A DNA stretch of 64,000 nt from Deltaproteobacteria bacterium (GTDB lineage Bacteria; Desulfobacterota; Syntrophobacteria; BM002), in the NCBI GenBank assembly GCA_020353155.1, contig CP070689.1, positions 1,038,302 through 1,102,301 of the forward strand, read 5' to 3'. A program made the translations under genes and the position numbers. The notes beneath the pieces were generated by a model. It made no database searches, was not told the origin of the DNA, and was given only the letters and a program-made list of their open reading frames with translations. Within the stretch, counting starts at the first letter, position 1; each line of letters opens with the position of its first letter. Shown here one piece after another: positions 1 through 64,000 of the stretch.

Positions 1-414
1 GCAGTCAGAAGGATTACCCCCAGGACCAGGGGGGATAAAGTCACCAGAAAAGGTCAGACCTGTCCGCCATATACGGTCAGTACGGTAACCGCAAAGATGT
101 AATGCAAAGCAACTCGCAACATAAAACTGACCTCAGGCTCGAAAAGCAGCTTTATGGTTTGGCATTTCTCTTAACCTCATCTATCCTAATCATGACTCGA
201 AATTAATAGTAAGGTCTAACTGTCCGGATTTCAACTCTAACTATATTAAAGAACAACGGATCTGCTTGGTTTCAGGAAAAGTTTACCTCTTTTAGCCTTT
301 ATAGAAATAATCTTGTATACTACTTAAGATTCTATAGATTTTTAGTGTGGTATTATGTTTCATGTAACTATCGTGCCTTAGTACCTTAGTTAAACGTGGG
401 AGGAGCTTTCTGTC

Positions 415-2940
415 ATGGGAAAGGTTAAACCCCCTGTGGTAAACAGGTCGCTTTGGTCCTGGATCTTAACTAGCAATTTAAAACTCCAGGCATTGCTGCT
501 AGTGGTCATTGTAATTGCTGTTTTTACCCGGGTCCTTCCTCTGGAGATGCAGAAGAGAATTGTCAATGAGGCTATTCGTTTCGGTGAACTGGAGTTGCTT
601 TTTCGCTACTGTGGACTGTATCTCGCCGCGGTTGTTCTTGCCGTCAGTTTGAAATACCTCATCAACGTACTGCAAAATCTCATTGGCGAGACCGTTTTGG
701 CAGATATGAGAAAGGAACTCTACCATCACATTCTCACTCTACCCCTAAATTTTTTCAGAAAAACCCAACCCGGCTTGGTAGTCTCGTCCTTGGTGACAGA
801 GTTGGCCACCGCGGGCAACTTCGTAGGTATGGCCATAGCCGTGCCGGTGACTAGTGTTTTAACCCTGTTGGCCTTTGCGGCCTTCCTCCTCTGGCTGAAC
901 CCCCTGCTGGCAGTTATCTCTCTTAGCATCTATCCACTGGTCTTGTTTCTGGTACCTATGGTCCAGAGGAGAGCCAACCTAGCCAACAAGGAGCGAGTGG
1001 ACGTTACTAGGACCCTATCTGGAAAAATTGGAGAGGCTATCACTGGTATCCACGAGATTCACGGCAATGGGTCTTACCGAATAGAAAACCGCAAATACGA
1101 CAAGATGGTCGAGGCCTTACGCAAAGTCAGAGTGAGCTGGAACCTTTATAAATTTGGGGTCAAGGTATTAAACAATTTCTTCAACAACCTAAGCCCTTTT
1201 CTGATCTTTATCGTTGGGGGTTACCTAGCCATAAAAGGAAGATTGGATTTGGGTGCTCTGGTTGCCTTTATATCCGCCCAGGAAAAGCTGTATGAGCCTT
1301 GGAAAGAACTGATAGAATTCTATCAGGTTTATCAGGATGCCACTGTTCGTTACAGCCGGACCATGGAGTACTTTGACACCCAGCCAGAGCACACTCTCGA
1401 ACCCGAAGACCGTGAGCCTTATGAGTTGGCAGGGAGCATAGAGGTCAAGGACCTGTCCTTTGTGGCTGAGGGTGGTATTCAACTCTTGGATAATATCAAT
1501 CTCACCTTAAAACCAGGAGAACAACTTGCCTTGGTTGGTTTTTCCGGCAGTGGTAAGTCCACACTGGCCCAATGCATTGGACAGCTTTACAGGTACACGA
1601 GCGGTCATGTTCTCTTGGGTGGTAAGGAGGTAAAAGATCTATCGAAGAAAGACGTGATTTACAACACGGGTTTTGTCTCGCAAACACCTTTTACCTTTGA
1701 AGGGACTATCAGAGAAAATCTGCTCTACTCGTGTGCCGCAGTTGTTAATGGTGGTGAAACTCTTGAGGTTGAGGCCATGCCCAGTTTGGACGACATGATC
1801 GAAACTCTGCAGCAGACTGGGATCTTTGTGGATGTCCTAAGATTCGGCCTCAATACCATTCTCTTATATGATGAACACCAGGAGTTGGCTGCAAAACTTG
1901 TTCGTGTTCGCGAGAACTTTAGGCGTGATTTTGGCGAGGAGTTGGCAGATTACGTGGAGTTTTTCGACGAGGACGAATACCTTTATCATTCCAACGTTGC
2001 AGTAAATTTGACTTTCGGCTCCGCCAACAAGGAAAACTACACAGTGGAAAAATTGCCCGAAAATGACTACTTCAGGCAGTTTACAGATGAGGCCGATCTT
2101 ACCAGACCGCTATTAACTCTCGGAGCCGACCTCTGCAGACAAACAGTGGATATTTTGGGCAATCTGCCACCCGAAAATGTCTTTTTTGAACAAAGCCCCA
2201 TAGGTCCACATGAGTTGGAGGATTATAAAGAGCTGGCAAAACGGATTGCTAAGAAAAGACTACACCAACTAACCTCCCAGGATCAGACTAGCCTCTTACG
2301 ATTAGCGCTGCGTTTTACCCCTGGCATACACAAGATGGTAAGAATGCCAAGCATTTTTGAAGAGTTTATTCTCGAGAGTCGTGCCCTATTCAAAGAGAAG
2401 ATTTCTGAGGACGATCCGAAGGCTATCACTTTTTATCAAACCTCGGAGTACATCTATTCAAAAACCATTCTGGACAATATACTTTTTGGTAAGACCAAAA
2501 CGGTTAATCCACATGCCGAGGAGAAAATCAACCAGTCAATAATTCAAGTACTTATAGAAGAAGATTTACTAGAGACCATTGTTGAAATAGGCATGGAATT
2601 CCAGGTGGGCAGTAAAGGTGACAGGCTCTCCGGCGGCCAACGTCAGAAACTAGCCATAGCTCGCATTTTCCTCAAGGCACCCGGGGTGCTAATCATGGAT
2701 GAGGCTACCTCGGCTCTGGACAATAATTCTCAGTCCCGCATCCAGGGTCTGCTTGATAGCAGATGGAAGGGAAAAAGCACACTGATTGCCGTTGTCCACC
2801 GCTTGGACATCATCAAGGGCTATGACAAGATTGCAGTAATGAAGGCGGGAAGAATCGGTGAAATAGGGACCTACGAAGAACTGATGAACAGGAAGGGGAT
2901 GTTGTATGAACTCATCTATGGAAAGAAGGCAGCAGTCTGA
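415..2940 (+). CDS. ABC exporter (fused permease + ATPase) with a large insertion inside the nucleotide-binding domain
   Basis: 841-aa ORF. N-terminal half is hydrophobic helices. Walker A GFSGSGKST, Q-loop VSQTP (Q423), signature LSGGQRQK (L738), Walker B LIMDEATSALD, H-loop VVHRL. Confidence 0.85.
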   Translation: MGKVKPPVVNRSLWSWILTSNLKLQALLLVVIVIAVFTRVLPLEMQKRIVNEAIRFGELELLFRYCGLYLAAVVLAVSLKYLINVLQNLIGETVLADMRKELYHHILTLPLNFFRKTQPGLVVSSLVTELATAGNFVGMAIAVPVTSVLTLLAFAAFLLWLNPLLAVISLSIYPLVLFLVPMVQRRANLANKERVDVTRTLSGKIGEAITGIHEIHGNGSYRIENRKYDKMVEALRKVRVSWNLYKFGVKVLNNFFNNLSPFLIFIVGGYLAIKGRLDLGALVAFISAQEKLYEPWKELIEFYQVYQDATVRYSRTMEYFDTQPEHTLEPEDREPYELAGSIEVKDLSFVAEGGIQLLDNINLTLKPGEQLALVGFSGSGKSTLAQCIGQLYRYTSGHVLLGGKEVKDLSKKDVIYNTGFVSQTPFTFEGTIRENLLYSCAAVVNGGETLEVEAMPSLDDMIETLQQTGIFVDVLRFGLNTILLYDEHQELAAKLVRVRENFRRDFGEELADYVEFFDEDEYLYHSNVAVNLTFGSANKENYTVEKLPENDYFRQFTDEADLTRPLLTLGADLCRQTVDILGNLPPENVFFEQSPIGPHELEDYKELAKRIAKKRLHQLTSQDQTSLLRLALRFTPGIHKMVRMPSIFEEFILESRALFKEKISEDDPKAITFYQTSEYIYSKTILDNILFGKTKTVNPHAEEKINQSIIQVLIEEDLLETIVEIGMEFQVGSKGDRLSGGQRQKLAIARIFLKAPGVLIMDEATSALDNNSQSRIQGLLDSRWKGKSTLIAVVHRLDIIKGYDKIAVMKAGRIGEIGTYEELMNRKGMLYELIYGKKAAV

Positions 2941-3433
2941 GTCCAGTGAGTTTCAGCAGAATCTGGAGGAATTACGGCAGATGGATTTTTTCTCAGCCCT
3001 GTCTATTGAAGCTCTCAAAGTGTTTGCCTATCTTTTCACTAGGGAGAAATTCAAGCCTGGAGATCATCTCATTCATCAAGAAGATAATGACGGCAAAGCC
3101 TTCTATATTCTCTCCGGAACAGCCGTTGTAGTTAGGCAGGATGAAAGAGGTGAAACAAACTTGGGGGAATTCGGTGAGGGAGATTTTTTGGGGGGTTTGG
3201 CACTATTGGGGGACATGCGTCGTCTTTTCTCTGTAAGGGCCCACACCGACCTTTTGTGCCTAGTGATGACCAGGGAGAAGTTCACTAAAGCAATAGAACA
3301 ATTCCCAGAACTTGTGCCAAGAGTTATGGAGACCATGGTTAAGCGCGTTCGTTTGTGGGAAAAGAGGCTCTTGCTTGAACATGGGGGACTCTGCGACCAA
3401 TGTCGAAAAAAAGTCGGTGTAAGCTTGATATAA
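2906..3433 (+). CDS. cyclic-nucleotide-binding domain protein
   Basis: 175-aa ORF whose start overlaps the ABC gene 3' end. cNMP beta-barrel motifs FGEGDFLGGLALLGDMRRLFSVRA. An alternative in-frame ATG at 2918 is possible. Confidence 0.75.
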   Translation: MNSSMERRQQSESSEFQQNLEELRQMDFFSALSIEALKVFAYLFTREKFKPGDHLIHQEDNDGKAFYILSGTAVVVRQDERGETNLGEFGEGDFLGGLALLGDMRRLFSVRAHTDLLCLVMTREKFTKAIEQFPELVPRVMETMVKRVRLWEKRLLLEHGGLCDQCRKKVGVSLI

Positions 3434-3492
3434 ACAAGCTAAAATCCATTACTTGGTAGTAGTGGTTCAGCTTTCGGCTAAGAAGAGGCTGA

Positions 3493-3948
3493 TTGTTGAA
3501 CACTCATGAAAAGGTTGCAGTTATGATTGCGGATAGAGTTTCATTAGAGCTGAAAAACAGCCTTTCCGAACTAGATACCCTAGGCCAAAGCCTGCAGCAG
3601 TTTGGAGAAGCGCTAGGCGTGGCCAACAAGACCTTATTTCAAATCTGTCTCGCCCTGGAGGAGATTTTCAGCAATATCATATCCTATGGGTACGCCGACG
3701 ATGCTGTTCACTGGATCAAAATCACCATTTCACATGAAAAAGGGATTCTTACAATACGGTTGGAGGATGACGGCATTCCTTTTAATCCCCTGTGGGCGCA
3801 AAAGCCAGATTGTGAATGTCCCTTGGAGGAACGAAAGGTAGGCAACCTAGGCATCCACCTTTGCAAAAAGGTTATGGATGACATGATATATGAAAGATTT
3901 GGGAACAAGAACGTGCTAACCCTAAAAAAGGACATAAAGAACACGTAG
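3493..3948 (+). CDS. RsbW/SpoIIAB-like anti-sigma serine kinase (HATPase_c)
   Basis: N-box-like EEIFSNIISYG, G1 LEDDGIPFNP, G2 GNLGIHLCKKVMD. AAGAGG lies upstream of TTG 3493. The alternative ATG 3523 is in frame. Confidence 0.7.
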   Translation: MLNTHEKVAVMIADRVSLELKNSLSELDTLGQSLQQFGEALGVANKTLFQICLALEEIFSNIISYGYADDAVHWIKITISHEKGILTIRLEDDGIPFNPLWAQKPDCECPLEERKVGNLGIHLCKKVMDDMIYERFGNKNVLTLKKDIKNT

Positions 3949-4061
3949 TTGTAGATTTACGATTTTGAGTCAGTTTTATGAGAGCTTCAGCCAAGGTCGG
4001 AGCGGTTGATCCCATGTTCCGGGAGGAGCCGTTGCAGTAAGATAGAAGGAGGGGAGGATAA

Positions 4062-4394
4062 ATGGAAGTAGTTGAGAAAAGACAGGAAGAAATTTGTATT
4101 TTGGGACTCCTTGGGCGCCTTGATTCGAATACGTCTCCGGGATTCGAGAAAAAAATCTTTGAAGTAATCGGTGATGGTACTAAGAGTTTAGTGGTGGATT
4201 TTGCGAGCTTGGATTACATTTCCAGTGCCGGATTGCGGGTACTGTTAAAAGCGGCCAAGGAACTAAAACGTTCCGATGGAAAGATTGTGCTTTGTTCCAT
4301 GAAGGATTACATCAAGGAGGTCTTTGAGATAGCCGGATTTGTTTCCCTCTTTCCCATAACCTCCTCGGTGGGAGATGCTGTGAAAGAGTTTTAG
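4062..4394 (+). CDS. STAS-domain anti-sigma-factor antagonist (SpoIIAA/RsbV-like)
   Basis: 110 aa. DYISSAGLRVLL motif with the conserved phosphorylatable Ser. Strong RBS AAGGAGGGGAGG before the ATG. Confidence 0.8.
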   Translation: MEVVEKRQEEICILGLLGRLDSNTSPGFEKKIFEVIGDGTKSLVVDFASLDYISSAGLRVLLKAAKELKRSDGKIVLCSMKDYIKEVFEIAGFVSLFPITSSVGDAVKEF

Positions 4395-4783
4395 CCAGGA
4401 TGTTTCATGTTTTGGTGAAAAGGTCTGGGTTTGATGCTAAGATCACCAATCCCTTTAGCCTTGGCGGATCGCAGCCGCACTGCTAGGAGGTTAAAGTCCC
4501 AGTTGGCGCACTTCGCAATTTAAAAAGTATAGCAATATATATCTAAATTGAGAACATAGGTTTAATTTCCCCTCACTCACGGACTGACTGAACAATTCGG
4601 TAAGATTGCCATATAGATAGATAACCTTTGTAGGCAAATTAAGTTATCGTCATCATTATAAAATTTAGAACTATCGTAACACTCTAAAGAAGGAAGACCT
4701 TGTGGCTTCCTTTTTTTCTTGTGGCACGAATCATGCTTTCTACTTTAGTTATAAAAGAAATGCGGAATGGGAAGGAGAACCCC

Positions 4784-5329
4784 ATGGAGGAATTTCATCA
4801 TGAAACGGTGCTCGACTACCTGCAGAGCCTTAAAGGGCTGGGCCCCGAACAGTTTCTGGCAACATATAAGCGGCCGTTCTTGGTAGAGAATTATCTGGCC
4901 CCCTCCAGCAAAATAAAGTTAGCCAGGGTGGAAACAATCTCAGAACTTGAATTGAATGACCTCCACCCGTCTAGCAGCAAGGGAGAAGACGAATCCCTCC
5001 TGCAGGCACGAGTGATAACTCTGCAAAAGAGAGACATTGATTCGTCTGAGCGTATGATTTTCGTGGGGCGTTCCGCCAATAACGATATAGTCCTACCAAA
5101 CAAGATGGTATCAAAACTTCACGCCTACTTTCGTCAAGTTCCCGGCAGCGGAGTTGTCCAGTTAGTTGACATGAACTCCACCAACGGTACTTTTGTCAAT
5201 GGGACCAAACTAGCGCCGTCAGTTAAGTCAAGCTTACAGGACGAAGATGTGATATCCTTTGGTCCCGAAACCAAACTGGAATTCTTCAGCCCTGCCTCCT
5301 TCTGTCGACTACTTCAGGAGCTTTCCTAA
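4784..5329 (+). CDS. FHA-domain protein
   Basis: C-terminal FHA signature GRSANNDIVLPNKMVSKLHAYF...STNGTFVNG. Start moved to ATG 4784, which follows GGAAGGAGAA. The track ORF starts at TTG 4700. Confidence 0.75.
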   Translation: MEEFHHETVLDYLQSLKGLGPEQFLATYKRPFLVENYLAPSSKIKLARVETISELELNDLHPSSSKGEDESLLQARVITLQKRDIDSSERMIFVGRSANNDIVLPNKMVSKLHAYFRQVPGSGVVQLVDMNSTNGTFVNGTKLAPSVKSSLQDEDVISFGPETKLEFFSPASFCRLLQELS

Positions 5330-5479
5330 CCCGGATATTTGCTGAATTGTCCTTTGGCTAAGTATCATGTCTAGGTTAAAAGATTGAACAAACCCAGATA
5401 ATAATTTTCTTGACCAATTAATCACAATAATGTAAATTGTCCAACATAGGGAGATGCCAGTCTCCCTTGGTGCCCCTTG

Positions 5480-5525
5480 CCCCTATCGGCCATCGTGCGC
5501 CGGGCCGATAGGGGATCTTTTTTTG
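5480..5525 (+). terminator. Rho-independent terminator candidate
   Basis: 12-bp perfect stem CCCCTATCGGCC / GGCCGATAGGGG followed by ATCTTTTTTT. Confidence 0.6.
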
Positions 5526-5532
5526 TAGCCAA

Positions 5533-6504
5533 TCAATAGAAAATTGTCCGCGTTCGATGATAGGGCAGGGCACGATAGGCATCCTCTTGCCCCAAATGCC
5601 AAAGCCAGGTATCCAGCTGAGGGGAATTTACTCTGAACCCCTGACTGGTGAGCTCCTGTCGCAGCAGTTCCACAGCCCAAATCGTCGTCGCTCGGATCTC
5701 CACCTCTTCAGGACTACCCGCGGGTATATGCACCAGGTTTTGGATGAGATCCGCCAGTTTTGGTTTGTAGTGCAGTATACCCAGATGGCGAAGGACCTGG
5801 GGCAATTTATAGTCAGCGAAACAGGTTAGGTGATCCAAATCACGGAAATTTCCCCAGGACTGACCCGAGAAGGTGGTGTAAAGATCGTGCACCAGCAATT
5901 GGGCCCGTTTGTAAAAATAGACCTTCTTGCCGCCGTATGTGGCTGTGTCGTTGAAGCTGGGAAACTCCTCTGCTAACAAATCAATTAGCACTATGGCCGA
6001 GCCGGCGGCCTCCTCAAGCACGTGAATAAAGCTCCCCTGGAATCTATCGAGTAAAACCTGTCCAGCCTGACGAAGATTTTGTAACCTTTCCGCAAAGAGG
6101 GGAATTTGTCCTCTCCCCCTAAAGATGTGAGCCAAGGTCTCTGAGTCTAGGTCGGCAAGAGTTGTTGCTCGGTGGATGGGAAATCCCTCCTCCATGGCAC
6201 GTTTAAGGCTGGCAGCCAGTGCCCAGTAACCGGAGAGCGCTTCATCGTTGTAATGAACAGTCCAGAGCGCTGAGTCCACATCTGGCCAGAAGCAATGGTT
6301 GACAGTATCAACTAAGAAAAGCCACTCTGCGGTGGCACCGGTGGAGTCAAAAAAGTGGTATGGGGCAGGCCCAAGGGCGAGGGGCGAGATCTCGAGATGT
6401 GAACTATCAGCTAGAAGGTCTGATATGGCCTCAGTGTCTATGTGCACATGTTTGCTGTGTTCCACAACTGCTAGACAAGAGGAGAGAACAGAAAGGAGGC
6501 TCAT
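5533..6504 (-). CDS. queuosine salvage family protein (DUF2419 / Qng1-like)
   Basis: 323 aa. Motifs VNHCFWPD, YFYKRAQLLVHDLY and LTCFADYKLPQVLRHLGIL are typical of DUF2419. Confidence 0.7.
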   Translation of the reverse strand: MSLLSVLSSCLAVVEHSKHVHIDTEAISDLLADSSHLEISPLALGPAPYHFFDSTGATAEWLFLVDTVNHCFWPDVDSALWTVHYNDEALSGYWALAASLKRAMEEGFPIHRATTLADLDSETLAHIFRGRGQIPLFAERLQNLRQAGQVLLDRFQGSFIHVLEEAAGSAIVLIDLLAEEFPSFNDTATYGGKKVYFYKRAQLLVHDLYTTFSGQSWGNFRDLDHLTCFADYKLPQVLRHLGILHYKPKLADLIQNLVHIPAGSPEEVEIRATTIWAVELLRQELTSQGFRVNSPQLDTWLWHLGQEDAYRALPYHRTRTIFY

Positions 6505-6573
6505 GAGCTCGATGGTCTAGTGTCTATAAGGCAAGATTTGGCTGGTCTATTTGGTTAAATTGCTCCACTTTAA

Positions 6574-6999
6574 CTAAGAACTGGCCAAGGATGCAGCCTG
6601 CAAAGTAATCCGGCGCAGCCTTTGCACAAGGGTTCGGATGATTTTGCGAAAGTCGGGTGAGAGACTGTCGTATTCCCGCCTTAGTTTGTCGCGATCTATT
6701 ACCCCCAATTTGACTTCTCCCTCAGCTACCACTGTGGCCGAACGTGGTTCTTTGCCCATGTCCAAGAACTCAAGTTCACCAATGAATTCCCCCTCGCCGA
6801 GCTTGGCAACGGTTACTTTGCCTTTTGGAGTATTCTTGGTCACCTTAACTTGGCCCTCCATGATTACATACACCCAATCGCTGAATCCTCCTTCATCAAA
6901 GATAACCGTCCCGTCCGAGTGCGTTTCTTCATCACGAATATACAGCAGATCTATCACTTGAATCTCCTTCCGCCTTGGCATTAAATCTGGTGAATACAA
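6574..6999 (-). CDS. stand-alone cyclic-nucleotide-binding domain protein
   Basis: 141 aa. GEGEFIGELEFLD...RSATVVA. No HTH or other output domain. Confidence 0.75.
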   Translation of the reverse strand: MYSPDLMPRRKEIQVIDLLYIRDEETHSDGTVIFDEGGFSDWVYVIMEGQVKVTKNTPKGKVTVAKLGEGEFIGELEFLDMGKEPRSATVVAEGEVKLGVIDRDKLRREYDSLSPDFRKIIRTLVQRLRRITLQAASLASS

Positions 7000-7237
7000 G
7001 TTAGTATAGTGTTTTTACTTGCCCTTGTTCAAGCCAAAAGCACAAACTTGAAGCAGACACACCCGGAGAACCAATCATTGATCTGGTCTCAGAGCGAGTT
7101 TGTTGGGCAGCAATGGCAGCTAGTTGCAGAAGTGATGGAGCGAGAGTTATTAGAGATTGTTGATTGCAGATTTCAGATTTTAGATTTAAGATTACAGGCT
7201 GTGAAAACACTAAAGCTTAAAATTTAGGAGCCAATCA

Positions 7238-8749
7238 ATGCGAGTCAGTGATTTCCCGGTTGACATTCAGCCCCATCTTTTTCCTCAGCCTTCAGGCGAT
7301 CTGATTTATCGCTGCCTACAGTGCGAGGAAATCTTTAACATTGAATCGCTACTCTATACTTGCCCTGAGTGCAAAAGCGTCCTCTTGATCGAAGATCGTG
7401 AATGGCAAAGGTTGAAAGAGTTCAGCGGTTCATTCTGGCGGCGTCTGTTTGACTACCGCAAGATGCTCAACCACCCTGCCTTAAAGGGGATTTTCCTTTA
7501 CTACGAGATAATTGCTCCAGTGATACCGCTGGAAGACATTATTTACCTGGGGGAGGGTCATACCCCGGTAGTTCAAGCAAACGATGGACTAAGAGATTGG
7601 GTGGGAGTTGATTTCTATTTCAAAAATGACGGGCAGAACCCGAGCGCTTCCTTCAAGGATAGAGGAATGGCATGTGCCCTGAGCTATTTGAATTATCTGG
7701 TGCGCAGTCAAAACTTAACCGAGGTGTTGTCCATATGTGCCTCCACGGGAGACACTTCAGCTGCTGCAGCACTCTACTCTGCCTACATGAGCAAAAAGGT
7801 TAAATCAGCGGTCTTATTGCCACACAAGAAGGTCACACCCCAACAAATCTCTCAGCCTCTGGGAAGCGGTGCGCGGGTGTTCGAGATCCCGGGAGTATTT
7901 GACGACTGCATGAAGGTAGTAGAGCATCTTGCTGATAATTACCATGTGGCACTGCTGAATTCAAAAAACGCCTGGCGCATTCAAGGGCAAGAGTCCTACT
8001 CCTTTGAAGTAGCTCAGAGTTTTGACTATGACCTGGCAAACAAGGTGGTGCTGGTGCCCATCGGTAACGCCGGCAATATTACCGCAATAATGGGAGGGTT
8101 TCTAAAATTGCTCGACCTTGGAGTGATAGATACTCTGCCCAAGATTATTGGCGTCCAGTCGGAGCATGCCGATCCAGTTTACAGATACTACAGAGAGACC
8201 GACCCAAGTAAGCGTATTTTTCGCCCCGTCACTGTCAAACCCAGTGTGGCCCAAGCGGCCATGATAGGCAATCCGGTTTCCATGCCCAGGGTAATACGTT
8301 TGGTTGAAGCTTACGAACAGGTTCCAAACAGTCCCGGGGTTTTTGTAGTGCAGGTAAGTGAACAGGAGATTATGGACTGCCAACTCATTGCTAACCGAAA
8401 TGGCCATATCGCTTGTACTCAAGGGGGAGAATGTTTGGCTGGTTTGCTCAGAGCCCGAAAAGAAGGGATTGTATCAGATCAGGAGGTGGCGGTTCTCGAT
8501 GCCACCGCTCATGCGCTCAAGTTTGCCGGATTCCAAGAGAGTTATTTTGGCGACAATTTGAACGGAGCCTATGAAATTGTGCCCAAAGATGAATTGAGGA
8601 ATTTTCCCACCTTGGTCGAAGCTCCTGGGGTGGAAAGGCTGCCCGCACCGGGAAAGCCCTTATCTGAAGATGAGTTTCAGAAATTCGTGGTGGCGACCGC
8701 CAGGGAAATTGCCCGAGAACTTGATCTGAAAGAGAAAGGGTCGGGGTAG
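7238..8749 (+). CDS. threonine-synthase-like PLP enzyme with N-terminal zinc ribbon
   Basis: 503 aa. CLQCEE...CPECKS ribbon. PLP-lysine motif SFKDRG. Fold-type II glycine-rich loop PIGNAGNITA. Confidence 0.65.
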   Translation: MRVSDFPVDIQPHLFPQPSGDLIYRCLQCEEIFNIESLLYTCPECKSVLLIEDREWQRLKEFSGSFWRRLFDYRKMLNHPALKGIFLYYEIIAPVIPLEDIIYLGEGHTPVVQANDGLRDWVGVDFYFKNDGQNPSASFKDRGMACALSYLNYLVRSQNLTEVLSICASTGDTSAAAALYSAYMSKKVKSAVLLPHKKVTPQQISQPLGSGARVFEIPGVFDDCMKVVEHLADNYHVALLNSKNAWRIQGQESYSFEVAQSFDYDLANKVVLVPIGNAGNITAIMGGFLKLLDLGVIDTLPKIIGVQSEHADPVYRYYRETDPSKRIFRPVTVKPSVAQAAMIGNPVSMPRVIRLVEAYEQVPNSPGVFVVQVSEQEIMDCQLIANRNGHIACTQGGECLAGLLRARKEGIVSDQEVAVLDATAHALKFAGFQESYFGDNLNGAYEIVPKDELRNFPTLVEAPGVERLPAPGKPLSEDEFQKFVVATAREIARELDLKEKGSG

Positions 8750-8752
8750 CCG

Positions 8753-9277
8753 ATGAACCTTTCATTCAGAGGTGTTGAGCCGGTGGTAGATCCCAGCGTG
8801 TATGTGGCCCCTGGAGCTGTCATCATAGGGGATGTGGTCATCGGCCCAGAGTCGAGCATTTGGTTTGGAACTGTAGTTCGTGCCGACGTGCACTACATTC
8901 GCATCGGGGCCCAAACTAATATCCAAGACCAGTGTATATTGCATGTAACTGGTGGGACCCACCCACTGAATGTGGGTAACCGGATTACTGTAGGACACAG
9001 GGCTATCATTCACGGTTGCACTATTGAAGACGGTTGTCTTATTGGCATGGGGGCAGTGTTATTGGATGGCTGTCACGTGGGTAGTGAAGCCATAGTAGCT
9101 GCAGGATCTGTGGTGTCAGAAGGAAGCCACATTCCCCCCCGCACTCTTGCCATGGGATTACCTGCAGAACCTCGCCGAGCGATTACCGAAAAGGAACTGG
9201 CCCGGGCTAAGTACTCTGCCTCGCATTACATAGAGCTCGCCCAGATATACCGACGTGAGCATACTCCCGAGGCATAG
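8753..9277 (+). CDS. gamma-carbonic-anhydrase-family / hexapeptide-repeat protein (YrdA/PaaY-like)
   Basis: 174 aa. Left-handed beta-helix repeats (VIIGDVVIGPESSIWFGTVVRAD...). Starts 4 nt after the upstream stop. Confidence 0.8.
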   Translation: MNLSFRGVEPVVDPSVYVAPGAVIIGDVVIGPESSIWFGTVVRADVHYIRIGAQTNIQDQCILHVTGGTHPLNVGNRITVGHRAIIHGCTIEDGCLIGMGAVLLDGCHVGSEAIVAAGSVVSEGSHIPPRTLAMGLPAEPRRAITEKELARAKYSASHYIELAQIYRREHTPEA

Positions 9278-9396
9278 AGCATGGGGCATGGAGCATAGAG
9301 TCATTTCTCATTGCTCATTTCTCATTGCACATTTGAAGCTAAGGAGCACTATACAAAAATGAGAAATGAAAAATCCTAAATGCGAAATGTGAAATT
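9271..9396. repeat. word-array palindrome (GGCATAGA-type array, then CATTTCTC / GAGAAATG hairpin)
   Basis: GGCATAGAGCATGGGGCATGGAGCATAGAG overlaps the stop codon. Arms 9302-9334 and 9357-9395 are inverted degenerate 8-mer arrays. Confidence 0.8.
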
Positions 9397-9433
9397 ACAT
9401 GGTGCCTTGCTGGATTACTCTTTGCTCTCCGCA

Positions 9434-9700
9434 CTAGGCCTTGGCAGGTTTCCTCCAGCGGTCAGATGGATTGAGGTAATATTGGCGCATCTGGTTGGCA
9501 TCGAGTGCCTCGAATATTATGCGGTGGCGGTTAAGTTCTTCCAGAGCACTTAAAAGCGCCTCGGGTTTGTCATTCCAAAATGTTCCCGCCGACTCAATGG
9601 TGATTGGCGTACCGCTTTCGGCCAGATTGCAGATTAATATGTAAGCCGAAGTAGCTTCCACAGACAAATTTAAACTAAAAATCTTCCTATCCATAACCAT
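9434..9700 (-). CDS. hypothetical protein (88 aa)
   Basis: Clean ORF in an otherwise non-coding gap. No recognisable motif. Confidence 0.4.
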   Translation of the reverse strand: MVMDRKIFSLNLSVEATSAYILICNLAESGTPITIESAGTFWNDKPEALLSALEELNRHRIIFEALDANQMRQYYLNPSDRWRKPAKA

Positions 9701-9774
9701 CGATCTCCTTGTTCTCTAGAGCGGGTAACAGAGACTATAATAATAGCTGCTGAAGCACAAGGAAAGACGTCGAG

Positions 9775-10012
9775 CCCGGATATTACATGAATCACCTGCT
9801 GCGACCACGAAACTGGGAACCCGCTTGCGGGACTGAGCGGAGCGCAGCGAGCGCGAATAATATGGCCGTCCTCCCTGGCGTCCTCGGGTGTCGGCCCCTG
9901 CGACGTACCGTTAAGGTACGCCTCGGGACCAATCCCGCGGTCCCGCGGGACGGTTGCCAGGTGGCACGCCCATCTTCGCGGTCTCGCGACAGCAATTCAT
10001 GAAACATCCGGG
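9775..10012 (+). repeat. MITE-like GC-rich palindromic element, type A, copy 1
   Basis: Terminal inverted repeats CCCGGATATTACATGAAT / ATTCATGAAACATCCGGG. The 3' ~130 nt is ~85-90% identical by eye to 27415-27546. Confidence 0.8.
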
Positions 10013-10239
10013 CTAGAATTTAAATGTAGAACACTCTAGATCTTTTTATAGCTTTTTGTCTAGGTCAAGAAGCCTCAAAAAAGGTATTTCCCTAAAAATT
10101 GCACTAATATAATTACATTTTTGTGGTTGCATGTGATTTTGTTATTGAGTATGTTTTTTCTGTTTACCAACACCTTCATATAATCCTTTCGTAGGGTTTT
10201 TGTGCGACGGTGGAAGGTATTTATGGCAGGGATAAAGCA

Positions 10240-12546
10240 ATGAAAAATGTTTATGAGAACGTCCTCCAGCTGATTGGCAACACACCTTTGATTCTGATAA
10301 ACCGCCTAAATTCAAATCCAAAGGTGAGTATTTATGCCAAGCTGGAGTCTCGAAATCCAGGCGGTTCAGTCAAGGATCGCATTGCTTTGCAAATGGTTGA
10401 ACAGGCGGAGCTCAGAGGAGAGCTTACGCCGGAAAAGACCATAATCGAAGCCACAAGTGGCAATACTGGCATTGGCTTGGCCGTGGTAGCCGCAGTAAAA
10501 GGATATAAAATTACCCTGGCCATGCCTGAGACTGCCAGTCAAGAGCGCCAGAAGATACTCAAAGCACTTGGGGCTGAGATATTGCTTACCCCTGGGGCCC
10601 TGGGAACGGACGGTTCTATAGAGAAGGTTTATGAACTGGCCCGCCAGTTTCCTGATCGTTATTTCATGCCTGACCAATTCAATAATGAAGACAACTGGAA
10701 GGCTCACTATTACACAACCGCCAAAGAAATCTGGGAACAGACTGAGGGTAAGGTTACTCACGTAATAGCGACTCTTGGCACTACCGGTACCGCTATCGGC
10801 ATAACGAGACGCCTGAAAGAGTACGACCAAGACATATGTGTGATTGCGGTCGAGCCCTATATGGGACATAAAATTCAAGGGCTCAAGAATATGAAAGAGT
10901 CATATGTTCCAGGGATTTTTGCTAAAGAGCTCTTGGATGAGATAGTTCATATAGAAGATGCCGAGGCTTTCGAAACAGCGAGGAGGTTGGCCAGGGAAGA
11001 GGGCCTTTTTGTAGGAATGAGCGGTGGGGCCTCCATGGCAGCGGCCCTCCGTACTGCACTTAGGTTGGAAGAGGGAAACATTGTGGCCATCCTTCCCGAT
11101 GGTGGTGAACGGTATCTCAGCACGAACCTATTCACCACCCTGTCGGAGCCAGATTTTCGCTTTTACAATACCTTCTCACGTCAAAAAGAAGAATTTAAGC
11201 CGATCTCGGAAGGTAAAATCTCTATTTTTACCACCGGTCCAGCGGTGGGGGAATCACTCGAGCTAACTGAGAGTCGCCGTTTGGTCGTAGCCGATCTCCT
11301 CCGGCGTTATTTGGAATATAAGGGTTTTGAGGTAAGTCAAGCTATCAACTTAACCGACATGGGAGAAAAGGCCATATTGGATTCTAGTCACGGCTTAGAT
11401 ACTGACGCCGAGCGGTATATGGAGATCTGCCGGAGGGATACAAAAGTCTTGGGGGTACAACCCGCCACTTACTATCCCCGTACAAGCGAATACGTCGATG
11501 ATATCCTAGAGATTAGCAAGATCTTAATGGAGAAAGGTATAGCTTACGAAAAACTCCGTTCGGTATATTTTGACATTTCCAAATTTGCTGACTATGGAAA
11601 GCTGTCTCGCGTGGATTTGCAAAAAATCAGGCTCGGCAAGACAGTTGATCTCGAAGCTTATGAGAAGGAGAATCCGCGAGATTTTACTCTTCTTAGACGG
11701 GCGACTCTGGCCGAGCTGAAAAGGGGAATATATCTAAAAACTACCTGGGGAAACGTGCTGCCCTCCCTGCATCTCGAGACAGTAGCTTTAGCCATGAAAC
11801 AGCTGGGAACTACCATAGACATTCATGTAAGCAGTTTGGACTTTTTGTTTCCTCACAATGAAAACGAAATAGCCATCGCCCAAGCAGCCACGGGCAAACC
11901 TCTCGCCAACTACTTCATTCATTGCGAGCGGGTGGTTGAGGATGGCAAGAAGATGTCGAGAGAAGGTGAGGGTAGGGAGACGGTGCAGCAACTGCTAAAT
12001 CGGGGGTACAGTGGCAGACAGATACGTTACTGGTTGCTGGCTACCCATTACCGTAAGCCCCTGCATTATGAAGAGGGCAGATTAGATGAGGCTGCACGGA
12101 GCCTGGAACGGTTGGATGAATTTGTCCAAAGGTTGCAATATGTAGTTGCAGGTGACGATGCCGGCGAAGTCGATCAGTTAATCTATGAAGTTGAGCAGAA
12201 TTTTGACGAGGCAATGGGCGACGACCTGAACATTTCATCAGCCCTTGCTGCTATCTTCAGTTTTGTCCGCAAACTCAATCCATACATTTCTGAGGGTCGT
12301 CTGAGCGAGGGTCAAAAGGAAGCAGCCCTTGCAGCGATGGAGCGACTGGATTCTGTGTTGAACCTTATTCACTGCGCAGAGGCTGACCTGGATGAGAAAA
12401 CCTGTCGACTTCTTGAAGCCAGAGCTGAGGCTAGAAGGAGTAAAAGATGGGAAGTGGCTGACCGAATCCGGCACGAACTTCTGGAGCTTGGTATCAGGGT
12501 TGTTGATACTCCGGAGGGAACCCGCTGGAAACGGGTAGAAAATTAG
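10240..12546 (+). CDS. fusion: cysteine synthase (CysK/CysM type) + catalytically degenerate cysteinyl-tRNA-synthetase-like domain
   Basis: N-terminal part has GGSVKDR, TSGNTGIGLA, GTTGTAIG and GMSGGA. C-terminal part has FYNTFSRQKEEFKP, FPHNENEIA, KMSREGEG and a CysRS-like anticodon/C-terminal region. Start set to ATG 10240. Confidence 0.8.
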   Translation: MKNVYENVLQLIGNTPLILINRLNSNPKVSIYAKLESRNPGGSVKDRIALQMVEQAELRGELTPEKTIIEATSGNTGIGLAVVAAVKGYKITLAMPETASQERQKILKALGAEILLTPGALGTDGSIEKVYELARQFPDRYFMPDQFNNEDNWKAHYYTTAKEIWEQTEGKVTHVIATLGTTGTAIGITRRLKEYDQDICVIAVEPYMGHKIQGLKNMKESYVPGIFAKELLDEIVHIEDAEAFETARRLAREEGLFVGMSGGASMAAALRTALRLEEGNIVAILPDGGERYLSTNLFTTLSEPDFRFYNTFSRQKEEFKPISEGKISIFTTGPAVGESLELTESRRLVVADLLRRYLEYKGFEVSQAINLTDMGEKAILDSSHGLDTDAERYMEICRRDTKVLGVQPATYYPRTSEYVDDILEISKILMEKGIAYEKLRSVYFDISKFADYGKLSRVDLQKIRLGKTVDLEAYEKENPRDFTLLRRATLAELKRGIYLKTTWGNVLPSLHLETVALAMKQLGTTIDIHVSSLDFLFPHNENEIAIAQAATGKPLANYFIHCERVVEDGKKMSREGEGRETVQQLLNRGYSGRQIRYWLLATHYRKPLHYEEGRLDEAARSLERLDEFVQRLQYVVAGDDAGEVDQLIYEVEQNFDEAMGDDLNISSALAAIFSFVRKLNPYISEGRLSEGQKEAALAAMERLDSVLNLIHCAEADLDEKTCRLLEARAEARRSKRWEVADRIRHELLELGIRVVDTPEGTRWKRVEN

Positions 12547-12659
12547 ATGGGGTAAGATCACCACTCTTGACATTTGACTATATGTCTCTCCGGCTTTTGC
12601 GAGGGACTAGGGTTTTGAGACTTGCACCTGAAGAGTCAACGGTGACGGTCTTACCCCAT
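12547..12659. repeat. long-range imperfect hairpin starting right after a stop codon
   Basis: ATGGGGTAAGATCACCACTCTTGAC (12547-12571) pairs with GTCAACGGTGACGGTCTTACCCCAT (12635-12659), 19/25 matches. Confidence 0.55.
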
Positions 12660-12679
12660 TTTATCTAAGGGCAACTTAC

Positions 12680-13567
12680 ATGTATGTTATCACCGGTGCA
12701 AATGGGAACGTTGGCAGAAGGTTGGCAGAGATACTGCTAGCCGAGGGGAAGAAAGTTAGAGTTGTCAGCAGAAATGTCGACCGGCTTCAGCCGCTGGCTC
12801 ACAGAGGGGCAGAGGTATGTATGGGATCTTTGCAGGATGAGGCCTTTCTAGCGCAAACATTTCGAGGAGCTAGGGCTGCCTATGTAATGATTCCCCCCAA
12901 CCATCAGGCTGAGAACCTTAGAGCCTACCAGAATAGAGTTGGCAACGTAATCTTCAACGTCCTTAAGAACGCAGGGGTAGACTATATTGTCAATTTGAGC
13001 AGTTTGGGTGCACACCGGCCTGATAAAACAGGACCGGTATTGGGATTGTACGATCAAGAGCAACGACTGAATTGGCTGGAAAAAGCTAATCTAGTCCACT
13101 TACGGCCAACGTTTTTTATGGAAAACCTTCTCAGCAATGTTCACCTAATTAAGACTAGGGGAATAAATGGAACCCCTTTAAGGGGTGACCTTGCCCTTCC
13201 CATGGTGGCAACCAAAGACATTGCGAGGGTGGCAAGCGAGTATCTGCTGGAACTGGGATTCAAGGGGATAGTGGTTCGTGAGTTGCTGGGTCAGAGAAAT
13301 ATTAGCATGAATGAAATGACTCAGATTCTAGGAAAAGCCATTGGCCTGAACAACTTACAATATGTCCAATTCTCCTTTGAAGAAGCAGAGAGCTCAATGA
13401 TTGAGGCAGGGTTTTCTCGTGATGTGGCTCAATCATTACTGCAACTATATGGGAGCATCAACGAGAGAATTGTAATTGTCGGAACAGAACGAACAGATGA
13501 AAACACTACGGAAACCCCATTCGAGGAATTCGCTGAGAGTTTTGCGGCGGCTTATGGTGCTGGCTGA
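12680..13567 (+). CDS. NmrA-family NAD(P)-binding protein
   Basis: 295 aa. Rossmann motif ITGANGNVGRRL. NmrA-like length and layout. Confidence 0.7.
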   Translation: MYVITGANGNVGRRLAEILLAEGKKVRVVSRNVDRLQPLAHRGAEVCMGSLQDEAFLAQTFRGARAAYVMIPPNHQAENLRAYQNRVGNVIFNVLKNAGVDYIVNLSSLGAHRPDKTGPVLGLYDQEQRLNWLEKANLVHLRPTFFMENLLSNVHLIKTRGINGTPLRGDLALPMVATKDIARVASEYLLELGFKGIVVRELLGQRNISMNEMTQILGKAIGLNNLQYVQFSFEEAESSMIEAGFSRDVAQSLLQLYGSINERIVIVGTERTDENTTETPFEEFAESFAAAYGAG

Positions 13568-13717
13568 GGTGTTTTAAAAGCTAGGCAAATTCCCCCAACC
13601 ACCTTTAAACAAAAGGGGGACTATTTTACAATAGAATTCCGCTGGAACTGAATGGTAAAGTCCCCTTTCTTGAAAGGGAACTTTTGGGGATTTCGAGTTT
13701 ATGCGGAGGCTTTGTCC

Positions 13718-14908
13718 ATGGCCTATCCCTCCACCTTGGATAAATCGAGACTGGATATTCTCATATATTCGCACGATGGTCGGGGTCTTGGTCATGTTAG
13801 TCGGGGGGTGACCCTTGGCATGACCTTTAGAAGACTTTTCCCCGAACTCAGAGTCCTTTTTTTGTCTGGATTCAAACAGACAGCCATGCTGATTGGCGCA
13901 TGTCCGTTGGAATGGATAAAGTTGCCTTCCTACGAGACAAATATCATCGAGGGGAGTTCCAGAGGCCGAAGGGGAAATATAAACATCAAAAACTGTTACT
14001 TAGGGCCCGCGAGAGCGAACATGATAGAATCAATAATATTTAACTTTAAACCACGCTGCGTATTAGTAGATCATGAACCTTTGGGGAAAAGAGAAGAATT
14101 ACTGCCTTCTTTGAGATTAGCAAAAGGAACTGACACCATTTGGATCCTTGGTATTCGCGCTGTTGTTGGTGAAGTTGCCACAATTTGGTCGGAGTTATCA
14201 AAGAATACTTTCAAGGATTACTACCACTCGCTATTATGGTACGGAGATAAGCATATATTGGGAGAGGAGATTCCCAAAGCCATTGGGCAGTACTTTGATA
14301 AGGAACCAATTAATACTGGATATGTATCGCGATTCCTAGAGCTGAAGCACTGGGCATCCTACAGTTCCGAAAGATTTGCCGGTACGATTGCAGTTCCTTG
14401 GCTTAGTGAACTGTCAGTGACATTTTTGCGAAATCTACATGGAGCTCTCCTTGAGGTGGGTGACCATCATGGCAGATGGAGAATATTCACCGACTTGAAC
14501 AGGCTAGAAGCAGAGGACCAGAAGATTAAACTTAAGTTTGATGATCTTGCTGCCTGTACGGTTGAAAATATTAGTGATCAATATTTAGCATCCCTTGCAA
14601 ATTCAAAAGTTGCAATGATTTATGGAGGCTACAACAGCCTAACAGACATCATGGCGGCAGGGGTTCCATCCGTCGTCATAGTCAGGGAAATGAACGACAA
14701 AGAACAGGACGAACATGTAAGTAAGATAAGTAAGGCGAGACCCAACTTGATTTACCCTATAAGAGAAAGTGAGGTTACTCGGAAGGCACTAGTTGAAGCG
14801 TTGGAGAGACAGTTGAGTGTTAAAATAAAAGAAGATCAGGAAATATCACTCAAGGGTTCAGAAGTATCTGCCCATAAGGTAGTCGAGCTAATCGGACATT
14901 TCCATTAA
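13718..14908 (+). CDS. GT-B glycosyltransferase, COG4671/MurG-like paralog 1
   Basis: N-terminal ILIYSHDGRGLGHVSRG motif is shared with 36397.. and 41298... C-terminal GGYNS motif. Start moved to ATG 13718 after GGAGG. Confidence 0.6.
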   Translation: MAYPSTLDKSRLDILIYSHDGRGLGHVSRGVTLGMTFRRLFPELRVLFLSGFKQTAMLIGACPLEWIKLPSYETNIIEGSSRGRRGNINIKNCYLGPARANMIESIIFNFKPRCVLVDHEPLGKREELLPSLRLAKGTDTIWILGIRAVVGEVATIWSELSKNTFKDYYHSLLWYGDKHILGEEIPKAIGQYFDKEPINTGYVSRFLELKHWASYSSERFAGTIAVPWLSELSVTFLRNLHGALLEVGDHHGRWRIFTDLNRLEAEDQKIKLKFDDLAACTVENISDQYLASLANSKVAMIYGGYNSLTDIMAAGVPSVVIVREMNDKEQDEHVSKISKARPNLIYPIRESEVTRKALVEALERQLSVKIKEDQEISLKGSEVSAHKVVELIGHFH

Positions 14909-14936
14909 TTTGAGCCAACCATCCTCGCCCTAAATA

Positions 14937-15707
14937 TCATTTCCTCAGATGGTGTATCTCAACATCCGATCCGTTACCTACCACCACAATACGAAGGGAA
15001 ATGGCTTTTTGCCTCTGGGGATTGGCCAATCTATGAACCTCCACCTCACTTTGATCCAGATGGCCTATCTTGTGCAATTCGCGGAGCAGATGGGGAAAAC
15101 GCTGCTCCGGCACTTTGACGTCGATCAAACGAGCTGAACTCGAATTAAGGGAACGAGTCGGCTCCCTTTCCTGCACCACTGGCTCGGAGATAGAACGGAG
15201 CATAGATTCAAGCTGGCGATCAGCCCTGGAGAAGTCCTTGACTCTGAGGACCATAACCGGGACAGGAGTTTGACTACCTCCCCGTCGGGCTGAGAAATTG
15301 GCTGCTGACTGGCTGGAAGTACCACTCATGTTCAAGGTATTATCTTGGCCTGAGAAGAAAGACCGGAAAGAAAAGGATGGCGGCAAAACCTGCCAGAAGG
15401 TAAGGGAGACGATTAACCCTGCAGCAGCTACCCCCAATGGCAGCCATCTGGGGATATAATCAAAAGGCCATAGAATTTTACGGAGGCGACGTTCCTTCAA
15501 CCTTGCCATCACCACGGCACTGAGATGTGCGGGAGGGTGCAGATTTGGCAGTCGGCTCAGGATCTCCTTGGTTTTCTGCAGGGAGTTCCATTTGCGATAG
15601 CAAGACAAGCATTTTCTCAAGTGGAACTGCAGCTTTTCGCTCTCTTGCAAAGAAAGCTCGCCGTCCAGATAATCATTGAACTGTGATTCGTACTTGCGGC
15701 ACTCCAT
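14937..15707 (-). CDS. membrane anti-sigma factor (zf-HC2)
   Basis: N-terminal C-x..H-x3-C-x2-C pattern (HLRKCLSCYRKW). Single TM WLPLGVAAAGLIVSLTFWQVL. Starts 4 nt after the sigma gene stop. Confidence 0.75.
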   Translation of the reverse strand: MECRKYESQFNDYLDGELSLQESEKLQFHLRKCLSCYRKWNSLQKTKEILSRLPNLHPPAHLSAVVMARLKERRLRKILWPFDYIPRWLPLGVAAAGLIVSLTFWQVLPPSFSFRSFFSGQDNTLNMSGTSSQSAANFSARRGGSQTPVPVMVLRVKDFSRADRQLESMLRSISEPVVQEREPTRSLNSSSARLIDVKVPEQRFPHLLRELHKIGHLDQSEVEVHRLANPQRQKAISLRIVVVGNGSDVEIHHLRK

Positions 15708-15710
15708 AGC

Positions 15711-16334
15711 CTACTCTAGTTTATCGGCCAAACATTCCTGTAAAGCGGCTCTAGCACGATGTAATCTCGATTTCACTGTGCCGGGATTTAGAGAGAGCAT
15801 TTCACTCAGCTCCTCATAGGAAAAGCCCTGCACATCTCTCAAAAGCAATATTTGTCTTGCCTGAGGAGCCATCTGATTAAGGCACGACTGAACTTGGATG
15901 GCCAAGCTTTTGCTCAGTGTCCATTGCTCCGGTGTTGGAGCAATGTCAGCCAATAACTCGGGATTTTGCCAGGGGCTTTCTTCGCCGGGTCGTAATCGCC
16001 TGCTCTGTCTGGCAAAAAAGTCTCTTCTCGCTAGGTATTTGATGCGATTGCGTGTTTGATTTAGGGCAATCCGATAGAGCCAGGTAGAAAACTTTGCCTC
16101 GCCCCGAAATCTCCGGATACCCCGGAAAGCAGCCACGAATATATCTTGGGTCAAATCCTCAGCTTCCTCCTCGCTTCCCAACATGCGATAAGTGAAATTG
16201 TAGATCTGTTTTTGATGTAGCCGCATCAACTCGGCAAAAGAATCCCGGTCTCCTTGTCGACATCGATCAACGAGAAGCTGTTCCTCCTCCTGCTTAAAAG
16301 ATCTACTTTGTTGAGCCAACGGTCCCGTTTCCAT
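15711..16334 (-). CDS. ECF-type RNA polymerase sigma factor
   Basis: Region 2 DLTQDIFVAAFRGIRRFRGEAKFSTWLYRIALN. Region 4 LRDVQGFSYEELSEMLSLNPGTVKSRLHRAR. Confidence 0.85.
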   Translation of the reverse strand: METGPLAQQSRSFKQEEEQLLVDRCRQGDRDSFAELMRLHQKQIYNFTYRMLGSEEEAEDLTQDIFVAAFRGIRRFRGEAKFSTWLYRIALNQTRNRIKYLARRDFFARQSRRLRPGEESPWQNPELLADIAPTPEQWTLSKSLAIQVQSCLNQMAPQARQILLLRDVQGFSYEELSEMLSLNPGTVKSRLHRARAALQECLADKLE

Positions 16335-16514
16335 TTATGGGGATTAGACAACAGTGAACAAAAAAAGTTCTATGTGTTTTACGTCAAAAAATAACATAAA
16401 TTCCTCCCTCTTGTCCAAGGGCGAGCTCTTAAACGCTGCAGGGGAGGGGATTTTGAGGTGGTCGGACAACCTCTGCAGGGCCATTTGTCGGTGAGATTTA
16501 GCAAGGCAAATCAA

Positions 16515-17150
16515 TTAGAAGTCAGAAAGAGAAGGTTTTCCCAATGACTTTAGGTAAGAGGTGTCGTTGAGGAAGGCGATAATCCATTGACCGTCCCTGT
16601 AAATAAACAGATTGGTGCTGGCGGTGTCTTGCTGAATGCGCCAGAAGTGACTGTTGTCCAATCCCAGCAGGGCACAACAGATTACTTTGTTTGGAACCCG
16701 GTGGGCCACCAGGACGAAATTCTCATCTTTATGTTGAAGTAAAAGCCCTTCTAGTCCCGTCATAGTGCGAATTCGCACCTCTTCTAAACTTTCACCACCA
16801 GGAAACTTGATTTTATGGGGTTCACGGTGCCACAAGGAATGGAGCTCTGGATGCTTTTCCTTGACCTCTTGGTTCTCCAGTCCCTCCCATTCTCCGTAAC
16901 TAATATCGATTATGGCGTCGAAGGGAGTAACCGGGATGTCATGGAACTTCGCTATGTTTTCAGCTGTTTCAATAGATCTGGAGAGAGGGCTGCTGTAGAT
17001 TGCATGGAGGGTCTCGTCCTTAAGTGCCTCCCCGGCTAGGTGCACTTCTTGTTTTCCGGTCTCATCTAAAGGAATATCCGCCCGCCCTCGAAAAATCTCG
17101 CCTACATTCCAAGCAGTCTGGCCGTGGCGGACCAGGTAGACTTTGGACAC
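16515..17150 (-). CDS. histidine phosphatase (phosphoglycerate-mutase family)
   Basis: VYLVRHGQTAWN catalytic RHG motif. 211 aa. Confidence 0.8.
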   Translation of the reverse strand: MSKVYLVRHGQTAWNVGEIFRGRADIPLDETGKQEVHLAGEALKDETLHAIYSSPLSRSIETAENIAKFHDIPVTPFDAIIDISYGEWEGLENQEVKEKHPELHSLWHREPHKIKFPGGESLEEVRIRTMTGLEGLLLQHKDENFVLVAHRVPNKVICCALLGLDNSHFWRIQQDTASTNLFIYRDGQWIIAFLNDTSYLKSLGKPSLSDF

Positions 17151-17153
17151 TAT

Positions 17154-18194
17154 CTACCCCTCCATTTCTGAAAGATCTTTGATCTGCTGGTGCAACTCTT
17201 TAGTCTTTTCCGTCCTAGCTCGATCACGATCTTTCACCAAACGGAGAAGGTTTTCTTCCACCTCGACCAGTTCACTTTCTGTGATATCTCTACCCTGAAG
17301 ATGAGCATCGATAAGGGTCCGGTAAGCACGTATCATTTGGCCGATGAGTGCAACAGGATACTCCCGCCCCTGAACTTTGAGTGTTTGCAGGCCTAAATCG
17401 ACGTATTGTTTAAACTCTTCGCCCTGGATGGCAAAGGCCACGTTAGGTTGTCTGCGAATCTTTTCATTGATAGCAGAGATTTCTCTGGAGCTTTTGCCTT
17501 TACGGCGCATCAATTTTTCTCTTTGTGCTTCGCTGAGGAGACAAAAGCGGAAACAGCTCCCGCTCCGGTCAGGCCAGCCCTCGTATTCGACGATATCGTG
17601 GCCTTCTTCATCCTTGTAGACTTTCTTAAGGTATGAGTCGCTGGTGATTTCGTGGAACAGGCAGTTGCCTACTCCACCAATGCAACGATTGCCGTGGATC
17701 AGCACTTCGGTTAGGACGCCGACTTCGTCGGCCTCTTTTTTGAAACGAGCCAATTTTTCCACCGTGTTGATCTCGGTGGAGGCCACAATTTGGGAAGCGC
17801 CTGCCTCGCGGTAATACTCCATTTCCTCTCTGGAACGAATATTACAGCCCACACTGGCGTGGATAACCAGTCCTGGAAAATCGCGCTTGATGAGCCGCAT
17901 TAGGTCGGGGGTCTTGGCGATGACACCTTCCGCCCCCCATTGGGCCCACTTGGATGCTTTGCCAAGGACACGAAAGAAGCTGTTTTCTGGAACATCGGTG
18001 TTAATAGCAACCCGGATCTTGCCACCATGATCGGCAGCAATGCTTATTGCCTCTTTAATCTGGCTGTCCTCTAACTCCCAGGCGCATTTTCTTCGACTGA
18101 ATCCCTTCGCGCCAACATAGACAGCATCAGCGCCATTGGCAAAAACTTCTGCCACCATTTCGAGGCTGCCACCGGGTGCCAGCAACTCATTCAT
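17154..18194 (-). CDS. peptidase U32 family protein
   Basis: [27 protein letters not shown]-terminus is typical of U32. 346 aa. Confidence 0.7.
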
Positions 18195-18463
18195 GCTACT
18201 AAGTCCTCCTTAAGCGTAAAGTTTCCATATCAGATGGAGGTGATTAAATCGCGCTAAAGTAGCACCAAACATTCTTTAAGGCAACTATTTTGAGCTCGTG
18301 ATAATTATAACAATTCTAGAAAATACTGCAACAGCTGTCAAAACATTTTTGCCTTGGGATTCTTCCGACCCCAACACAAATAATATATTATAACATGTAG
18401 AGCTCGGAATCTATTCAGAGAACCAAAAGTAGGGCTGAGCCAATTTTTGCTGGGAGTCATGGA

Positions 18464-18501
18464 ATGAAAAAAAGGAGGCGGCCTTCTTCAGGACCGCCTC
18501 C
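18464..18501 (-). terminator. Rho-independent terminator candidate
   Basis: On the minus strand: GGAGGCGGTC..GGCCGCCTCC stem followed by TTTTTTTC. Lies just downstream of 18534..18869. Confidence 0.6.
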
Positions 18502-18533
18502 GAAGCGAAGGGTAGAACAGCATTAGGGGCAAT

Positions 18534-18869
18534 TTACTTATTTATTACTGCTGCAAGGCTAAGGGTGCCTGCATTGGTTCTGATCATAAGAGTGCGGCCG
18601 ACTAACTCCACCTCTCTCACATCCACCCACTTGCCGTCGAGCAAGACAGTCATAATCGAACCATCCCTGCTCAGACATGTGATTTGGTGGGCAGCGAGGG
18701 TGTCGGAGATTATCTTACTTTGAGAATCGCTTTCCTTGGCGTAGGCTTTTGCACCAAAAGATCCTGGCTGAGGACCGATTACAAAAACGGTCAGCACGAG
18801 TAGCAGCATGGTGATAGTGAGCAAAAAGCCATGTTTTTTCACAAGGTCTCCTCTTTGATATTTTCCCAA
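18534..18869 (-). CDS. small exported or membrane-anchored hypothetical protein
   Basis: 111 aa. N-terminal hydrophobic helix FLLTITMLLLVLTVFVIG. Followed by a terminator. Confidence 0.5.
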   Translation of the reverse strand: MGKYQRGDLVKKHGFLLTITMLLLVLTVFVIGPQPGSFGAKAYAKESDSQSKIISDTLAAHQITCLSRDGSIMTVLLDGKWVDVREVELVGRTLMIRTNAGTLSLAAVINK

Positions 18870-19160
18870 CTTTCAAGCAAGCCACATGCCATGGATTGAG
18901 AGAGGGGATAGCGCCGCTAAAGGTTACAGTCATAGGTGGATTTGAAATAGGTGAGGAGAAAAAATAATGATAAATTAATAAGTTAAAAATGAGGTCAAAG
19001 GAGTTCGTATGCCCCTGGGTTCAAAAAGTAAGGAGGGAAAAGAAGATCACCTTGGTACACATTTAAATACCAGAGGTATTCTTTTGTGCATCTAAAGAGG
19101 GAATTGAGACCTATTAATAGTGACAGGGTTTTGCGGTAATTTTCAAATTCTTATGCAAAG

Positions 19161-19580
19161 TTATTCCACGAGTTCTGCTTTGCCGCTCAACCACATGAAG
19201 TAGGTAAAGATCTCGACGTCCTGGAAGTGGGATTTGACCAGAGCTCGTGCAGCTTTGAGATCTTCTCTATGGGTGGCGAGTTCCTCTTCGCTGTCGGCGA
19301 CATCCTCCAAACCGTAGGCCCCGCAGTCCTCGTGATTGATGAGGTAGAACTGGCGCACCCCATGGAGATCATAAGCGACATTTAACATTTCCAACAAAAA
19401 GTCACGGTCTCTTCTATCTTGCGGCTGGGCAAGACTCTTTATTGCTCCGGCAACGCGGATGATATCTGCCCCAGCCCCAACAAGTTCTTGTTCAGCAAGG
19501 AAGTTGGCCAGTGAATCATGGAGACGAAAATCCATACAATAGACCAGACATGCTTTACATCCGTGTGCTGCCATAACCAT
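19161..19580 (-). CDS. small beta-carbonic-anhydrase-like protein (Cys/His/Cys motif)
   Basis: 139 aa. CMDFR and HEDCGAYG resemble the beta-CA zinc motifs C-x-D-x-R and H-x-x-C-G. Confidence 0.4.
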   Translation of the reverse strand: MVMAAHGCKACLVYCMDFRLHDSLANFLAEQELVGAGADIIRVAGAIKSLAQPQDRRDRDFLLEMLNVAYDLHGVRQFYLINHEDCGAYGLEDVADSEEELATHREDLKAARALVKSHFQDVEIFTYFMWLSGKAELVE

Positions 19581-19807
19581 TAGTCCTTTCGTTGGCCAAT
19601 GTGGTTAGCGATATTTTTTCCAGAGAGACTACTATAAGGAGACGAGTGCCAAAGCTGATACTTGTCAACCGAGGTCCGAGGAAGTTTACCTCAGGTTAAT
19701 GCAATCGTGCAATTAGATTTCGACCTTATATTTGATCAGAGAAAAACTGATCCTCGGAACCAAGTCAAGTTTCAATGGTTTTGCAGGTAAATATGACGTA
19801 GTGTTTA

Positions 19808-19920
19808 GGAGTCCTGGAGTAATGAGGAAGGTTTCAGTGTTCAGGTCTATCATTTCTGAGACCTGACACCTGAAATCTACATTCTGGAATCTAAAATCGC
19901 TGCACTCCATTACTCCAGAT
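19808..19920. repeat. nested word-array palindrome
   Basis: Outer arms CTGGAGTAATG / CATTACTCCAG. Inner arms AAGGTTTCAGTGTTCAGGTC / GACCTGACACCTGAAATCT. Confidence 0.7.
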
Positions 19921-20090
19921 TAATTCCGCATAAGGGAAAGACCTTAGAACCTACCGCAATAGTCGACTCAAAGTTTACTCTTTGGCTCCTGGATTCTCTA
20001 CTTAATGGTTGAATATTTTCTCAAATGGGGTAAAAGAAACAGTTGACTTGGAGCGGGATTTTATTTGCACATGATAAGGAGTGACTCATA

Positions 20091-21056
20091 ATGCGCATAC
20101 TTTCAGGTATTCAGCCTTCAGGGAGCCTGCACATAGGCAACTATTTCGGCATGATGAAACCCATGATTGCTTATCAAGAGGAAAACGAGCTCTATTGCTT
20201 CATTGTAAACTATCACGCCATGACTTCGGTTATAGACGGAGAGCAACTTGCTTCGGGGACAATGGAGGCGGCACTCGACTTCCTCGCCCTCGGCCTGGAT
20301 CCTGACAGGGCAATCTTTTGGGTACAGTCAGATGTGCCGGAGGTGACGGAATTGACCTGGATCCTCAACAATGTAACCCCCGTTGGCCTCCTACTCAGGA
20401 GCCATTCCTACAAAGATAAGATCGCTCAGGGGATATCGCCAAATCATGGTCTTCTTTCTTACCCGGTGCTTATGGCCGCAGATATTCTTCTCTACCGGTC
20501 AGAAAAGGTTCCGGTGGGGCAAGATCAGCAACAGCACTTGGAGATTGCCCGAGACATCGCCATCAAGTTTAACCATTTGTTCGGGGAGACCTTCGTAATT
20601 CCCGAGGCGGAGATCAATCCCAATATACCCACGGTTCTGGGGCTAGACGGCAGGAAGATGAGTAAATCATACGACAATACCATTGAAATCTTCGCCGAAG
20701 AGGAAATCCTTCGTGGAAAAATCGGTGCCATAGTCACCGATTCCACTCCTGTAGCAGATCCCAAAGACCCTGACAAATGTAACCTCTACGCTATTGCATC
20801 TTTGTTTCTAACTGAGGGGGAAAAGGCTGAGCTGGCGGACCGCTATCGTCGTGGCGGGCTAAGATACAGTGATGTCAAGAAAGAACTCTTCAATTTGATT
20901 TGGGATTTTTTTGGGGAGGCCCGTGACAGGCGTGAGAGATTGCAGCGGAATCCTAGCCAGATTCGCGACATTTTGAAGGCCGGTGCTGAGAAGGCCAGGG
21001 CCAAGGCCCTTCCAACCCTGGAGATGGTGAGAAAAAAGGTAGGATTGGCTTACTAA
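20091..21056 (+). CDS. trpS: tryptophan--tRNA ligase
   Basis: 321 aa. GIQPSGSLHIGNYFG (HIGH region) and KMSKS present. Length is typical. Confidence 0.9.
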   Translation: MRILSGIQPSGSLHIGNYFGMMKPMIAYQEENELYCFIVNYHAMTSVIDGEQLASGTMEAALDFLALGLDPDRAIFWVQSDVPEVTELTWILNNVTPVGLLLRSHSYKDKIAQGISPNHGLLSYPVLMAADILLYRSEKVPVGQDQQQHLEIARDIAIKFNHLFGETFVIPEAEINPNIPTVLGLDGRKMSKSYDNTIEIFAEEEILRGKIGAIVTDSTPVADPKDPDKCNLYAIASLFLTEGEKAELADRYRRGGLRYSDVKKELFNLIWDFFGEARDRRERLQRNPSQIRDILKAGAEKARAKALPTLEMVRKKVGLAY

Positions 21057-21077
21057 AAATAAAGTCTTTAACCATCA

Positions 21078-21839
21078 TCACTCATCTTCAAGTTGCTTTA
21101 TATCCTCTACCACTCGTGTTGTGTGCCAATCAATCTGACGGCAGATACCACGAATTATCTTCACATCCCTAGCTTGAAGCCCCACCCTGGAAAAGAAACG
21201 TCGGATGTTTTGCATCCAGTAGTCCGGGTTTTCCGTATTGATAAAATTGACCTTGAGGAAGGTCTCCTTTAGATGTTCATACATACCGTCAAGCTCCCGT
21301 CGGGTTGCCAGCCGGGGGACGAACTGCTCAAGCGGTTGATTTGCTGCTAGCCTGAGTTCATAGCAAAGGATCATAACTGCCTGTGCCAGATTCAGCGATG
21401 AAAAACTTGAAGTTGGAATCGTAACCAAGCTGTGACAATAATGGAGTTGAGCGTTGGTGAGTCCCCGATCCTCAGGGCCGAATAGCAAGGCAACTCTGTT
21501 GTTGTGACAAATTGGTACCACCTCTGCTGCCATTTCCCTTGGGGTTTTTAACTGCCTCCTCTGACCGCCCGTACGGGCCGTGGTGCCAACCACATAATTG
21601 AAAGGTTGCAGCGCGGTGGGTAGATCTTCAAATAGCTCCATATTTTCCACCAGATCAGCTACGGCAAGGGTGGCCATTTTAAGGATCCGGGTAAGGTCAC
21701 AATTTTTGGGTGAAACCAGGATAAGCTGGGAGATTCCCATGTTAGCGGCTGCCCGCGCTGCAGCTCCTATGTTTTCGGAGATTTGCGGACGATGCAACAC
21801 AATGGCTATGTGGTCGAGGTAAGATGCGGACTCTTTCAT
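21078..21839 (-). CDS. trmJ: SpoU-class tRNA 2'-O-methyltransferase (TrmJ-like)
   Basis: IAIVLHRPQISENIGAAARAAANMGISQLILVSP N-terminus plus a C-terminal extension, as in TrmJ/LasT. Confidence 0.75.
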   Translation of the reverse strand: MKESASYLDHIAIVLHRPQISENIGAAARAAANMGISQLILVSPKNCDLTRILKMATLAVADLVENMELFEDLPTALQPFNYVVGTTARTGGQRRQLKTPREMAAEVVPICHNNRVALLFGPEDRGLTNAQLHYCHSLVTIPTSSFSSLNLAQAVMILCYELRLAANQPLEQFVPRLATRRELDGMYEHLKETFLKVNFINTENPDYWMQNIRRFFSRVGLQARDVKIIRGICRQIDWHTTRVVEDIKQLEDE

Positions 21840-21993
21840 GGACGCCTCACTGCAGGTAAGCTGTGGTAGGGGGTATTATACCTCAGTATCGTCTCTGTTT
21901 TAAAGCCATGAGCCCAGATGGTTGCAGATCCAGAGGCTCTGGCCTTCCATGGACAGAAGAGAGCTGGCAGCTGACAGCAGACTGCCAGGGAAA

Positions 21994-22172
21994 CTAGGCA
22001 CTAAGCACTAGGCACCAAATTATTGAAGAATTCAGGAGTCAGCATCCAGAATTCAGGAGGCAAGAACATGAAGATCGTTTTTCCATTCTAGCTACTGGCT
22101 CCTAACTCCTGTCTCCTTGAGCCCTAACGATTTCAACGATTTGAACGGCTTGAACGATTTTAACGATTTGAG
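21994..22172. repeat. word arrays (CTAGGCAC, GAATTCAGGAG, AACGATTT types)
   Basis: CTAGGCACTAAGCACTAGGCACC; GAATTCAGGAGTCAGCATCCAGAATTCAGGAGG; AACGATTTCAACGATTTGAACGGCTTGAACGATTTTAACGATTTGAG. Confidence 0.75.
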
Positions 22173-22178
22173 ACCTTG

Positions 22179-22208
22179 TTGACAGGGATCAGGCCTCTTT
22201 ACTAGAAT
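22179..22208 (+). promoter_or_regulatory. sigma70-like promoter candidate
   Basis: TTGACA, then 18 nt, then TAGAAT, about 90 nt upstream of the 22300 start. Confidence 0.3.
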
Positions 22209-22299
22209 AGGATCGATTCATCAGCGCTGAAGAATAATTTACCTTATCTCGCCTCGCTCGTAGACTGCCCTCAAAGACACGAAAGGTTGCGCTGATAAC

Positions 22300-23829
22300 A
22301 TGGCTCTCCGAATTCTAATTGTTGTCACCCTGGCCGGCTCGTTTCTGTTGTGTACAAGCGCCAATATTTCCGACGCGGCCGCCATGGAGGGTAATACTAT
22401 GGAGTTGGAACAAATCCGTGAGTCGGTGATTGCCGGATCCTGGTATCCGGGGAATGCTTCTCGTCTGCAGCTGGAAGTCCAAGCCTATCTCAGCCAAGCT
22501 TCGGTTGCGGATTTCAAAGGACAACTGATTGCGCTCATATCACCCCATGCTGGTTACCGCTATTCTGGACAGGTTGCTGCCTATGCTTACAAGGTCCTGG
22601 AAACACTAAAATTCGATACTGTAGTGGTAATTGCTCCGAGCCATAGGGCTTACTTTAAAGGTGTATCCGTGTATGACCGAGGAGGCTACCGCACGCCACT
22701 TGGAGTAGTGCCACTAGACAGGCAGTTGGTGGCTGAACTCAAGGAACGTGAAAGTCGAATTAGCTATGTTCCCAAGGCCCATAGCCAGGAACATTCCCTT
22801 GAGATCCAGCTTCCCTTTATTCAGGTTGTTATGCCTGAAGGCAAACTTGTTCCTCTCGTCATGGGGGATCAGAGTTTTGACACCTGTCAGTGGTTAGCCC
22901 AAGCGCTGGCGCACTGCATTAGGGATAAGTCGGCAGTAGTGGTAGCAAGTTCTGATCTGTCCCATTTCCATCCGTACAAAGAGGCAAAAAGACTGGATCA
23001 GGTGGTGATTGACAGGGTGAATGAATTTGATCCGCGGGGGTTGAGCGATGATCTGGCCGGGGGCAAATGCGAGGCCTGCGGGGGCGGTCCTATGGTTACT
23101 GCCATGTTGCTTGCCCGCGAATTAGGGGCAAATAAGAGCCGCGTGCTGCACTACGCTAACTCTGGCGATGTTACTGGTGATCATAGCGGCGTGGTGGGTT
23201 ACATGGCCGCTGCTTTGTGGACGAACCCTAAAAAACCCAGAGGGCAACACCAGGGAGATCAAAGGCTTGGGGTGGATTTGGGGCTCACCTCAGAGGAGAA
23301 AGTGCAACTGCTAAAGATTGCTAGAGATGTTGTGGAGGCCTGCTGCCGGGGCGGGAAGCCCCCTAAGCCTGAAGTTGTTTCTCCCACCTTGAATGAGCCA
23401 AGGGGTGCATTCGTCACCCTCCACAAGGATGGAAAACTCAGGGGGTGCATAGGTCACATTCGGGCGCAAAAACCTTTGGTTGAGACTGTTGTCGAGATGG
23501 CGGAGGCCGCTGCCTTTCAGGATCCCCGTTTTCCCCCCGTAACTTCAAAGGAGTTAGGTCAGCTGGAGTATGAGATTTCTGTTCTCACCCCACTTAGACG
23601 AATCAAAAATGTGGAAGAAATACAAGTTGGAATACATGGAATTTACATGAAACGTGGCGCCTCGAGTGGACTGCTGTTGCCGCAAGTGGCAACTGAATGG
23701 GGCTGGGACCGCGTCACTTTTTTGGAACACACCTGCACCAAGGCTGGGTTACCGGAGGATGCCTGGAAGGACAAAAAAACAGAGATATATATCTTTTCTG
23801 CTGATGTATTCTCGCCAGACGACTTATAA
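22300..23829 (+). CDS. AmmeMemoRadiSam system fusion: Memo-like (protein B) + AMMECR1 (protein A)
   Basis: N-terminal half GSWYPG...ISPHAGYRYSG...VVIAPSH (Memo). C-terminal half RGAFVTLHKDGKLRGCIGHI...GLLLPQVA (AMMECR1). The N-terminus MALRILIVVTLAGSFLLCTSA looks like a signal peptide. Confidence 0.85.
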   Translation: MALRILIVVTLAGSFLLCTSANISDAAAMEGNTMELEQIRESVIAGSWYPGNASRLQLEVQAYLSQASVADFKGQLIALISPHAGYRYSGQVAAYAYKVLETLKFDTVVVIAPSHRAYFKGVSVYDRGGYRTPLGVVPLDRQLVAELKERESRISYVPKAHSQEHSLEIQLPFIQVVMPEGKLVPLVMGDQSFDTCQWLAQALAHCIRDKSAVVVASSDLSHFHPYKEAKRLDQVVIDRVNEFDPRGLSDDLAGGKCEACGGGPMVTAMLLARELGANKSRVLHYANSGDVTGDHSGVVGYMAAALWTNPKKPRGQHQGDQRLGVDLGLTSEEKVQLLKIARDVVEACCRGGKPPKPEVVSPTLNEPRGAFVTLHKDGKLRGCIGHIRAQKPLVETVVEMAEAAAFQDPRFPPVTSKELGQLEYEISVLTPLRRIKNVEEIQVGIHGIYMKRGASSGLLLPQVATEWGWDRVTFLEHTCTKAGLPEDAWKDKKTEIYIFSADVFSPDDL

Positions 23830-23830
23830 G

Positions 23831-23990
23831 CAGAGGTCAGACGACCGAGGACAGACGACAGAAGTCAGAAGTCGGAGATCAGAGGTCAGACGATTCAAGT
23901 TCCAAGTTCAAAGTTAAGAGCTAAGAATGCAAGAATTCCGCAGCTTACCGGCTACCGTTTACCGTTTACGATATAATCGATTTCAACGGT
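23831..23990. repeat. word arrays (CAGAGGT, CAAGTTC, ACCGTTT, ATCGATTT types)
   Basis: CAGAGGTCAGACGACCGAGGACAGACGACAGAAGTCAGAAGTCGGAGATCAGAGGTCAGACG; TTCAAGTTCCAAGTTCAAAGTT; ACCGTTTACCGTTTACG. Confidence 0.75.
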
Positions 23991-23999
23991 TTTTAGCAG

Positions 24000-25169
24000 A
24001 TGGAAAAAAGCATTAGCAGGCGAGATTTCCTGAAACGATGCGGCCGTTGTGCCCTGCTGGGTTTGACTCTTGAGTCCCTTGTCTTGACGACGACTGCCTC
24101 CCGTTCGCAGGCCTTGGGTTTGAAGAAAGGTTTCCTGGGCCGCAAGCTTTCCCCTTTTTTCACTCCCCTTGAAGATGGTAGCGTAAGGTGTGAGCTTTGC
24201 CCCCACCTTTGCGAAGTGGAGGTGGGTGAAAGGGGCTATTGTGAAGTTCGGGAAAACATTGGTGGCCGCTACTATTCGCTGGTCTACGGTAACCCCTGTG
24301 CAGTTCATGTGGACCCCATAGAAAAGAAGCCTTTTTATCATGTTCTCCCCACAAGTCGTTCTTTCTCTATTGCCACTGCGGGATGCAATTTCGATTGCAA
24401 GTTTTGTCAAAACTGGGAAATCTCACAGGCTCGGCCGGACGACACCCACAATTACGACCTGCCCCCTGAACAGGCGGTAGAGCTGGCCTTAAGGTACAAA
24501 TGTCAATCCATCGCTTCCACTTATGTGGAGCCCACAATCTTCACCGAATACATGATCGACATTGGTATACTTGCTCAAAAGCAGTCCGTCTTGAAGGTAA
24601 TGCATTCCAACGGATACATCAACCGGGCCCCCCTACAGCAACTGGGTAAATATCTTAACGCTGCTTGCATCGATCTCAAGGGTTTCAGTGAGTCCTACTA
24701 CCGAAATCTTACCGAGGGATCTCTCGAGCCTGTACTGGAGACACTTAAAGGGCTGAAGAGTTTGGGTATTCACACTGAAATTGTCAATTTGGTGATTCCA
24801 GGCAAAAATGATGATATGGAACAGGTGGCTGCCATGTGCAGGTGGATCAAGAAAGAACTAGGGCCAGATGTGCCATTGCACTTCAGCCGTTTTTATCCTC
24901 TCTACAAACTAAAAAGTTTACCACCAACCCCGGTATCTACCCTGGAGCGAGCTCGAGACAAAGCCCTCAAGGAGGGCCTCCATTTTGTCTACATTGGTAA
25001 TGTGCCCGGTCATCCTGGCGAACACACTGAATGTCCCCGATGCAAAACCAGGATTATTCAGCGTTGGGGATACAAGGTCCAGGTGTTGCATCTAAAAAAA
25101 GACCGCTGTGACCGGTGTGGCCAGCCAATACCCGGGATTTGGCAACATCCACTGCTAAATTCCACCTAG
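24000..25169 (+). CDS. AmmeMemoRadiSam system radical SAM enzyme with twin-arginine signal
   Basis: CNFDCKFCQNW (CxxxCxxC). N-terminal SRRDFLK followed by a hydrophobic stretch. C-terminal CPRC...CDRCG. Confidence 0.85.
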   Translation: MEKSISRRDFLKRCGRCALLGLTLESLVLTTTASRSQALGLKKGFLGRKLSPFFTPLEDGSVRCELCPHLCEVEVGERGYCEVRENIGGRYYSLVYGNPCAVHVDPIEKKPFYHVLPTSRSFSIATAGCNFDCKFCQNWEISQARPDDTHNYDLPPEQAVELALRYKCQSIASTYVEPTIFTEYMIDIGILAQKQSVLKVMHSNGYINRAPLQQLGKYLNAACIDLKGFSESYYRNLTEGSLEPVLETLKGLKSLGIHTEIVNLVIPGKNDDMEQVAAMCRWIKKELGPDVPLHFSRFYPLYKLKSLPPTPVSTLERARDKALKEGLHFVYIGNVPGHPGEHTECPRCKTRIIQRWGYKVQVLHLKKDRCDRCGQPIPGIWQHPLLNST

Positions 25170-26143
25170 GCTGTTCCTTGAAAGAATTCGTTGGCCATAA
25201 CAGTTGCAGTGGCCAGTGAATCTGCATTATGAACCAGAGTCCATAAGGTGTGACCAAAGGCATAGTTTTGAGAGAAGTAAAAAGTGAATCGCTTGAGCAA
25301 AGGTAGGGTATATTCAGGTTCCATAGAGTTTTCTAAGATTAAAATAAAACGTTTAAAGGCATCGGCTGGGTCTGGATAGTTGTTGTCGCAAACTCCTGGT
25401 GAGAGTGAATTGGCTATTTGACGGAATAGCCAGGGACTTTTGACCGCAGCGCGGCCAATCATAACTCCGTCGCACCCGGTTAGCTCGAACATTCGATTGG
25501 CGGCCTGAGGTGAATTGACGTCACCGTTTCCGATGACAGGGATATCCAGAAGCTCTTTTATCTTTCCAATATACTCCCAGCGAGCCGGTCTTTTGAGCCT
25601 ATCCTCTTTCAGCCGTGGGTGCAGACAAACCGCATCCACCCCACTGTCCTGAAGCATGAGGCAAAAATCGCGCAGCCCGTTCCAGCTCATTGTCCAACCC
25701 AAACGGATTTTAGCGGTAAGCGGCAGGTTGGTGGCTTTACGGCTACTTCTAACTATCGCCTCTGCTCGTTTTGGTTTTTTCATTAAAGCAATGCCGCCTC
25801 CTCTTTTGGCTATCAAAGCGGTGGTGCATCCCATGTTCAGATCGATGCCGTCTCCGCCGCAGGATTCGATCTTTGCAATGGCAGCCGCTACTTCCTCAGG
25901 GTGGGATACTAGTAACTGGTAAACAATGGGCCGCTCTTGAGGAGTACCCCGCAGCCAGGGTGATGAGTCAGGCGACTCAGAGGGAAGAGCCCGGGCGCTA
26001 AGCATCTCAGTATAGAAGAGACCGCAACCACCAAATTCAGCCACCAACTGGCGCAAAACAGTGTGGGTCAGTCCACTCATGGGGGCCAAAATTAAAGGCG
26101 GATCCACTTTGAGATTTTTGATATAAAGAGGCTTTAGTTTCAT
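25166..26143 (-). CDS. tRNA-dihydrouridine synthase family protein
   Basis: PLILAPMSGLT and a TIM-barrel Dus layout. Start moved to ATG 26143 (MKLKPLY) because the longer track ORF runs into repeat E1. Confidence 0.8.
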   Translation of the reverse strand: MKLKPLYIKNLKVDPPLILAPMSGLTHTVLRQLVAEFGGCGLFYTEMLSARALPSESPDSSPWLRGTPQERPIVYQLLVSHPEEVAAAIAKIESCGGDGIDLNMGCTTALIAKRGGGIALMKKPKRAEAIVRSSRKATNLPLTAKIRLGWTMSWNGLRDFCLMLQDSGVDAVCLHPRLKEDRLKRPARWEYIGKIKELLDIPVIGNGDVNSPQAANRMFELTGCDGVMIGRAAVKSPWLFRQIANSLSPGVCDNNYPDPADAFKRFILILENSMEPEYTLPLLKRFTFYFSQNYAFGHTLWTLVHNADSLATATVMANEFFQGTA

Positions 26144-26203
26144 TGGGTGCCTATGATATTTATCAATGGTGGCCTGCCGCAAGGCGAATAGCGCAAAGCG
26201 TTT

Positions 26204-26300
26204 GGTGAACAGTAAAGGGTGAACGGTAAACTGATTATGCGCTGGGTCCACAACCGCTGACCATTTCCCGTTTACTCTTTTTTTCGCTAGACGCTATGCG
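26204..26300. repeat. ~100-nt dispersed element E, copy 1 (upstream of the Dus-family gene)
   Basis: ~80-85% identical by eye to 54827-54929, including the exact shared run CGTTTACTCTTTTTTTCGCTA. Confidence 0.8.
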
Positions 26301-26333
26301 ATAATAGTTTACGCAGTAACTAACCAAGAGTAA

Positions 26334-26525
26334 ACCCTAATGTTACCTGCCTACACCGCGGAAAACCGCTGCGCTCGCGCGATAGCACGTCATCTGTGGC
26401 TGTACTCGGCTCGGACAGGACGTCACGTACGGTCAAGTACGCATCGACCTGTCCGAGCCTGTGCGCAGCCATATCTGACGTACTCTGGCGCGTTTTTCGT
26501 CGTCATAGGCAGGTAACATTAGGGT
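26334..26525. repeat. MITE-like palindromic element, type B
   Basis: Perfect 20-bp terminal inverted repeats ACCCTAATGTTACCTGCCTA / TAGGCAGGTAACATTAGGGT. Internal stem GGCTCGGACAGG / CCTGTCCGAGCC. GC-rich. Confidence 0.8.
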
Positions 26526-26540
26526 AAGAGTGAGGTGTAT

Positions 26541-27368
26541 ATGTTTTGGCTTGTTTTGCTCCTATTATTCTGGCTAATGGGTGTTGCATTTACTTATTTG
26601 CTTTTCTATTACGAATCGGCAAATGGTCGGCACCTGGAGGTTCTGCGCTCAAGAGGTTCGGTGCCCATTATGATTCTCAGGAGTTTTTTCTGGAGTCTAT
26701 ACAGCCATTTGCTCGTCTTACTGACGGCAACAACTGCTTTACACCGCGATTACTATAGCTTGCCAGTTGGCCCGGCCGATAGAACTCCGATTATCTTTGT
26801 CCATGGACTGTATCACAACCACACGGCCTGGTACCTTTATCTTCGCTGGTTTCGCCGCTGGGGTTGGAGCCATATGAAAGCAATTAAATTAAAGGGGAAA
26901 TTTCGATCGATCAATGAGTTTGCCCGGATTCTGGCGGAGGAAGTCGAAAAAGTAATGGCTGAAACCCAAAGCGAGAAGGTGGATTTGGTCGGTCAGAGTA
27001 TGGGCGGACTTGTGATCAGATCTTATCTGGCGGAAGACTCTGGCCGAGCTAAAATCCGCAGAGTCGTCACCCTTGGTAGCCCTCATAGAGGCTCAAAGCT
27101 AGCAGTTTTCGGCCTGGGTCAAGCAGCAAAGGAAATGGTTCCTGGGAGTGCATTTCTGGAATCACTGAACCAGGGTGTCCAAATTCCACAAGATGGTCGT
27201 TTTTATGCGATCTACACACTTGTGGACAACATGGTTCTGCCCAACGAATCTACCAAGCTTACCTGGGATGGAGTGAAGAACTTGGAGACTCGAATTGTAA
27301 ATCACGTGGGCTTAGCGTATTGCAAACATACGGCACGCTTAGTGAAAGAGTGCCTGGAAGAGGATTAA
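26541..27368 (+). CDS. alpha/beta hydrolase (lipase/esterase-like)
   Basis: IIFVHGLYHNH and the nucleophile elbow GQSMGG. N-terminal TM helix. Start ATG 26541 follows GAGG. Confidence 0.75.
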   Translation: MFWLVLLLLFWLMGVAFTYLLFYYESANGRHLEVLRSRGSVPIMILRSFFWSLYSHLLVLLTATTALHRDYYSLPVGPADRTPIIFVHGLYHNHTAWYLYLRWFRRWGWSHMKAIKLKGKFRSINEFARILAEEVEKVMAETQSEKVDLVGQSMGGLVIRSYLAEDSGRAKIRRVVTLGSPHRGSKLAVFGLGQAAKEMVPGSAFLESLNQGVQIPQDGRFYAIYTLVDNMVLPNESTKLTWDGVKNLETRIVNHVGLAYCKHTARLVKECLEED

Positions 27369-27546
27369 CCCGGATGTTTCATGAATTGTTTACTACGATC
27401 ACGGATATGGGCATCCTTCCGTGCGTCCTCGGGTGTTGGCTCCTGCGACGTACCGTTCAGGTACGCCTCGGGACCAATACCCTGCGGTTGCCCGGTGGCA
27501 CGCCCATCTTCCTGGTCTCGTGACAGCAATCCATGAAACATCCGGG
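27369..27546 (+). repeat. MITE-like GC-rich palindromic element, type A, copy 2
   Basis: TIRs CCCGGATGTTTCATGAATTG / CAATCCATGAAACATCCGGG. Begins at the first base after the hydrolase stop codon. Confidence 0.85.
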
Positions 27547-27564
27547 TTAGGACAGGAGAGGAAA

Positions 27565-27735
27565 ATGGATCGATTCCAGTGCGCCCAGTGCAACGAAAGC
27601 TTTTATTTTGATATGGAATTGGAGGGTATGAAAGCTGAACCAGGTGAGAAGGTGTCTCTAGCCTGTCCTCATTGCGAGCATCAGTGGTCGTATTATAGGC
27701 CGGAAGATGTCGAAAAGGAGGTTACTCTTCACTAA
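27565..27735 (+). CDS. small zinc-ribbon protein (56 aa)
   Basis: MDRFQCAQCNES...CPHCEHQW (two CxxC pairs). AGGAGAGG RBS. The longer track ORF is translated repeat sequence. Confidence 0.55.
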   Translation: MDRFQCAQCNESFYFDMELEGMKAEPGEKVSLACPHCEHQWSYYRPEDVEKEVTLH

Positions 27736-27846
27736 GTGAAATCGGATTAATACGCAATTTAGCGATCTGCGCGCGGTAAGCAGTTCCAGAGAAAAGGTGG
27801 CCTGAAAAAATATCAACAAAGATTTTAGCTGAGCCAATTGCTAGCT

Positions 27847-28038
27847 TTAGGCAGCACGTAGACGGGCGGAAAACCAGTGTACTTTCTCTTCTTGAAACCT
27901 GACCATGGCTTTTTGGAAGGCCGCTAATTTGTCACACTCTCTCATGCACACTTCTCGATCTTCATCTAGCCTAGCGCAGCCGCGGCAGGGACTCTCAACG
28001 GTCTTGATGATCATCCTTTCATTGTAGTCCATTTTCAC
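27847..28038 (-). CDS. small cysteine-rich hypothetical protein (63 aa)
   Basis: CRGCARLDEDREVCMRECDKL. Isolated ORF. Confidence 0.4.
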   Translation of the reverse strand: MKMDYNERMIIKTVESPCRGCARLDEDREVCMRECDKLAAFQKAMVRFQEEKVHWFSARLRAA

Positions 28039-28152
28039 CCCCTCTCGCCCACAGTGCGAGCTTGGGGTTCGCGGTTATCTAATCTTTTTTCATTTTAGCA
28101 AACCTGTTATTCTTGTCAATAAAAACAAAAGAGCAAACACCACATGGACTAA

Positions 28153-28229
28153 GTTTTCAGTATTCAGGTTTCAGGTTTTGGCCTCCCTATTTCCTACTCC
28201 TCATACTTGCTACCTGAAACCTGACAACC
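28153..28229. repeat. word-array hairpin (CAGGTTT / CCTGAAA type)
   Basis: GTTTTCAGTATTCAGGTTTCAGGTTTT pairs with ACCTGAAACCTGACAACC. Confidence 0.7.
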
Positions 28230-28413
28230 AGACCTATGAGATCAAAAAGGCTAAATTTATTTCAGTAGAGGCTTGTATTGTTAGGGCAGGGCAATTTTGT
28301 TATAGTGAGCCCGCTCTAAGCTAGTAGGGCACATGGAGATAAGCTACCTAGTGGCCTTAGCGTCCTTCGCGGATTAATCTTTAAAACTGGAAAATTCTGA
28401 TAGGGCGAAAAAA

Positions 28414-30135
28414 ATGACAGAATGGCAACAGAGACTGGCCAGGCGGATTGAAGCGGCCAGGGGTGATAGGCCAGTGGATCTCCTTTTTCGGGGGGCAAAG
28501 GTGGTCAACGTTTTTACTGGGGAGCTGGTCTCAACCTCCGTTGCCGTATTCGATGGCGTGATCGTTGGCTTTGAGGATCGTCAGGCAAGGGAGGTTGTTG
28601 AGCTAAATGGTGCCATTCTCTCCCCAGGCTTTATTGACGGCCACTTTCACCTAGAAAGCAGTCTGCTGGTACCAGGAGAATTTGCCAAAGCAGTACTTCC
28701 CCACGGCACCACTACGGTGGTGGCTGATCCGCATGAGATCGCCAATGTCGCAGGGGTCGACGGTGTTCAATTTATGCTCGAGGCCAGCGAGGACATAGGG
28801 CTTGAAATTTTCTATATGGCCCCTTCCTGTGTACCGGCTACTCACCTGGAGACAGCCGGAGCGGAATTGACTGCCAATGACATTGAAAGATTAGCCCAAC
28901 ATCCAAGAGTTATAGGACTCGCGGAGATGATGAACTTTCCAGGTGTGATTTTTGGTGATCCCGCAATCTTGGACAAGCTTGATCGTTTTCGGGACAAGGT
29001 AATTGATGGACACTCTCCGGGTCTCAGCGGCGCTTCACTGGACGCCTATTTGTGTGGTGGGATTGGGTCAGATCACGAGTGTACTCGACTGGAAGAGGCC
29101 AGGGAGAAGCTCGCCAAAGGGATGCACATCATGTTGCGGGAAGGGAGTCAGGCGCGAGATCTAGAAGCCTTGGCTCCTCTGGTAACCGCAAAAACGAAAC
29201 ACCGTTGCATGTTGGTGAGCGACGACTGCCATCCGGAAGACCTCCTCGAGCACGGGCACATGAACCGGGTTCTCAAGAGGGCTTCTGAGTTGTCCATCGA
29301 CCCAATAAGCGGCATCCAACTAGCAAGTCTTAATCCAGCCCGCTACTTTGGCTTGCGCACACTGGGTGCGATTGCTCCAGGCTATCAGGCGGATATGGTG
29401 GTCCTCAGATCGCTGGAATCGTTGGAAGTGTCCAGAGTATACAAAAAAGGTCAACTAGTTGCCAAAGAGGGTAAATGCTTGCTACCCGACCCAGCAGCCG
29501 GAGTAAAAACTGAGCTTATTTCTATGAAACTAGGGGAATTGAGAGAAGACGACCTGCACATTCAGATCGAAGGTACTAGGGTAAGGGCTATCCGAGCTGT
29601 GCCCAACACCTTGATAACCGAAGAGGAGATTCTCCCGGTAGCGGAAAGGCAAGGTGCGGCCGTGAGTGAGCCGGAGCGAGACTTACTCAAGATGGTTGTG
29701 ATCGAGCGACACCGTGGCAGCGGTCGTAGGGGTTTTGCTTTTATCCGCGGGCTTGGTCTCCGCCAAGGAGCACTTGCCTCAACAGTGGCCCATGATTCTC
29801 ACAATCTTATTGTAGTTGGGGCCAATGACTCGGATATGGTAGTTGCAGCAAATGTTTTAAGAGAGTTGGGAGGAGGACTAGTAGTGGTTAGGGATGGCCA
29901 AGTTGAAGCGTTGCTGCCGCTGCCTGTTGCCGGTCTGATGTCTAATGCTTCCCTGAAACGAGTGGTGGAGTTGAAAAAAGAGGTCGACCAGGCCGCCCTA
30001 GAGCTTGGGGCCACTCTGGAACAACCATTCATGGCCCTATCCTTTATGGCCCTACCAGTAATACCTAAATTGAAGCTAACAGATCAAGGGCTGGTTAATG
30101 TTGAAAGCTTCAACCATGTACCATTGTTTGTTTAG
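28414..30135 (+). CDS. ade: adenine deaminase
   Basis: 573 aa. SPGFIDGHFHLESS, TTTVVADPHEIANV and MAPSCVPAT motifs are characteristic of Ade. Confidence 0.85.
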   Translation: MTEWQQRLARRIEAARGDRPVDLLFRGAKVVNVFTGELVSTSVAVFDGVIVGFEDRQAREVVELNGAILSPGFIDGHFHLESSLLVPGEFAKAVLPHGTTTVVADPHEIANVAGVDGVQFMLEASEDIGLEIFYMAPSCVPATHLETAGAELTANDIERLAQHPRVIGLAEMMNFPGVIFGDPAILDKLDRFRDKVIDGHSPGLSGASLDAYLCGGIGSDHECTRLEEAREKLAKGMHIMLREGSQARDLEALAPLVTAKTKHRCMLVSDDCHPEDLLEHGHMNRVLKRASELSIDPISGIQLASLNPARYFGLRTLGAIAPGYQADMVVLRSLESLEVSRVYKKGQLVAKEGKCLLPDPAAGVKTELISMKLGELREDDLHIQIEGTRVRAIRAVPNTLITEEEILPVAERQGAAVSEPERDLLKMVVIERHRGSGRRGFAFIRGLGLRQGALASTVAHDSHNLIVVGANDSDMVVAANVLRELGGGLVVVRDGQVEALLPLPVAGLMSNASLKRVVELKKEVDQAALELGATLEQPFMALSFMALPVIPKLKLTDQGLVNVESFNHVPLFV

Positions 30136-30297
30136 GGCATGGAGCATAGGGCATAGGGCATAGAGCGTAGGGCATAGAGCGTAGGGCATAGAGAAATATA
30201 GCTGACAGCCTGCAGCTAGCAGTCGCCAAAGGGCAGCTAAGAGAGATCAGAGGTCAGAGGTTAAAGCTGATCTCTGACATCCGACTTCTGACCTCTG
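30135..30297. repeat. composite word-array element (GGCATAG array + CAGC-rich module + CAGAGGT hairpin)
   Basis: A run of GGCATAG(A/G)-type octamers starts at the stop codon. The W2 hairpin AGATCAGAGGTCAGAGGT...TGATCTCTGACATCCGACTTCTGACCTCTGG follows. Confidence 0.85.
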
Positions 30298-30319
30298 GAA
30301 TAGACGACCTGAACGATCG

Positions 30320-33217
30320 GTGCATATGCAAAGTTTCATTGAATTCTTGAAAACGGCCCAGCTTCCGGGGGCGCGCCTGGTACATCATGAGTTCATTCCA
30401 AGTCGGAGAGCCGTATATGGTAATCTCCACCCGCCACTTGCCCCGCCGCTGAGTTCCGCTCTTGCAAATTTAAATATCAGCAAACTTTATAGCCATCAGG
30501 TAGAGAGTCTCACCAGCTTTCGCCAGGGTGAAAATGTGGTGGTAGCCACACCCACGGCCAGTGGCAAATCCCTCATTTACAACTTGGCCCTTGTAGAGTT
30601 GCTTAGTGAGAAATCTGCTGGCCACGGACTCTACCTCTTTCCTCTCAAAGCCCTGGCGCAGGATCAATACCAGGCCTTTGTCGCAATAAATAAAGCACTG
30701 CCTGAGGAACTCCAATTGCAGGCTGCCGTTTATGATGGAGATACCCCTTCGAGTCAAAGGCGCAGAATCAAAGAAAAATTGCCCCATTTGATTATTTCGA
30801 ACCCTGACATGCTCCATTTGGGTTTTTTGCCCTTCCATCAACAATGGGAGAAATTTTTTCGAAATCTACGTCTTGTGGTAATCGATGAGGTTCACACATA
30901 TCGGGGCATTTTTGGCTCGCACGTGGTGCAAGTACTGCGGAGACTGCAAAGGGTCTGCCGGCTCTATGGATCCCAGCCTAGGTACATTTTGCTCTCTGCT
31001 ACTATTGAGAACGCCAGGGATTTCGCTAGCAGGTTAACCGGCATGGAATTCAGGGCGGTGGAGCAAAATGGCGCACCCCAGGCAGGAAGGCATTTCTTTT
31101 TCGTAAATCCTGATATAAGCGCTACTACTGTAGCAGCACGTCTCTTCGTCAAAGCACTGCAAAGAAACCTCAAAACAATCGCATTTACCCAGGCTCGCAA
31201 GCTTACCGAAATCATCCACATGAACGTGGCTGAAGCAATTCCGGAGCTTGCCTCTAAGGTCAGCTCGTATCGGGCTGGGTTTCTCGCTGAAGAGAGGCGA
31301 GATATAGAGAAAGGTTTGGCTAGCGGCTCAGTGGCTGGAGTAATCTCTACCAGCGCCCTGGAAATGGGCATTGACATTGGCGGTCTGGACGCCTGTATCT
31401 TAGTTGGATATCCCGGCACTATCATCAACACCTGGCAGCGCAGTGGCAGGGTTGGACGAGGAGGGAGCGATTCACTGGTGATTCTTATAGCCCAGCCCGA
31501 TGCTCTCGATCAGTATTTTATGCGCCATCCTGCAGACTTTTTCCAACGTCCTTTCGAGGCGGCAGTGGTGGATCCAAATAATTCTGAAGTTTTGGACGCC
31601 CATCTGCCTTGCGCTGCTGCAGAGATTCCTCTGAATGGAAGTGATGACCTCTACAATAATAAAGGTGTTCTAGCTTCTCGGGCGCCGGTGCTTGAGGCAA
31701 GCGGTGCTCTGTTGAGAAGCGCAGAGGGCGATGTCTGGTATGCAGCCAAGAAACGGCCTCAGCGTTTGGTGGATATTAGGAGTGTAGGCGAAGGTTATGT
31801 CATTCTTGCTGGGTCCAATGAGAAAGCGATAGGTAAGAACGATGGAGTAAGGGTTTTCAAGGAATGTCATAAAGGGGCAATCTATCTCCACAGAGGCCAG
31901 CAGCACCTGGTGACCCACTTAGACCTAGAACGGAAGAACGTTTTTGTTAAGCCCACCAAGGTTCGCTATTATACTCGGGCCCTCAGTGAGAAGGAGACTG
32001 AAATCCTGGCGGTAGATAGGAGCCGACCAATTGCCAATTTCATCGCCCGGTTGGGTCGTGTCCGAGTTACCGAGCAGGTTGTCGGATATGAAAAGCGCAA
32101 TCGCTTCAGCGGAGAGCTTTTGGATAGCCTTTCTCTGGACCTGCCTTCGCAGAGTTTTGAGACCATCGGTTTCTGGCTGGAAATCGAGGACATTCTCCAA
32201 GAGATGGTGCGGCAACGGAAGCTCCATTTTATGGGGGGCATCCACGCACTTGAGCATGCCCTGATTAGCATGTTTCCCCTCTTCGCCCTATGCGACCGCA
32301 ACGACATCGGGGGCATTGCCGTCCCCCGCCATTTGCAGCTACAAAAGAGTGCTGTTTTCATTTACGACGGATACCCTGGAGGGGTGGGTTTGGCGGCAAG
32401 AGGATTCGAGCTGATAGAGGAACTTCTGCAAAAGACTGTAGAACTCATTGCAGCCTGTCCGTGTGATCTTGGATGTCCCTCCTGTATTCATTCACCAAAG
32501 TGCGGCGCAGGTAACAAGCCTCTGGATAAGACCGCGGCTTTATTTCTTGCCAGGGGCTTGCTTGGTGAGCTTTCCCTAGAACTGAAAGCAGAAGAGGACA
32601 GTCAGTTAGTTGTGGCCGAGGAAATCGGGGCAGCAAAAAGGAGCAGTGAACCGAATGTTGCCTTTTTTGACCTTGAAACACAAAGGTTGGCTGATGAAGT
32701 GGGTGGGTGGGGTAACGTCCACCTGATGCGGTTGGCGGTGGGGGTACTTTACGATAAAAGTTCCACTGGATTCGAGGTCTTTGCAGAGGAGCAGGTCGAA
32801 AACTTGATAGAAAGGTTAAAGGGGTTCGATCTAGTGGTGGGTTTTAATATCAAACGGTTCGATTATAGGGTGTTGGCAGCCTACACTGGTTTCGATTTCC
32901 GCCATTTACCCACCTTCGATATCTTAGAAGATATTTACCAACGGTTGGGGTTTCGTCTAAGCCTGGGCCACCTGGCTGAGCAGACTCTAGGGAAAGCCAA
33001 GATTGCCGATGGCATTCAGGCGGTTCGCTGGCTCAGAGAAGGAAAACTTGATGTAGTAGTTGAATACTGTAAAGATGATGTGACCATTACCAAAGATCTC
33101 TTCGACTTCGGTCTCAACAACGGCTATTTAGTCTATCAGACGAGAGATGGGCAGCCGGTCCGACTGCCGGTCGATTGGAATTTGGACAGTATCCTCAGGG
33201 AAGCAATTCGGAGCTGA
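30320..33217 (+). CDS. MrfA/YprA-type DEAD/DEAH helicase with DUF1998 zinc module fused to a C-terminal DEDD-type 3'-5' exonuclease domain
   Basis: TPTASGKS, VIDEVH, LSAT, QRSGRVGRGG. CPCDLGCPSCIHSPKCGAGN. C-terminal FFDLETQ, VGFNIKRFD, YCKDDV. A likelier start is ATG 30326. Confidence 0.8.
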   Translation: MHMQSFIEFLKTAQLPGARLVHHEFIPSRRAVYGNLHPPLAPPLSSALANLNISKLYSHQVESLTSFRQGENVVVATPTASGKSLIYNLALVELLSEKSAGHGLYLFPLKALAQDQYQAFVAINKALPEELQLQAAVYDGDTPSSQRRRIKEKLPHLIISNPDMLHLGFLPFHQQWEKFFRNLRLVVIDEVHTYRGIFGSHVVQVLRRLQRVCRLYGSQPRYILLSATIENARDFASRLTGMEFRAVEQNGAPQAGRHFFFVNPDISATTVAARLFVKALQRNLKTIAFTQARKLTEIIHMNVAEAIPELASKVSSYRAGFLAEERRDIEKGLASGSVAGVISTSALEMGIDIGGLDACILVGYPGTIINTWQRSGRVGRGGSDSLVILIAQPDALDQYFMRHPADFFQRPFEAAVVDPNNSEVLDAHLPCAAAEIPLNGSDDLYNNKGVLASRAPVLEASGALLRSAEGDVWYAAKKRPQRLVDIRSVGEGYVILAGSNEKAIGKNDGVRVFKECHKGAIYLHRGQQHLVTHLDLERKNVFVKPTKVRYYTRALSEKETEILAVDRSRPIANFIARLGRVRVTEQVVGYEKRNRFSGELLDSLSLDLPSQSFETIGFWLEIEDILQEMVRQRKLHFMGGIHALEHALISMFPLFALCDRNDIGGIAVPRHLQLQKSAVFIYDGYPGGVGLAARGFELIEELLQKTVELIAACPCDLGCPSCIHSPKCGAGNKPLDKTAALFLARGLLGELSLELKAEEDSQLVVAEEIGAAKRSSEPNVAFFDLETQRLADEVGGWGNVHLMRLAVGVLYDKSSTGFEVFAEEQVENLIERLKGFDLVVGFNIKRFDYRVLAAYTGFDFRHLPTFDILEDIYQRLGFRLSLGHLAEQTLGKAKIADGIQAVRWLREGKLDVVVEYCKDDVTITKDLFDFGLNNGYLVYQTRDGQPVRLPVDWNLDSILREAIRS

Positions 33218-33245
33218 CTCTTCTGGGAAATAAATCTAACTGAAA

Positions 33246-33854
33246 TCACCTCTGGCAGGCGGGACTCCACTGCCAGGCCGGACAACCCAAGACAGCAAAC
33301 CAAAAGCCGTTACGGACCATCCACTGGCCATGGGTACTCCATTCAGGATGGCCCTCTGGATTCTCCCGGTTAAACATTTTGAAATCGTACTGGTAATCTG
33401 TCAGGCCGTTGTTGTGAAAACCCTCGTTGGTCCTTAATGAGAATACCAGGGTCTGATCGAATAGCTGTGGCGTTTGGACATTTGTGGCCCTTATTCTGTA
33501 GCCACGATGGCTATCAGGCTGGAATCCCATGGCAAGTTCCGAAAGCATATATTTGCCAGGGGAATCGGGTCGTTCGAACGGACTCCAGCCAATATCGATT
33601 ACCACCCCTTCTTGGCCGGTCTTCTCACCGGGCTTGAGAGGGTAAAAGTTCTTATTGTCAAGATAATACATCTCCTGCGCACTGAGAAATTCAATTACCG
33701 AAGCGCGGCACTTAATCTTCCCCTGCAGGAGGGAATAGGCGGTGAAAGTCGGCATTGCCAGTGCCACAAGCAGACCTATCACTCCCAGGGTCACCAGAAG
33801 TTCCAATATGTTAAAACCGTCACTTCTTTGGCGCCAAAGCTGTTCTCTGGACAT
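33246..33854 (-). CDS. type IV pilin-like / pseudopilin protein
   Basis: Prepilin motif G|FNILELLVTLGVIGLLVALAMP (Gly, then Phe, with Glu at +5). Confidence 0.7.
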   Translation of the reverse strand: MSREQLWRQRSDGFNILELLVTLGVIGLLVALAMPTFTAYSLLQGKIKCRASVIEFLSAQEMYYLDNKNFYPLKPGEKTGQEGVVIDIGWSPFERPDSPGKYMLSELAMGFQPDSHRGYRIRATNVQTPQLFDQTLVFSLRTNEGFHNNGLTDYQYDFKMFNRENPEGHPEWSTHGQWMVRNGFWFAVLGCPAWQWSPACQR

Positions 33855-33860
33855 GGTAAA

Positions 33861-34490
33861 CTACTTTTCTCTCTCCACAGAGTGGATATCCAGTTCGGTG
33901 GCAAGCAGATCTTCACCCGATAGAGGGGAATCCGCCTTGATTCGAAGTAAATAACCTTTCTTCTCGTCGAGATTGTATTCAAGATGGCGGATTACCGTCC
34001 TATTATCTCCTAAATCAGGCAAGTAAGCTGGTATGAGTTCGTAGAGACTATCGGGATAAGTATTTCCGTGATCAACTGAATAGTGAGCCAGTGCACCCTG
34101 CAAAGCGGCAAGAAGTTCCACCGGGGCACTAATGTCCAAAATAATCTGGGGCCTGGTTTCGTTCTGGCTCCAATGTAATCTTAGGGCTAAGAGAACAAGT
34201 ATCCCTACTAATCCAACCGCGAGAACGGCATTAATGTAGGTGAGCCGCCACTTCTTCTGCAGACCCACACGCCGATCCTCTTCTTCCTGCTCCCTCAAAG
34301 TCGTTTCACTTTTCACATCTTCGAGGGAAATTGCCAGCATGCACCTATGACAGAAGTTACGACCGTCTTCGAGGCTTATGGTACAGCCTTCACAGAGGGC
34401 GGCCTCGCAATGATCACAGAAGGCAATATTCTCTCTGTTTGGGTGATAAACACAGCTCATAGGTCCAGCCCGGGATTCAGAATGCATCAA
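33861..34490 (-). CDS. B-box-type zinc-finger membrane protein
   Basis: CVYHPNRENIAFCDHCEAALCEGC...CHRC, then one TM (INAVLAVGLVGILVLLAL) and a ~90-aa outward domain. Confidence 0.55.
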   Translation of the reverse strand: MMHSESRAGPMSCVYHPNRENIAFCDHCEAALCEGCTISLEDGRNFCHRCMLAISLEDVKSETTLREQEEEDRRVGLQKKWRLTYINAVLAVGLVGILVLLALRLHWSQNETRPQIILDISAPVELLAALQGALAHYSVDHGNTYPDSLYELIPAYLPDLGDNRTVIRHLEYNLDEKKGYLLRIKADSPLSGEDLLATELDIHSVEREK

Positions 34491-34689
34491 GAGACGTAAC
34501 TGGTGCTATTAACAAATATTATGGGCAAAATCAATAAGTTGTTCGATCGGCCAATTTTCTTGCGCCAAATCGTCAAACTGTATTAGTCAGGGTGTGACTG
34601 CAAGCCTAAGCCAAAGGGCAGTCTTTGCAAGTTGCAAGCCATCGGCTTCAGGGAACAGCGGGCAGCTGCCAGCTGATTTCTAAAAGGGG

Positions 34690-35862
34690 CTATGAATAGA
34701 GTAAATAAGGCTCACGAAGTTGGCGGAACTGTTCTAATTGAGGCTTCCAACTTCGCTCCAACTCCTCTATCGGCACACCTGCTTCCAGCTGCGTGTGCAG
34801 GTTGGTGCTACCAAGTATGATCTCTATGGGAAGGTGGTTGAACTCATATTCATAAGGGGGTGAAATCCATTGGAAGTTTTTCCCATGGCTAATAACAACA
34901 GCCTGAAGCAGGGTGAGAGAGCTTTTGAAGGGTCGGTAAACTTCACTATCGGTGAGGTGGATCTGGAACCCAGCGCAACTCTCACCTCTCCATTTGTCAA
35001 AAGATGGTGTAAAGCGAGTTGGACGCAATACAAGGCCGGAAAGTTCCTTATCGGCGAGAAACTCCAGAATCTGTTCTAGTTCGAGGTACGGTGCACCCCA
35101 TAGTTCGAAGGGGGTGGTGGTACCGCGCCCCTCAGAAAGGTTGGTTCCCTCCAGAATAACTTGGCCGGGATAAAGCAAGGTTGACTCGGGGGTGGGCAAG
35201 TTAGGGGAGGGAGGCACCCAATACAAATCCGTCTGGCGGTAAAGCATGTCACGTGTCCAGCCATGCATGGTAAATAACTGCAAAGGAGCGCCGATGTCAA
35301 AAGCTTCATTGTAAAGACGAGCCATTTCAGCCATGGTAAGGCCATGGCGCATAGGAATTGGGAAATGTCCCACGAATGAGCGTCTCTCGAGATCAAGGAG
35401 GTTCCCTTCGCATAGTTGGCCGCCAATAGGATTTGGTCGATCGAGAACCACCACTAAAACGTCGTGTCTACGAGAAGCCTCCATACACAGAGCCAAAGTG
35501 GTACCGAAAGTATAGACCCTGGTGCCTACATCCTGGAGATCAACTATCAAGACATCAATATATGAAAGCATGGCCTCCGTGGGTTGGCGGGTCTGACCGT
35601 AAAGGCTAAAAACCGGGATACCAAGGTGATGATCAATGAAATCATCGGACTCTATCATGTTGGCTTGCTGCTCGCCGAAGTAACCGTGCTGCGGAGCAAA
35701 AAGTGCTGTGATTCTGGCCCCGGCTGCGAGTAGGCGGTCTCGGCTGTGGCGAAGACGGCCATCAACTGAGGCCTGATTGGCAAGCAGGCCAATCCTGGCG
35801 GTTTTTAGCCAGGCTGGTTTAGTTGCCAGCAAACTATCTATGCCGAGCTGGACAGATGCCAT
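34690..35862 (-). CDS. DUF1343 family protein (NamZ-like exo-beta-N-acetylmuramidase)
   Basis: 390 aa. LLANQASVD, FAPQHGYFG, IDVLIVDLQDVGTRVYTF and VLDRPNP are typical of DUF1343. Confidence 0.75.
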   Translation of the reverse strand: MASVQLGIDSLLATKPAWLKTARIGLLANQASVDGRLRHSRDRLLAAGARITALFAPQHGYFGEQQANMIESDDFIDHHLGIPVFSLYGQTRQPTEAMLSYIDVLIVDLQDVGTRVYTFGTTLALCMEASRRHDVLVVVLDRPNPIGGQLCEGNLLDLERRSFVGHFPIPMRHGLTMAEMARLYNEAFDIGAPLQLFTMHGWTRDMLYRQTDLYWVPPSPNLPTPESTLLYPGQVILEGTNLSEGRGTTTPFELWGAPYLELEQILEFLADKELSGLVLRPTRFTPSFDKWRGESCAGFQIHLTDSEVYRPFKSSLTLLQAVVISHGKNFQWISPPYEYEFNHLPIEIILGSTNLHTQLEAGVPIEELERSWKPQLEQFRQLREPYLLYS

Positions 35863-36396
35863 ACGTTAAACTCCCCATGCAAGTAAGAACTAGACATCCA
35901 ACCCTAAAACTTGGGAGGGGGAACACTCAAGATCAAATTCGAAATTGCTCTTTCAGACTCCCCGCCCCGCGGGCGGTTCCCTAGTCTCTAAGTACAAGGT
36001 AGGTTGAACTATCTCACACCAATCAGGCCACCGTCTTGGTGATTAAAATGCGCCTGCCACGTCCAGAGTCATTATAGGGAAGCTCCTTCTGCAGTCAAGG
36101 GGTGTATCGAGAGGAGTTTTCCTATTTTTCCCTTTCGGATTTTCCCATCTGCTATTTGACTATCTGGCCTTACCTATGACTAGCTGATCCTTTGGGGACG
36201 TTTCATCAATCCACAGCCATGGAGCCAAAATCTTTAGAGAAACTGCTGGAAAACCATTACTACTGGAAAGGGAGTACTACTTGACCTTTTAGGTGTTATC
36301 TAGTAGAGTCGCCTTGTTTCAAGGCTGAGCTGAGTGGGCCTCTGAAAAACACCACTTTAGTGATACTCCGCCAACGGATGTCTAATTGGAAGTAGC

Positions 36397-37620
36397 ATGG
36401 CCCGCAAGTCCACCTATAACATCCTCATGTATTCCCACGACACTTATGGCTTGGGGCATATTCGTCGGACCTTGGCCATTGCCTCCCACTTGCGGACCCC
36501 CAATGTCAATATCCTCATCATCACAGGATCTCCGATAGTTGGCCGATTCTCTTTTCCCCCCCAGATCGATTTTGTTCGTGTCCCTGGCATGATTAAAATG
36601 ACCAATGAAGAATACCTGCCCCTTTCTATCAAAATCAACACTCGGCACGCCCTCAAAATACGTCAGACTATAATTACCAGTACAGCCAAGGCCTTTCAAC
36701 CGCGACTGTTTATCGTGGATAAAGCGCCTTTGGGTCTCAAAAGGGAAATTGTTCCAACCTTGCAGTGGTTTAATCGTTGTCATGGGCATACTAGGACTGT
36801 ACTAGGGCTCAGGGATATCATGGACGACGCCGCAAGTACAAAGAGGGACTGGCAAGAAAAGGGAGTCTATGATGTGCTGGATAAATACTACTCGGAAATC
36901 TGGGTGTATGGCAATCAGGACTTCTACGATCCAATCCGTGAATACGATATCCCAGAAGAGATCAGTGAGAAAATGATCTTTACTGGGTACATACCTCGAG
37001 CGGTGCCTAAAACAGGAGAGGTAAAGGAGGTGAGGAGAGAACAGCGTCTTGAGCGTGACCAAAAACTAGTAGTGGTCACCACTGGAGGCGGCGGAGACGG
37101 CTATGACCATATGGACGCCTATCTCAGAATGCTGGAAAAATGGGGAGAGTCGCCTCCATTTCGAACAGTTATGGTTACGGGACCCTTCATGCCCAAAAAG
37201 AAAAGGATGGAGATTTTCAATAGAGCAAGGCGGCTTAAGGTGCGCACTTACCGGTTCTACAGGCGAATGGAGAGATTAATTGGGGCTGCCGATGTTGTAG
37301 TGTGCATGGGGGGATACAACACGGTTTGTGAGATTCTGAGCCAGGGGAAACCTTCGCTTATCATACCCAGGGAGCAACCCCGTCGGGAGCAGCTAATTAG
37401 AGCTCAAATTTTGTATGAGCACAATCTGGCAGATTTCATTCCTTGGTATCAGGTGGATCCCGATCTATTGCGCAATAAGCTGCTTGCAATGATCGAAAAG
37501 CCAGAAACCTATCATCAAGCGATAAGCAATTTCCGCTTCACAGGTCTAGAAGTAATGAGTCAACGATTGGCCGAGTTTCGCGGCGAGGTTCCCGGGGAGA
37601 AGAAGGTATTACATCTTTAG
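36397..37620 (+). CDS. GT-B glycosyltransferase, COG4671/MurG-like paralog 2
   Basis: ILMYSHDTYGLGHIRRTLAIA N-terminus. TGGGGDG and GGYNT motifs. Confidence 0.65.
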   Translation: MARKSTYNILMYSHDTYGLGHIRRTLAIASHLRTPNVNILIITGSPIVGRFSFPPQIDFVRVPGMIKMTNEEYLPLSIKINTRHALKIRQTIITSTAKAFQPRLFIVDKAPLGLKREIVPTLQWFNRCHGHTRTVLGLRDIMDDAASTKRDWQEKGVYDVLDKYYSEIWVYGNQDFYDPIREYDIPEEISEKMIFTGYIPRAVPKTGEVKEVRREQRLERDQKLVVVTTGGGGDGYDHMDAYLRMLEKWGESPPFRTVMVTGPFMPKKKRMEIFNRARRLKVRTYRFYRRMERLIGAADVVVCMGGYNTVCEILSQGKPSLIIPREQPRREQLIRAQILYEHNLADFIPWYQVDPDLLRNKLLAMIEKPETYHQAISNFRFTGLEVMSQRLAEFRGEVPGEKKVLHL

Positions 37621-37663
37621 CAGTGAAATTTTAATTGTTTATAGATAACAAATTTGTATACAG

Positions 37664-37687
37664 AGTCCGCGGCTGCGGACTTTTTTC
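37664..37687 (+). terminator. Rho-independent terminator candidate
   Basis: AGTCCGC-GGCT-GCGGACT followed by TTTTTC. Confidence 0.6.
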
Positions 37688-37695
37688 ATTGCAGT

Positions 37696-37746
37696 GAAGG
37701 TTTCAGCCCTATGTTTCTTTTTCCTGAAACCTGAAACCTGACACCC
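37696..37746. repeat. word-array hairpin (CCTGAAA type)
   Basis: GAAGGTTTCAG pairs with CCTGAAACCTGAAACCTGACACCC. Confidence 0.6.
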
Positions 37747-37885
37747 GCCTAGACTGGAGATTCACTGCGTGATAATATCGAGGACTGTGCTTTCAATCAT
37801 GGTAAGGCGAGAGTTCGTAAATCCCAAATCCCCATAACGAATTAACTCAGATGCCCCATGTGAGATATGAGAAAGGTTAGGGAAG

Positions 37886-39139
37886 TTGAGCACTGGCACA
37901 AAGACAACTATTGGCTACATCCTCAAGGGTTACCCCCGTATTAGTGAAACCTTTATCTCCAACGAAATCTATTTGCTTGAACAACTCGGTTTCTCACTTC
38001 ATCTTTTTTCCATGCGCGAGCCCCGTGAATCGTTCACTCATGAGAGTGTCAGCCAAATTCGAGCAAGGGTGGACTATCTTCCCTCTTCTCTTTTATTGCC
38101 TTTACCTCGCCTGCTCTACCACAACTTCAAACTGGCTAGACAGCGTCCTGAAGCTTATTCTGAGGCCTTCCGGCTGATGATCACCCGCTTCCGGCGAACC
38201 AGAAAAATCGCCACCATTAAGCATTTGCTCCAGGCAGGCTACCTCGTCCATGCTCTGCTAGGAAATACAGATGTCCGCCACTTGCACGCTCACTTTGCTC
38301 ATTCACCTACATCGGTGGCATTGTTTGCCCACAAACTGTGCGGTCTGCCCTTCAGCTTCAGCGCTCATGCCAAGGATATCTATACTTCCGATCAGCGGCA
38401 GCTCCAGGAGAAAATTGCCCTAGCGAAATTCGTCGTTACCTGCACTGAATACAATCGCCGTTTTCTGCAAGAATTAGCTGTCGATAGGTCCTCTATTCAC
38501 CGAGTCTACCATGGCATTGATGCCGGACTTTTTTCAGGGCCATTTGAGTCTCGTAAGCCTTCACCTCCATATCGGATCCTCAGCATTGCCCGTCTGGTTA
38601 AGAAGAAAGGTCTGCCAACGGTTTTTCACGCCCTGCGCAATCTCCTCGACCAGGGATATGAGCTGCGCTACACTTTAATCGGCGATGGAGAAGAGAGACG
38701 TTCAACCTTGAAACAAATAAGTAGTCTAGGCCTCGAGGCTATTTGCACTTGGTTGGGGACCCAGCCTCACCATAGGGTCATCGATGAGTACAGGAAAGCT
38801 GACCTTTTTGTTTTGGGATGTGAGGTGGCAAGCAACGGTGACCGGGATGGTATTCCCAATGTTTTTCTGGAAAGCATGGCCATGGGAGTACCAGTCTTGG
38901 CCACCCGAGTATCGGCTATCCCGGAACTTGTCGAGGATGGCCGCACTGGACTTCTGGTGGACCCTGGTGAACCCGAGGCAATGGCTCAGTCCATGGTTAA
39001 GTTGTTGTGCGATGCAGAGCTTCGGCATAGGATAATAGACTCGGCGGGCCAACGGGTCAGAGAAGAATTCGATAACCGAAAACTCATCCAGAAGCTGGCA
39101 GAGGTATTTGAAGAGGCAGGACTTAGGCGAGGGGAGTGA
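37886..39139 (+). CDS. glycosyltransferase family 4 (GT1-fold, WcaL-like)
   Basis: C-terminal GIPNVFLESMAMGVPVLATRVSAIPELVEDGRTGLLV (E-x7-E region). TTG start is uncertain. Confidence 0.75.
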   Translation: MSTGTKTTIGYILKGYPRISETFISNEIYLLEQLGFSLHLFSMREPRESFTHESVSQIRARVDYLPSSLLLPLPRLLYHNFKLARQRPEAYSEAFRLMITRFRRTRKIATIKHLLQAGYLVHALLGNTDVRHLHAHFAHSPTSVALFAHKLCGLPFSFSAHAKDIYTSDQRQLQEKIALAKFVVTCTEYNRRFLQELAVDRSSIHRVYHGIDAGLFSGPFESRKPSPPYRILSIARLVKKKGLPTVFHALRNLLDQGYELRYTLIGDGEERRSTLKQISSLGLEAICTWLGTQPHHRVIDEYRKADLFVLGCEVASNGDRDGIPNVFLESMAMGVPVLATRVSAIPELVEDGRTGLLVDPGEPEAMAQSMVKLLCDAELRHRIIDSAGQRVREEFDNRKLIQKLAEVFEEAGLRRGE

Positions 39140-39146
39140 AAGAGTA

Positions 39147-39295
39147 GTTCAAAGTCTCAAGTTCTAGGTTACAAGTTTTCTTAACCCTCCAAAGTTGAAG
39201 ATCAAACTGGTATTGGTCAGATAGACCTGGTGATGAAATTCTGTAGCTGTGCACTGTAATTTTGAACGTTGAACTTTGAACTTGGAACTTGAACC
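39147..39295. repeat. word-array palindrome (CAAGTTC / GAACTTG type) abutting the next start codon
   Basis: GTTCAAAGTCTCAAGTTCTAGGTTACAAGTT pairs with TTGAACGTTGAACTTTGAACTTGGAACTTGAACC. Confidence 0.75.
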
Positions 39296-40426
39296 ATGTC
39301 TCATTCAATGCGTATAGCTTTCTATGCCCCTTTAAAACCGTTGGACCATCCCCATCCTTCCGGTGACCTTGTCATAGGAACAGGTCTCTATCACTTCCTT
39401 GGAGGCAGGGGCCATCAGATAGGCAGAGTAAGCCGCCTCCGGGCTCGTTGGATTTACTGGAAACCTTGGCTCTGGCCCCAGGTTGTGCGAAATCGAAATA
39501 GATCTTTGAAATATTGCCAAACAATGGCAGCTGATCTTTGGCTGACCTATCACAGTTACTACAAAGCACCTGACCTACTCGGTCCTTCCTGCTGCCGCCG
39601 TCTCGGTATACCCTATGTTATCTTTCAAGGCATCTACTCGACCAAGCGGCGGAAGCACTGGACCACTTGGGCTGGATTTGTCCTGAATCGGCAAGCACTC
39701 CTAACTGCGCACCACGTTTTCACCAACAGGAAAGAAGATTTGGTCAACCTGACAAGAATAGTGCCTGAAAAAAGTCTTACCTATGTAGCGCCTGGTATTT
39801 TTACGGAACAGTTCTTTTTTGATTTAGAGTCTCGCAAACAGCTGCGGCGGCAAATGGATATCTCTGACGGATTGGTGGTAGTTACCGCTGCCATGTTCCG
39901 ACCAGGGGTCAAGACCGAGGGGCTTTCTTGGGTTATTCGCTCATGTGGAGAGCTCTTTAGAAAGAATGTTCCTTTGTATCTGCTGATAGCTGGCGATGGA
40001 AAAGAAAGCCCCCGTCTTCGCCAGATGGCAGACCAGTGGCTCCCGGGGCGAGTTCGATTTCTTGGCAAGGTGCCACGAGAGGAAATGCACCGTTTTTACA
40101 GCGCCGGAGATTTATTTGCCTTTCCCGGTATTCGTGAGTCCTTGGGCATGGTGTACTTAGAGGCTCAGTCCTGCGGTTTACCGGTAGTGGCCTTTGCTGA
40201 TGGAGGCGTGCCGGAGGTGGTTGCGGATGAAGTGAGCGGTTATCTGGTGCGGCCCTTCGATGTCAGCGGATTCAATCAGGCTATTGTTCGGCTAGTGGAG
40301 GATTCCGCCATGAGAAGGCAGATGGGAAAAGCTGCGAGCGATTATGTGCGGAGCCGGCACGATCTACGTACGAATTATCGAATCGTGGAGGATATTTTGT
40401 TAGGCCTTGCGCAGGGCAAGGGGTAA
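39296..40426 (+). CDS. glycosyltransferase family 4
   Basis: ESLGMVYLEAQSCGLPVVAFADGGVPEVVADEVSGYLV. Confidence 0.75.
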   Translation: MSHSMRIAFYAPLKPLDHPHPSGDLVIGTGLYHFLGGRGHQIGRVSRLRARWIYWKPWLWPQVVRNRNRSLKYCQTMAADLWLTYHSYYKAPDLLGPSCCRRLGIPYVIFQGIYSTKRRKHWTTWAGFVLNRQALLTAHHVFTNRKEDLVNLTRIVPEKSLTYVAPGIFTEQFFFDLESRKQLRRQMDISDGLVVVTAAMFRPGVKTEGLSWVIRSCGELFRKNVPLYLLIAGDGKESPRLRQMADQWLPGRVRFLGKVPREEMHRFYSAGDLFAFPGIRESLGMVYLEAQSCGLPVVAFADGGVPEVVADEVSGYLVRPFDVSGFNQAIVRLVEDSAMRRQMGKAASDYVRSRHDLRTNYRIVEDILLGLAQGKG

Positions 40427-40494
40427 GAGATCAGATATCAGATGTCTGAAGTCAGGGGTAGAGCTGATCTCTGATCTCCGACTTCTGACCTCTG
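40427..40494 (+). repeat. W2 dispersed hairpin element (CAGAGGT family)
   Basis: GAGATCAGATATCAGATGTCTGAAGTCAGG...AGCTGATCTCTGATCTCCGACTTCTGACCTCTG. Its core is shared with 30260-30320 and, inverted, with 63555-63661. Confidence 0.8.
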
Positions 40495-40553
40495 TGATGG
40501 ACGACTTGACCAGCGGTTAGACGCAGAGATTTAAGGTTTTTGAAGAAAGGAGA

Positions 40554-41156
40554 GTGATCTCAGTGGTTACCCGTTTCGCCCTGCTGCGCCATGCTGAGAC
40601 CGAATGGAACCGAGAAAAACGCATCCAGGGTCAGCAGGATGCCCCCCTGACATCTTACGGGCGACAACAGGCAAAGCGCTGGGGGCTAGCTCTTGGACGC
40701 TATGAATTGGATCATATGATTACCAGCGATCTGGGCAGAGCGAGTCTCACTGGCACCTTGATCAACCTGCATCTGGATCTCCCTCGCTCCGAAGAACCCA
40801 GACTGAGAGAGCAGGACTGGGGTCGCTGGGCAGGTCTCGATTTTCGCAATCTTCTCGGGGTGAGCGAACTCAGAGCACAGGAAAAAATGGGATGGCATTT
40901 CCGTCCTCTTGAGGGTGAGAGTCGTCTGGAAGTCCTTGAGCGTAGCCGCCAGGCATTGGCTGATGCTGCCAATCGCTTGGAGGGTCAACGGGTTCTGGTA
41001 GTCACCCATGGAGGAGTCATTAAATGTCTTGTTTACCGGCTTTCCCATAGAGCTTTCTTGCCGGAAGAACCACCCTTAATAGAACCATACCGATTGCATT
41101 GGCTGAGTTACGATGGTCAGGGTTTTAAAATTGATCGGCTGAATGAAGAAATTTAA
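40554..41156 (+). CDS. histidine phosphatase family protein
   Basis: FALLRHAETEWN (RH catalytic motif) and VVTHGGVIK. GTG start follows GAAAGGAGAG. Confidence 0.75.
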   Translation: MISVVTRFALLRHAETEWNREKRIQGQQDAPLTSYGRQQAKRWGLALGRYELDHMITSDLGRASLTGTLINLHLDLPRSEEPRLREQDWGRWAGLDFRNLLGVSELRAQEKMGWHFRPLEGESRLEVLERSRQALADAANRLEGQRVLVVTHGGVIKCLVYRLSHRAFLPEEPPLIEPYRLHWLSYDGQGFKIDRLNEEI

Positions 41157-41297
41157 GAAAGTGCTCAACCGAGCGGACATTTTGCTTACTCTGTTTTCTA
41201 AGCGAAGGTTGGGGGCATAGATCCCGCCTTGGCAACAAAAGAGGTCCAACTACAGGAGTTTGGTTGCCTTAATCAATCGCCGATTAGAAGGAAGCGG

Positions 41298-42473
41298 ATG
41301 AAGATTGTCCACTACTGTCAACATGTCCTGGGAATCGGCCACTATGTCCGTAGCTTAGAGATTGCTCGAGCTCTTCACCGTCACAAGCTTGTTCTGGTGA
41401 CCGGTGGCCCACCTGTGGAGGTTCAGTTGCCACCTCATGTAAGCGAATACAGGCTGCCGGGATTGCAGATGGATGGAACATTCACAGTTGTTTCCCCAAC
41501 CGATAAAGCCCGCGCCCTGGATGAGGTGAAGGAGGAGCGAAAGATACTTCTCTATTCACTATTTGAAAAAACCGCACCTGAGCTTTTTCTGATTGAGCTC
41601 TACCCCTTCGGGCGTAGTAGTTTTGGCTTTGAGATAGAGCCTGTATTGGAATCAGTTCACCGAGGCGATTTACCGCCGACCAAGATAATCTGCAGCCTGC
41701 GTGATATTCTGGTGGAAAAGAAAAATCAGGAAACTTACGAACAAAGGGTTTTGCATCTCCTCAACAAATATTTTGATGGACTATTGGTGCATGCCGATGA
41801 ATCTCTGGTGACACTGGGCGAGACCTTCGAGAGCATAGATAAAATCAAAATTCCTTTGGCCTACACAGGCTTCGTCACTGCTCGGCCAATGGCAGGTGGA
41901 GGGCAAAAAGTCAGATCTCGCTTAGGCCTAAAAAGGAAAGAAGCCTTAATTGTGGCTAGTGCCGGGGGAGGAAGGGTAGGAGAGGATCTTCTCAGGGCAA
42001 CGGTTGAAGCCTATGCTCGCTTGGTGGGCGAGAGAAGACTACGCCTCTGCGTTTTCACCGGGCCCTTTATGGCAGAAACGAATTTCTCCGCCCTTTCAGA
42101 TCGGGTAGCCTCATTGCCTGGAGTGCAGTTGGAGCGATTCACTGCCGACTTCCTTTCATATTTGGCGGCGGCAGATCTTTCTATAAGTATGGCAGGTTAT
42201 AATACCTGTATGAATATTTTGGCAGCTGGGGTTCCTTCGCTGGTCTTTCCATTTGCTCAGAATAGGGAGCAGAGAATTAGGGCGGAAAGGCTCGCGGCCC
42301 TTGGTGGTTTGAAACTACTGAAGGAAGAGGATCTAGAACCTTCACGTTTAGCAACCCTCATGGCTAAAGTTCTCAATTCAGGAATAAAATCTGTCAAGGT
42401 TCCAATCAACTTGAATGGAGCTCGAGAGACAGCACGGTGGATTGAGCGCTGGCATGAAAGTACAGCCCCATGA
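41298..42473 (+). CDS. GT-B glycosyltransferase, COG4671/MurG-like paralog 3
   Basis: IVHYCQHVLGIGHYVRSLEIA, SAGGGRVG, AGYNT. Start moved to ATG 41298. Confidence 0.65.
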   Translation: MKIVHYCQHVLGIGHYVRSLEIARALHRHKLVLVTGGPPVEVQLPPHVSEYRLPGLQMDGTFTVVSPTDKARALDEVKEERKILLYSLFEKTAPELFLIELYPFGRSSFGFEIEPVLESVHRGDLPPTKIICSLRDILVEKKNQETYEQRVLHLLNKYFDGLLVHADESLVTLGETFESIDKIKIPLAYTGFVTARPMAGGGQKVRSRLGLKRKEALIVASAGGGRVGEDLLRATVEAYARLVGERRLRLCVFTGPFMAETNFSALSDRVASLPGVQLERFTADFLSYLAAADLSISMAGYNTCMNILAAGVPSLVFPFAQNREQRIRAERLAALGGLKLLKEEDLEPSRLATLMAKVLNSGIKSVKVPINLNGARETARWIERWHESTAP

Positions 42474-43294
42474 GCTGGAACGACAATATTCTCCCTTTAT
42501 GGCATAGTGTGCCTTCAGACATCGAGAAGCTTTTGCACAGATGCTTAGAGGAAGCTGCTGCCAAACTCCAAAATGGTAGAAGGGTGTTTGTCTTTTTCAG
42601 GGCAGATGACATTGGAGTGCCTGGAGAAGGCTTTGCCAAACTAGTCAGCCTTTTTCGTAGTCACCGAATTCCATTAACTCTCTCTGTAGTTCCAGCTTGG
42701 CTAACACGACCTCGCTGGCAGGAGTTGCTGACCATTTGTGGTAAAGACCACCGTTTGTGGTGTTGGACTCAGCATGGCTGGCGCCATTTGAATCACGAGC
42801 CTAGAGGAAAGAAGCTGGAGTTTGGCCCAAGTAGAAAAGCTGCCCAAAAGCGAGAGGATCTTTGGTTGGGTTTTCAGCGGCTGAATAAACTTATGGGTGA
42901 AGTTTTCGTTCCCGCCTTTACACCGCCCTGGAACCGATGCGACGAGGAAACACTCACTGCTCTCCAAGGGTTGGGTTACAAGGCCCTTTCCAGAAGCTTG
43001 GGTGTGCAACCACCTGCTCCAGCCTCGCTTCCTGAGTATCCTGTGAGTGTAGACCTTCACACTAGAAAAGAACAAGATGCTGCCTTGGGCTGGCAGAACC
43101 TTTTGAGAGAATTAAGTGCGAATCTGGCTAATGGCCTCTGTGGTATTATGCTTCACCATCAAAGAATGAATTATGCAGCTCTTGGTTTTTTGGATCTGCT
43201 TTTGGATAAGCTCAAGGGTTGGCAGTACGGACGACTTGTCCATCTTGGTACTCTGCTGGAGGAAGATGGTAAACTGCAGGAGGGAAGCTGTTGA
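42470..43294 (+). CDS. polysaccharide-deacetylase-like protein (tentative)
   Basis: FFRADDIG and QHGWRH resemble the NodB-type D-D and H-x-x-x-H motifs. ATGA start/stop overlap with the upstream GT. Confidence 0.4.
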   Translation: MSWNDNILPLWHSVPSDIEKLLHRCLEEAAAKLQNGRRVFVFFRADDIGVPGEGFAKLVSLFRSHRIPLTLSVVPAWLTRPRWQELLTICGKDHRLWCWTQHGWRHLNHEPRGKKLEFGPSRKAAQKREDLWLGFQRLNKLMGEVFVPAFTPPWNRCDEETLTALQGLGYKALSRSLGVQPPAPASLPEYPVSVDLHTRKEQDAALGWQNLLRELSANLANGLCGIMLHHQRMNYAALGFLDLLLDKLKGWQYGRLVHLGTLLEEDGKLQEGSC

Positions 43295-43377
43295 TTCGCT
43301 GTTTCCCCCTTAATCCATTTGTGTTATTTTGAACACCTTTGACTTATCATCTTGAGCAAAGCAGTGGCAAAGGGATC

Positions 43378-44061
43378 ATGTTAAATACATTGGCACATAA
43401 GAAAACAGATATCTCCAGGCAGGTGGTCCTTCCTTTTAAAAAATCTTTGGAAATAAGTTTTCAAAACATCCGGGTTAGGTTTTTTCGCTCTATGATAACT
43501 ACCATGAGTCTGGTGCTGGCTGTTTCATTTCTGAGTTTTGTGTGGGTTGGTACTGATGCAGCCAATGGACTGCTGGCGACGGGAGATCCTGACCTGCATC
43601 AGACTTTATTAAATGCTGGTTATGACCTTGAACCAGGAGCCACCTCCACTGGAAGCAGTGCCAAGGAACGATGGATAGTTATTCTCTCCCTGCTCGTTTG
43701 TGTAGTGGGGATAGTAAATGCCCAACTCATGGCAGTAACGGAACGCTTTCGTGAGATCGGCACTATAAAGTGCCTGGGAGCATTGGACAGTTTTGTCCTA
43801 CGACTTTTTGTTTTGGAAGCAGGGATGCAGGGGTTGGCAGGTGCTGGTCTTGGTTCCCTATTGGGAGGCGTGGCTGCTTTGTTTAGCGGCCTTATACGCT
43901 TCGGATTTTCGGCATGGCAGCATATCTCCTGGATGGCGGTGGTTCAGTCCATTGGTCTGGCTACATTGATAGGCTGCCTTCTGAGCCTGGTGGGCGTCCT
44001 TTATCCAGCCATGGTAGCCGCCCGAATGCAACCAGTGGAAGCCATGAGGGTGGAACAATAA
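43378..44061 (+). CDS. small FtsX-family (MacB/LolC-type) ABC permease with minimal outward loop
   Basis: 4 hydrophobic helices. The loop between TM1 and TM2 is only ~60 aa. ERFREIGTIKCLGA motif. C-terminal MQPVEAMR. Confidence 0.7.
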   Translation: MLNTLAHKKTDISRQVVLPFKKSLEISFQNIRVRFFRSMITTMSLVLAVSFLSFVWVGTDAANGLLATGDPDLHQTLLNAGYDLEPGATSTGSSAKERWIVILSLLVCVVGIVNAQLMAVTERFREIGTIKCLGALDSFVLRLFVLEAGMQGLAGAGLGSLLGGVAALFSGLIRFGFSAWQHISWMAVVQSIGLATLIGCLLSLVGVLYPAMVAARMQPVEAMRVEQ

Positions 44062-44183
44062 GCTGGTTGTCCGGTTATCCAGTTTAGCCGGTTATGCCAG
44101 AGATCCAATCGGACCGGCTAGCCTGATTAAACAGGCTAAACCTAGATAAGGGGAAAAAGGCCAAAATTTAAGGCACAAAAGCC

Positions 44184-44921
44184 ATGAACGAAATGCATAA
44201 CATAGTTCGAGTCTCAGGAGTTACCAAAGTCTTTAAACTGAAAAAGCACAGGGTGGAGGCGCTCCGCGGTGTTAATCTGGAAATTCGTTCCGGTGAGTAC
44301 CTTTCCATTATGGGGCCTTCGGGATCAGGTAAAAGCACACTTTTCAACATGATCGGAGGTCTGGACAAGCCCACCTCGGGGAAGGTTTTTATAGATGAAG
44401 TGGATATCGCCCAACTGGATGCCTACGAATTAGCCTGGCTACGCTGTCGAAAAATTGGCTACATTTTTCAAACATTTAATCTGATTCAGGTTATGACTGC
44501 GCTGGAAAACGTAACTCTGCCGATGATCTTTGGCGGAATGCATAATGATGGGGCGGTAGAAAAAGGTTTAGAGTTATTGGACCTAGTGGGCCTAGGAGAG
44601 CGCTTCAGACACAAACCCTCCGAGCTTTCCGGGGGTCAACAGCAGCGTGTAGCGATTGCCCGGGCCATGGCAAACGACCCAGCCATTATCCTGGCGGATG
44701 AGCCTACAGGAAATCTTGATTTGAGTACAGGCGAAGAGATTATCGAATTGCTTAAAAGGTTGAGTGAAGAGAAAGATGTTACCATCATTTCGGCCACCCA
44801 TGATTTCAAAATGCTCAGCGTCTCAGATCGGGTCGTCTGGATTCGAGATGGCCGGATAGATAAGGTCGAGGAGCGAGAACAGCTATCCATTTCGGTGGGA
44901 GAAATCGCCCACCGCCCTTAG
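44184..44921 (+). CDS. MacB/LolD/FtsE-type ABC ATPase
   Basis: [38 protein letters not shown]. Confidence 0.9.
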
Positions 44922-44984
44922 TTGAGGCAGGAAGCTTAGTCATATCTGACCATCATTTATAGACGGGAGCGATCCCGGATACCA

Positions 44985-47900
44985 ATGACTGTGATATGGG
45001 CATGTCATAGGAAAGAACTGGCTGAGAGAATTCGCAGGCCCAAGCTCCGGCGAATAATCAGGTCCTTGCTTTTGATTGGTGCACTCTTATGTTTTACCGT
45101 CCAATTTGCCCAGGCCGCTGATGTTAGTCAAGATCTGATTAGACAGTTGGTTGAAATAGAAGACCGGAGTACGGGGACTCCCGGCTGTAGTAAGGCTGGA
45201 GATCGGATTGAAAAGGCTTTCAAAACGCTGGGAATTAAACGTGTGGGTCGGCAACGCTTCCTCCTGCCGGTCACCCAATACCAGTCTGCTTATCTCACCA
45301 TAAAAGGTCAACGTACGGTCGTCAAACCACTTCGGCTCAATGCATTGAGCCCACAATCTACCCCGGCAGCGGGTATCCAAGGTCCACTCTATTATGTAGG
45401 AGCAGGAAAACTACAAGATTTCAACTCCATCAAGGTGGAAGGCAGCATCATCCTCATGGAGTTGGATTCTGGTAAGAATTGGCTCAATGCTCCCATGTTG
45501 GGGGCAAAGGGGCTGATCTACGTTGACCGGGGCCCCACTTCTAAATGGTTTTTTGAAGACAAGCGTGAGCTTACCTCCTTGGAATTCCCTCGTTTTTGGA
45601 TGCCACTTTCTCAAGCAAGATCATTATTTGGCTCTTTTGAAACCGCAGCGGATGGTTTGATTGCCTCACGCGTCTTGCTTAGCTCCAGTGGCGGATGGCG
45701 TCGAGTTCAGGGGGAAAACATCTACGCTCTCATCGAAGGTAAAAGTCCAGAGCTCAAGGAGCAGTTACTCGTGGTGGAAGCGTTTTATGACAGCACTGGA
45801 TTAATACCGGGGATGTCTCCTGGTGCCGACGAGGCCAGTAGTATCTTTTCCCTGCTGGATCTGGCCCGCCGTCTGCGTGATAACCCTCCAGGCAGATCGG
45901 TACTTCTATTAGCGACCAGCGGGCATGCCCAAACCCTTGCTGGGATGAGAGAGTTTATTTGGCCTCTTCGATCCAGAAGAAGAGAGCGAAAAAAGGTGGA
46001 GGGTGAACTTAAAACCCGCATCAAACGAGCCCAGGAGGCTCTGGAAGTCCTAAAGGCACCGCTGGTTTTTGAACAAACGAGTGAAGAGGCGGCTGAGCGC
46101 TTGCACGAGACCTTGGCAGAGCAGATCAAAAGCGAGGTGGATTCACTCAGTCAGAGGCTGATGCAGCTTCGCTTGGAGAAGAGTGGTGAGAAAAATCAAA
46201 GACTGATAGATGAGCTAGCCAGACGGCGGCTCCTTTTGCGACGGCTTGGCTGGCGTAGTTCTTACCAGGGTATTGAGGGCGAAGAGCTAAAGCTATTAGA
46301 GGCATTAGTCCCGGCGGCAATCGAGGAAAACCAGACCATTCTTGAGGATGGTCGGGAGCAAATGAAATGTTTGCGGAGCACGGATCGGTTGCGAAGCCTT
46401 ATGAGCAATTTTGACCTCACTGCCTTCATTTCGCTGCACCTTTCTAGCCATGGCGACGGAGTTGGCGCCTTTAATTACGGTTTTATGTACGATTTGAAAC
46501 CTCAAATTAATCGCACAGCTATCTACGCACCGATCAGCCGCATATTGCATAATCTGAGTAAAGAGGTTGAAAAGGAGCTGGGCCTTAGCGCGCTCTTTCA
46601 GGACACCTTGCAGCCTAGCCCATTGCGTCCTTGGCAGAGCTACCTTCCGGACCAACCTGCCCTTGGTGGTGAGGTAAGTGCATTGGCAGGATTTCTGGGA
46701 CTAACCTTGGCCACCCTGAACGATGCCCGTCCATTCTGGGGAACACCCTATGATAAGCCAGACAAGTTGAACCTACCTTACCTCGAGCAACAAAGTCGAC
46801 TGATCTCCGGTCTTATTGAGAAGCTAAGCCATGAACCGCAGCTGGGTTCTGACCGGCTTCCACTGACAGGCTTTTCATCCCTTGTCGGACGGGCAAACTT
46901 CATTCGCCAGGGGGAGCTTTTTCCTGACCAACCTGCCCCTGGAACTCTCGTTCTCGCCTATCAAGGACCGAGCCTCTTTTACACCATGGTAGACTCTGGC
47001 GGCTTGTTTCATGTTCGAGGAATTGCCGACCGCAAGCACACTATCCACAAAGCTATTCTGGAAGGTTTTCGCTTCAGCCAGAACACCGGGGAGATCATTT
47101 GGGCTATTGATAAGGCCACGACCGGCAAAGACGCCTACCGGATCAAGATGACACGAAGTTTTATGGAGACGGATCTGGTCATGTTTGCTTGTCGGACGAC
47201 CACCTTATTCGATCTCTTGGAGCCCCGGACTTTCAGCTATATGTCCAAGATTAAGCTGATAGACGGGAGAAGTGAGGCTAAACCACTGCGCTACTGGTGG
47301 AGCCGCATCGATACCCGCGCCTCCACTCTGGCCAACATATTCCTGGAGCCCATCACTCCATTCAAGTTGACTCTGTCGGATACAGTGCTCAAAAAGAAAC
47401 TTGTTTTGCTAAATTCCGAGGCCGGCAAACCAGAGGGCAGAGGATACCGGGTTGAGCAGTGGCCAATCATTCCAGCCACAGAGTACCGGGTTGCAAGGGA
47501 TATGTGGCACCTCCTGCTGCCACGTATAGTCAATTTGGAGAATCACGGTATCAGGAATGAACGTATTCGCGCCCATCAAAAGGAAGGCATTAAAGCTCTG
47601 GAACGAGCCGAGACAGCACTGGAAAATCGCCGTTACGATCGCTTTATGGAGGAGTCCAGGACCTCCTGGGCTTTGGCCAGCCGCATATATAATGACATAG
47701 AAAAAACACAGAAAGATGTTCTTTTCGGGGTGCTCTTCTACATAGCCCTTTTTGTTCCTTTTGCCTATTGCCTGGAACGTTTACTTTTTGCCTTGGTTGA
47801 TATCCACAAGAGAATCATTGCCTTCTTAGCAATTCTGGGCCTGATTATAACCGTGATTTACTTGGTTCATCCGGCATTTCGCCTAACCTACAGTCCTTTG

Positions 47901-49841
47901 GTGGTAATACTTGCCTTCTTTATCCTCGGTCTTTCGGTTCTGGTGGCCCTTATTATCATTGGTCGTTTCGAGCAAGAAATGGTAATGCTTCAGCAGCGGG
48001 CCCGTCAGATGAGAGGTTCAGAGATAACCCGGACCAAGGCATTCGTCGCTGCCTTCGTCTTGGGCGTCAGTAATTTGCGACGTCGGCCTATACGAACACT
48101 CCTCACATGCGTCACCCTGATTATACTCACTTTCACCATCATGAGTTTCACCACTGTTAAAAGTTTGCGTCATCGTGGTCGACTTCGCTTGCAGGATAAA
48201 TCTCCATATCAAGGTCTGCTTATGAAGATCCTCAATTGGGACAGCCTGCCGCCTGAAGCACTGGCTAGCACAGAGAACAAATTCAAAGACGAGGCCATTG
48301 TGGTGCCAAGAGTTTGGCTGGAGAATAAAGATCGCACTCAGGCGCCTGTGGTTCCCATTCGATTGGGGGGAAAAGAAATTTTGGCAAAAGGTCTGGTGGG
48401 TTTGAGTGCTCAGGAGCCGAGAGTCAGCAATCTTGGTGGCATAGTTAGTCGCGGACGCTGGTTTCGATCAGATGAGCGGCAGGTTGTGCTTCTTCCTGAG
48501 AGAGTTGCAAGAACCCTGGGAGTCTCACTGGGGGACGCTGAGAAGGCTAAGGTGTCAATTTGGGGTACTGATTTTCGAGTGGTGGGTTGTTTCAGGAGTG
48601 AAGGATTGGAGAGTCACCCAGACCTCGATGGTGAGCCCCTTACACCAGCTATATTTCCTAGTGAGGCGGTTATGGAGGTCACCGAGGTGGAGATGGAGGC
48701 CATAGAGGCCGGGGAGGATGTACAGGTCTTTCAAAGCCGCTATCAACATATTTCTGGCGACCTAATCGCAATAATGCCCTTTCAGACTCTCATGGCATTA
48801 GGGGGTAAGCTGAAGGCTCTCGCTATCCAACCGTACTCCCCTGAAGTTACCAGCGGACTTGCCAGAAATCTGGTTGACCGTTTCGGTTTGACCCTTTTTG
48901 CCGGTGAAGAAGAAGGCATCTTTATGTATTACGCCTCTGATGCTCTCAGCTACAGTGGGGTACCCAACATCCTCATCCCTTTATTGATATCCGTGCTCAT
49001 AGTGCTTAACACAATGATCGGCAGCGTCTATGAACGAAAGCGAGAGATTGCCGTTTATACCTCGGTAGGTTTAGCACCTTTTCATGTTTCTTTTCTTTTC
49101 ATCGCTGAAGCGCTGGCATTCGCGGTTCTAAGTGTGGTTTTGGGTTATCTACTGGCGCAGACAAGTGCTGGCCTTTTCGCTGGTACTTCGCTCTGGGGGG
49201 GAATTACTGTGAACTATTCCTCCCTGGCCGGAGTGGCAGCCATGATCCTAGTGATCCTAGTGGTGTTGGTGTCAGTAATTTATCCGTCTCGGGTGGCGGC
49301 CTCCATTGCCATCCCCGATGTAACTCGTGCTTGGACCCTACCAGAACCTAAGGGTGCCGAGATGAAACTAACCCTGCCATTCTTGATGAAATACAAGGAG
49401 CAACTGGGAATTGGCGGGTATCTGCGGGAATACTACTTTTCCCACAAAGATGTGTCACACGGCCTGTTCACCACCGATGACATCTCCTTGGAGTTTTACT
49501 GCCCCCACGACCAATTGTCAGGGCTCGCCGGTCCATATCACTGTGAAAAGGACTGCATCCAGGTCAAAAGCAGGGTCTGGCTTGCACCTTTTGATTTCGG
49601 GGTAAAGCAGTTCGTTCATTTAATTTTCTGCCCGTCAACAGAGTACCCTGAGAACTACCTGGAAATTCAAGTAACCTTGAAGCGTGAGGCTGGAGAGGCC
49701 AACTCCTGGAGACGAATCAACAAGGCCTTTTTAAACGATTTGAGAAAACAATTGCTAGTTTGGAGATCTCTCGACAACGAAGCCCAGGCCCATTATGCTA
49801 AATTGTTGGCAACTGAACAAGCTTATGAGGGGACCACTTAG
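44985..49841 (+). CDS. 1618-aa membrane protein: signal anchor + degenerate M28/PA peptidase-like ectodomain + 3 TM + complete FtsX permease module + C-terminal tail
   Basis: LLLIGALLCFTVQFAQA. PA-like GSIILMELDSGKNWLNAPMLGAKGLIYVD. M28-like VVEAFYDS..PGADEASSIFSLLDLARRL. FtsX VYERKREIAVYTSVGL with flanking TM helices. Confidence 0.75.
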   Translation: MTVIWACHRKELAERIRRPKLRRIIRSLLLIGALLCFTVQFAQAADVSQDLIRQLVEIEDRSTGTPGCSKAGDRIEKAFKTLGIKRVGRQRFLLPVTQYQSAYLTIKGQRTVVKPLRLNALSPQSTPAAGIQGPLYYVGAGKLQDFNSIKVEGSIILMELDSGKNWLNAPMLGAKGLIYVDRGPTSKWFFEDKRELTSLEFPRFWMPLSQARSLFGSFETAADGLIASRVLLSSSGGWRRVQGENIYALIEGKSPELKEQLLVVEAFYDSTGLIPGMSPGADEASSIFSLLDLARRLRDNPPGRSVLLLATSGHAQTLAGMREFIWPLRSRRRERKKVEGELKTRIKRAQEALEVLKAPLVFEQTSEEAAERLHETLAEQIKSEVDSLSQRLMQLRLEKSGEKNQRLIDELARRRLLLRRLGWRSSYQGIEGEELKLLEALVPAAIEENQTILEDGREQMKCLRSTDRLRSLMSNFDLTAFISLHLSSHGDGVGAFNYGFMYDLKPQINRTAIYAPISRILHNLSKEVEKELGLSALFQDTLQPSPLRPWQSYLPDQPALGGEVSALAGFLGLTLATLNDARPFWGTPYDKPDKLNLPYLEQQSRLISGLIEKLSHEPQLGSDRLPLTGFSSLVGRANFIRQGELFPDQPAPGTLVLAYQGPSLFYTMVDSGGLFHVRGIADRKHTIHKAILEGFRFSQNTGEIIWAIDKATTGKDAYRIKMTRSFMETDLVMFACRTTTLFDLLEPRTFSYMSKIKLIDGRSEAKPLRYWWSRIDTRASTLANIFLEPITPFKLTLSDTVLKKKLVLLNSEAGKPEGRGYRVEQWPIIPATEYRVARDMWHLLLPRIVNLENHGIRNERIRAHQKEGIKALERAETALENRRYDRFMEESRTSWALASRIYNDIEKTQKDVLFGVLFYIALFVPFAYCLERLLFALVDIHKRIIAFLAILGLIITVIYLVHPAFRLTYSPLVVILAFFILGLSVLVALIIIGRFEQEMVMLQQRARQMRGSEITRTKAFVAAFVLGVSNLRRRPIRTLLTCVTLIILTFTIMSFTTVKSLRHRGRLRLQDKSPYQGLLMKILNWDSLPPEALASTENKFKDEAIVVPRVWLENKDRTQAPVVPIRLGGKEILAKGLVGLSAQEPRVSNLGGIVSRGRWFRSDERQVVLLPERVARTLGVSLGDAEKAKVSIWGTDFRVVGCFRSEGLESHPDLDGEPLTPAIFPSEAVMEVTEVEMEAIEAGEDVQVFQSRYQHISGDLIAIMPFQTLMALGGKLKALAIQPYSPEVTSGLARNLVDRFGLTLFAGEEEGIFMYYASDALSYSGVPNILIPLLISVLIVLNTMIGSVYERKREIAVYTSVGLAPFHVSFLFIAEALAFAVLSVVLGYLLAQTSAGLFAGTSLWGGITVNYSSLAGVAAMILVILVVLVSVIYPSRVAASIAIPDVTRAWTLPEPKGAEMKLTLPFLMKYKEQLGIGGYLREYYFSHKDVSHGLFTTDDISLEFYCPHDQLSGLAGPYHCEKDCIQVKSRVWLAPFDFGVKQFVHLIFCPSTEYPENYLEIQVTLKREAGEANSWRRINKAFLNDLRKQLLVWRSLDNEAQAHYAKLLATEQAYEGTT

Positions 49842-49959
49842 CTGAAATGGACCTAGTATTAAGCGCTCAGTATTGCGCGCTTAGTCTGCTAATGTGGTCC
49901 ACAGGCACCCTCTCGTCTCTTTGTTGAAGTGATTATTGGCAGCAGAAACAGAAGTGAAA

Positions 49960-51939
49960 ATGGATCAGAACAGGGTAAGACTCCGGGCAATAATTCTAGG
50001 CGTTATACTAGGAATCATAATTTGCGCCCTTACCCCTTATAACAACACCTACCTTAATGCAACGCCTCTTGGAGGCGGACATTTTCCCTTGGCCGCATTT
50101 TTCGTCTTTTTCTGGCTTTCCATTGCTATCGCAGCTCTAGGGAGATTTCGCTTTTCTGCCAGCTGGTTGAGCGGTCGCGAACTCTTTGTCGTCTGGATTC
50201 TCATGGTCATAGCTTCAGGGATTGCCTACACTGGTCTGGTTCGCACTTTCTTCATTAACCTCACAGCTCCTTACCATTTTGCCAGCTTGGGCAATCGCTG
50301 GGGCGAAGTGATTCAGCCTATACTACCTCGGGCTTGGTATCCAGGGGATCCGAACTCCATTAGTCTCCTCTACAATGGATTAGAGGGAGGCAGTCAGATG
50401 GGCTGGTGGCAAGTTGTCCAGAAAATCCCCTGGGACTGCTGGCTGCCGCCCCTCCTGACCTGGGTGGGCTTTGTTCTCCTCTGCTATTGGGTGATGCTCT
50501 GTTTGGTTGATATTTTCAGTGAGCAGTGGATAGCCAACGAGAAGATGAATTTCCCACTCCTTCGTGTGCCCCAGCTCATGGAAGAGGCTCTGGCCGAAAA
50601 GAGGCTATTCCGCTTCCTTGCCAACCGTTTTCTGCTTGTGGGATTGCTGGCCACATTTACCCTCCATCTAATTAATGGACTCCATTTCTATTTCCCTTCA
50701 GTACCCCAGGTTCCGACGCTGATCCTTGCCGGTCCTTATTTCCCCAAACACGGTCTGTTTTCTGGTTTCCACAAGTTAAAAATCTTCATTTATCCAGCCT
50801 TTATCGGTTTTGCTTTTTTAACCTCTAGACAAATATCTTTCAGTTTCTGGTTTTTCTTTTTATTTGGCGGTCTATTGTATGGGTTGTTGAGCGTGTTAGG
50901 TTACAACATACCCGCTGCTGCCCTGGGTGTAACCTTTGGCCCCACCCTCTCGCGGCCAGAAGAAACGCAGGTAATCGGCGCTTACGCTGTCTTTTTTATC
51001 TTCATCCTCTGGTTGGCTCGCTATCACCTGCTGGATGTTACGAAGCAGTGCCTGTTTATTGGTAAAAGGAGAGAATCCGAGGTGGAATGGACTTCTCCGA
51101 GGATCTCCGGTTGGGGATTTTGGCTGGGAACGGCGATACTTATCTTTTGGTGTCTAAAGTTCGGCATGCCTCTGAAGGTGGCACTCCTCCTGCTAGGTGC
51201 CTTCTTATTTATCATGTTGGTGTCCAGCAAGGTGATCTGCCAAGGGGGTATTCCATATTTCACCCTTTCAGCCGCTCCCACAGATGGCCTACTTTCGTTT
51301 TTTGGCTCCCGTTTTTTTACCAATTTGGGACTGGCCATGGCAGCGGTTATGCAAAAGGTGATGTTTTTGGATTTACGGGAATCAATGATGCCTTCACTGA
51401 TTCATGGTGCCAAGGTAAGCGAAGGCGTCCGCTCCAGGCGGTTGATCTTCATGGGAATTATCCTAGCGGTTATTGCTGGGGTGGTGGTCTCCTTCGTGGC
51501 CATGCTCGCCCTTTGTCACAAGTACGGAATCCGCGGGCTGCAGATGGATTGGGCCACCCGTACCACACTTGGCGTATACGAGAATGTCCAGCGCCTCCTA
51601 GATGCTCCAGGTGAGCCGCGTCAGTGGGTGCTCATATTCTCAGCTGTGGGTGCACTTATTATGCTGGTTCTGGTCATTCTCTATCAACGCTTTTACTGGT
51701 GGCCAATACATCCTATAGGCTATCTGACGGCCTACAGTTCGGCAATGAGGATTCTATGGTTCAGCTTCATGGTGGGCTGGCTCTGTAACCATTTGAGTCT
51801 TAGATACGGAGGAGTATCGTTATTCAACAAGGTGCGATTTTTTTTCATTGGCTTGATTATTGGAGATTTTCTCATGGCAGGCTCCTGGGCTCTGGTAGGT
51901 CTCTTCACCTTTGCAAGCTACCAGGTCTTGCCCACGTAA
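49960..51939 (+). CDS. polytopic membrane protein of unknown family (~660 aa)
   Basis: Hydrophobic helices throughout (12 or more by eye). No motif I can assign. TTG 49936 is an alternative start. Confidence 0.7.
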   Translation: MDQNRVRLRAIILGVILGIIICALTPYNNTYLNATPLGGGHFPLAAFFVFFWLSIAIAALGRFRFSASWLSGRELFVVWILMVIASGIAYTGLVRTFFINLTAPYHFASLGNRWGEVIQPILPRAWYPGDPNSISLLYNGLEGGSQMGWWQVVQKIPWDCWLPPLLTWVGFVLLCYWVMLCLVDIFSEQWIANEKMNFPLLRVPQLMEEALAEKRLFRFLANRFLLVGLLATFTLHLINGLHFYFPSVPQVPTLILAGPYFPKHGLFSGFHKLKIFIYPAFIGFAFLTSRQISFSFWFFFLFGGLLYGLLSVLGYNIPAAALGVTFGPTLSRPEETQVIGAYAVFFIFILWLARYHLLDVTKQCLFIGKRRESEVEWTSPRISGWGFWLGTAILIFWCLKFGMPLKVALLLLGAFLFIMLVSSKVICQGGIPYFTLSAAPTDGLLSFFGSRFFTNLGLAMAAVMQKVMFLDLRESMMPSLIHGAKVSEGVRSRRLIFMGIILAVIAGVVVSFVAMLALCHKYGIRGLQMDWATRTTLGVYENVQRLLDAPGEPRQWVLIFSAVGALIMLVLVILYQRFYWWPIHPIGYLTAYSSAMRILWFSFMVGWLCNHLSLRYGGVSLFNKVRFFFIGLIIGDFLMAGSWALVGLFTFASYQVLPT

Positions 51940-51946
51940 ATAATTT

Positions 51947-52022
51947 GGAAGGCGGAACGGGGAATGCGGAGTGGGGAACTTGGAAGGTGTTAATTCCGAA
52001 TTCCGAATTCCGAGTTCCCACC
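51947..52022. repeat. word-array hairpin between the two polytopic genes
   Basis: GGAAGGCGGAACGGGGAATGCGGAGTGGGGAACTTGGAAGG pairs with AATTCCGAATTCCGAATTCCGAGTTCCCACC. Confidence 0.7.
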
Positions 52023-52029
52023 TGGAAAG

Positions 52030-53991
52030 ATGTACGACGATAAAGAGCTAAAAGAGTATCGAGACCTGTTAGAAGTGCCGGATCATTTTGAGGAAGGTTT
52101 CGATTGGAAAACAATTATTGGCGCCATTTTCATCGGTTTCCTCATGATGCCGGGCAGCATGTACCTGCAGCTTGTAATAGGTACAGGCATCGGCCCCGCG
52201 GCTCGTTGGGTGACCATAATTCTTTTTGCTGAACTGGCCAAAAGGTCCTACTCCGAACTAAAACAGCAGGAGATATTCCTCCTTTATTATATGGCGGGGG
52301 CTGCCCTGGCATCACCCTTTCAGGGACTGCTCTGGAACCAGTACCTGGTCCAGTCAGATGCAGCCAAAATGTTGGGACTCACCGAATTCATCCCTGCGTG
52401 GGTGGCACCAGCAGTAGGTTCTGATTCTCTCCTCGAACGCACCTTCTTTCACCGGGATTGGATGATCCCAATTTTACTTCTGGTTGGGTCACAGATTATT
52501 CAACGTATCGATCATTTTGGTCTTGGCTATGCTCTGTTCAGGATCACCTCCGATGTGGAAAAGCTTCCTTTCCCCATGGCGCCGGTGGGAGCCCTAGGGA
52601 CGATGGCCCTGGCCGAATCAACAGAAGATAAGCAAAAGAGTTGGAAATGGCGCGTTTTCTCCATCGGCGGGGTCATTGGTTTGGCCTTTGGCTCTCTATA
52701 TGTGCTTTTGCCTGCTGTTTCAGGCTTGCTATTGACGGAGCCAATCCGTCTTATTCCTATACCGTGGATTGACTTAACCCGCCATACTGAGGATGTATTG
52801 CCAGCTGTGGCCACGGGGTTACAGCTCGACCTAGGGCTCATATTCCTTGGCATGGTCTTGCCATTTTGGGCAGTAATGGGCGGCCTGGTGGGATTGTTAA
52901 TCACCGTAGGAGCCAACCCGGTTCTCTACAAACATGGCATACTCCACCGCTGGCGTCCGGGCATGGGGACGGTTGACACGGTTTTCGCCAACAATTTTGA
53001 TTTTTATATGAGTTTTGGTATTGGCCTTGGACTCGCTATTGGTCTTATAGGGGTGTGGTATGTCCTGCGCTCATTTTGGAATGGCGGTGGAGGTCAACGG
53101 GTTAGCTTTAAAGCACTCTTCAAGCCCCCAGCCGGAAGGGGTGATTTCAATTTTTGGATCTCCATAGGGATCTATGTTTTCTCTACTCTGGCCTATACGG
53201 GCCTATGTGTGTGGCTGGTTCCTAAATTTCCCTGGATCTTCTTTCTTGGCTACGGCTTCATCTATACTCCGGTTATCTCGTATATTACTGCCCGCATGGA
53301 GGGCATTGCCGGACAGTTCGTCAGTTTACCCCTGGTGAGAGAGGCGAGCTTCATTGCAGGGGCCAAATTCTTTGGCTACCAGGGAATTGAGATCTGGTAC
53401 GCTCCCATTCCCATTCACAACTACGGGGAGGCCACTGTCCAGTTTCGCAAGATAGAACTCACTGGAACAAGCATCAGGGGTATCATCAAGGCAGAGATTG
53501 TGGTATTTCCGGTTGTTATGGTGGCAAGCCTTCTCTTCTCTCAGTTTATCTGGCGTCTAGCGCCCATACCCTCCAGTAGCTATCCCTATGCCCAGGAGCT
53601 CTGGCATCTACAGGCTTTAAACACCTTGCTGATGCAAACTTCGACTTTGGAGGGAAATTCTCTTTTCTTCCAGGCGTTGAAGGCAAGTTACGTTTTGGGT
53701 GGCTTGGGCTTTGGCGTAGTGACCTATATCCTACTGAATATCTTGGGCTTACCTGTGCTGCTAGTGTACGGGGTGGTTCGTGGTTTGGGTCAATCTACTC
53801 CCCATAGCATGATCCTCGAGGTGGTGGGAGCTTTACTGGGTCGCTTCTTTTTCCTCAAGCGTTACGGCAAAATGTGGCGCCAGTATGCACCTGTACTACT
53901 GGCGGGATTTTCCTGTGGAATGGGTCTTACTGGTATGTTCGCCATGGGTGTCACCCTAATTCTAAAATCATTAAGTAAACTTGCTTACTAA
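52030..53991 (+). CDS. polytopic membrane protein of unknown family (653 aa)
   Basis: Hydrophobic helices throughout. No motif I can assign. Confidence 0.7.
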   Translation: MYDDKELKEYRDLLEVPDHFEEGFDWKTIIGAIFIGFLMMPGSMYLQLVIGTGIGPAARWVTIILFAELAKRSYSELKQQEIFLLYYMAGAALASPFQGLLWNQYLVQSDAAKMLGLTEFIPAWVAPAVGSDSLLERTFFHRDWMIPILLLVGSQIIQRIDHFGLGYALFRITSDVEKLPFPMAPVGALGTMALAESTEDKQKSWKWRVFSIGGVIGLAFGSLYVLLPAVSGLLLTEPIRLIPIPWIDLTRHTEDVLPAVATGLQLDLGLIFLGMVLPFWAVMGGLVGLLITVGANPVLYKHGILHRWRPGMGTVDTVFANNFDFYMSFGIGLGLAIGLIGVWYVLRSFWNGGGGQRVSFKALFKPPAGRGDFNFWISIGIYVFSTLAYTGLCVWLVPKFPWIFFLGYGFIYTPVISYITARMEGIAGQFVSLPLVREASFIAGAKFFGYQGIEIWYAPIPIHNYGEATVQFRKIELTGTSIRGIIKAEIVVFPVVMVASLLFSQFIWRLAPIPSSSYPYAQELWHLQALNTLLMQTSTLEGNSLFFQALKASYVLGGLGFGVVTYILLNILGLPVLLVYGVVRGLGQSTPHSMILEVVGALLGRFFFLKRYGKMWRQYAPVLLAGFSCGMGLTGMFAMGVTLILKSLSKLAY

Positions 53992-54031
53992 GGCAAGCAC
54001 ATGTCGTTCAAATCGTTTAAATCGTCAAATG

Positions 54032-54205
54032 GTAAACGGTGAAGAGTAAACGGTACGAGATGTTACCCTTTATTTGTTATACGTTATTCGTTATAGGTAA
54101 AAGATCAGCGTGGAACTCGCTTTTCTCTTGCCTCTGATTTGTTGCTGCCTGCTGTCTTCCGACCTCTGACCTCCGACTTCTGATTCCTTACCCTATGCCC
54201 CATGC
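54032..54205. repeat. left copy of a long inverted repeat (IR-L)
   Basis: 54048-54205 equals the reverse complement of 60617-60795, with 2 mismatches and one 21-nt indel (aligned by hand). Confidence 0.9.
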
Positions 54206-54214
54206 CCTCCGCCT

Positions 54215-54802
54215 TCACCACGCATGCGGTTGAATCCACTTTTTAACAGCGCCCGAAGACTGGTAACCCTCAAGCCGGCCTAGTTCTTTGCCAGATTGAA
54301 ACAGGACTAAAGTAGGAGTTCCACCTATTCGATATAAAGCGGGGACATGCTGATCCACATCAACATTTAATGAACCTACCTTAAGGCGGCCTTCGTAATC
54401 CTTGGCTATTTTGTTTATGGTGGGACTCAGTAGCTTGCATGGACCGCAATCGGGAGAAAAGAAGTTGACCAGAAAGGGCAGGGGTGAGCCCAATACGGTT
54501 TCAGTGAAGTTTTGATCTGAGAGCAGCAAAGGTCCAGCTTGAGTAGAAAAGTTCAAAATGAGGGGAGACTTACATTTTCCACAGATCGGCTGATCTCCAA
54601 CCTTATTGAGAGGGATTTTGTTGCTAGTTTGGCATTGCTTGCAGGAGACAATAAATGTTCCACTGCGAATAGGTGATGTATCCGAAAAAAGATGTTCCTT
54701 GCACTTGCCACAGTTGGGATTCTGTCCTAGCCTAGCTGATGGCAACTTATTTTTTGCGCCGCAATGGCTACATTTTATGCAGTAATCTGTGTTCCCCGCC
54801 AT
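54215..54802 (-). CDS. thioredoxin with two N-terminal zinc-ribbon modules (Trx2-like)
   Basis: CIKCSHC...CGKC and CKQC...CGKC, then a thioredoxin fold with active site DCGPC. Confidence 0.8.
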   Translation of the reverse strand: MAGNTDYCIKCSHCGAKNKLPSARLGQNPNCGKCKEHLFSDTSPIRSGTFIVSCKQCQTSNKIPLNKVGDQPICGKCKSPLILNFSTQAGPLLLSDQNFTETVLGSPLPFLVNFFSPDCGPCKLLSPTINKIAKDYEGRLKVGSLNVDVDQHVPALYRIGGTPTLVLFQSGKELGRLEGYQSSGAVKKWIQPHAW

Positions 54803-54826
54803 ATTTGTGAATCATCCCGAGATTCT

Positions 54827-54929
54827 GGTAAACAGTAAACGGTGATGGGTAAACCGATTATTCGCTAGTTCCGCAACCATTTACCATTTACCGTTTACTC
54901 TTTTTTTCGCTATGCGCCATGCGCTATGC
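54827..54929. repeat. ~100-nt dispersed element E, copy 2 (upstream of the thioredoxin gene)
   Basis: Paralogous to 26204-26300. Same orientation relative to the downstream minus-strand gene. Confidence 0.8.
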
Positions 54930-55053
54930 AAATGGAATATAAATTACATTAAGAATGAGATTGGTTCTGTCAAGAAGGGAAAGGATTGCGGATTTGTCCT
55001 TCGGACTCCCACCCTTCGGGCGGGTTCCCGGTTTCGGATTGCAGATTGCAGAT

Positions 55054-55821
55054 TTAGTCTAGGTCCAAATCAGGCGGTTGGGTCTTGGCGTAATCTTCAT
55101 CTTCTTCGGGCTCAACCTCGGGCTCAGGGCCGATGTTCTCTTTGACATCATCGGGTAAGGCACCGTAGTTAATTCGAAGATAAGGAGCACCAATACCGGG
55201 CGGGCGATTCTTGTCGTATTTTACAAGATCCCCGGGTGCTTGTTCGGTGGTGATGATCCGAACTCCCTCACTTCCACCTGCCACACAAACTGAGATCTGG
55301 TCATCTGGGAAGCGGGCCCAGAAGATATTTACTTGGGCTGCTCCTTCTTTGGACCAGCCAATGACGCGCCGCTCCTTCTGATCTTTACTTAGGATCAGCC
55401 ACACTTCATCACTCTTGTGAATGTCGGAGAGAAGACGAACTTTTTCCTTTTTTTCCTTCCTGGAAGTGTCTACCCCAACGTCGTAAAAAAAGGTGTTGAC
55501 AATCTTTAGAACATCGGGTGGTAGGTCACGAGGTTCTAGAGACATGTGGCTCAGCATCCATCCAGGCGGAAGGTCTTTTTCATCCGGATTGAAAGGGACA
55601 GTTTCCTCCGAGTTGGCCAGGATGCGAAGACCTGTGTCGCCGCCGACCACCAATAGATCGATGAAACCGCTAGCCAATTCAGCCCAAAACACGCTGAGAT
55701 CGCAGGGTCCGGACTTGGACCAGCCAACCACAATTCGGTGAAGTCGGTCTTCTAAACTGGGTAAAATAAGGTATCTAGTTTTATACGCGTTTGAAACAGG
55801 AAAAATAATTTCTTTCGCCAT
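55054..55821 (-). CDS. hypothetical protein with internal tandem duplication and acidic tail
   Basis: Two ~110-aa repeats sharing (V/I)GWSK(S/E)G, FWA and GG(D/S)xG(L/V)RI. C-terminal EPEVEPEEDEDY. Confidence 0.6.
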   Translation of the reverse strand: MAKEIIFPVSNAYKTRYLILPSLEDRLHRIVVGWSKSGPCDLSVFWAELASGFIDLLVVGGDTGLRILANSEETVPFNPDEKDLPPGWMLSHMSLEPRDLPPDVLKIVNTFFYDVGVDTSRKEKKEKVRLLSDIHKSDEVWLILSKDQKERRVIGWSKEGAAQVNIFWARFPDDQISVCVAGGSEGVRIITTEQAPGDLVKYDKNRPPGIGAPYLRINYGALPDDVKENIGPEPEVEPEEDEDYAKTQPPDLDLD

Positions 55822-56101
55822 TGTCCAGAACCCAACGGATTTGATTAGACAAAAATACTAGCAAAGATTAGGAATTTTTAGCAACAGGTAAATAGTAATC
55901 CCCCAATTCGTTTGCAATGCTTGTGCCAGCCAACAGTAGCTGCGGCTCAATTTAAGTTGATTTTGCTCTTGCCCTTTAAGGTCTTCTGGGGATAAATGTA
56001 GAAGGACGCTTTAGCCGCCCTAACAAAATTCGTTCTTCCTGCGTCGTGCTATGCTTTTAGCCTCTCGGGTGCCGCACTTGCCCTAATAGGACATAGATCA
56101 A

Positions 56102-57010
56102 ATGGATAGCAGGAATTTGGAGTCATGGCAAACGGTGGCCTGGAACGGAATCAGTATGCGAGTGCCTTCGCAGTGGGAGGTAAGCTCTTTGACAAAATCT
56201 TACCTTCAGCTGGATGACGGCATAGGCCCCGTACTTGAGCTCAAGTGGCAGCAGGTGAGAGGTGTCTTTTCCCACCAAGATCATTTGAAGAAGCTGGCTC
56301 GTCATTCCAGATCTGTTCCTGAACTAAATTTTCAGCAAACTTCTCTGCCAGAGGAGTGGCATCAAGCTTTGCGTCATTTTGAGACTCAGTACTTTGAGTG
56401 GCAGAGTGGGGAAGTAGATGGGAAAGGGGTTGTTTTGTATTGTCCGGCGAGTAAGCAGGCCAGCCTGCTGCAATTTTATCAGCAGCGGGGTTTAAAGGGC
56501 TCTGAGGTGCAACTGGGCGTGTTGGACTCATTTCGGGATCAATGTGAACAAAACATGGTAAGATGGTCATTGTTTGGCCTGAATGCGCTAATGCCCAAAT
56601 CGTTTGAGTTGATACGATATCGTTTTGAGCCGGGCCGCTACCAACTAGAGTTTAAGGATCGTCAAGAGTGTGTTGAACTTAATCGCTGGGGTCCAGCTGA
56701 TTTGCTTCTGAGGAAGAGTGATCTTCGCCACTGGTTTGAAGAGAAGTGCAAGGAACTAGACTGGTGCAGGTCGGCAGGCATCCGAGAGCGTAATTATCAC
56801 GGCAGCCCTGCTCTTTATGGAAAAAGCCGAGGTTCGAATAGCCTCACAGTGAGGCTTTGGGCAAGGATATCAAGGAAATTACCCCACGTGTGGTTTCGCA
56901 TCTGGCACCTTTCTTCTCGAAACCAGATTCTGGGTGTGGCGGCACGTGGCTTGAAATCTTTGGATGAATACTTGCTTGAGGAAATCTGCAGAAACTATGA
57001 TATGGCCTAA
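56102..57010 (+). CDS. hypothetical protein (302 aa)
   Basis: Long clean ORF. No recognisable motif. Its 3' end overlaps the next gene. Confidence 0.55.
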   Translation: MDSRNLESWQTVAWNGISMRVPSQWEVSSLTKSYLQLDDGIGPVLELKWQQVRGVFSHQDHLKKLARHSRSVPELNFQQTSLPEEWHQALRHFETQYFEWQSGEVDGKGVVLYCPASKQASLLQFYQQRGLKGSEVQLGVLDSFRDQCEQNMVRWSLFGLNALMPKSFELIRYRFEPGRYQLEFKDRQECVELNRWGPADLLLRKSDLRHWFEEKCKELDWCRSAGIRERNYHGSPALYGKSRGSNSLTVRLWARISRKLPHVWFRIWHLSSRNQILGVAARGLKSLDEYLLEEICRNYDMA

Positions 57011-57038
57011 AAGAAAAAAGCTGCAGAAGAATCACCTT

Positions 57039-57431
57039 ATGAGCGAACCTTCCACTAGATCAGAGGCTTTTGCCTATTTTCCGGTGAAAAATCAAGAGGT
57101 GCTGGAAGAGAGGCTGGAGGGGGGTGTAATGGTGTTAACCTATCCCCTAGTGATACGACCTTGGCTGGCAGGTGTTGCTCAGAGGCTTGGGTTGCGATCC
57201 AGAGAACCTCTAACCAGAAGGCTTCAACTTGATGAAATGGGTAGTCTCACCTGGAGTCTTTTAGACGGCAAACGCACTGTACAAGATGTTGTGGACTTTT
57301 TATCTCGCCGCTATAAACTAAACCGTAGGGAAGCCGAAGTTGCAACGACCGGATTTCTTCGCGAACTTGGTAAGCGGGGTCTTATTGGACTACGATCACC
57401 CCACGAGGAGGACAGAGAGAAATCCACTTGA
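57039..57431 (+). CDS. PqqD-family (RRE-like) protein
   Basis: LDEMGSLTWSLLDGKRTVQDVVDFLSRRYKLNRREAEVATTGFLRELGKRGLI matches the PqqD winged-helix pattern. ATG 56997 is an alternative start. Confidence 0.55.
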   Translation: MSEPSTRSEAFAYFPVKNQEVLEERLEGGVMVLTYPLVIRPWLAGVAQRLGLRSREPLTRRLQLDEMGSLTWSLLDGKRTVQDVVDFLSRRYKLNRREAEVATTGFLRELGKRGLIGLRSPHEEDREKST

Positions 57432-57489
57432 CAAAGAGGAGAACCTCTCGGCACCATGTAAACCCCTTTGACCAGGGAGGAGGTGTACA

Positions 57490-58413
57490 ATGCGTATAGT
57501 ATTGGTTGGGCAGGCGCCTTTTGGTGCTAAAGTACTGGAAGGGCTTCTGGAAAAGGGAGAAGAGGTGGTGGCAGCATATACCCCACCTGACAGGGGGAGT
57601 AGGCTGGACCCCCTAAAAGAAGCGGCACTAGCCAAAGGAATTGCGATCTATCAACCCGCAACCTATAAGGATGATCAAGTTTTCGCCGAATACCAAGACC
57701 TAAAACCTGACCTGACGATTTTAGCTTTTGTAACTGACATTATCCCTGAAAAGTTTTTTACTGAACCCTCTCGCGGTACCATTTGTTACCATCCTTCTCT
57801 TCTGCCACTTCACCGTGGCGCTAGCGCCATAAACTGGGCGATCATTATGGGTAGAGCCAAGACCGGTCTCACTATTTTTTGGCCGGACGGTGGAATAGAT
57901 ACAGGCCCAATTCTTCTCCAGAAAGAGGTGGAGATCGGAGCGGATGATACCACCGGATCCATCTACTTCAATCATCTTTTCCCTATGGGAGTTGATGCCA
58001 TCCTCGAGTCTGTCGATCTGATCAAAGAGGGCAAGGCCCCCAGGGTTAAACAGGCAGAAGAGGGAGCCACTTACGAGCCGCCATGTGATGATCGTGTGGC
58101 TGCCATAGACTGGGAAAAATCTGCCCAAGATGTTTACAATCTGGTGCGAGGCTGTGATCCACAACCTGGGGCTTATGGCCAGTTGAAGGGAGAGAAAATT
58201 CGGTTCTACGGTGCAAGGCTTTTGCTGGAGACAACGGAAGAGACGCCCGGTACGGTTTCAAAAGTTTATCCGGAAGGCTTTCAGGTTGCTCTAAAGGGAG
58301 GAAAACTGGCTGTCAGTAAAGTAAGGCCGGAGACTGGGGGCAAAATGGAGGCTGCGGCTTTCGCCTCGGAAAGAGGATTAGAAGTCGGAGATCGGTTTGG
58401 CAATGGCGCGTGA
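57490..58413 (+). CDS. formyltransferase family protein (Fmt / 10-formyl-THF-dehydrogenase N-terminal type)
   Basis: YHPSLLPLHRGASAINWAII and IFWPDGGIDTGPILLQKE, plus a C-terminal Fmt-like domain. Strong RBS AGGGAGGAGG. Confidence 0.8.
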   Translation: MRIVLVGQAPFGAKVLEGLLEKGEEVVAAYTPPDRGSRLDPLKEAALAKGIAIYQPATYKDDQVFAEYQDLKPDLTILAFVTDIIPEKFFTEPSRGTICYHPSLLPLHRGASAINWAIIMGRAKTGLTIFWPDGGIDTGPILLQKEVEIGADDTTGSIYFNHLFPMGVDAILESVDLIKEGKAPRVKQAEEGATYEPPCDDRVAAIDWEKSAQDVYNLVRGCDPQPGAYGQLKGEKIRFYGARLLLETTEETPGTVSKVYPEGFQVALKGGKLAVSKVRPETGGKMEAAAFASERGLEVGDRFGNGA

Positions 58414-58657
58414 GACAAAACCAGACAAAAAGGAGATGGAGGAGGAAAACCGCCGCATACGAACACTAAGACTTTTGGTGGATTTCTCCCTGGCTTACCT
58501 CGCCCAGACTAAATTGCCTCTAGAAGAGGCGCAGGCTGTGGTGGAAGGAGTTAAAAAACAGGCCCTGCGCCTTTTTCCAGAAAAGGAGGAGACCTTCGAC
58601 CTGATCTACCTTCCAAGATTTCGCCGTTTGCTAAGGGAGAAGTATCACCTGCACTAG
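58397..58657 (+). CDS. small charged hypothetical protein (86 aa)
   Basis: ORF overlaps the formyltransferase 3' end by 17 nt. No motif. Confidence 0.35.
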   Translation: MAMARETKPDKKEMEEENRRIRTLRLLVDFSLAYLAQTKLPLEEAQAVVEGVKKQALRLFPEKEETFDLIYLPRFRRLLREKYHLH

Positions 58658-58789
58658 AGTGCCGGGGCGAAAAGGTAGGACGAAGGACTATTACCCATAA
58701 CCCATGACCTGGCTGAAGAGACCGCTGCGTTTAGGGCTATGCACTCTGCCACCTTTTGAAAACGAATAGAAGGAATTGTGCTCAGACCT

Positions 58790-59575
58790 ATGAAAGAAAT
58801 TTACGTACGCTTGATGAACGAAGCGCGATGCATTGCATCCCGTTACGAGTTACCTGAATTCTACCGGCGATTCAAGCCCTCGCTGACAATTTCACGGCGT
58901 ATCTTTTTTAATAACCCCTTGCTAATTCACTGCAGAGAATTGATTACCCCGCAATATATCGGTGACTTTGGTCACGGACTGCAACATGCTACCAAGGTGA
59001 GTGTTGATGCAGGTACCATCGTTCTTTTGGAAGGCGAGAAGTATTTTACTGTCCAAGCAGAATTAGAGCGAGCGGTTGTGTTGGTTCAGCTCGCAGGACT
59101 TCTCCACGATATAAAAAGGATGGAAAACAAACACGCTTCCGCCGGTGCAAGAGCGGCTAGGGAAATACTATATGATTTTCCTCTAAGCCCCCTAGAGGTA
59201 AACTGTGTAGCAGAGGCCATAGCTAATCACGAAGCATTTTCCAAGCCCCAGACGTGCGAAACGCTAACAGGGCAGCTGGTAGCTGATTCGCTCTATGACG
59301 CAGACAAATTCCGCTGGGGGCCCGACAATTTTACCCATACAGTCTGGTATATGATGAGCTATCACCAAGTGGGCATAGCCGAACTGTGTGGCCGTTTCCC
59401 TTGGGGTGTGGATGGTATCCTCAAGATAAAGGATACCTTCAGGACTAACATAGGGGTTCAGTACGGCCCGGAGATCATCGATTTAGGAGTAAGGATCGGC
59501 AAGGAGATTTATCAACATCTCCAGCGATACCTGAATTCAATAGAGGTAGAGTTGAAGACAGAGTCTAGAGACTAG
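58790..59575 (+). CDS. HD-domain protein
   Basis: HGLQHATKV ... LAGLLHDIKR (H...HD). GTG 58778 is an alternative start. Confidence 0.65.
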   Translation: MKEIYVRLMNEARCIASRYELPEFYRRFKPSLTISRRIFFNNPLLIHCRELITPQYIGDFGHGLQHATKVSVDAGTIVLLEGEKYFTVQAELERAVVLVQLAGLLHDIKRMENKHASAGARAAREILYDFPLSPLEVNCVAEAIANHEAFSKPQTCETLTGQLVADSLYDADKFRWGPDNFTHTVWYMMSYHQVGIAELCGRFPWGVDGILKIKDTFRTNIGVQYGPEIIDLGVRIGKEIYQHLQRYLNSIEVELKTESRD

Positions 59576-59630
59576 TCCTAACGTAGAAATCAAGACGGGG
59601 GGCAAGATTGTCCAGGGTGAAAGGGATGAG

Positions 59631-60608
59631 ATGACTCTTACTGAAAACGCAGGCATCGAAGGGCTACGCATAGGCCAGGTGACAGACAAAGAGCATAACA
59701 CTGGTTGCACCGTTGTGCTGGCCGAGAATGGTGCCACTGCAGGGGTTGATGTCCGAGGAGGAGCACCAGGGACACACGGAACCGATAGCTTGAGACCGGA
59801 AAACCTAGTAGAACAACTTCATGCAGTGATCCTTACCGGTGGCAGTGCTTTCGGTTTGGCCTCGGTACAGGGAGTTATGCAATACTTGCGTCAAAGAAAT
59901 TGTGGCTTCCAAACCGAATACGGAGTGGTTCCTATTGTGAGCGGTGCGGTAATCTTCGATCTCGGCCTAAACAAGAGTGAAACTCTTCCTGACGCCGATA
60001 TGGGTTATCGAGCATGTGAAAACTCTTCAATAGAGGGAGCTGAGCAGGGATGCGTGGGTGCAGGCACCGGCGCTACAGTGGGAAAGCTTTTCGGACTTGA
60101 ACGTGCCATGAAGGGCGGACAAGGATTCGCCTCTCTGATTTCGCCTAATGGACTCAAGCTTTGGGCCCTGGCAGTGGTCAATGCTTTCGGTGACATTCGC
60201 AACCATGAAAATGGTCAGTTACTGGCAGGGGTGCGCACTAAAGACGGACTGCGATTGGCAAATACAGCCGCACGCCTGACTGAATTGGAGGTTTTGAGGG
60301 GTTTCTCGCCCACCAACACTGTCCTAGGTGTAGTGGGCACAAAAGCCACCCTTTCAAAAGCTGAACTCACCAGGGTGGCTCAAATGGCTCATGATCGTAT
60401 TGCTCGTGCCGTTGTTCCTTCCCACACTCTTTACGATGGTGACACGATCTTTGCCTTGAGTACGGGGTTTCATGGGGGAGTTGACACGAGCGTTGTTGGT
60501 GCCCTTGCTGCCCAGTTAATGGCCCAAGCTATTGTCAACGGTGTTGTACATGCTGTTGGGGTGGATGGCCTTCCCGCGTACCAGGACCTTTTCGGCAATA
60601 AGGCATAG
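59631..60608 (+). CDS. P1/S58 (DmpA-type) family peptidase
   Basis: NTGCTVVLAENGATAGVDVRGGAPGT and the TNTVLGVVGT nucleophile region. Confidence 0.75.
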   Translation: MTLTENAGIEGLRIGQVTDKEHNTGCTVVLAENGATAGVDVRGGAPGTHGTDSLRPENLVEQLHAVILTGGSAFGLASVQGVMQYLRQRNCGFQTEYGVVPIVSGAVIFDLGLNKSETLPDADMGYRACENSSIEGAEQGCVGAGTGATVGKLFGLERAMKGGQGFASLISPNGLKLWALAVVNAFGDIRNHENGQLLAGVRTKDGLRLANTAARLTELEVLRGFSPTNTVLGVVGTKATLSKAELTRVAQMAHDRIARAVVPSHTLYDGDTIFALSTGFHGGVDTSVVGALAAQLMAQAIVNGVVHAVGVDGLPAYQDLFGNKA

Positions 60609-60616
60609 GGCATAGA

Positions 60617-60815
60617 GCATGGGGCATAGGGTAAGGAATCAGAAGTCGGAGGTCAGAGGTCGGAAGACAGCAGGCAGCAGCCAGCGAGCAGCTGGCAGCA
60701 AGAAATCAGAGGCAAGAGAAAAGCGAGTTCCACGCTGATCTTTTACCTATAACGAATAACCTATAACAAATAAAGGGTAACATCTCGTACCGTTTACCGT
60801 TCACGGTTTACCATT
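60617..60815. repeat. right copy of the long inverted repeat (IR-R)
   Basis: Reverse complement of IR-L. Carries an extra 21 nt in the CAGC-rich module. Confidence 0.9.
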
Positions 60816-60882
60816 TACCTTCAACCGCAAATAAGATTTTATGAGTTATCTTTTTGCAATCAATGGAAATAGGAGTTAAGAC

Positions 60883-61449
60883 TTGAAACAAATTATCAAT
60901 TTCTTCTTCGAATTGGGGATGTTGAAGAAAACTCCAAGGAGTGGGTACCAATTTCTTGGTTCTGGAACTGAGTCTGTGGCTGATCATGCTTTTCGAGTGG
61001 CGACAATTGGCTTCACCATGGCGAGGCTGGACAAGGAAGCCGACGTCTTTACCGTAATGCGGATGTGTTTGTTTCATGATCTTCCCGAATCCCGCACGGG
61101 TGACCTAAACTATGTAAACAAGCGCTACGTTAAAGTTAAGGAGGACCAAGCTGTAAAGGATCTGGCCGAGACACTTCCTTTCGGCACAGAAATTCAGGAT
61201 TTGCTGGAAGAGTTCAAGGAAGGAGAAACGCGCGAGGCCCGATTGGCTCGGGACGCAGATCAATTAGATCTCATTTTGGAACTGAAGGAACATCAGGATT
61301 TAGGAAACCGCTATGCCAAGGATTGGATCCATTTCGCCCTCAAACGGCTGAAAACGGATTTGGGTAAGCGGTTGGCGGCGCAGATTCTAGAGACCGATTT
61401 TACAGCCTGGTGGTTCGAGGGGAGGGACCATTGGTGGAGTGACGAATAG
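60883..61449 (+). CDS. HD-domain phosphohydrolase (YfbR-like 5'-deoxynucleotidase family)
   Basis: ESVADHAFRVA and CLFHDLPESRTGDL. Confidence 0.7.
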   Translation: MKQIINFFFELGMLKKTPRSGYQFLGSGTESVADHAFRVATIGFTMARLDKEADVFTVMRMCLFHDLPESRTGDLNYVNKRYVKVKEDQAVKDLAETLPFGTEIQDLLEEFKEGETREARLARDADQLDLILELKEHQDLGNRYAKDWIHFALKRLKTDLGKRLAAQILETDFTAWWFEGRDHWWSDE

Positions 61450-61511
61450 CAAGCTATCGGCGAGACGGCCATATCCGTGGTTGCAGTAATCGATTCATGT
61501 AACATCCGGCC

Positions 61512-62573
61512 TTAGGCCACCGTGATGGAATTCTTCCCCACATCCTTGCTTCGATAGAGGGAATTGTCTGCCATTTGTAAGAGTTCCCTTTTGTCGGATG
61601 CATCAGTAGGATAATTGGCGATACCGAAGCTAGCGGTCAATTTGATAGTTAGGTTCAGGTCCTTTAGGTAAGTGGCATCCGCCAATGCCTTACGGATGGC
61701 AACCACTTTATCAAAAGCCAAATTTTTGTCCTGGCCCGGCAATATGATTACATATTCATCCCCACCATAGCGCACCAACCGATCATCTTGTTCTAGCCTG
61801 GAGGCTATAACCTCAGCAGCCTCTCGTAAAATCTTGCTTCCGAGCAAGTGTCCGTGTCTATCCACATGTTCCTTGAAGTTGTCCAAGTCAAGGAATACCA
61901 GCGAAACTTCCTGCCCTTGGTGCAGCAACTGGTCCAAATGCTGGTGCATGAAGCGGGTGTTGTAGTAACCTGACACGTCGTCGGTAATGCTCAGTGACTC
62001 GATCTTTCTGTAGGTGCGAGCATTATGGATAGCAATGGCTACATAATCGGCTAGTATGGAGAGGAGGGGCATGAAATTGTCTTGAAATAGAGACATGTCC
62101 TCAGGGTTTATTATTTCAATGACGCCGATCACCGCACCCTGCATTTTTAGAGGAAGACATATAATAGAGCGAGTGACGAATCCGGTGAGATCGTCTACTC
62201 TATTACTAAAGCGAGGGTCACGTCGAACCTCCGGCACCAACATTGGCTCACCCGAGAGCGCAACGGTACCTGCTATGCCCTCACCGAGCTGTATTCTCAC
62301 GTCCGCCAAGGAACCTTTGTCCAAACCAACCACCACCTCGAAATATAGCTCCTGGGTCTCAGGATCCAAAAGAAACAAGGTCCAATTCTTCGCCCTAATA
62401 AGCTCACTTAATCGTTTAAGTATGATAATTAGTATCTGGTCCATATTAAAAGTTGAGGTGAGTGCTTTCCCAATCTCAACGCAGGTCATTAGCTGTTGAA
62501 TGTAAATGGAGCTCTCTTCAGGTGAATTAGTGTGGGTGGGTAACAGATCTACTTCTTTGAATAGCTCATCCAT
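61512..62573 (-). CDS. GAF-domain diguanylate cyclase (GGDEF)
   Basis: GAF-like N-terminal half. RYGGDEYVIIL active site. Start placed at ATG 62573. The track ORF extends to TTG 62624. Confidence 0.8.
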   Translation of the reverse strand: MDELFKEVDLLPTHTNSPEESSIYIQQLMTCVEIGKALTSTFNMDQILIIILKRLSELIRAKNWTLFLLDPETQELYFEVVVGLDKGSLADVRIQLGEGIAGTVALSGEPMLVPEVRRDPRFSNRVDDLTGFVTRSIICLPLKMQGAVIGVIEIINPEDMSLFQDNFMPLLSILADYVAIAIHNARTYRKIESLSITDDVSGYYNTRFMHQHLDQLLHQGQEVSLVFLDLDNFKEHVDRHGHLLGSKILREAAEVIASRLEQDDRLVRYGGDEYVIILPGQDKNLAFDKVVAIRKALADATYLKDLNLTIKLTASFGIANYPTDASDKRELLQMADNSLYRSKDVGKNSITVA

Positions 62574-62795
62574 GGGCGATCCACTGCCTTTGTTATTGCC
62601 TATACACCTAATCAGGTAAAGCAACCTTCATGCCAACAGCAAGGTTCCCACTGGGTGATCCTAAGCTCTGCGGGTTGCCAAAGGGAAAATGCGTGACTGG
62701 TGGGATTGTTTTGCAGGATTGGAATGGTGGGTCTTGAACGAATCCGTATACCTATGCTACTTAAGATGGACACTATTGTGGAAAGGAAGTGCTAA

Positions 62796-63485
62796 ATGAG
62801 CAAGAGTGATCTGGAGGAGATCCTAGAGGATATCGAGAAGGACTATAAGACAGAGGTTGTTCCTATAACAGTGTCCGGACGGTCCTTGCGCTGTCTGCGC
62901 CTAGCCGACTTAGACGAGATAATCCTCGACCAGCTAGACACGGGTGACCTCGATGGGGCAGAGCTTCCCTTCTGGGGAAAAATCTGGGAGGCGAGTATCC
63001 TCCTGGCAGCTTATTTAGTAGCTCAGCCTGTGATGCCAGGGCGAAAGATCCTTGAGATTGGCACAGGCCTTGGGGTTAGTGGTCTTTTTGCGGCCGCATG
63101 CGGTCATGATGTAACATTATCTGATCACAAAAAGGAGATCATCAGATTCATTAGAGCAAATACTTTGTTGAACAAATTGGACAATGTGCCCGTTATTAAT
63201 GTGGACTGGGCCAAACCAACCTCAAACCAACTATACGATTGGATAGTGGGCTCGGAGGTGGTATACCACCGATCAACCTATGATTCCCTAGTGCAGTTTC
63301 TTAATCAGGCCTTGAAGCCTAACGGTACTATTTTTCTCGCCAAGAGCACCAGTCTACCGGCCAACGTCTTTTTTTCAAAACTCACTCAGTATTTTAAGTT
63401 TAAGAAACTGGACAAAGTAATGCGTTCTGGGGACCAAGAATTTGCCATAAGTCTCTATGCCATTAAGAGGAAGGAAGAAGTGTAA
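62796..63485 (+). CDS. class I SAM-dependent methyltransferase (Methyltransf_16-like)
   Basis: ILEIGTGLGVSGLFAAACGHDVTLSD SAM-binding motif. Confidence 0.7.
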   Translation: MSKSDLEEILEDIEKDYKTEVVPITVSGRSLRCLRLADLDEIILDQLDTGDLDGAELPFWGKIWEASILLAAYLVAQPVMPGRKILEIGTGLGVSGLFAAACGHDVTLSDHKKEIIRFIRANTLLNKLDNVPVINVDWAKPTSNQLYDWIVGSEVVYHRSTYDSLVQFLNQALKPNGTIFLAKSTSLPANVFFSKLTQYFKFKKLDKVMRSGDQEFAISLYAIKRKEEV

Positions 63486-63601
63486 TGCGCGAAGCGTAAG
63501 GTGCTTTGTATTGCCAGGCTGGAGGTCGGGCGAGACGGGCGAGACGAGTGGGAAGTCGTTAAAACCGTTCAAATCGTTCAAGTCGTTGAGGCCGTCCACA
63601 A

Positions 63602-63670
63602 CAGAGGTCAGAAGTCGGAGATCAGCTTCACCCTGACCTCAGACATCTGATCTCTGACCTCTTTTCTTTT
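63602..63670 (+). terminator. W2-family hairpin followed by a T-tract (terminator candidate)
   Basis: CAGAGGTCAGAAGTCGGAGATCAG pairs with CTGACCTCAGACATCTGATCTCTGACCTC, followed by TTTTCTTTT. Confidence 0.5.
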
Positions 63671-63700
63671 AAGGCTGCTAGCTGGACATTGGGGAGATCA

Positions 63701-64000
63701 ATGAAATTGACCTTCTTGGGAACTGGTTCTGCCTGGTCCCTGCCTGAGATAGGTTGTGATTGTTTGATATGTAGGCAAATGCATGAAAAAAAAGAGAAGC
63801 GTCTCCGCACCTCTTTTTACCTGGAGGCGCGAGAGAAGTTATTAATCGATTGCGGGCCCGACATAGTGCAGCAATGGTGGGCTAACCGCTTGAAGTCCCT
63901 TGATGGAGTTCTCATAACTCACGAGCATGGAGATCACTATCTGGGCCTCGATGAGTTAGTTGCTTTGCGACGTTCCACTGCTCCGCATAACTGGAGTCCC
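63701..64000 (+). CDS. MBL-fold metallo-hydrolase (PhnP-like), 5' part only; runs off the window
   Basis: My translation: MKLTFLGTGSAWSLPEIGCDCLIC...LITHEHGDHYLGLDEL (HxHxDH motif). GGGGAG RBS. No stop before the window end. Confidence 0.7.
   Translation, partial: MKLTFLGTGSAWSLPEIGCDCLICRQMHEKKEKRLRTSFYLEAREKLLIDCGPDIVQQWWANRLKSLDGVLITHEHGDHYLGLDELVALRRSTAPHNWSP

Follow-up and report, generated by a model that had tools for sequence, protein, structure and literature searches.

The gene described here lies on the forward strand of a 64,000-nucleotide stretch of DNA (the window, whose positions are used throughout) and encodes, at 10240-12546(+), a 768-aa protein plus stop, given as a single continuous ORF in the ORF listing. 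The uninterrupted frame spans 10210..12546(+), with the ATG at 10240 favoured by the N-termini of homologs (MxNxYxN...). The protein consists of a CysM-type domain (residues 1-298), a 7-residue linker and a full-length homolog of cysteinyl-tRNA synthetase (CysRS). Pfam matches follow this layout (PALP, PF00291, at 9-287, E 6e-76; tRNA-synt_1e at 319-618, E 7e-63; DALR_2, PF09190, at 654-709; CysS_C, PF23493, at 716-763), and full-length alignments with E values of 1e-65 to 1e-85 place the CysRS homology far beyond chance. The features of the locus are the following:

10240..12546, + strand: whole gene, a CysM-type cysteine synthase fused to a CysRS-like putative pseudo-synthetase
10240..11133, + strand: CysM/OASS-B-type PLP domain (residues 1-298), predicted catalytically intact
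10366-10380, + strand: SVKDR with PLP Lys45 (residues 43-47), CysM hallmark present
10453-10470, + strand: TSGNTG, substrate Asn-loop (residues 72-77), CysM hallmark present
10777-10791, + strand: GTTGT, phosphate loop (residues 180-184), CysM hallmark present
10864..10920, + strand: family-specific CysM loop GHKIQGLKNMKESYVPGIF (residues 209-227), with invariant columns in the family alignment
11014-11031, + strand: GMSGGA with the Ser of GxSxGA (residues 259-264), CysM hallmark present
11134..11154, + strand: linker TTLSEPD (residues 299-305), joining the CysM C-terminus to the CysRS-like N-terminus
11155..11532, + strand: degenerate N-terminal Rossmann half (residues 306-431), by alignment to CysRS
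11227-11241, + strand: FTTGP, containing T332 as the C28 equivalent (VCG to TTG)
11260-11271, + strand: ELTE in place of HIGH (residues 341-344), HxGH/HxGN signature absent
11362-11379, + strand: GEKAIL in place of the KIIK segment, K76 lost
11533..11778, + strand: connective polypeptide (CP) insertion (residues 432-513), 4 aa longer than in E. coli
11542-11580, + strand: family-specific CP signature motif AYEKLRSVYFDIS
11659-11757, + strand: family-specific CP signature motif YEKENPRDFTLLRRATLAELKRGIYLKTTWGNV
11761-11784, + strand: PSLHLETV with W205L and C209T (HIECS to HLETV), beginning within the preceding CP part
11779..12024, + strand: degenerate C-terminal Rossmann half (residues 514-595), by alignment to CysRS
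11824-11841, + strand: HVSSLD, with VSS in place of the glycine turn G225-G226-G227, by alignment to CysRS
11848-11871, + strand: FPHNENEI in place of FPHHENEI (H234 kept, H235N, E238 kept)
11950-11964, + strand: KMSRE in place of KMSKS (residues 571-575), second Lys and Ser replaced
12025..12384, + strand: stem-contact/helical (DALR) domain (residues 596-715), Pfam DALR_2
12385..12543, + strand: C-terminal anticodon-binding domain (residues 716-768), Pfam CysS_C

The linker is bounded by alignments to CysM, which stop at residue 298, and to CysRS, which begin at residue 306-307; its sequence is kept within the query clade, and AF2 pLDDT falls below 50 over residues 294-303. A genome scan using the two CP motifs alone matched at least 595 species genomes, mostly of Desulfobacterota, which gives the phylogenetic distribution that the original prediction had proposed to determine, and all 84 loci fetched from these genomes (84/84) carry the same fusion as a continuous in-frame ORF. 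In one lineage, the CysRS-like gene is unfused and lies 4 nt downstream of its CysM partner, an arrangement seen on three contigs from three samples; the stop codon of the first gene and the start codon of the second coincide exactly with the linker position. This stop and 4-nt gap at the very junction is what could be said for the view that an error of assembly or a false frameshift has merged distinct cysM and cysS genes, a reading with next to no chance of being right: the frame runs through the junction both in the window and in the 84 independently assembled loci, complete chromosomes included (CP070843.1, CP070692.1 and Desulfonema magnum NZ_CP061800.1), which refutes it, and the linker sequence is conserved. 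The original prediction had named such an artefact as a possible flaw. The partnership of CysM and CysRS-like proteins is thus conserved, whether fused or split.

The CysM half is predicted to be a catalytically intact cysteine synthase. All four hallmark motifs noticed originally are present, and 53 diverse family members show no variation at K45, T72-G77, G180, T181, G183, T184 and S261. Among the NCBIfam profiles, cysKM TIGR01136 scores 381.9 (cut-off 344.15), and the cysM equivalog (368.7 vs 394.2) and cysK (343.7 vs 350.95) models fall just under their cut-offs. The half shares ~50% identity, almost without gaps, with residues 5-292 of E. coli CysM 2v03, and its Foldseek TM to 2bhs is 0.92-0.93. 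Compared with CysM/O-acetylserine sulfhydrylase B (2v03/2bhs, Salmonella 2jc3), all PLP and substrate-loop motifs are shared; the query adds a 470-aa CysRS-like extension, and one loop carries an invariant sequence of its own, GHKIQGLKNMKESY. Invariant positions in this loop are H210, Q213, G214, K216, N217, K219, E220, Y222 and P224; AF2 confidence is low at residues 208-222, the length equals that of the E. coli CysM loop, and the same family-specific loop occurs in the unfused CysM partner of the split lineage. An O-phosphoserine-type CysM, with a loop like that of M. tuberculosis CysM, is not supported for the query: M. tuberculosis CysM matches the loop segment far worse than E. coli CysM does.

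The remaining ~470 residues align with CysRS throughout, as first noted: the alignment covers 2-465 of the 466 positions of TIGR00435 (cysS), yet its score of 330.4 lies under the cut-off of 340. Residue-level comparisons were made with E. coli CysRS 1li5, whose numbering is used for C28, W205, C209 and H234. With canonical bacterial CysRS (cysS, E. coli 1li5/1u0b) the query shares the same five-domain layout, homology over the full length of residues 306-768 and the invariants of the anticodon-binding and helical domains, whereas it has other residues in place of HIGH, KMSKS, the GGG turn, both Zn-ligand cysteines and W205, a reshaped CP insertion (4 aa longer, basic and with its own motifs) and a CysM fused to it. 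The replacements originally read at HIGH, KMSKS, VCG and HIECS were all borne out against 1li5. The Asn reported in the His pair is likewise real; it sits at H235, so the Zn ligand H234 is kept together with E238, and two of the four protein ligands, both of them Cys (C28T and C209T), are lost rather than three. Two further core losses, the G225-G226-G227 turn and K76 of the KIIK segment, had escaped the original prediction. The N-terminal Rossmann half carries a net charge of -6.3 vs -0.8 in canonical CysRS, and the query clade keeps only 50-52% of the canonical-invariant positions in the Rossmann halves. As neither the ATP site (HIGH, GGG turn, KMSKS) nor the Zn/Cys pocket survives, no Cys-AMP and no tRNA charging are expected, and the CysRS-like half is almost certainly unable to activate cysteine, as had been proposed.

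With these losses the gene stands at one extreme of a large family that shows a gradation, and is not the one-off oddity that it had first appeared to be. None of the Desulfobacterota family members compared has canonical HIGH plus KMSKS. The least-degenerate members (HLGN/HLGV and KMSRS, with an intact Zn pocket) branch basally, the Zn/Cys pocket is present in most members, and the query clade is the most degenerate; an independent, motif-intact fusion (HIGN, KMSKS, CCHE, W205) occurs in Nanoarchaeota. It is from these less degenerate proteins that a still-working, unusual bifunctional cysteine synthase/CysRS, channelling new cysteine onto tRNACys, would draw its support: the nanoarchaeal fusion is motif-intact, basal Desulfobacterota members stand about one substitution from canonical, HLGN occurs in a presumably active Elizabethkingia CysRS (PDB 6ujd), and PGAP names some members "cysteine--tRNA ligase". 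In the query clade, however, every element required to form the adenylate and to select cysteine is replaced, in several cases by acidic residues, the TIGR00435 score is under its cut-off, and canonical, active CysRS is documented in the phylum (in D. tiedjei, with canonical cysS genes in Desulfobacterales; PMC5389517). The bifunctional reading may hold for basal family members; for the query gene it is highly improbable, and the name "cysteine--tRNA ligase" is very likely wrong for its clade.

Retention outside the core was scored on 118 positions invariant in four diverse canonical CysRS. Within the anticodon-binding domain 10/10 of these persist in the query clade, and within the helical domain 10/11. 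The helical domain retains HYR at 603-605 and DDLN at 661-664, GDDLN and TPEGTRWKR are both present in the CysRS-like half, and the equivalents of E. coli R423, R427, D436, R439, L442, G446 and D451 are all kept in the anticodon-binding domain; the presumed anticodon contacts of E. coli CysRS follow the 1U0B structure and domain homology. Across 74 other fusions most of the ten anticodon-domain positions are retained at 99-100%, R423, R427, D436, R439 and D451 among them, as are D348, D349 and N351; all eight of these residues show no variation in canonical CysRS. Superposition of the model on tRNA-bound 1u0b_B spans 482 alignment columns and gives a TMt of 0.80. The suggestion that tRNACys binding may persist is supported: judging from these retained invariants, the CysRS-like half plausibly still binds tRNACys.

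The CysRS-like half is under strong purifying selection (dN/dS 0.05-0.10 against relatives at dS 0.7-1.3), and the dead domain is not decaying. By segment, dN/dS is ~0.02 in the CP insertion, 0.03-0.055 in the CysM half and 0.04-0.09 in the N-terminal Rossmann half, such that the CP insertion is the best-conserved segment of the protein, constrained as much as or more than the CysM half. Its net charge of +5.6, vs -2.0 in canonical CysRS, amounts to a basic shift of about +7. [quoted passage not shown] The basic, conserved insertion could instead bind another partner or the CysM half.

In a non-RNA structural or scaffolding role, the dead CysRS half would persist solely because CysM now depends on it for folding, oligomerisation or partner recruitment; it would stand in for a complex of the CysE-CysK type, with the basic CP insertion as the interface between proteins. 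CysK-type enzymes moonlight in complexes with CysE, CymR and CdiA-CT, PDB 5j43, among the matches, being an example; this precedent favours a scaffold. So do the observations that the CP insertion rather than the anticodon domain is most conserved, that its motifs are family-specific rather than canonical, and that a conserved ~335-aa gene lies immediately downstream of the fusion in 25 Desulfobacterales loci. A pure scaffold would not, however, need 99-100% retention of the eight anticodon and helical residues listed above, which are probably surface base-recognition residues, or a full-length tRNA-shaped architecture kept family-wide. We consider scaffolding unlikely.

The reading that we prefer, with a probability of roughly 0.4, is that of a pseudo-synthetase docking tRNACys onto a cysteine synthase, its likeliest role being to sense or regulate. 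The N-terminal half would be an active CysM, probably dimeric as are other CysM enzymes, that makes free L-cysteine from activated serine and a sulfur donor. The C-terminal half would descend from a real CysRS and would now be a pseudo-synthetase in which selection has kept the RNA-reading hardware, namely the anticodon-binding and helical domains and, at the acceptor-stem grip, the remodelled basic CP insertion. By docking tRNACys on the cysteine synthase, it would tie cysteine output to the condition of the tRNACys pool, with a logic like that of the GCN2 HisRS-like domain (uncharged-tRNA sensing) or of HisZ (an aaRS paralog regulating its cognate enzyme). Members with the Zn/Cys pocket may also detect cysteine itself or the cysteinyl terminus of Cys-tRNACys, an input that the query clade would have lost; given that the pocket is kept in most of the family and lost here, either the sensed ligand differs by clade or the pocket is not the key input. 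Two marks of a regulatory pseudo-aaRS were found, namely motif loss under purifying selection and stable fusion or adjacency to an effector enzyme. While tRNACys binding is what we infer from the retained residues, the regulatory output is speculative; even so, the regulatory or sensing role, one of several suggested at the outset, fits the evidence best.

The parallel with HisZ and the GCN2 HisRS-like domain, each an aaRS paralog without aminoacylation kept as a ligand- or tRNA-binding module on an effector, concerns how the fusion may work and not membership, as both belong to a different aaRS class and family than CysRS. HisZ is a subunit in its cognate amino-acid pathway, lacks an anticodon domain and senses histidine; the GCN2 module is fused to, and drives, a kinase rather than a biosynthetic enzyme. 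Among closer relatives, the query is not MshC (TIGR03447 score 128.4 vs a cut-off of 485.1, and a degenerate catalytic core), nor is it CysRS*, since its anticodon-binding domain is present. MshC is not known to carry that domain either, and both MshC and CysRS* presumably keep the catalytic core; the query, with a dead core and an intact anticodon domain, is the reverse. CysRS* of Desulfobacterales lacks the anticodon-binding domain and stands in genetic linkage with selC*/selB* (PMC5389517). Like the query, MshC and CysRS* derive from CysRS by duplication, and CysRS* is found in the same phylum, its CP1 segment being altered as well (PMC5389517, PMC9437257).

The original prediction had also raised PLP chemistry on the tRNA itself. 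In the form considered here, an aminoacylated tRNACys (Sep-, Ser- or Cys-) held by the pseudo-CysRS would undergo beta-replacement by CysM, yielding Cys-tRNACys, a persulfide or a Sec derivative much as SepCysS or SelA would. Several points may be counted in favour: serine derivatives can serve as substrates of fold-type II PLP enzymes, the dead synthetase is best preserved in its CP (acceptor-stem) and anticodon modules, the CysM half bears an invariant, flexible, Lys-rich loop, and the gene of one motif-intact member overlaps miaA, which modifies tRNA at A37. On-tRNA PLP chemistry does exist, in SelA and SepCysS (PMC2330236, PMC5424206). SepRS/SepCysS resembles the query in tying a PLP sulfur-inserting enzyme to tRNACys and conceptually couples Cys synthesis and Cys coding in anaerobes; SepCysS is nevertheless a fold-type I PLP enzyme unrelated to fold-type II CysM, SepRS is class II, the fusion has no linked source of Sep-tRNA and nothing indicates activity on tRNA. 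In OASS the TSGNTG loop holds the substrate by its free alpha-carboxylate. An aminoacyl-tRNA, being esterified, would have no need of the loop, and its invariance here argues for a free amino-acid substrate. Further against this route, SepRS, SepCysS and tRNACys genes adjoin none of the 84 loci, and bacterial SepRS is reported in few lineages (PMC5424206, PMC8762117), set against a fusion in at least 595 species. The AF2 model of the fusion (pTM 0.61, without confident inter-domain geometry) does not place the CysM and CysRS-like active sites together and, for want of confident geometry, gives no structural hint of allosteric coupling either; in the split form, moreover, the two halves are separate polypeptides. 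On-tRNA beta-replacement thus gained no positive support, and we judge it very unlikely and less likely than a sensor or regulator. A slimmer chance still attaches to a third independent tRNA-dependent cysteine solution, in which the dead CysRS would position tRNACys and the PLP domain would act on, or deliver its product to, the tRNA-bound residue, giving Cys-, persulfide- or Sec-tRNACys without the canonical activation step at this site; the tRNA might then be a lineage-specific isoacceptor, e.g., a selC*-type tRNACys of Syntrophobacterales/Desulfobacterales.

The sensor/regulator model would require a separate canonical CysRS in the same genome. Neither a second CysRS nor SepRS or SepCysS was found within the 64-kb window (tblastn and Pfam survey), the flanks of the 84 loci hold no second CysRS, no tRNA genes were found in the window, and no selC*/selB* linkage was noticed among its annotated ORFs. 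The D. tiedjei 'MSGA' signature is absent from the 150 nearest stand-alone CysRS representatives. Gene neighbourhoods differ between subfamilies: tmk upstream with the ~335-aa gene (of no assigned family) downstream is confined to a Desulfobacterales subclade and absent from the window, and ThiF linkage is confined to the split lineage. In four loci, tRNA-Ser pairs lie downstream of the fusion and look like clade synteny. The fusion gene is free-standing and no riboswitch or T-box was found upstream, which is compatible with regulation built into the protein. A structured GC-rich element upstream of the gene is a dispersed repeat.

Non-catalytic or repurposed aaRS paralogs (HisZ, the GCN2 HisRS-like domain, MshC, GluQRS) form a small, much-studied set. 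We found no published description of a CysM/CysRS-like fusion in the literature searched, and a 2022 review of aaRS duplications lists for CysRS only CysRS* and MshC (PMC9437257). Here, a full-length CysRS paralog is permanently joined to the enzyme that makes its own amino acid, in hundreds of species of Desulfobacterota, which are dominant anaerobic sulfur cyclers. Automated pipelines call these proteins either "cysteine synthase" or "cysteine--tRNA ligase", and the latter name could mislead metabolic reconstructions. Active sites across the family grade naturally from near-active to fully dead while the tRNA-reading modules stay conserved, and the family would offer a ready-made system for studying the change from synthetase to pseudoenzyme. 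If tRNACys sensing is correct, the fusion would represent, in bacteria and at the level of protein, a counterpart of uncharged-tRNA sensing that is connected straight to amino-acid synthesis.

The fusion gene at window positions 10240-12546 (+) is one ORF without interruption; the ORF caller set its start at a GTG at 10210, and the ATG at 10240, which yields 768 aa, is backed by the N-termini of homologs. Pfam divides the protein as follows, with a CysM half (residues 1-298) preceding a CysRS-like half (residues 306-768):

Residues 9-287, PALP
Residues 319-618, tRNA-synt_1e
Residues 654-709, DALR_2
Residues 716-763, CysS_C

Against NCBIfam profiles, the N-terminal half scored above the cysKM cut-off (381.9 versus 344) and the C-terminal half slightly under that of cysS (330.4 versus 340), with cysS profile positions 2-465 of 466 aligned. 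Every hallmark motif is present in the CysM half and its key residues are invariant among 53 diverse family members compared, showing this half to be intact as judged by motifs. A presumed resemblance to the M. tuberculosis O-phosphoserine CysM was unsupported on comparison. An AF2 model (pLDDT 83) matched tRNA-bound E. coli CysRS (1u0b; TMt 0.80, 482 alignment columns that span all of its 461-residue chain) and CysM (2bhs; TMt 0.92-0.93). Its pTM (0.61) and linker give no confident inter-domain geometry, and structure comparison of the model found no PDB entry spanning both halves.

A frameshift artefact joining separate genes, the alternative raised with the original prediction, fails: PALP and CysRS-like domains are fused in 84/84 loci examined (five incomplete fusions are ended by contig edges), and the fusion stands on complete chromosomes, among them CP070843.1, CP070692.1 and NZ_CP061800.1, and in cultured species, for example Desulfonema magnum, the source of NZ_CP061800.1. 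Nor is the fusion a one-off, as more than 120 full-length fusions were recovered by protein search (Desulforhabdus amnigena, BSDR01000001.1, among the matches), and a scan across GTDB, each species represented by one genome, using two CP-domain peptide patterns specific to fusion proteins, matched at least 600 stretches, at least 595 of them confirmed relatives. The matches listed are nearly all from Desulfobacterota (Desulfobacterales, Desulfatiglandales, Syntrophobacterales, Desulfarculia). Nearest to the query are Syntrophobacterales and “Deltaproteobacteria” MAGs, and the complete genome CP070843.1 is syntenic (Q_salvage, cNMP-binding, thrC-like PALP, 87-aa ORF, then fusion). Surrounding features of the window are:

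5533-6504, queuosine salvage
7238-8749 (+), 503-aa threonine-synthase-like PALP enzyme (TIGR00260 score 179.9, above the cut-off of 167)
8753-9277 (+), gamma-carbonic-anhydrase/hexapeptide-repeat protein, 4 nt after the thrC-like gene and just upstream of the fusion
9434-9700 (-), 87-aa ORF, divergent and directly upstream of the fusion
9765-10022, intergenic GC-rich element of ~250 nt upstream of the fusion gene
20091-21056, TrpRS-type gene
25166-26251, Dus
27366-27388 and 61476-61512, fragments of the GC-rich element
27405-27550, second copy of the GC-rich element

The tRNA-related genes among these are scattered. The 87-aa ORF has no Pfam or NCBIfam family, and its position is kept in CP070843.1 (L001 9414-9677) and several related loci. 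The GC-rich element is bounded by terminal inverted repeats of 23 nt, is predicted to fold very stably (-120 kcal/mol) and has no Rfam match. Because it recurs at non-homologous sites of related genomes (L001 5248-5525, L009 7396-7576), it resembles a dispersed repeat of the MITE/REP type, specific to this lineage. Directly downstream of the fusion in 25 Desulfobacterales loci, often after a gap of 3-50 nt, lies a ~335-aa gene without a Pfam family (for example, L080 7835-8839 and L049 7608-8618) that is missing from the window; in 17 loci the fusion directly follows tmk, with an OB-fold/HD-domain gene and surE ahead of tmk. A tRNA-Ser(GCU) and tRNA-Ser(UGA) pair shortly downstream of the fusion in loci L020, L021, L046 and L053, Desulfatiglandales-type loci among them, probably reflects clade synteny and not a functional link.

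Residue-level alignments to solved CysRS structures, together with family alignments, bore out all the motif changes originally read in the CysRS-like half of the query (E. coli CysRS numbering):

VCG to TTG (C28T)
HIGH to ELTE
HIECS to HLETV (C209T)
FPHHENEI to FPHNENEI
KMSKS to KMSRE

The Asn in the HH pair is present, but it occupies H235, and the Zn ligand H234 is kept. With H234 and E238 retained and C28 and C209 replaced, two of the four protein Zn ligands are therefore lost, both of them cysteines. Family alignment further revealed W205L, a cysteine-pocket loss, a G225-G226-G227 turn reading VSS, and loss of K76 of the KIIK segment. The N-terminal Rossmann half of the query clade has become acidic (net charge -6.3, against -0.8 in canonical CysRS), in keeping with loss of the ATP site. 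Residual aminoacylation in this clade is implausible.

Loss of the active site is graded across the family. No Desulfobacterota-family member examined in the alignments carries canonical HIGH together with KMSKS. A few (e.g., L004, L066 and L029) combine HLGN/HLGV, the former also seen in solved CysRS 6ujd, with KMSRS/KMSYS and intact C28, C209, H234 and E238, W205 being lost in L029. Most members keep C28, C209, H234 and W205, read HIGE/HIGQ/DIGQ, and have a destroyed KMSKS loop (KVDEK, KPSRx or similar). C28 and C209 are missing from the query, D. amnigena and HLGH/RMSHV groups, with W205 additionally lost in the query group only. A neighbour-joining tree with four canonical CysRS at its root recovers the fusions as monophyletic, places the least-degenerate ones on basal branches and unites the Zn-lost lineages in a single clade. 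In near-intact L004, the fusion (1372-3690) overlaps by 8 nt the 3′ end of miaA (390-1379), the tRNA isopentenyltransferase gene of A37 modification, which suggests that the fusion is transcribed together with this tRNA-modification gene.

In comparisons to relatives at unsaturated dS (0.7-1.3), dN/dS was 0.03-0.055 for the CysM half, 0.05-0.10 for the CysRS-like half and about 0.02 for the connective polypeptide (CP) insertion (residues 432-513). Taken with the motif losses, this shows at the sequence level that the CysRS half of the query is catalytically dead yet strongly constrained. Among 118 positions that do not vary between four diverse canonical CysRS, those retained by the query clade are 10/10 for the anticodon-binding domain, 10/11 for the helical domain and just 50-52% for both Rossmann halves. 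R423, R427, D436, R439 and D451, putative anticodon contacts by domain homology and the 1U0B structure, are retained at 99-100% in 74 other fusions. A pure scaffold role of the CysRS-like half, which we consider unlikely, is hard to square with this near-100% retention of putative surface base-recognition residues. Across the full protein, conservation is highest in the CP insertion, which has family-specific invariant motifs (AYEKLRSVYFDIS; YEKxNPRDFTLL[KR]RATLAELKRG with a 4-aa insertion) and a net charge of about +5, versus about -2 in canonical CysRS. [quoted passage not shown] These patterns show putative tRNA-reading modules selectively retained and a CP insertion remodelled and basic.

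HMMER, run exhaustively over 1.84 billion representatives, added two informative relatives:

L085 4209-7293, L088 1470-4571 and L089 292-3398, split form (PALP, CysRS-like and ThiF-family genes)
L086 8001-10307 and L087 4571-6877, Nanoarchaeota fusion of 768 aa, like the query (MAG GCA_048623195.1)

In the split form (three contigs, three samples), a 305-aa PALP gene with 63% identity to the query CysM half ends exactly at the fusion point, and 4 nt later starts an unfused 468-aa CysRS-like protein with the fusion-type CP motif, HIGL, KMSRS and an intact Zn pocket. The CysM/CysRS-like partnership is thus conserved either way, and the sequences show a conserved putative coupling between the halves. 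The ThiF-family E1-like gene that follows hints at a sulfur-carrier/thiocarboxylate link in the split lineage. The Nanoarchaeota fusion has canonical motifs throughout (CCHE, W205, HIGN, KMSKS) without the Desulfobacterota-type CP motif, and may be a cysteine synthase/CysRS of a DPANN archaeon in which both functions are genuine. Residual aminoacylation may persist in it and in basal members, which suggests an ancestor that was truly bifunctional and channelled its cysteine to tRNA. No separate canonical cysS or SepRS was found in the 64-kb window (tblastn, Pfam survey) or the flanks of the 84 loci; an active CysRS of canonical type is on record for Desulfobacterota (PMC5389517).

We infer that the dead CysRS-like half still binds tRNACys. 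In the reading we favor, at a probability of roughly 40%, it would dock tRNACys on the CysM half and so couple cysteine synthesis to tRNACys status, the same logic as in the HisRS-like domain of GCN2 and in HisZ; in Zn-retaining relatives, cysteine or the cysteinyl end of Cys-tRNACys may be sensed as well. That the CysM half instead performs chemistry on the tRNA is highly improbable: no SepRS, SepCysS or tRNACys linkage was seen at the 84 fusion loci, the TSGNTG loop, carboxylate-binding in OASS-type enzymes, is invariant in the family, and the split form comprises two separate polypeptides.

The fusion is undescribed in the full-text literature searched, and a 2022 review of aaRS paralogs has CysRS* and MshC as its sole CysRS entries (PMC9437257). 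Widespread but inconsistently named in databases (“cysteine synthase” or “cysteine--tRNA ligase”), it would be grouped with the aaRS-derived pseudoenzymes and regulatory paralogs.

Follow-up and report, generated by a model that had tools for sequence, protein, structure and literature searches.

Tandem word arrays between the genes of a deltaproteobacterium and small PF05635 cassettes bracketed by the same words

Introduction

Records of tandem heptanucleotide repeats go back to 1990 in cyanobacteria and were later extended to Xanthomonas, Geobacter, Beggiatoa and Bacteroidetes. The STRR heptanucleotide sequences of filamentous cyanobacteria were reportedly described by Mazel and colleagues in 1990, and CCCCAGT, TTGGTCA and CAACAGT are the STRR words of heterocystous cyanobacteria. 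To our knowledge, there is no agreed origin or function for heptanucleotide repeats. Cyanobacterial STRR are tandem heptanucleotide repeats able to form hairpins (PMC2670836). The heptamer repeats GGGAATC of Xanthomonas and GGGGA(C/T)T of Nostoc are 89–93% intergenic, lie on average 28 nt from the upstream and 160 nt from the downstream ORF, form 70–75 convergent pairs per genome and vary in length between close species; the study describing them detected no link to mobile elements (Rehm et al. 2015, PMC4692102). Dozens of sites in Geobacter metallireducens were annotated as "global regulator binding sites" of classes 1–3 (Aklujkar et al. 2009, PMC2700814). ORF-bearing 23S rRNA IVS of Coxiella, Leptospira and others are bounded by inverted repeats, carry an S23p gene, sit at helix tips and have been proposed to be mobile (PMC4990558).

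The arrays described here occur in a window of 64,000 nt (the whole stretch of DNA that was analysed) from the MAG of an uncultured, sulfate-reducer-type, Syntrophobacterales-like deltaproteobacterium (G000), whose assembly is 89% complete and scaffolded, with gaps at repeats. Cumulative GC skew along its scaffolds is too weak and patchy to support an analysis of the arrays by leading and lagging strand. The arrays resemble STRR in that 7-nt units stand in tandem, each genome uses a few word families, intergenic sites number in the hundreds and hairpins can form; they differ in their deltaproteobacterial host and their vocabulary. With the Xanthomonas and Nostoc repeats they share intergenic location, proximity to the upstream gene, inverted pairs and length variation; those repeats, however, consist of one G-rich word, examined as a G-quadruplex former, whereas at least ten words, mostly not G-rich, nest in each other here. 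Like the Geobacter sites, also deltaproteobacterial, they comprise three to five tandem 7–9-nt units in opposite-strand pairs at variable distance, but the Geobacter sites were read as regulator binding sites, and nesting, an arm-order rule and a cassette link were not reported for them.

The likeness to the IVS lies in small size, an inverted-repeat stem, a PF05635 gene, an apparent position at the tip of an existing helix and a sporadic distribution. The IVS occupy helix 25 or helix 45 of 23S rRNA, whereas the window elements lie between protein genes and have no PF05635 gene; moreover, the arms here are tandem word arrays, and the ratio of gene-less to gene-bearing forms in G000 is far above 100:1. 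REP/BIME/REPIN elements and MITEs (Correia, ERIC) are likewise short, dispersed intergenic palindromes, often downstream of and co-transcribed with genes, with non-autonomous copies far outnumbering a gene-bearing relative. Unlike these, the elements here have internally tandem arms, which can therefore pair in several registers, and have variable length and unrelated loops, and many word families coexist and nest in each other. REP-type elements are imperfect palindromes of about 20–40 nt with a conserved sequence and an associated RAYT gene (tnpA-REP, a Y1 transposase); no RAYT is known to accompany the arrays.

Word arrays in the window and across the genome

The exemplar spacer, at 30133–30319, follows an adenine deaminase gene (28414–30135) and consists of four modules.

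30133–30193, + strand: GGCATAG-family array (consensus VGCATRG), 8.4 units, 5′-arm form, unpaired
30194–30241: CAGC-rich module with a small palindrome, TAGCTGACAGCCTGCAGCTA
30242–30297: CAGAGGT/ACCTCTG hairpin, arms 30242–30261 and 30272–30297, loop TAAAGCTGATC (−24.4 kcal/mol, z = −2.4)
30298–30319, + strand: remnant, ~2 units, of a 9-mer array (AACGAYTTG) which in orthologous spacers abuts the helicase start codon

The first TAG of the array at 30133 is the stop codon of the deaminase gene, a junction present with 2–8 units in most same-genus orthologous spacers. Each genome of the genus has dispersed copies of the CAGAGGT/ACCTCTG hairpin (80–92% identity). A preliminary description of the window had proposed that such stems pair in several registers, and this hairpin does so in two (78% and 93% complementary). 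Folding of the whole region 30130–30300 was no better than that of shuffles (z = 0.28), and only its sub-hairpins are significant. The remaining elements of the window are the following.

7149–7197, + strand: GATTKCA array, ~5 units, unpaired, in a divergent spacer
9272–9395: GCATRGA array on the TAG stop of the gene at 8753–9277, then a CATTTCT/AGAAATG hairpin (9302–9334, 9357–9389; z = −2.4)
19814–19918: two-layer nested hairpin, outer TGGAGTAATG/CATTACTCCA, inner TTTCAGG/CCTGAAA (19829–19878); z = −3.6
21993–22171: ACTAGGC array (3 units), a hairpin of GAATTCAGGAGTC and its complement (22026–22118), and five units of the 9-mer AACGATTTG
23831–23990, + strand: chain of CAGAGGT (~9 units, unpaired), CAAGTTC (3), ACCGTTT (3–4) and a 9-mer remnant at the next start
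28155–28233: TTTCAGG/CCTGAAA hairpin, 35-nt loop; z = −3.4
37696–37745: TTTCAGG/CCTGAAA hairpin, 5′ arm shrunk to one unit, 3′ arm of 3.3 units
39146–39294: CAAGTTC/GAACTTG hairpin, 80-nt loop, filling the spacer, with its end one base short of the start codon at 39296
40427–40494: CAGAGGT/ACCTCTG hairpin, directly 3′ of the stop of the gene at 39296–40426
51947–52018: GGAAYGSG/AATTCCG hairpin inside a gene cluster, flanked by two genes on the same strand
54004–54208, − strand: composite spacer from the thioredoxin-2 stop, with GGCATAG, CAGAGGT, CAGC, a unique core, ACCTATAACGAATA, ACCGTTT and a 9-mer
54830–55054: AAACGGT/ACCGTTT hairpin (54830–54903), CGCTATG array (54908–54929) and GATTGCG/GATTGCA units to 55054
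60598–60830, + strand: second copy of the composite spacer, beginning inside the last codons and TAG stop of a peptidase S58 gene (59631–60608)
63527–63662: CGGGCGAGA (2 units), the 9-mer TCGTTCAAA (3.6 units) and a CAGAGGT/ACCTCTG hairpin (63602–63656; z = −5.1)

Tandem 7–9-nt words are present at all 15 loci for which they had been claimed. Tandem Repeats Finder returned arrays of period 7, 8, 9 or 14 at 14 of them, and the fifteenth (19808–19920) is the two-layer nested hairpin, with too few units for that program. The part at 54830–54929 was absent from the earlier list. All window copies lie between protein-coding genes, there being no rRNA gene in the window, and Rfam gave no family match anywhere in its 64,000 nt. 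The hairpin at 37696–37745 follows a canonical terminator at 37662–37683, and the chain at 23831–23990 begins just past the TAA stop of the gene at 22300–23829. The composite spacers at 54004–54208 and 60598–60830 are 87% identical over 203 nt and have the same orientation relative to the upstream gene; this copy relation, overlooked when the two were first listed (as 54032–54205 and 60617–60815), is not a general rule.

Genome-wide, 1243 arrays of period 7 and 295 of period 14 were counted, with the higher-order periods 14 and 21 both present; period-7 arrays typically have 3–6 units (median 4). Intergenic DNA makes up 15% of the genome and contains 86% of the array bases, and its 1013 period-7 arrays compare with 8–14 in Markov order-3 and order-5 shuffles (~100-fold). 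Intergenic enrichment and an excess over chance are hereby confirmed. Some 20 of the 210 canonical heptamers supply most arrays, and ten word families comprise 1164 arrays of period 7 or 9. The arrays are less pervasive than the earlier statement that each spacer is built from them: of the 42 spacers in the window with a length of 40 nt or more, only 16 contain any (11% of intergenic bases), as do ~30% of spacers genome-wide.

Each word has 4–5 invariant and 2–3 free positions, identical on both arms, and the cores persist across hundreds of arrays. Such words resemble a recognition motif, and arrays of typically 3–6 units could be binding sites for a host DNA-binding protein, nucleoid-associated or a global regulator, an annotation given to the paired tandem-repeat sites of Geobacter metallireducens (PMC2700814). 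We regard this as very unlikely: at least ten unrelated word families would require as many binding proteins, the words are genus-specific, orthologous positions do not retain the sites, arrays are rarest in divergent (promoter) spacers, and the sole protein family that tracks the words is cassette cargo and not a host regulator.

Position relative to genes

Within spacers of 120–250 nt, arrays cover 14.0% of bases in convergent, 10.9% in same-strand and 3.5% in divergent arrangements. Array starts fall within 10 nt of the upstream stop in 130 of 743 cases and within the same distance of the following start codon in 36. The overlaps with stop codons at 9275, 30133 and 60606 and the abutment on the start codon at 39296, all reported previously, hold on inspection; across the genome, 72 stop codons lie inside arrays, and TAG accounts for 62% of these vs 35% of all stops. 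Unpaired arrays downstream of genes are biased to the sense orientation (ACTAGGC 49:12, CAGAGGT 45:15), which could reflect some transcript-level selection.

This sense bias, the preference for the 3′ sides of genes and the occurrence of arrays inside same-strand gene clusters would all suit RNA structures selected by the host, with transcribed hairpins acting as 3′-end stabilisers, processing sites (e.g., for RNase III) or cistron insulators. RNA fold prediction agrees in that the window hairpins fold better than shuffled sequence (z −1.9 to −5.1); in addition, RNase III cuts the IVS stems of related elements (PMC4990558), and a stabilising effect on transcripts has been proposed for the STRR hairpins of cyanobacteria (PMC2670836). 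Selection on sense-RNA stems would, however, give an excess of G·U pairs, and sense-strand G·U is not above A·C in same-strand (tandem) spacers (415 vs 443), so the mRNA 3′-end stabiliser role put forward in the preliminary description is unsupported. T-runs follow only 3.5% of word hairpins on the sense side (9 of 254) and are as frequent on the antisense side (10 of 254); given these equal rates, a role as intrinsic terminators was rejected. Long loops (median 31 nt), the lack of a partner for more than half of the arrays and the wholesale replacement of modules between species with 85% identical genes also speak against host-selected RNA structures, an explanation that we consider unlikely.

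Pairing, arm order and nesting

Complementary arrays lie at most 120 nt apart 101 times, vs 25 ± 5 when word labels are shuffled, and inverted pairing therefore exceeds chance. A partner within 250 nt exists for only about 35–45% of arrays, which falls short of the claim that modules are usually matched by a reverse-complement array. A hairpin finder run at +1/−2 with a minimum score of 14 returned too few pairs; its replacement detected 684 arm pairs, vs 79 in shuffled spacers, and arrangements that were nested in 60 cases, serial in 61 and crossing in 1, in line with the nesting first noticed in the window. Arm G+C is 43%. Loops within one hairpin family are mostly unrelated to one another, an outcome not expected had whole hairpins been copied recently.

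Every family has one fixed arm order (about 380 hairpins vs about 10 in the opposite order), irrespective of the strand that is read. The counts below are given as this order:opposite.

GGCATAG..CTATGCC, 53:6
ACTAGGC..GCCTAGT, 89:1
CATTTCT..AGAAATG, 79:0
GATTTCG..CGAAATC, 49:2
CAGAGGT..ACCTCTG, 25:1
GAGATGT..ACATCTC, 57:0
TTTCAGG..CCTGAAA, 28:0
AAACGGT..ACCGTTT, 22:0

A strand-independent order of this kind is expected from the terminal inverted repeats of a copied element. The spacers also have a single centre: adjacent arrays of different families run from 5′-form to 3′-form 84 times and in the reverse sense 7 times (p = 7e-18). Fixed arm order and single-centre syntax are new here and had escaped the preliminary description.

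Arm order also bears on whether the arrays could be a neutral by-product of replication, with slippage making the arrays and template switching their inverted copies and with no element or protein involved. Whole-unit number differences between species and the existence of periods 14 and 21 fit such a process, and heptamers are over-represented in bacterial repeats generally, with slippage as the proposed cause (PMC4692102). Fold-back copying should nevertheless give both arm orders, contrary to the counts above; a small vocabulary common to 18 genomes, core positions invariant across hundreds of arrays and the bracketing of PF05635 genes by the same words (88% vs 1% of other small genes) likewise count against this reading, which is in our view highly improbable.

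Three further ideas were set aside. A grammar of module order along transcription was dropped, the rule being that 5′-arm forms precede 3′-arm forms irrespective of strand. Partners of unpaired arrays were sought in the next spacer, and between-spacer matches were not more often inverted than direct at any distance. An origin of the arms in telomerase-like, independent extension of both ends of a break is disfavoured, since unit variants of one arm are mirrored in the other (31 of 32 positions at locus L126).

Turnover among sister genomes

The preliminary description suggested that the arrays may be a genome-specific family of REP-like elements. They are indeed REP-like palindromic intergenic repeats, specific to the lineage: the words are common to all 17 sister genomes of the genus and had no match in the other genera searched. 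The module content at a given position turns over between species of the genus. Orthologous spacers in 15 genomes differ by fast turnover, arm shrinkage and whole-unit changes in length, and species with 85% gene identity can have entirely different content at one site.

Several window sites illustrate this. The hairpin at 28155–28233 persists in G013 and G016, where its unit numbers differ, and the site at 37696 has ~4 units per arm in G013 vs the one-unit 5′ arm of G000. The hairpin at 40427–40494 is present in G013, with five other modules in its place in G016, and the inner modules of the chain at 23831–23990 differ in both genomes. At 21993–22171, a CAGAGGT hairpin replaces part of the site in G013 between conserved flanks, and at 39146–39294 both G013 and G016 have an unrelated 69-nt spacer. 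Elements are also observed within the centres of other elements. An earlier suggestion that the arrays serve as recombination substrates is plausible, with whole modules swapped at fixed boundaries between species and a 200-nt composite spacer occurring twice in the window.

PF05635 cassettes bracketed by the same words

G000 has a single PF05635 gene, located 12 kb beyond the end of the window, which itself contains none. To the left of this gene is a CAGAGGT array, and to its right the complementary array begins. The 17 sister genomes carry 1–14 PF05635 copies each, and inverted word flanks scoring at least 15 were found at 50 of 57 cassettes (88%), vs 1.0% of 1080 other small G000 genes. 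The arm words comprise GGCATAG/GCGCATAG, CAGAGGT, ACTAGGC, GATTKCG, GAGATGT, TTTCAGG, CAGC, CAGGAGT, GCGAGACGG, TGGAGTA and the 9-mer AACGATTTC, covering almost the whole vocabulary of the window; CATTTCT and AAACGGT arms were on none of the 57 cassettes examined. TGGAGTA arms, which bear on the hairpin at 19814–19918, bracket PF05635 genes in G007, G012 and G008. In every family with a measured order (which excludes the CAGC-rich words and the 9-mer), the cassette arms have the order of the gene-less hairpins. This link between the window words and gene-bearing cassettes is new here and was not part of the preliminary description; a literature search returned no paper linking PF05635 to heptamer repeats, and neither an arm-order rule, nor a single centre per spacer, nor a tie to cassettes turned up for STRR in the literature searched.

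Arm words follow the protein phylogeny, requiring 19 changes on the tree vs 38.8 for shuffled labels (none of 200 shuffles was as low), and related words fall in sister protein clades. Since relatives share labels, this match is not proof that the protein recognises its word. Cassettes of one type, alike in their inner junctions, recur at different sites (L134, L135 and L140; L115 and L129 in one genome), and one site can hold different types (CAGAGGT in G000, G004, G006 and G013, GCGCATAG in G009). Word bracketing of PF05635, with other words, extends to another delta-proteobacterial genome and a Chloroflexota genome. Among Cyanobacteriota, 42 of 101 genomes have PF05635, and inverted word flanks, again of other words, occur at 27 of the 30 loci examined; these include heptamer arrays of the TTGGTCA/ATGACAA type, which we take to resemble the STRR2 word.

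The cargo is a four-helix-bundle or GxxExxY protein, and we know of no biochemical activity for either. The solved PF05635 structure (2GSC) is that of a Xanthomonas campestris protein. As in MITEs, the gene-less forms share terminal inverted repeats with a gene-bearing element, in the same arm order where measured; unlike in MITEs, this partner has no known transposase, and comparison of same-type cassettes from different sites reveals no target-site duplication at their borders. Within G000, tblastn detected no gene remnants inside hairpin loops, and more than 1200 arrays of at least ten families coexist with one PF05635 gene and one GxxExxY gene. Derivation by decay is thus not seen in G000, and most families have no resident cognate gene. 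CAGAGGT, a family with a resident gene, is not better preserved than the others.

Discussion

The word arrays are probably gene-less derivatives and single surviving arms of IVS-like cassettes, i.e., STRR-type selfish repeats. The complete element would be a ~0.5-kb cassette composed of ~3–6 units of one word, mostly of 7 nt, a gene and a mirrored complementary run. Its gene would usually belong to the PF05635/TIGR02436 four-helix-bundle family (the 23S rRNA IVS family, related to Avd) and sometimes encode a GxxExxY protein, with arms and gene inherited and copied as one unit. The gene-less hairpins would derive from such cassettes or depend on them, and the window contains only these hairpins and single surviving arms. 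New elements may land at the centre of existing palindromes, which would generate both the onion-like nesting and the one centre per spacer. Each arm would gain and lose whole units by slippage, and frequent loss of one arm would leave the many unpaired arrays. Elements accumulate immediately 3′ of genes, a location in which they would be tolerated, and they sometimes supply the stop codon. They would most likely be selfish STRR-type DNA rather than host-selected RNA or regulatory structures. The interpretation offered in the preliminary description is, as a whole, partly supported.

A broader and distinctly more speculative proposal is that STRR-type repeats here and in cyanobacteria, Xanthomonas, Geobacter and others might all be traces of a single, undescribed mobile-element class. 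Its hairpin cassette might have arms of about five tandem words, read by its own homopentameric S23p/Avd-like four-helix-bundle protein at one word per subunit, with protein and word co-diverging and with insertion at hairpin or palindrome tips producing nested onions. Within this one-class reading, insertion at hairpin tips would explain the presence of the same protein family in rRNA helix tips as IVS.

G000 and its 17 sister genomes constitute a dense and tractable case in which three rules hold: arm order, one centre and a word-bracketed gene. Taken together, the rules supply a testable model for repeats hitherto unexplained, in which they stem from a small mobile cassette allied to the rRNA IVS. 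Should the model fail, an STRR-like repeat class in a new lineage still stands. If true, it would provide a first function for the large PF05635/TIGR02436 family, relatives of the Avd of diversity-generating retroelements, and would explain both a turnover of spacers far faster than that of genes and the rewriting of gene ends and stop codons. It would also be a warning to annotators and assemblers, as contigs break at arrays. The cassette link may, finally, explain a bacterial repeat class that has been unexplained since 1990.

Heptamer Arrays in Intergenic DNA

The source genome (G000) is assembled as a single scaffold of 3.21 Mb with 48.6% G+C, the window occupying G000:1038302-1102301, and the adenine deaminase encoded in the window has its best relatives in MAGs of uncultured Syntrophobacterales and 'Deltaproteobacteria'. 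Neither a tRNA nor an Rfam match was found in the window. The adenine deaminase-helicase spacer serves as the exemplar of the word arrays, one of which begins on a stop codon, as the preliminary description had it:

30133-30135, plus strand: start of the exemplar array, whose first TAG doubles as the stop codon of the adenine deaminase gene

The units of this array read TAG GGCATGG AGCATAG GGCATAG GGCATAG AGCGTAG GGCATAG AGCGTAG GGCATAG, giving 8.4 units with a superstructure of period 14 (matches 94%). They are followed by a CAGC-rich stretch and then by a hairpin with arms AGAGATCAGAGGTCAGAGGT / CTCTGACATCCGACTTCTGACCTCTG, which can pair in two registers (fold -24.4 kcal/mol, z = -2.4).

Tandem Repeats Finder retrieved 1243 arrays of period 7, 295 of period 14 and 55 of period 21 from the whole genome. 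Array bases are 86% intergenic versus 15% expected, as judged on a crude gene map (ORFs of at least 80 aa, picked greedily; 2957 genes on 84.5% of the genome), and intergenic DNA holds 1013 period-7 arrays compared with 8-14 in Markov order-3/order-5 shuffles, an enrichment of ~100-fold. Modules of the kind described were present at 15 of the 15 loci originally listed. The wording "each spacer" was nevertheless too strong, with arrays in 16 of 42 window spacers and on 11% of intergenic bases, as was "usually matched", with a partner array within 250 nt for ~35-45% of arrays.

The vocabulary is small: only 210 canonical heptamers occur in the arrays, and the top 20 make up most of them (ACTAGGC 128, CGGATTT 70, GCGGATT 55, AGGGCAT 54, AGAGCAT 53, CTCATTT 45, CAGAGGT 37, GAGATGT 36). 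The median array has 4 units (5-95% range 2.1-5.9). Within a word, 4-5 positions are at least 90% invariant and 2-3 are free, with an identical profile on both arms, yielding consensuses such as VGCATRG, CAGRRGW, ACTARGC, GATTKBR, CATTTNN, GRGATRT, ACYGYTT and CCTGAMA. The words look like motifs rather than perfect repeats in decay.

Palindromic Organisation

Arrays of complementary words are found within 120 nt of each other 101 times, versus 25 +/- 5 with word labels shuffled, while neighbouring arrays of the same sense are depleted (2 versus 25). An ungapped finder identified 684 arm pairs, spread over 578 of 2012 spacers, whereas shuffled spacers gave 79, so that inverted pairing exceeds what composition predicts. 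Where a spacer holds two arm pairs, they are nested in 60 cases, serial in 61 and crossing in 1; the nested palindromes first described are thus real. Furthermore, two rules absent from the preliminary description emerged. The first is a fixed arm order, each family existing as just one of the two possible palindromes.

Table. Arm order by word family (given order : opposite order)
GGCATAG..CTATGCC, 53:6
ACTAGGC..GCCTAGT, 89:1
CATTTCT..AGAAATG, 79:0
GATTTCG..CGAAATC, 49:2
CAGAGGT..ACCTCTG, 25:1
GAGATGT..ACATCTC, 57:0
TTTCAGG..CCTGAAA, 28:0
AAACGGT..ACCGTTT, 22:0

Since a palindrome is identical on both strands, this order is uninformative on transcription. The second rule concerns different families. 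With "+" denoting the left-arm and "-" the right-arm form of a word, adjacent arrays of different families are arranged (+,-) 84 times versus (-,+) 7 times (p = 7e-18), and all array pairs within 300 nt 172 versus 13 times, indicating that a spacer usually has one centre, with + forms to its left and - forms to its right. The same arrangement is seen where the two sides lack complementarity. In the window, the rule is kept at 9272-9395, 21993-22171, 23831-23990, 30133-30319, 54004-54208, 60598-60830 and 63527-63662; the lone (-,+) junction lies within 54830-55054.

Position Relative to Genes

In spacers of 120-250 nt, arrays cover 10.9% of bases between same-strand (tandem) genes, 14.0% in convergent and 3.5% in divergent spacers. 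Of 743 arrays in tandem spacers, 130 start no more than 10 nt from the upstream stop and 36 end within 10 nt of the next start; closeness to the upstream ORF is shared with the Xanthomonas repeats (Rehm et al., PMC4692102). Arrays contain 72 stop codons, of which 45 (62%) are TAG, versus 35% among all stop codons on the crude gene map, itself an unusually high share for a bacterium. In-frame read-through into arrays lengthens some C-termini, for example in the gene upstream of the PF05635 cassette described below (G000 1114230-1114330).

The preliminary description suggested that the hairpins stabilise mRNA 3' ends. Host RNA structures of this kind, whether stabilisers or terminators, are not supported: in tandem spacers, whose transcribed strand is defined, there are 415 G.U oppositions versus 443 of A.C, so the wobble signature of a selected RNA stem is absent. 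T-runs follow word hairpins as often in antisense (10 of 254) as in sense (9 of 254), loops are long (median 31 nt), and the window's only canonical terminator (37662-37683) is not made of words. On the other side, unpaired arrays of two families are biased to the sense orientation (ACTAGGC 49:12, CAGAGGT 45:15), which may reflect some selection at the transcript level. A role of the arrays as regulator sites is likewise not supported; these RNA and regulator-site readings are unlikely rather than refuted.

Turnover within the Genus

The adenine deaminase-helicase pair is syntenic in 17 genomes of the genus, each of which has matches to the exemplar spacer words at many further places; in genomes of other genera the genes alone are matched. 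The orthologous spacers measure 66-279 nt and, in most of the genus, open with a GGCATAG-type array of 2-8 units on the stop codon. At the start codon they end in the 9-mer AACGAYTTG, and their inner modules vary by species (CAGAGGT, CAGC, AATTTCG, GAGATGT, ACCGTTT, CTAATTT). In two sister assemblies, G011 and G006, contigs break exactly at this spacer; word arrays therefore fragment short-read assemblies, and MAG counts of repeats and cassettes are lower bounds.

A 20 kb syntenic comparison with sister genomes G013 and G016 (genes ~85% identical) revealed replacement at single sites. Between conserved flanks at 21993-22171, G013 has a CAGAGGT hairpin instead; the hairpin at 39146-39294 is missing in both; and site 40427 carries a CAGAGGT hairpin in G000 and G013, where G016 shows five different modules. 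The 5' arm of the TTTCAGG hairpin at 37696 consists of a single unit in G000 versus ~four in G013, a direct view of how unpaired arrays arise.

Elements also lie within the loops of others. In G013, a GC-rich repeat has a GATTTCG hairpin at its centre, a 23-nt palindrome occupies a hairpin loop in G003 that lacks it in G008, and multi-layer nests occur at further sites of G000. This palindrome belongs to a 19-23-nt mini-element (CCCTGAGCCTGTCGAAGGG and complement) that is found repeatedly at the centres of sister-genome hairpins and CAGC arrays (loci L093 in G003, L082 in G013, L122 and L137).

Other Repeats and Genes in the Window

A GC-rich dispersed palindromic repeat of ~185-250 nt, not built from words, occurs at 9770-10017, 26327-26527 and ~27365-27550. 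It ends in 23-nt terminal inverted repeats (TCGAGCCCGGATATTACATGAAT / ATTCATGAAACATCCGGGCTAGA), is present ~30 times in G000 and dozens of times in G013 and G016, and gave no Rfam match even at E = 1. A composite spacer of ~200 nt, with five word modules and a unique core, is present at 54004-54208 and 60598-60830, its only two full copies in the genome. The copies, 6.4 kb apart, share 87% identity, which points to the duplication of entire spacers from one site to another, perhaps through gene conversion seeded on arrays common to both; they are oriented alike relative to the upstream gene (thioredoxin 2, minus; peptidase S58, plus). Among the genes, a Memo-AMMECR1 fusion adjoins a radical SAM gene at 22300-25169, forming an AmmeMemoRadiSam trio with two parts fused, and the DEAD-box helicase at 30320-33217 is of the MrfA/HRQ1 type and carries both a zinc-binding domain and, at its C-terminus, an RNase H-like exonuclease domain.

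PF05635 Cassettes Bracketed by Word Arms

Word arms also bracket small genes, mostly of the PF05635 four-helix-bundle family, forming cassettes. Two cargo types occur in G000:

1114354-1114671: sole PF05635 gene of G000, 12 kb past the window end
3126005-3126394: gene for a GxxExxY protein (TIGR04256), a second cargo type, in a word hairpin

The PF05635 protein matches TIGR02436, and its relatives include Avd and the PDB structures 2RLD and 2GSC, the latter being XCC0516 of Xanthomonas campestris; its gene is preceded by nine CAGAGGT units and followed by CTGACTTCT and then scaffold N's. Sister genomes carry 1-14 copies each (17 genomes). Inverted word flanks scoring at least 15 were found on 50 of 57 cassettes examined (88%), versus 1.0% of 1080 other small genes of G000. 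The arm words comprise GGCATAG / GCGCATAG / GGCATGG, CAGAGGT, ACTAGGC, GATTKCG, GAGATGT, TTTCAGG..CCTGAAA, CAGC, CAGGAGT, GCGAGACGG, TGGAGTA, the 9-mer AACGATTTC and others, and their order equals that of the gene-less hairpins wherever measured. A conserved AAGGGGCAC lies upstream of most cassette start codons.

In a maximum-likelihood phylogeny of the 57 proteins, arm words change 19 times (minimum possible 16); shuffled labels gave a mean of 38.8, with 0 of 200 shuffles as low as 19. Related words fall in sister clades (GGCATAG, GGCATGG and GCGCATAG; GGGTACA with GGGTCAT; GTCATTA with its 14-mer form). Gene and arms are thus inherited as one, and the word-protein match is not proof of recognition, because relatives share labels. 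Near-identical GCGCATAG cassettes with the same inner junctions occupy three unrelated sites in three genomes, G016 has GGCATAG cassettes at two sites, and a single site is occupied by a CAGAGGT cassette in four genomes and by a GCGCATAG one in another. The same cassette at several sites and different cassettes at one site are evidence that the unit moves.

Bracketing with other words extends beyond the genus, to a distant delta-proteobacterial MAG and a Chloroflexota genome. In Cyanobacteriota, a PF05635 gene is present in 42 of 101 sampled genomes, and inverted word flanks accompany 27 of the 30 loci examined (words including GTGCTGA, GGTGACA, CAGGAGT and TTGGTCA / ATGACAA types).

A few ordinary-looking small genes of G000 sit at word-nest centres, with the 5'-form arm left and the 3'-form arm right:

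2258518-2258964, 516105-516644, 946344-946754, 1802384-1802911: small genes in nests

They encode a secreted 122-aa protein without a family match, a Nudix-like protein, a DnaJ-C28-like protein and a lipoprotein; other DNA may thus also be captured at the centres of nests.

Relation to Known Repeats and Origin of the Arrays

Heptamer arrays are known as short tandemly repeated repetitive (STRR) sequences in cyanobacteria (PMC2670836), as GGGAATC and GGGGAYT repeats with convergent pairs in Xanthomonas and Nostoc (PMC4692102), as paired tandem-repeat sites in Geobacter (PMC2700814) and as TAACTGA repeats in Beggiatoaceae, cyanobacteria and Bacteroidetes (PMC4679880). The four papers make no link between the repeats and PF05635 or a mobile element, and a full-text literature search found no publication linking heptamer repeats to PF05635. 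Intervening sequences (IVS) encoding the same protein have inverted-repeat borders, lie at rRNA helix tips and are cut by RNase III, and their mobility was proposed (PMC4990558); they have the protein family and inverted-repeat bounds in common with the cassettes.

The word arrays are a real STRR-like class in a new lineage, and their nested, single-centre organisation is equally real. The best-supported reading derives the arrays from IVS-like cassettes, as gene-less descendants or surviving arms that act as selfish DNA. Against it stand the >1200 arrays of G000 versus one PF05635 gene, the failure to find gene remnants in G000 hairpin loops, the mostly unrelated loops inside one family, and the observation that the family with a resident gene is no better preserved than others. 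In addition, the cargo proteins have no established activity, no target-site duplication was seen, and CATTTCT and AAACGGT arms occur on none of the 57 cassettes examined.

Follow-up and report, generated by a model that had tools for sequence, protein, structure and literature searches.

A widely conserved five-gene module of sulfate-reducing bacteria, a proposed membrane machine with FtsX-type ABC and predicted OPT-fold components

Type VII ABC systems, among them MacAB-TolC, LolCDE, FtsEX, YbbAP-TesA, BceAB, and DevBCA, share a four-helix FtsX module with an outward domain between the first and second transmembrane (TM) helices. Two different FtsX genes accompany a single ATPase gene in LolCDE, and large multi-TM FtsX subunits are represented by YbbP and BceB. 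Known transporters of the OPT/Yellow-Stripe (YSL) family (Pfam PF03169) are stand-alone secondary transporters; the barley protein HvYS1 (PDB 7wsr and 7wst) is a homodimer, for which an elevator-like transport model is discussed (PMC9691689). The locus described here recalls the type VII systems in each of these traits and in having an ATPase of the MacB/LolD clade, and additionally encodes two polytopic proteins with a predicted OPT/YSL fold. Its five genes lie in the same direction at positions 43378-53991, on the plus strand of the window, i.e., the 64,000-nucleotide stretch of deltaproteobacterial DNA that was analyzed, in the order small FtsX, MacB/LolD-type ATPase, 1618-aa FtsX giant, DUF6785/6784 protein, and P5. 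They are the central part of a proposed membrane machine that is conserved very widely among sulfate-reducing bacteria, with relatives in further phyla of bacteria and also in archaea. All five open reading frames listed in an initial annotation of the window were recovered at their positions, and our literature search, in keeping with that annotation, turned up no characterized system of this layout.

The small FtsX-type permease (43378..44061, plus strand) exceeds the Pfam FtsX cut-off of 25.5 with 50 bits, and its TM2-TM4 match MacB, LolF, YtrF, and LolC in the PDB. Counted from a TTG codon, its reading frame would span 43339-44061; since alignments with homologues start only at residue 15-18, the ATG at 43378 is the better supported start, giving a protein of 227 aa. 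This length and the four TM segments agree with the initial annotation, but the outward loop between TM1 and TM2, put there at ~60 aa, measures only ~40 aa in the hydropathy scan and leaves no periplasmic domain. The adjoining 245-aa ATPase (44184..44921, plus strand) falls into the MacB/LolD/MJ0796 clade. Its motifs are all found (in stretches of 23 and 11 residues), with Walker A, signature, and Walker B readable; it matches Pfam ABC_tran (1e-35), and its top matches are LolD, DarD, MacB, and DevA in NCBIfam and MJ0796, MacB, and LolD in the PDB. Pfam, NCBIfam, profile, and PDB matches thus concur on FtsX and ATPase parts of the MacB/LolC type, as expected for the FtsX/MacB-type engine suggested earlier. 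The NCBIfam equivalog cut-offs for LolC/E, LolD, MacB, and FtsX were all missed by wide margins, the FtsX models giving 20-22 bits against cut-offs of 225-255.

The third gene (44985..49841, plus strand) encodes a giant FtsX subunit of 1618 aa, for which the hydropathy scan and Pfam bear out the previously sketched layout of anchor, large ectodomain, three TM helices, FtsX module, and tail. A signal peptide or anchor (aa 21-47, ending AQA|AD) is followed by an ectodomain of roughly 860 aa (about aa 48-910), three extra TM helices (aa 912-995; 47718..47969, plus strand), a complete FtsX/MacB-type module (aa 1035-1444; 48087..49316, plus strand) composed of TM1 (aa 1035-1061), an outward domain of ~260 aa, and three TM helices at aa 1320-1444, and a C-terminal tail of ~175 aa. 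Pfam matches comprise FtsX (aa 1331-1441) and a partial Peptidase_M28 (aa 245-340). Concern that the reading frame joins separate genes through a frameshift or assembly error is dispelled by full-length homologues in bacteria and archaea: the ~1580-1700-aa proteins of at least 120 clusters cover 96-100% of the giant in alignments. In profile comparisons the FtsX module matches MacB (with its periplasmic domain, 3ftj, among the hits) as well as YtrF, LolF, and LolC, and MacB_PCD matches were found in homologues. The region of the three extra TM helices and the FtsX module is also matched by the PADLOC profile 'CARF_m8--CARF_LolE_TM' (PDLC01991; E 4e-56), of which a sister model is named with a beta-galactosidase domain. 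In the bacterial-archaeal alignment, P925, F926, A927, E931, R932, H962, and P963 are invariant in the extra TM region, and the conserved cytoplasmic C-terminal domain (aa 1445-1618; 49317..49838, plus strand) has 16 invariant residues, including P1465, F1466, G1493, F1495, L1533-A1534-P1535, W1575, W1593, and R1594. The tail of an archaeal homologue aligns with positions 550-657 of the PADLOC profile, beyond the FtsX part (E 2e-6), and the tail of the window protein alone gave no match to this profile.

The N-terminal part of the ectodomain (aa about 48-345; 45126..46019, plus strand) combines PA-like and M28-like sequence. Its family profile matches PA-containing M28 aminopeptidases (2ek8, E 5e-21; YwaD) and likewise the transferrin receptor TfR (E 1e-8), nicastrin (6e-7), and nicalin. 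In the residue-level alignment with YwaD, FYDS stands in place of HxDS and SGHAQ in place of the Glu-Glu pair, and both substitutions recur in every one of the 21 inspected homologues as well as in the archaeal protein. Without the catalytic His or the Glu-Glu pair, the domain resembles the transferrin receptor and nicastrin rather than an enzyme, and the name 'M28 peptidase' is probably a misnomer. As judged from these residues and profiles, the ectodomain is receptor-like, as had been proposed for the large subunit, and very probably non-catalytic.

The two polytopic proteins were initially left without a family. We place both in distant, uncharacterized branches with the OPT/YSL fold, according to AlphaFold models and OPT matches within their families. 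Protein A (49936..51939, plus strand; 667 aa) consists of DUF6785 (E 7e-163) and DUF6784 (E 2e-34), and the only significant PDB fold matches of its AF2 model (pLDDT 70.6, pTM 0.76) are to barley YS1 (E 9e-7, TM-score 0.63/0.68). Protein B, or P5 (52030..53991, plus strand; 653 aa), the most conserved component, has no match of its own in Pfam or NCBIfam; its model (pLDDT 85, pTM 0.86) significantly matches YS1 only (E 5e-11, TM-score 0.65-0.72), and over both models YS1 is the sole PDB match, with TM-scores of 0.61-0.72. Neither window protein reaches Pfam OPT, but 19 of 44 aligned members of the P5 family do (best E 1e-17), as does, weakly, an archaeal homologue of protein A. The two families are themselves related (hhalign of protein A against P5, E 5e-4 over 571 columns). 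The branches are too remote to equate these proteins with a well-characterized transporter family, and they travel with the giant even in archaea. Given the homodimer and the elevator-like model of HvYS1 (PMC9691689), a heteromer of the two paralogous proteins is plausible.

Synteny identifies the five genes as one conserved unit, a point on which the initial annotation had left itself open to refutation. Among 55 informative Desulfobacterota species loci, i.e., those with at least 8.8 kb of upstream DNA, 50 show the colinear order small FtsX-ATPase-giant-DUF6785-P5. They span several orders, with lineages labelled Syntrophobacterales, Desulfobacterales, Desulfobulbaceae, Desulfovibrio, and Desulfarculaceae, and include cultured strains; stop and start codons within the module overlap or abut in Halodesulfovibrio. 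Identities of syntenic copies amount to 80-91% for P5 (80 species genomes), 72-92% for the ATPase (73% to the Poribacteria copy), and 46-79% each for the giant and the small FtsX, a pattern that fits a tightly constrained core. The giant and P5 also adjoin one another in distant lineages, where they are 0-18 nt apart or overlap, often through their stop and start codons, and in unassigned contigs and MAGs the giant adjoins P5 relatives of 30-50% identity. Gene orders are giant-P5-x302-PqqD-ATPase-Wza-Wzc in Poribacteria, 291-aa protein-PqqD-FtsX-ATPase-giant-P5 in Lentisphaerae, giant-P5-DUF6785 in Bathyarchaeia, and DUF6785-giant-P5 in Brockarchaeota, with no ATPase or small FtsX within reach on the archaeal contigs. 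No copy of P5 was found in 72,556 plasmid records. Three Desulfobacterales loci encode DUF6785-P5-x302-PqqD beside glycosyltransferase (GT)/deacetylase genes with no ABC genes nearby, and one locus (L030) has P5 without DUF6785; at the locus level, the ABC and OPT parts can thus occur apart.

The conserved unit exceeds the five genes originally delimited, as two proteins encoded at 56102-57431 belong to it as well. The cytoplasmic 302-aa protein x302 (56102..57010, plus strand) had no match in Pfam, NCBIfam, PADLOC, or PDB; its homologues follow P5 in ~42 of 58 Desulfobacterota loci, and the one in Poribacteria (HMM E 3e-39) is flanked by P5 and the ATPase. Overlapping its end is a PqqD-like protein of the peptide-chaperone/RRE type (56964..57431, plus strand; Pfam PqqD, 40 bits) with weak NCBIfam matches to lasso/PQQ PqqD models, which accompanies x302 in both Desulfobacterota and Poribacteria; the protein it adjoins in Lentisphaerae (291 aa) is not recognizably x302-like. 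Upstream on the same strand, Pfam and NCBIfam matches delineate a biosynthetic cluster (37886..43294) of two GT4 genes (37886-39139 and 39296-40426), a histidine phosphatase (40554-41156), a GT28_C/MurG-like GT (41229-42473), and a DUF2334 polysaccharide-deacetylase-like protein (42470-43294). The reported position of this cluster directly upstream of the module recurs in many lineages, with GT28-like and DUF2334 homologues directly preceding the small FtsX in 17 of the 30 loci whose DNA extends far enough, but not in all, as it is absent at some loci (L002) and in the archaeal contigs. Carbohydrate-related neighbors or fusions recur in independent lineages: Wza and Wzc lie downstream in Poribacteria, where the giant has a LysM match marked as faint by the tool, and a malectin-domain protein, DUF4185, and the beta-galactosidase domain in the name of the PADLOC sister model complete the list.

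From gene linkage and analogy we infer a physical complex, its heterodimeric motor, the direction of transport, and the cargo. Our preferred reading, at somewhat less than an even chance, is that the module is a type VII ABC mechanotransducer which is coupled with OPT-fold conduits and acts on a glycoconjugate or glycopeptide of the envelope. In the motor, a dimeric ATPase (245 aa) would sit on a TM pair, one half being the 227-aa FtsX and the other the FtsX module of the giant, and one or two OPT/Yellow-Stripe-fold permeases (DUF6785/6784, P5) would be coupled to it; since TM domains of type VII systems have no channel of their own, these permeases would supply the membrane path. ATP binding and hydrolysis would move the MacB-like outward domain together with the PA/M28-like ectodomain, and this movement may serve substrate capture, hand-on, or release at the outer face. 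At the inner face, delivery or sensing of the cargo would fall to the C-terminal domain of the giant, x302, and the PqqD-like protein. As cargo, the gene neighborhoods suggest a glycoconjugate of the envelope, which may be a glycosylated peptide, a glycolipid, or the precursor of a polysaccharide; in the window genome it would be made by the upstream GT4, GT28-like, phosphatase, and deacetylase-like genes.

The OPT, M28, and PqqD families all point to peptides over glycans, which suggests a case against the glycoconjugate reading. The ectodomain might instead bind, and in some lineages trim, extracellular or periplasmic peptides that the OPT-fold proteins import and the PqqD-like protein and x302 receive in the cytoplasm, with the ABC motor gating or resetting the receptor. 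OPT is a superfamily of oligopeptide and metal-chelate transporters, the ectodomain derives from PA-containing aminopeptidases, and PqqD domains are peptide chaperones; moreover, NCBI already names P5 homologues 'peptide transporter', PDZ or beta-propeller inserts as in some P5 relatives are typical ligand or peptide binders, and Bathyarchaeia and Desulfobacterota are among the carriers. We nevertheless regard peptide uptake as unlikely, because the M28 catalytic residues are lost in all homologues examined, the archaeal one included, the identity of P5 across the phylum is unusual for a nutrient scavenger, peptide-catabolic genes are not linked, and the recurring neighbors are carbohydrate and envelope genes. 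The upstream cluster could alternatively make an amino-sugar conjugate, i.e., a small glycoside or low-molecular-weight thiol-like metabolite, through its GT4 (MshA/BshA-like), histidine phosphatase, and deacetylase-like genes, which the OPT-fold proteins would export or recycle under regulation by the ABC part. Yeast OPT transporters move glutathione, and MshC of the mycothiol pathway is a CysRS paralogue. BshA and MshA are the closest NCBIfam models of the second GT4, below the curated cut-offs, and the phosphatase and deacetylase-like genes that come next parallel mycothiol steps; a thioredoxin gene adjoins the module, and a PALP-CysRS fusion is encoded elsewhere in the window. All GT matches, however, lie far below equivalog cut-offs, the CysRS-like gene is 30 kb away, the 180-kDa receptor-like FtsX subunit would be left unexplained, and archaea conserve the module without these GT genes, so that such a metabolite is an improbable cargo.

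In several type VII systems (FtsEX-EnvC/PcsB/RipC, YbbAP-TesA) the role is to regulate or retain an enzyme and not to transport, and the ABC part might likewise only signal to an extracytoplasmic partner, e.g., a cell-wall or envelope hydrolase, the OPT-like proteins being ordinary transporters that share the operon. The exo-muramidase NamZ is encoded nearby, an alanine racemase lies near one locus, and the faint LysM match of the Poribacteria giant would suit this role. Yet the linkage of giant and P5 persists, with overlapping genes, in archaea, which have no murein, the low scores of the NCBIfam FtsX models speak against it, and no hydrolase gene accompanies the module in a conserved manner; we give FtsEX-like regulation little credence. 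The PADLOC match, together with the archaeal tail alignment past the FtsX part, could indicate a defense-related membrane effector under nucleotide-signal control, with the tail of the giant as a CARF-like sensor of cyclic oligonucleotides. This we consider highly improbable, as the strong match covers the TM and FtsX region rather than a sensor domain and does not extend to the window tail, as the module is chromosomal, colinear, and near-universal in the phylum with one highly conserved subunit, unlike defense islands, and as the neighbors inspected include no CRISPR or cyclase gene.

Comparison with known systems delimits the envelope module on several sides. RiPP systems that combine a PqqD element with a MacB-type exporter, such as darobactin (DarBCD/DarE), share the proximity of a PqqD-like protein to a MacB-type ABC system, the DarD model gives 211 bits with the window ATPase, and in one lineage the GT cluster includes a SPASM-domain gene. 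In contrast to them, no conserved precursor-peptide ORF was found with the module in 93 loci, it has no conserved radical-SAM, cyclase, or protease partner, and it is near-universal and vertical rather than patchy. The PADLOC profile, presumably derived from the CARF survey of Makarova et al. 2020, resembles the giant as detailed above, whereas the genomic context in the window is housekeeping-like, and the profile name is silent on the M28-like ectodomain, the OPT-like partners, and PqqD. With the transferrin receptor, nicastrin, and nicalin, the giant has in common the loss of catalytic residues and a large lid or receptor domain on a polytopic membrane complex; unlike these, it is prokaryotic, carries an ABC permease module on the same polypeptide, and contains a coiled-coil-rich insert and ~400 more residues without assigned fold. 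The polytopic proteins, which share an E-(K/R)-x-x-F-P motif, match HvYS1 in their predicted fold but are ~12-13% identical to YS1, form a pair of divergent paralogues, have relatives with inserted beta-propeller or PDZ domains, and are encoded with an ABC motor. From type VII ABC systems, finally, the module differs in that no adaptor, be it outer-membrane or periplasmic, and no TolC or LolA-type partner is conserved with it, in that its small subunit has no outward domain, and in the PA/M28-like ectodomain, extra TM helices, and conserved cytoplasmic tail of its giant; OPT-fold proteins are obligatorily linked with it, a PqqD-like protein frequently so, and modules of its type are also present in archaea.

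The five plus-strand genes at 43378-53991 encode a small FtsX-type permease, an ABC ATPase (44184-44921), a giant FtsX subunit of 1618 aa (44985-49841), a 667-aa polytopic DUF6785 protein (49936-51939) and a second, 653-aa polytopic protein termed P5 (52030-53991). They form a module of defined composition whose proteins can be assigned to families and folds, whose giant subunit contains a dead peptidase site, and whose genes are linked exceptionally tightly and anciently. Scanning one genome from each GTDB species with a P5 alignment yielded at least 586 loci. The best 80 of these are labelled Desulfobacterota with few exceptions (Acidobacteriota, Gammaproteobacteria, Proteobacteria/Pseudomonadota), with labels of metagenome-assembled genomes taken as given in the records, and include cultured Desulfovibrio, Halodesulfovibrio, Pseudodesulfovibrio, Solidesulfovibrio, Desulfopila and Desulfogranum. 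The surroundings of P5 were retrieved and searched by tblastn with the window proteins. Conservation of the five genes across related genomes, which the initial annotation had put forward as a check, is evident: the order small FtsX-ATPase-giant-DUF6785-P5 is colinear in 50 of the 55 loci having at least 8.8 kb of upstream DNA, and one further locus is merely incomplete. These counts rule out chance adjacency. DUF6785 and P5 are kept without the ABC genes in L054, L058 and L059, in the last of which they adjoin glycosyltransferase and deacetylase-like genes, and P5 stands alone in L030.

The syntenic copies of P5 are 80-91% identical to the window protein, compared with 72-92% for the ATPase, 49-83% for the DUF6785 protein and 46-79% for both the small FtsX and the giant; P5 is slower-evolving than the ABC ATPase. 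In Halodesulfovibrio the module genes overlap or abut (3048/3048, 8024/8021, 9997/10001), and a search of 72,556 plasmid records with P5 found no copies. Some lineages carry additional genes. A SAM-dependent methyltransferase (Methyltransf_24/Methyltransf_3 type) lies within or just ahead of the module (L081:1430-2326, L005:7430-8074), in Halodesulfovibrio between small FtsX and ATPase. Desulfovibrio caledoniensis (L072) and Pseudodesulfovibrio karagichevae (L079) have an insert of about 1.6 kb separating DUF6785 from P5 (~8.3-10.0 kb), which in L072 contains a gene for an SBP_bac_3-type solute-binding protein.

The linkage extends beyond the phylum. All P5 relatives of 30-50% identity from other lineages have a giant-type FtsX gene directly upstream, with gaps of 0-18 nt or an overlap. 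A Poribacteria contig has the order giant (2335 aa; M28, MacB_PCD, FtsX), P5, homologues of two conserved accessory proteins (a 302-aa protein, x302, and a PqqD-like protein), ATPase (73% identical to the window ATPase), Wza and Wzc, and a Lentisphaerae contig has a 291-aa protein, PqqD, FtsX (492 aa), ATPase, giant and P5. The order is giant, P5 and DUF6785 in Bathyarchaeia and DUF6785, giant and P5 in Brockarchaeota. Giant and P5 are therefore the invariant pair, being adjacent in all these lineages, and DUF6785, small FtsX, and x302 with PqqD are frequent additions to it.

The small FtsX (Pfam FtsX PF02687, 50 bits versus a cut-off of 25.5; giant 40.1 bits) and the ATPase identify the motor as type VII. 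The open reading frame of the small FtsX begins at TTG 43339, but homologue alignments begin only at residue 15-18, so that translation likely starts at ATG 43378 and gives the 227-aa product of the initial annotation. That annotation was also correct in describing a four-TM permease, as four hydrophobic segments are present; the outward loop between TM1 and TM2 is ~40 aa by hydropathy scan and not ~60 aa, and the small FtsX has no inserted extracytoplasmic domain of the MacB_PCD or Porter/Sabre type. Intact Walker A, signature and Walker B motifs in the product of 44184-44921 agree with the proposed MacB/LolD-type ATPase. Top NCBIfam matches of the ATPase are LolD (227 bits), DarD, MacB (212) and DevA (204), and its closest solved relatives in a PDB sequence search are MJ0796 (E 4e-72), followed by MacB and LolD. 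PDB sequence matches of the FtsX parts are MacB, LolF, YtrF and LolC. NCBIfam equivalog cut-offs were missed by the small FtsX for lolCE (39 versus 362 bits) and MacB (50 versus 966) and by the ATPase for LolD (227 versus 308), and the giant had no NCBIfam match.

Pfam and hydropathy analyses agreed with the giant's previously proposed layout: a signal sequence that looks cleavable, an ectodomain of ~860 aa, three TM helices, an FtsX module (TM1, a ~260-aa outward domain and three TM helices) and a tail of ~175 aa (aa 1445-1618), which is predicted to be cytoplasmic from FtsX topology. The best 120 homologous protein clusters are all ~1300-1700 aa long and most span 96-100% of the query; such abundant full-length homologues rule out an assembly or frameshift artefact. 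The giant-family profile matches the MacB periplasmic domain 3ftj (E 9e-4); PF12704 (MacB_PCD) gave weak matches in giant homologues and none for the window giant itself. The ectodomain is related to M28 peptidases (PF04389, 30.1 bits versus a cut-off of 21.3), with a match that covers only profile positions 1-88 of 193. The giant-family profile matches PA-domain M28 aminopeptidases (2ek8, E 5e-21; YwaD, 2e-19) and also their non-catalytic relatives transferrin receptor, nicastrin and nicalin. Alignment with YwaD reveals that AHYDS is changed to AFYDS, replacing the zinc-ligand His by Phe, and GAEELG to SGHAQT, replacing the catalytic/zinc-ligand Glu-Glu pair by His-Ala. The His-to-Phe change is present in 20 of 21 giant sequences inspected, the remaining one having Ala. 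An archaeal giant retains the His (AHFDS) but not the Glu-Glu pair (SGHWQ), which is missing from every copy examined. Because the window giant has lost both the zinc-ligand His and the Glu-Glu pair, the label 'M28 family peptidase' in databases probably misstates the activity, and the domain resembles a receptor or lid. The three extra TM helices contain the invariant charged residues E931, R932 and H962, and 16 positions of the cytoplasmic tail are invariant across bacteria and archaea.

The two polytopic proteins, which the initial annotation could not assign to a family, can both be placed in the OPT superfamily by fold and transitive homology. The DUF6785 protein matches Pfam DUF6785 (543 bits, cut-off 25, E 7e-163) and DUF6784 (118 bits, cut-off 26.4, E 2e-34), two families for which we found no mention in the literature searched. 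P5 has no Pfam or NCBIfam match, carries conserved Pro/Trp-rich loops on its outer side and has relatives in 1015 clusters (search of 1.8 billion cluster representatives). Neither window protein matches Pfam OPT (PF03169) even at E 0.1, and PDB sequence searches with P5 and x302 found nothing. Pfam OPT is reached by 19 of the 44 aligned P5-family sequences (P5 plus 43 relatives, the weakest ~25-30% identical; best E 1.3e-17), by fused P5 relatives and, weakly, by the Lentisphaerae P5 and an archaeal DUF6785 protein. A confident AlphaFold2 model of P5 built on the 44-sequence alignment (pLDDT 85, pTM 0.86) retrieved as its only significant PDB matches two entries for barley Yellow Stripe 1 (HvYS1; E 5e-11, TM 0.65-0.72; next TM <0.15). 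The model of the DUF6785 protein, which is of moderate confidence (pLDDT 70.6, pTM 0.76), retrieved HvYS1 only (E 9e-7, TM 0.61-0.68; next matches TM <0.2). Direct BLASTP of P5 against the DUF6785 protein was not significant, and the end-to-end profile-profile alignment of the two families (571 columns, E 5e-4, probability 32%), which includes a shared E-(K/R)-x-x-F-P motif, is only suggestive; their relatedness was settled by fold instead. Models and family matches thus make P5 and the DUF6785 protein distant and uncharacterised branches of the OPT superfamily. HvYS1 is an OPT/YSL homodimer with a fold that has no other structural relatives and for which an elevator-like transport model is discussed (PMC9691689). 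By analogy with this homodimer, a heteromer of the P5 and DUF6785 paralogues is plausible. Several P5 relatives (P0242, P0245, P0247, P0250, P0264, P0265; 860-1083 aa) carry a large outer-loop insertion, namely beta-propellers (Reg_prop or WD40 repeats) near P5 residue 543 or, in P0250, a PDZ domain near residue 346, which hints that these OPT-fold proteins contact macromolecular ligands.

The accessories x302 (56102-57010) and PqqD (56964-57431; PF05402, 40.1 bits versus a cut-off of 23.4) were located by HMM downstream of P5 in ~42 of 58 informative Desulfobacterota loci. In the window, two genes on the minus strand (54215-55821) intervene between P5 and this pair: one for a Trx2-like thioredoxin of 195 aa whose N-terminus carries a Zn-ribbon, the other an unassigned ORF of 255 aa. 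Only the window's Syntrophobacterales-type lineage has this interruption, which also occurs in L001, L007 and L008. Many Desulfobacterales and Desulfobulbales-type loci encode, between P5 and x302, a conserved secreted protein of ~205 aa (L002:19432-20052 and its equivalents in at least 25 loci). It carries a signal peptide and the motifs GDPFH..WKWSF and NRISLILQHN, matches no Pfam family and lacks a homologue in the window, the minus-strand 255-aa ORF being unrelated to it. Immediately beyond the module PqqD in the Desulfobacterales loci L002, L003 and L005 is an ABC gene of 837-850 aa, accompanied by cNMP-binding, HATPase_c_2 (anti-sigma kinase) and STAS genes. The window has an 841-aa protein of the same architecture (ABC_membrane fused to two ABC_tran; 415-2940, plus strand, noted together with the ORFs up to ~4000) ~40 kb from the module. 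Reading the region as a RiPP cluster was rejected, since neither an adjacent precursor peptide gene nor a cognate modifying enzyme (radical SAM, cyclase) is conserved. No conserved precursor-like small ORF was detected in 93 loci, the conserved small ORFs being only STAS, PqqD itself, a CxxC zinc-ribbon family, a small coiled-coil membrane-protein family and out-of-frame artefacts. The zinc-ribbon and coiled-coil families occur in six loci each, well downstream, the latter in a few Desulfobulbales-type loci, and a SPASM-domain gene is present in one lineage only.

Upstream of the module, after a gap of 83 nt, are same-strand genes for two GT4 glycosyltransferases, a histidine phosphatase, a GT28_C/MurG-like glycosyltransferase and a DUF2334 polysaccharide-deacetylase-like protein. 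The initial description of the module as directly downstream of a glycosyltransferase/deacetylase cluster holds for the window and for 17 of 30 loci with enough DNA, which have GT28-like and DUF2334 homologues directly upstream and range from Syntrophobacterales to Desulfovibrio-type genomes, but the arrangement is not universal; one Desulfobacterales genome has a sigma-54 two-component system in their place. Carbohydrate-related features recur elsewhere, i.e., Wza and Wzc downstream and a faint LysM match on the giant in Poribacteria, a malectin-domain protein in the Lentisphaerae locus, DUF4185, and a PADLOC model named with a beta-galactosidase domain, which is a sister of model PDLC01991. 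Promoter and terminator scans gave no more than chance would, except for one good terminator after the first GT gene, and an Rfam scan of the window gave no matches. The sole convincing intrinsic-terminator-like hairpin of the region (37662-37683, plus strand; 9 bp stem and T-run) follows the first GT28-like gene, which suggests that this gene is transcribed apart from the remaining cluster.

Several other window genes were recorded. A homologue of the exo-beta-N-acetylmuramidase NamZ (34690-35862, minus strand) is divergent from the glycosyltransferase cluster. In an unusual 778-aa fusion (10210-12546, plus strand), residues 19-297 form a PLP-dependent PALP domain and residues 329-773 a class-I cysteinyl-tRNA-synthetase catalytic domain with DALR_2 and CysS_C; the fusion gene is preceded by another PALP enzyme (7238-8749) and followed by a GT28_C-like glycosyltransferase (13652-14908). 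Paralogues of cysteinyl-tRNA synthetase are Cys ligases in mycothiol synthesis. A Memo-AMMECR1 fusion (509 aa), followed by a radical SAM protein (389 aa; both 22300-25169, plus strand), makes up with it the known 'AmmeMemoRadiSam' trio, with two members fused here. The plus-strand gene at 30320-33217 encodes an MrfA-like repair helicase-nuclease of 965 aa, which combines DEAD/Helicase_C with an MrfA Zn-binding domain and, at the C-terminus, RNase_H_2.

We propose that the module proteins form one complex, in which an ATPase dimer would carry the small FtsX paired with the giant's FtsX module, in the manner of LolC and LolE. To our knowledge, type VII TM domains have no transmembrane path of their own, and the OPT-fold proteins may supply it. 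ATP-driven motion of the giant's outward domains would capture, pass on or release cargo, and the giant's tail, x302 and PqqD may work on the cytoplasmic side. An envelope glycoconjugate or glycopeptide is the favoured cargo, mainly because of the recurrent carbohydrate-related neighbours. Against this, the OPT, M28 and PqqD family affinities all point to peptides, and peptide uptake is a serious rival, although we consider it unlikely on balance. A small-glycoside or thiol transporter is a lesser rival, as is an FtsEX-like regulator with OPT-like neighbours that merely share its operon; the NCBIfam equivalog cut-offs of FtsX_Gneg and FtsE were missed by the small FtsX (22 versus 255 bits) and the ATPase (198 versus 265), respectively. 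A CARF-type signalling effector is likewise a lesser rival. The PADLOC model 'CARF_m8--CARF_LolE_TM' (PDLC01991) matches the window giant over the three TM helices and the FtsX region (E 4e-56, profile positions 13-577 of 810). The window tail alone had no match to this model, and the archaeal tail matches positions 550-657 (E 2e-6), extending the match to position 657.

We tentatively suggest a previously unrecognised class of envelope machine common to bacteria and archaea, in which OPT-fold proteins are firmly coupled to a type VII ABC mechanotransducer and serve as its transmembrane conduit. It would be the first ABC motor to drive or gate a secondary-transporter fold and, in Desulfobacterota, a near-universal housekeeping system for the export or assembly of a surface glycoconjugate or glycopeptide; this full proposal is possible rather than probable. 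There is a substantial chance that the module is a new class of machine. The tightness of the coupling is apparent from the P5 conservation across the phylum, overlapping genes and a linkage that reaches beyond Desulfobacterota into Poribacteria, Lentisphaerae, Bathyarchaeia and Brockarchaeota. We know of only one solved structure, and of very little prokaryotic biology, for the OPT superfamily. The module places two Pfam DUFs and the unmodelled P5 family (about a thousand 50%-identity clusters) in a definite setting and puts right the misleading database names 'M28 family peptidase' and 'peptide transporter'. What is apparently a core envelope function could be uncovered in cultured sulfate reducers amenable to genetics; cultured carriers include Halodesulfovibrio aestuarii DSM 17919 (NZ_CP192219.1, ~1.731-1.753 Mb), Desulfopila sp. 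IMCC35008 (NZ_CP050700.1, ~0.399-0.421 Mb) and Desulfovibrio caledoniensis lm2024 (CP195092.1).

The initial statement that no characterised system has this layout was upheld in the literature searched, which contained neither the combination of a type VII ABC motor, a pseudo-M28 receptor, two OPT-fold proteins and a PqqD-like protein nor the pairings of FtsX, M28 and Desulfovibrio or of OPT and FtsX; the module families are likewise absent from the D. vulgaris RB-TnSeq paper, supplementary data included. Type VII ABC systems are a small, well-studied set (Lol, MacAB, FtsEX, Bce, YbbAP), in which every additional kind of partner has brought to light another way to do work outside the cytoplasm. 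Compared with LolCDE, MacB and FtsEX, the module proteins miss the defining equivalog thresholds by wide margins. The parts of the module belong to known superfamilies, and what appears new against the literature searched is their combination, in which OPT-fold proteins would be a new type of partner for a type VII ABC motor.
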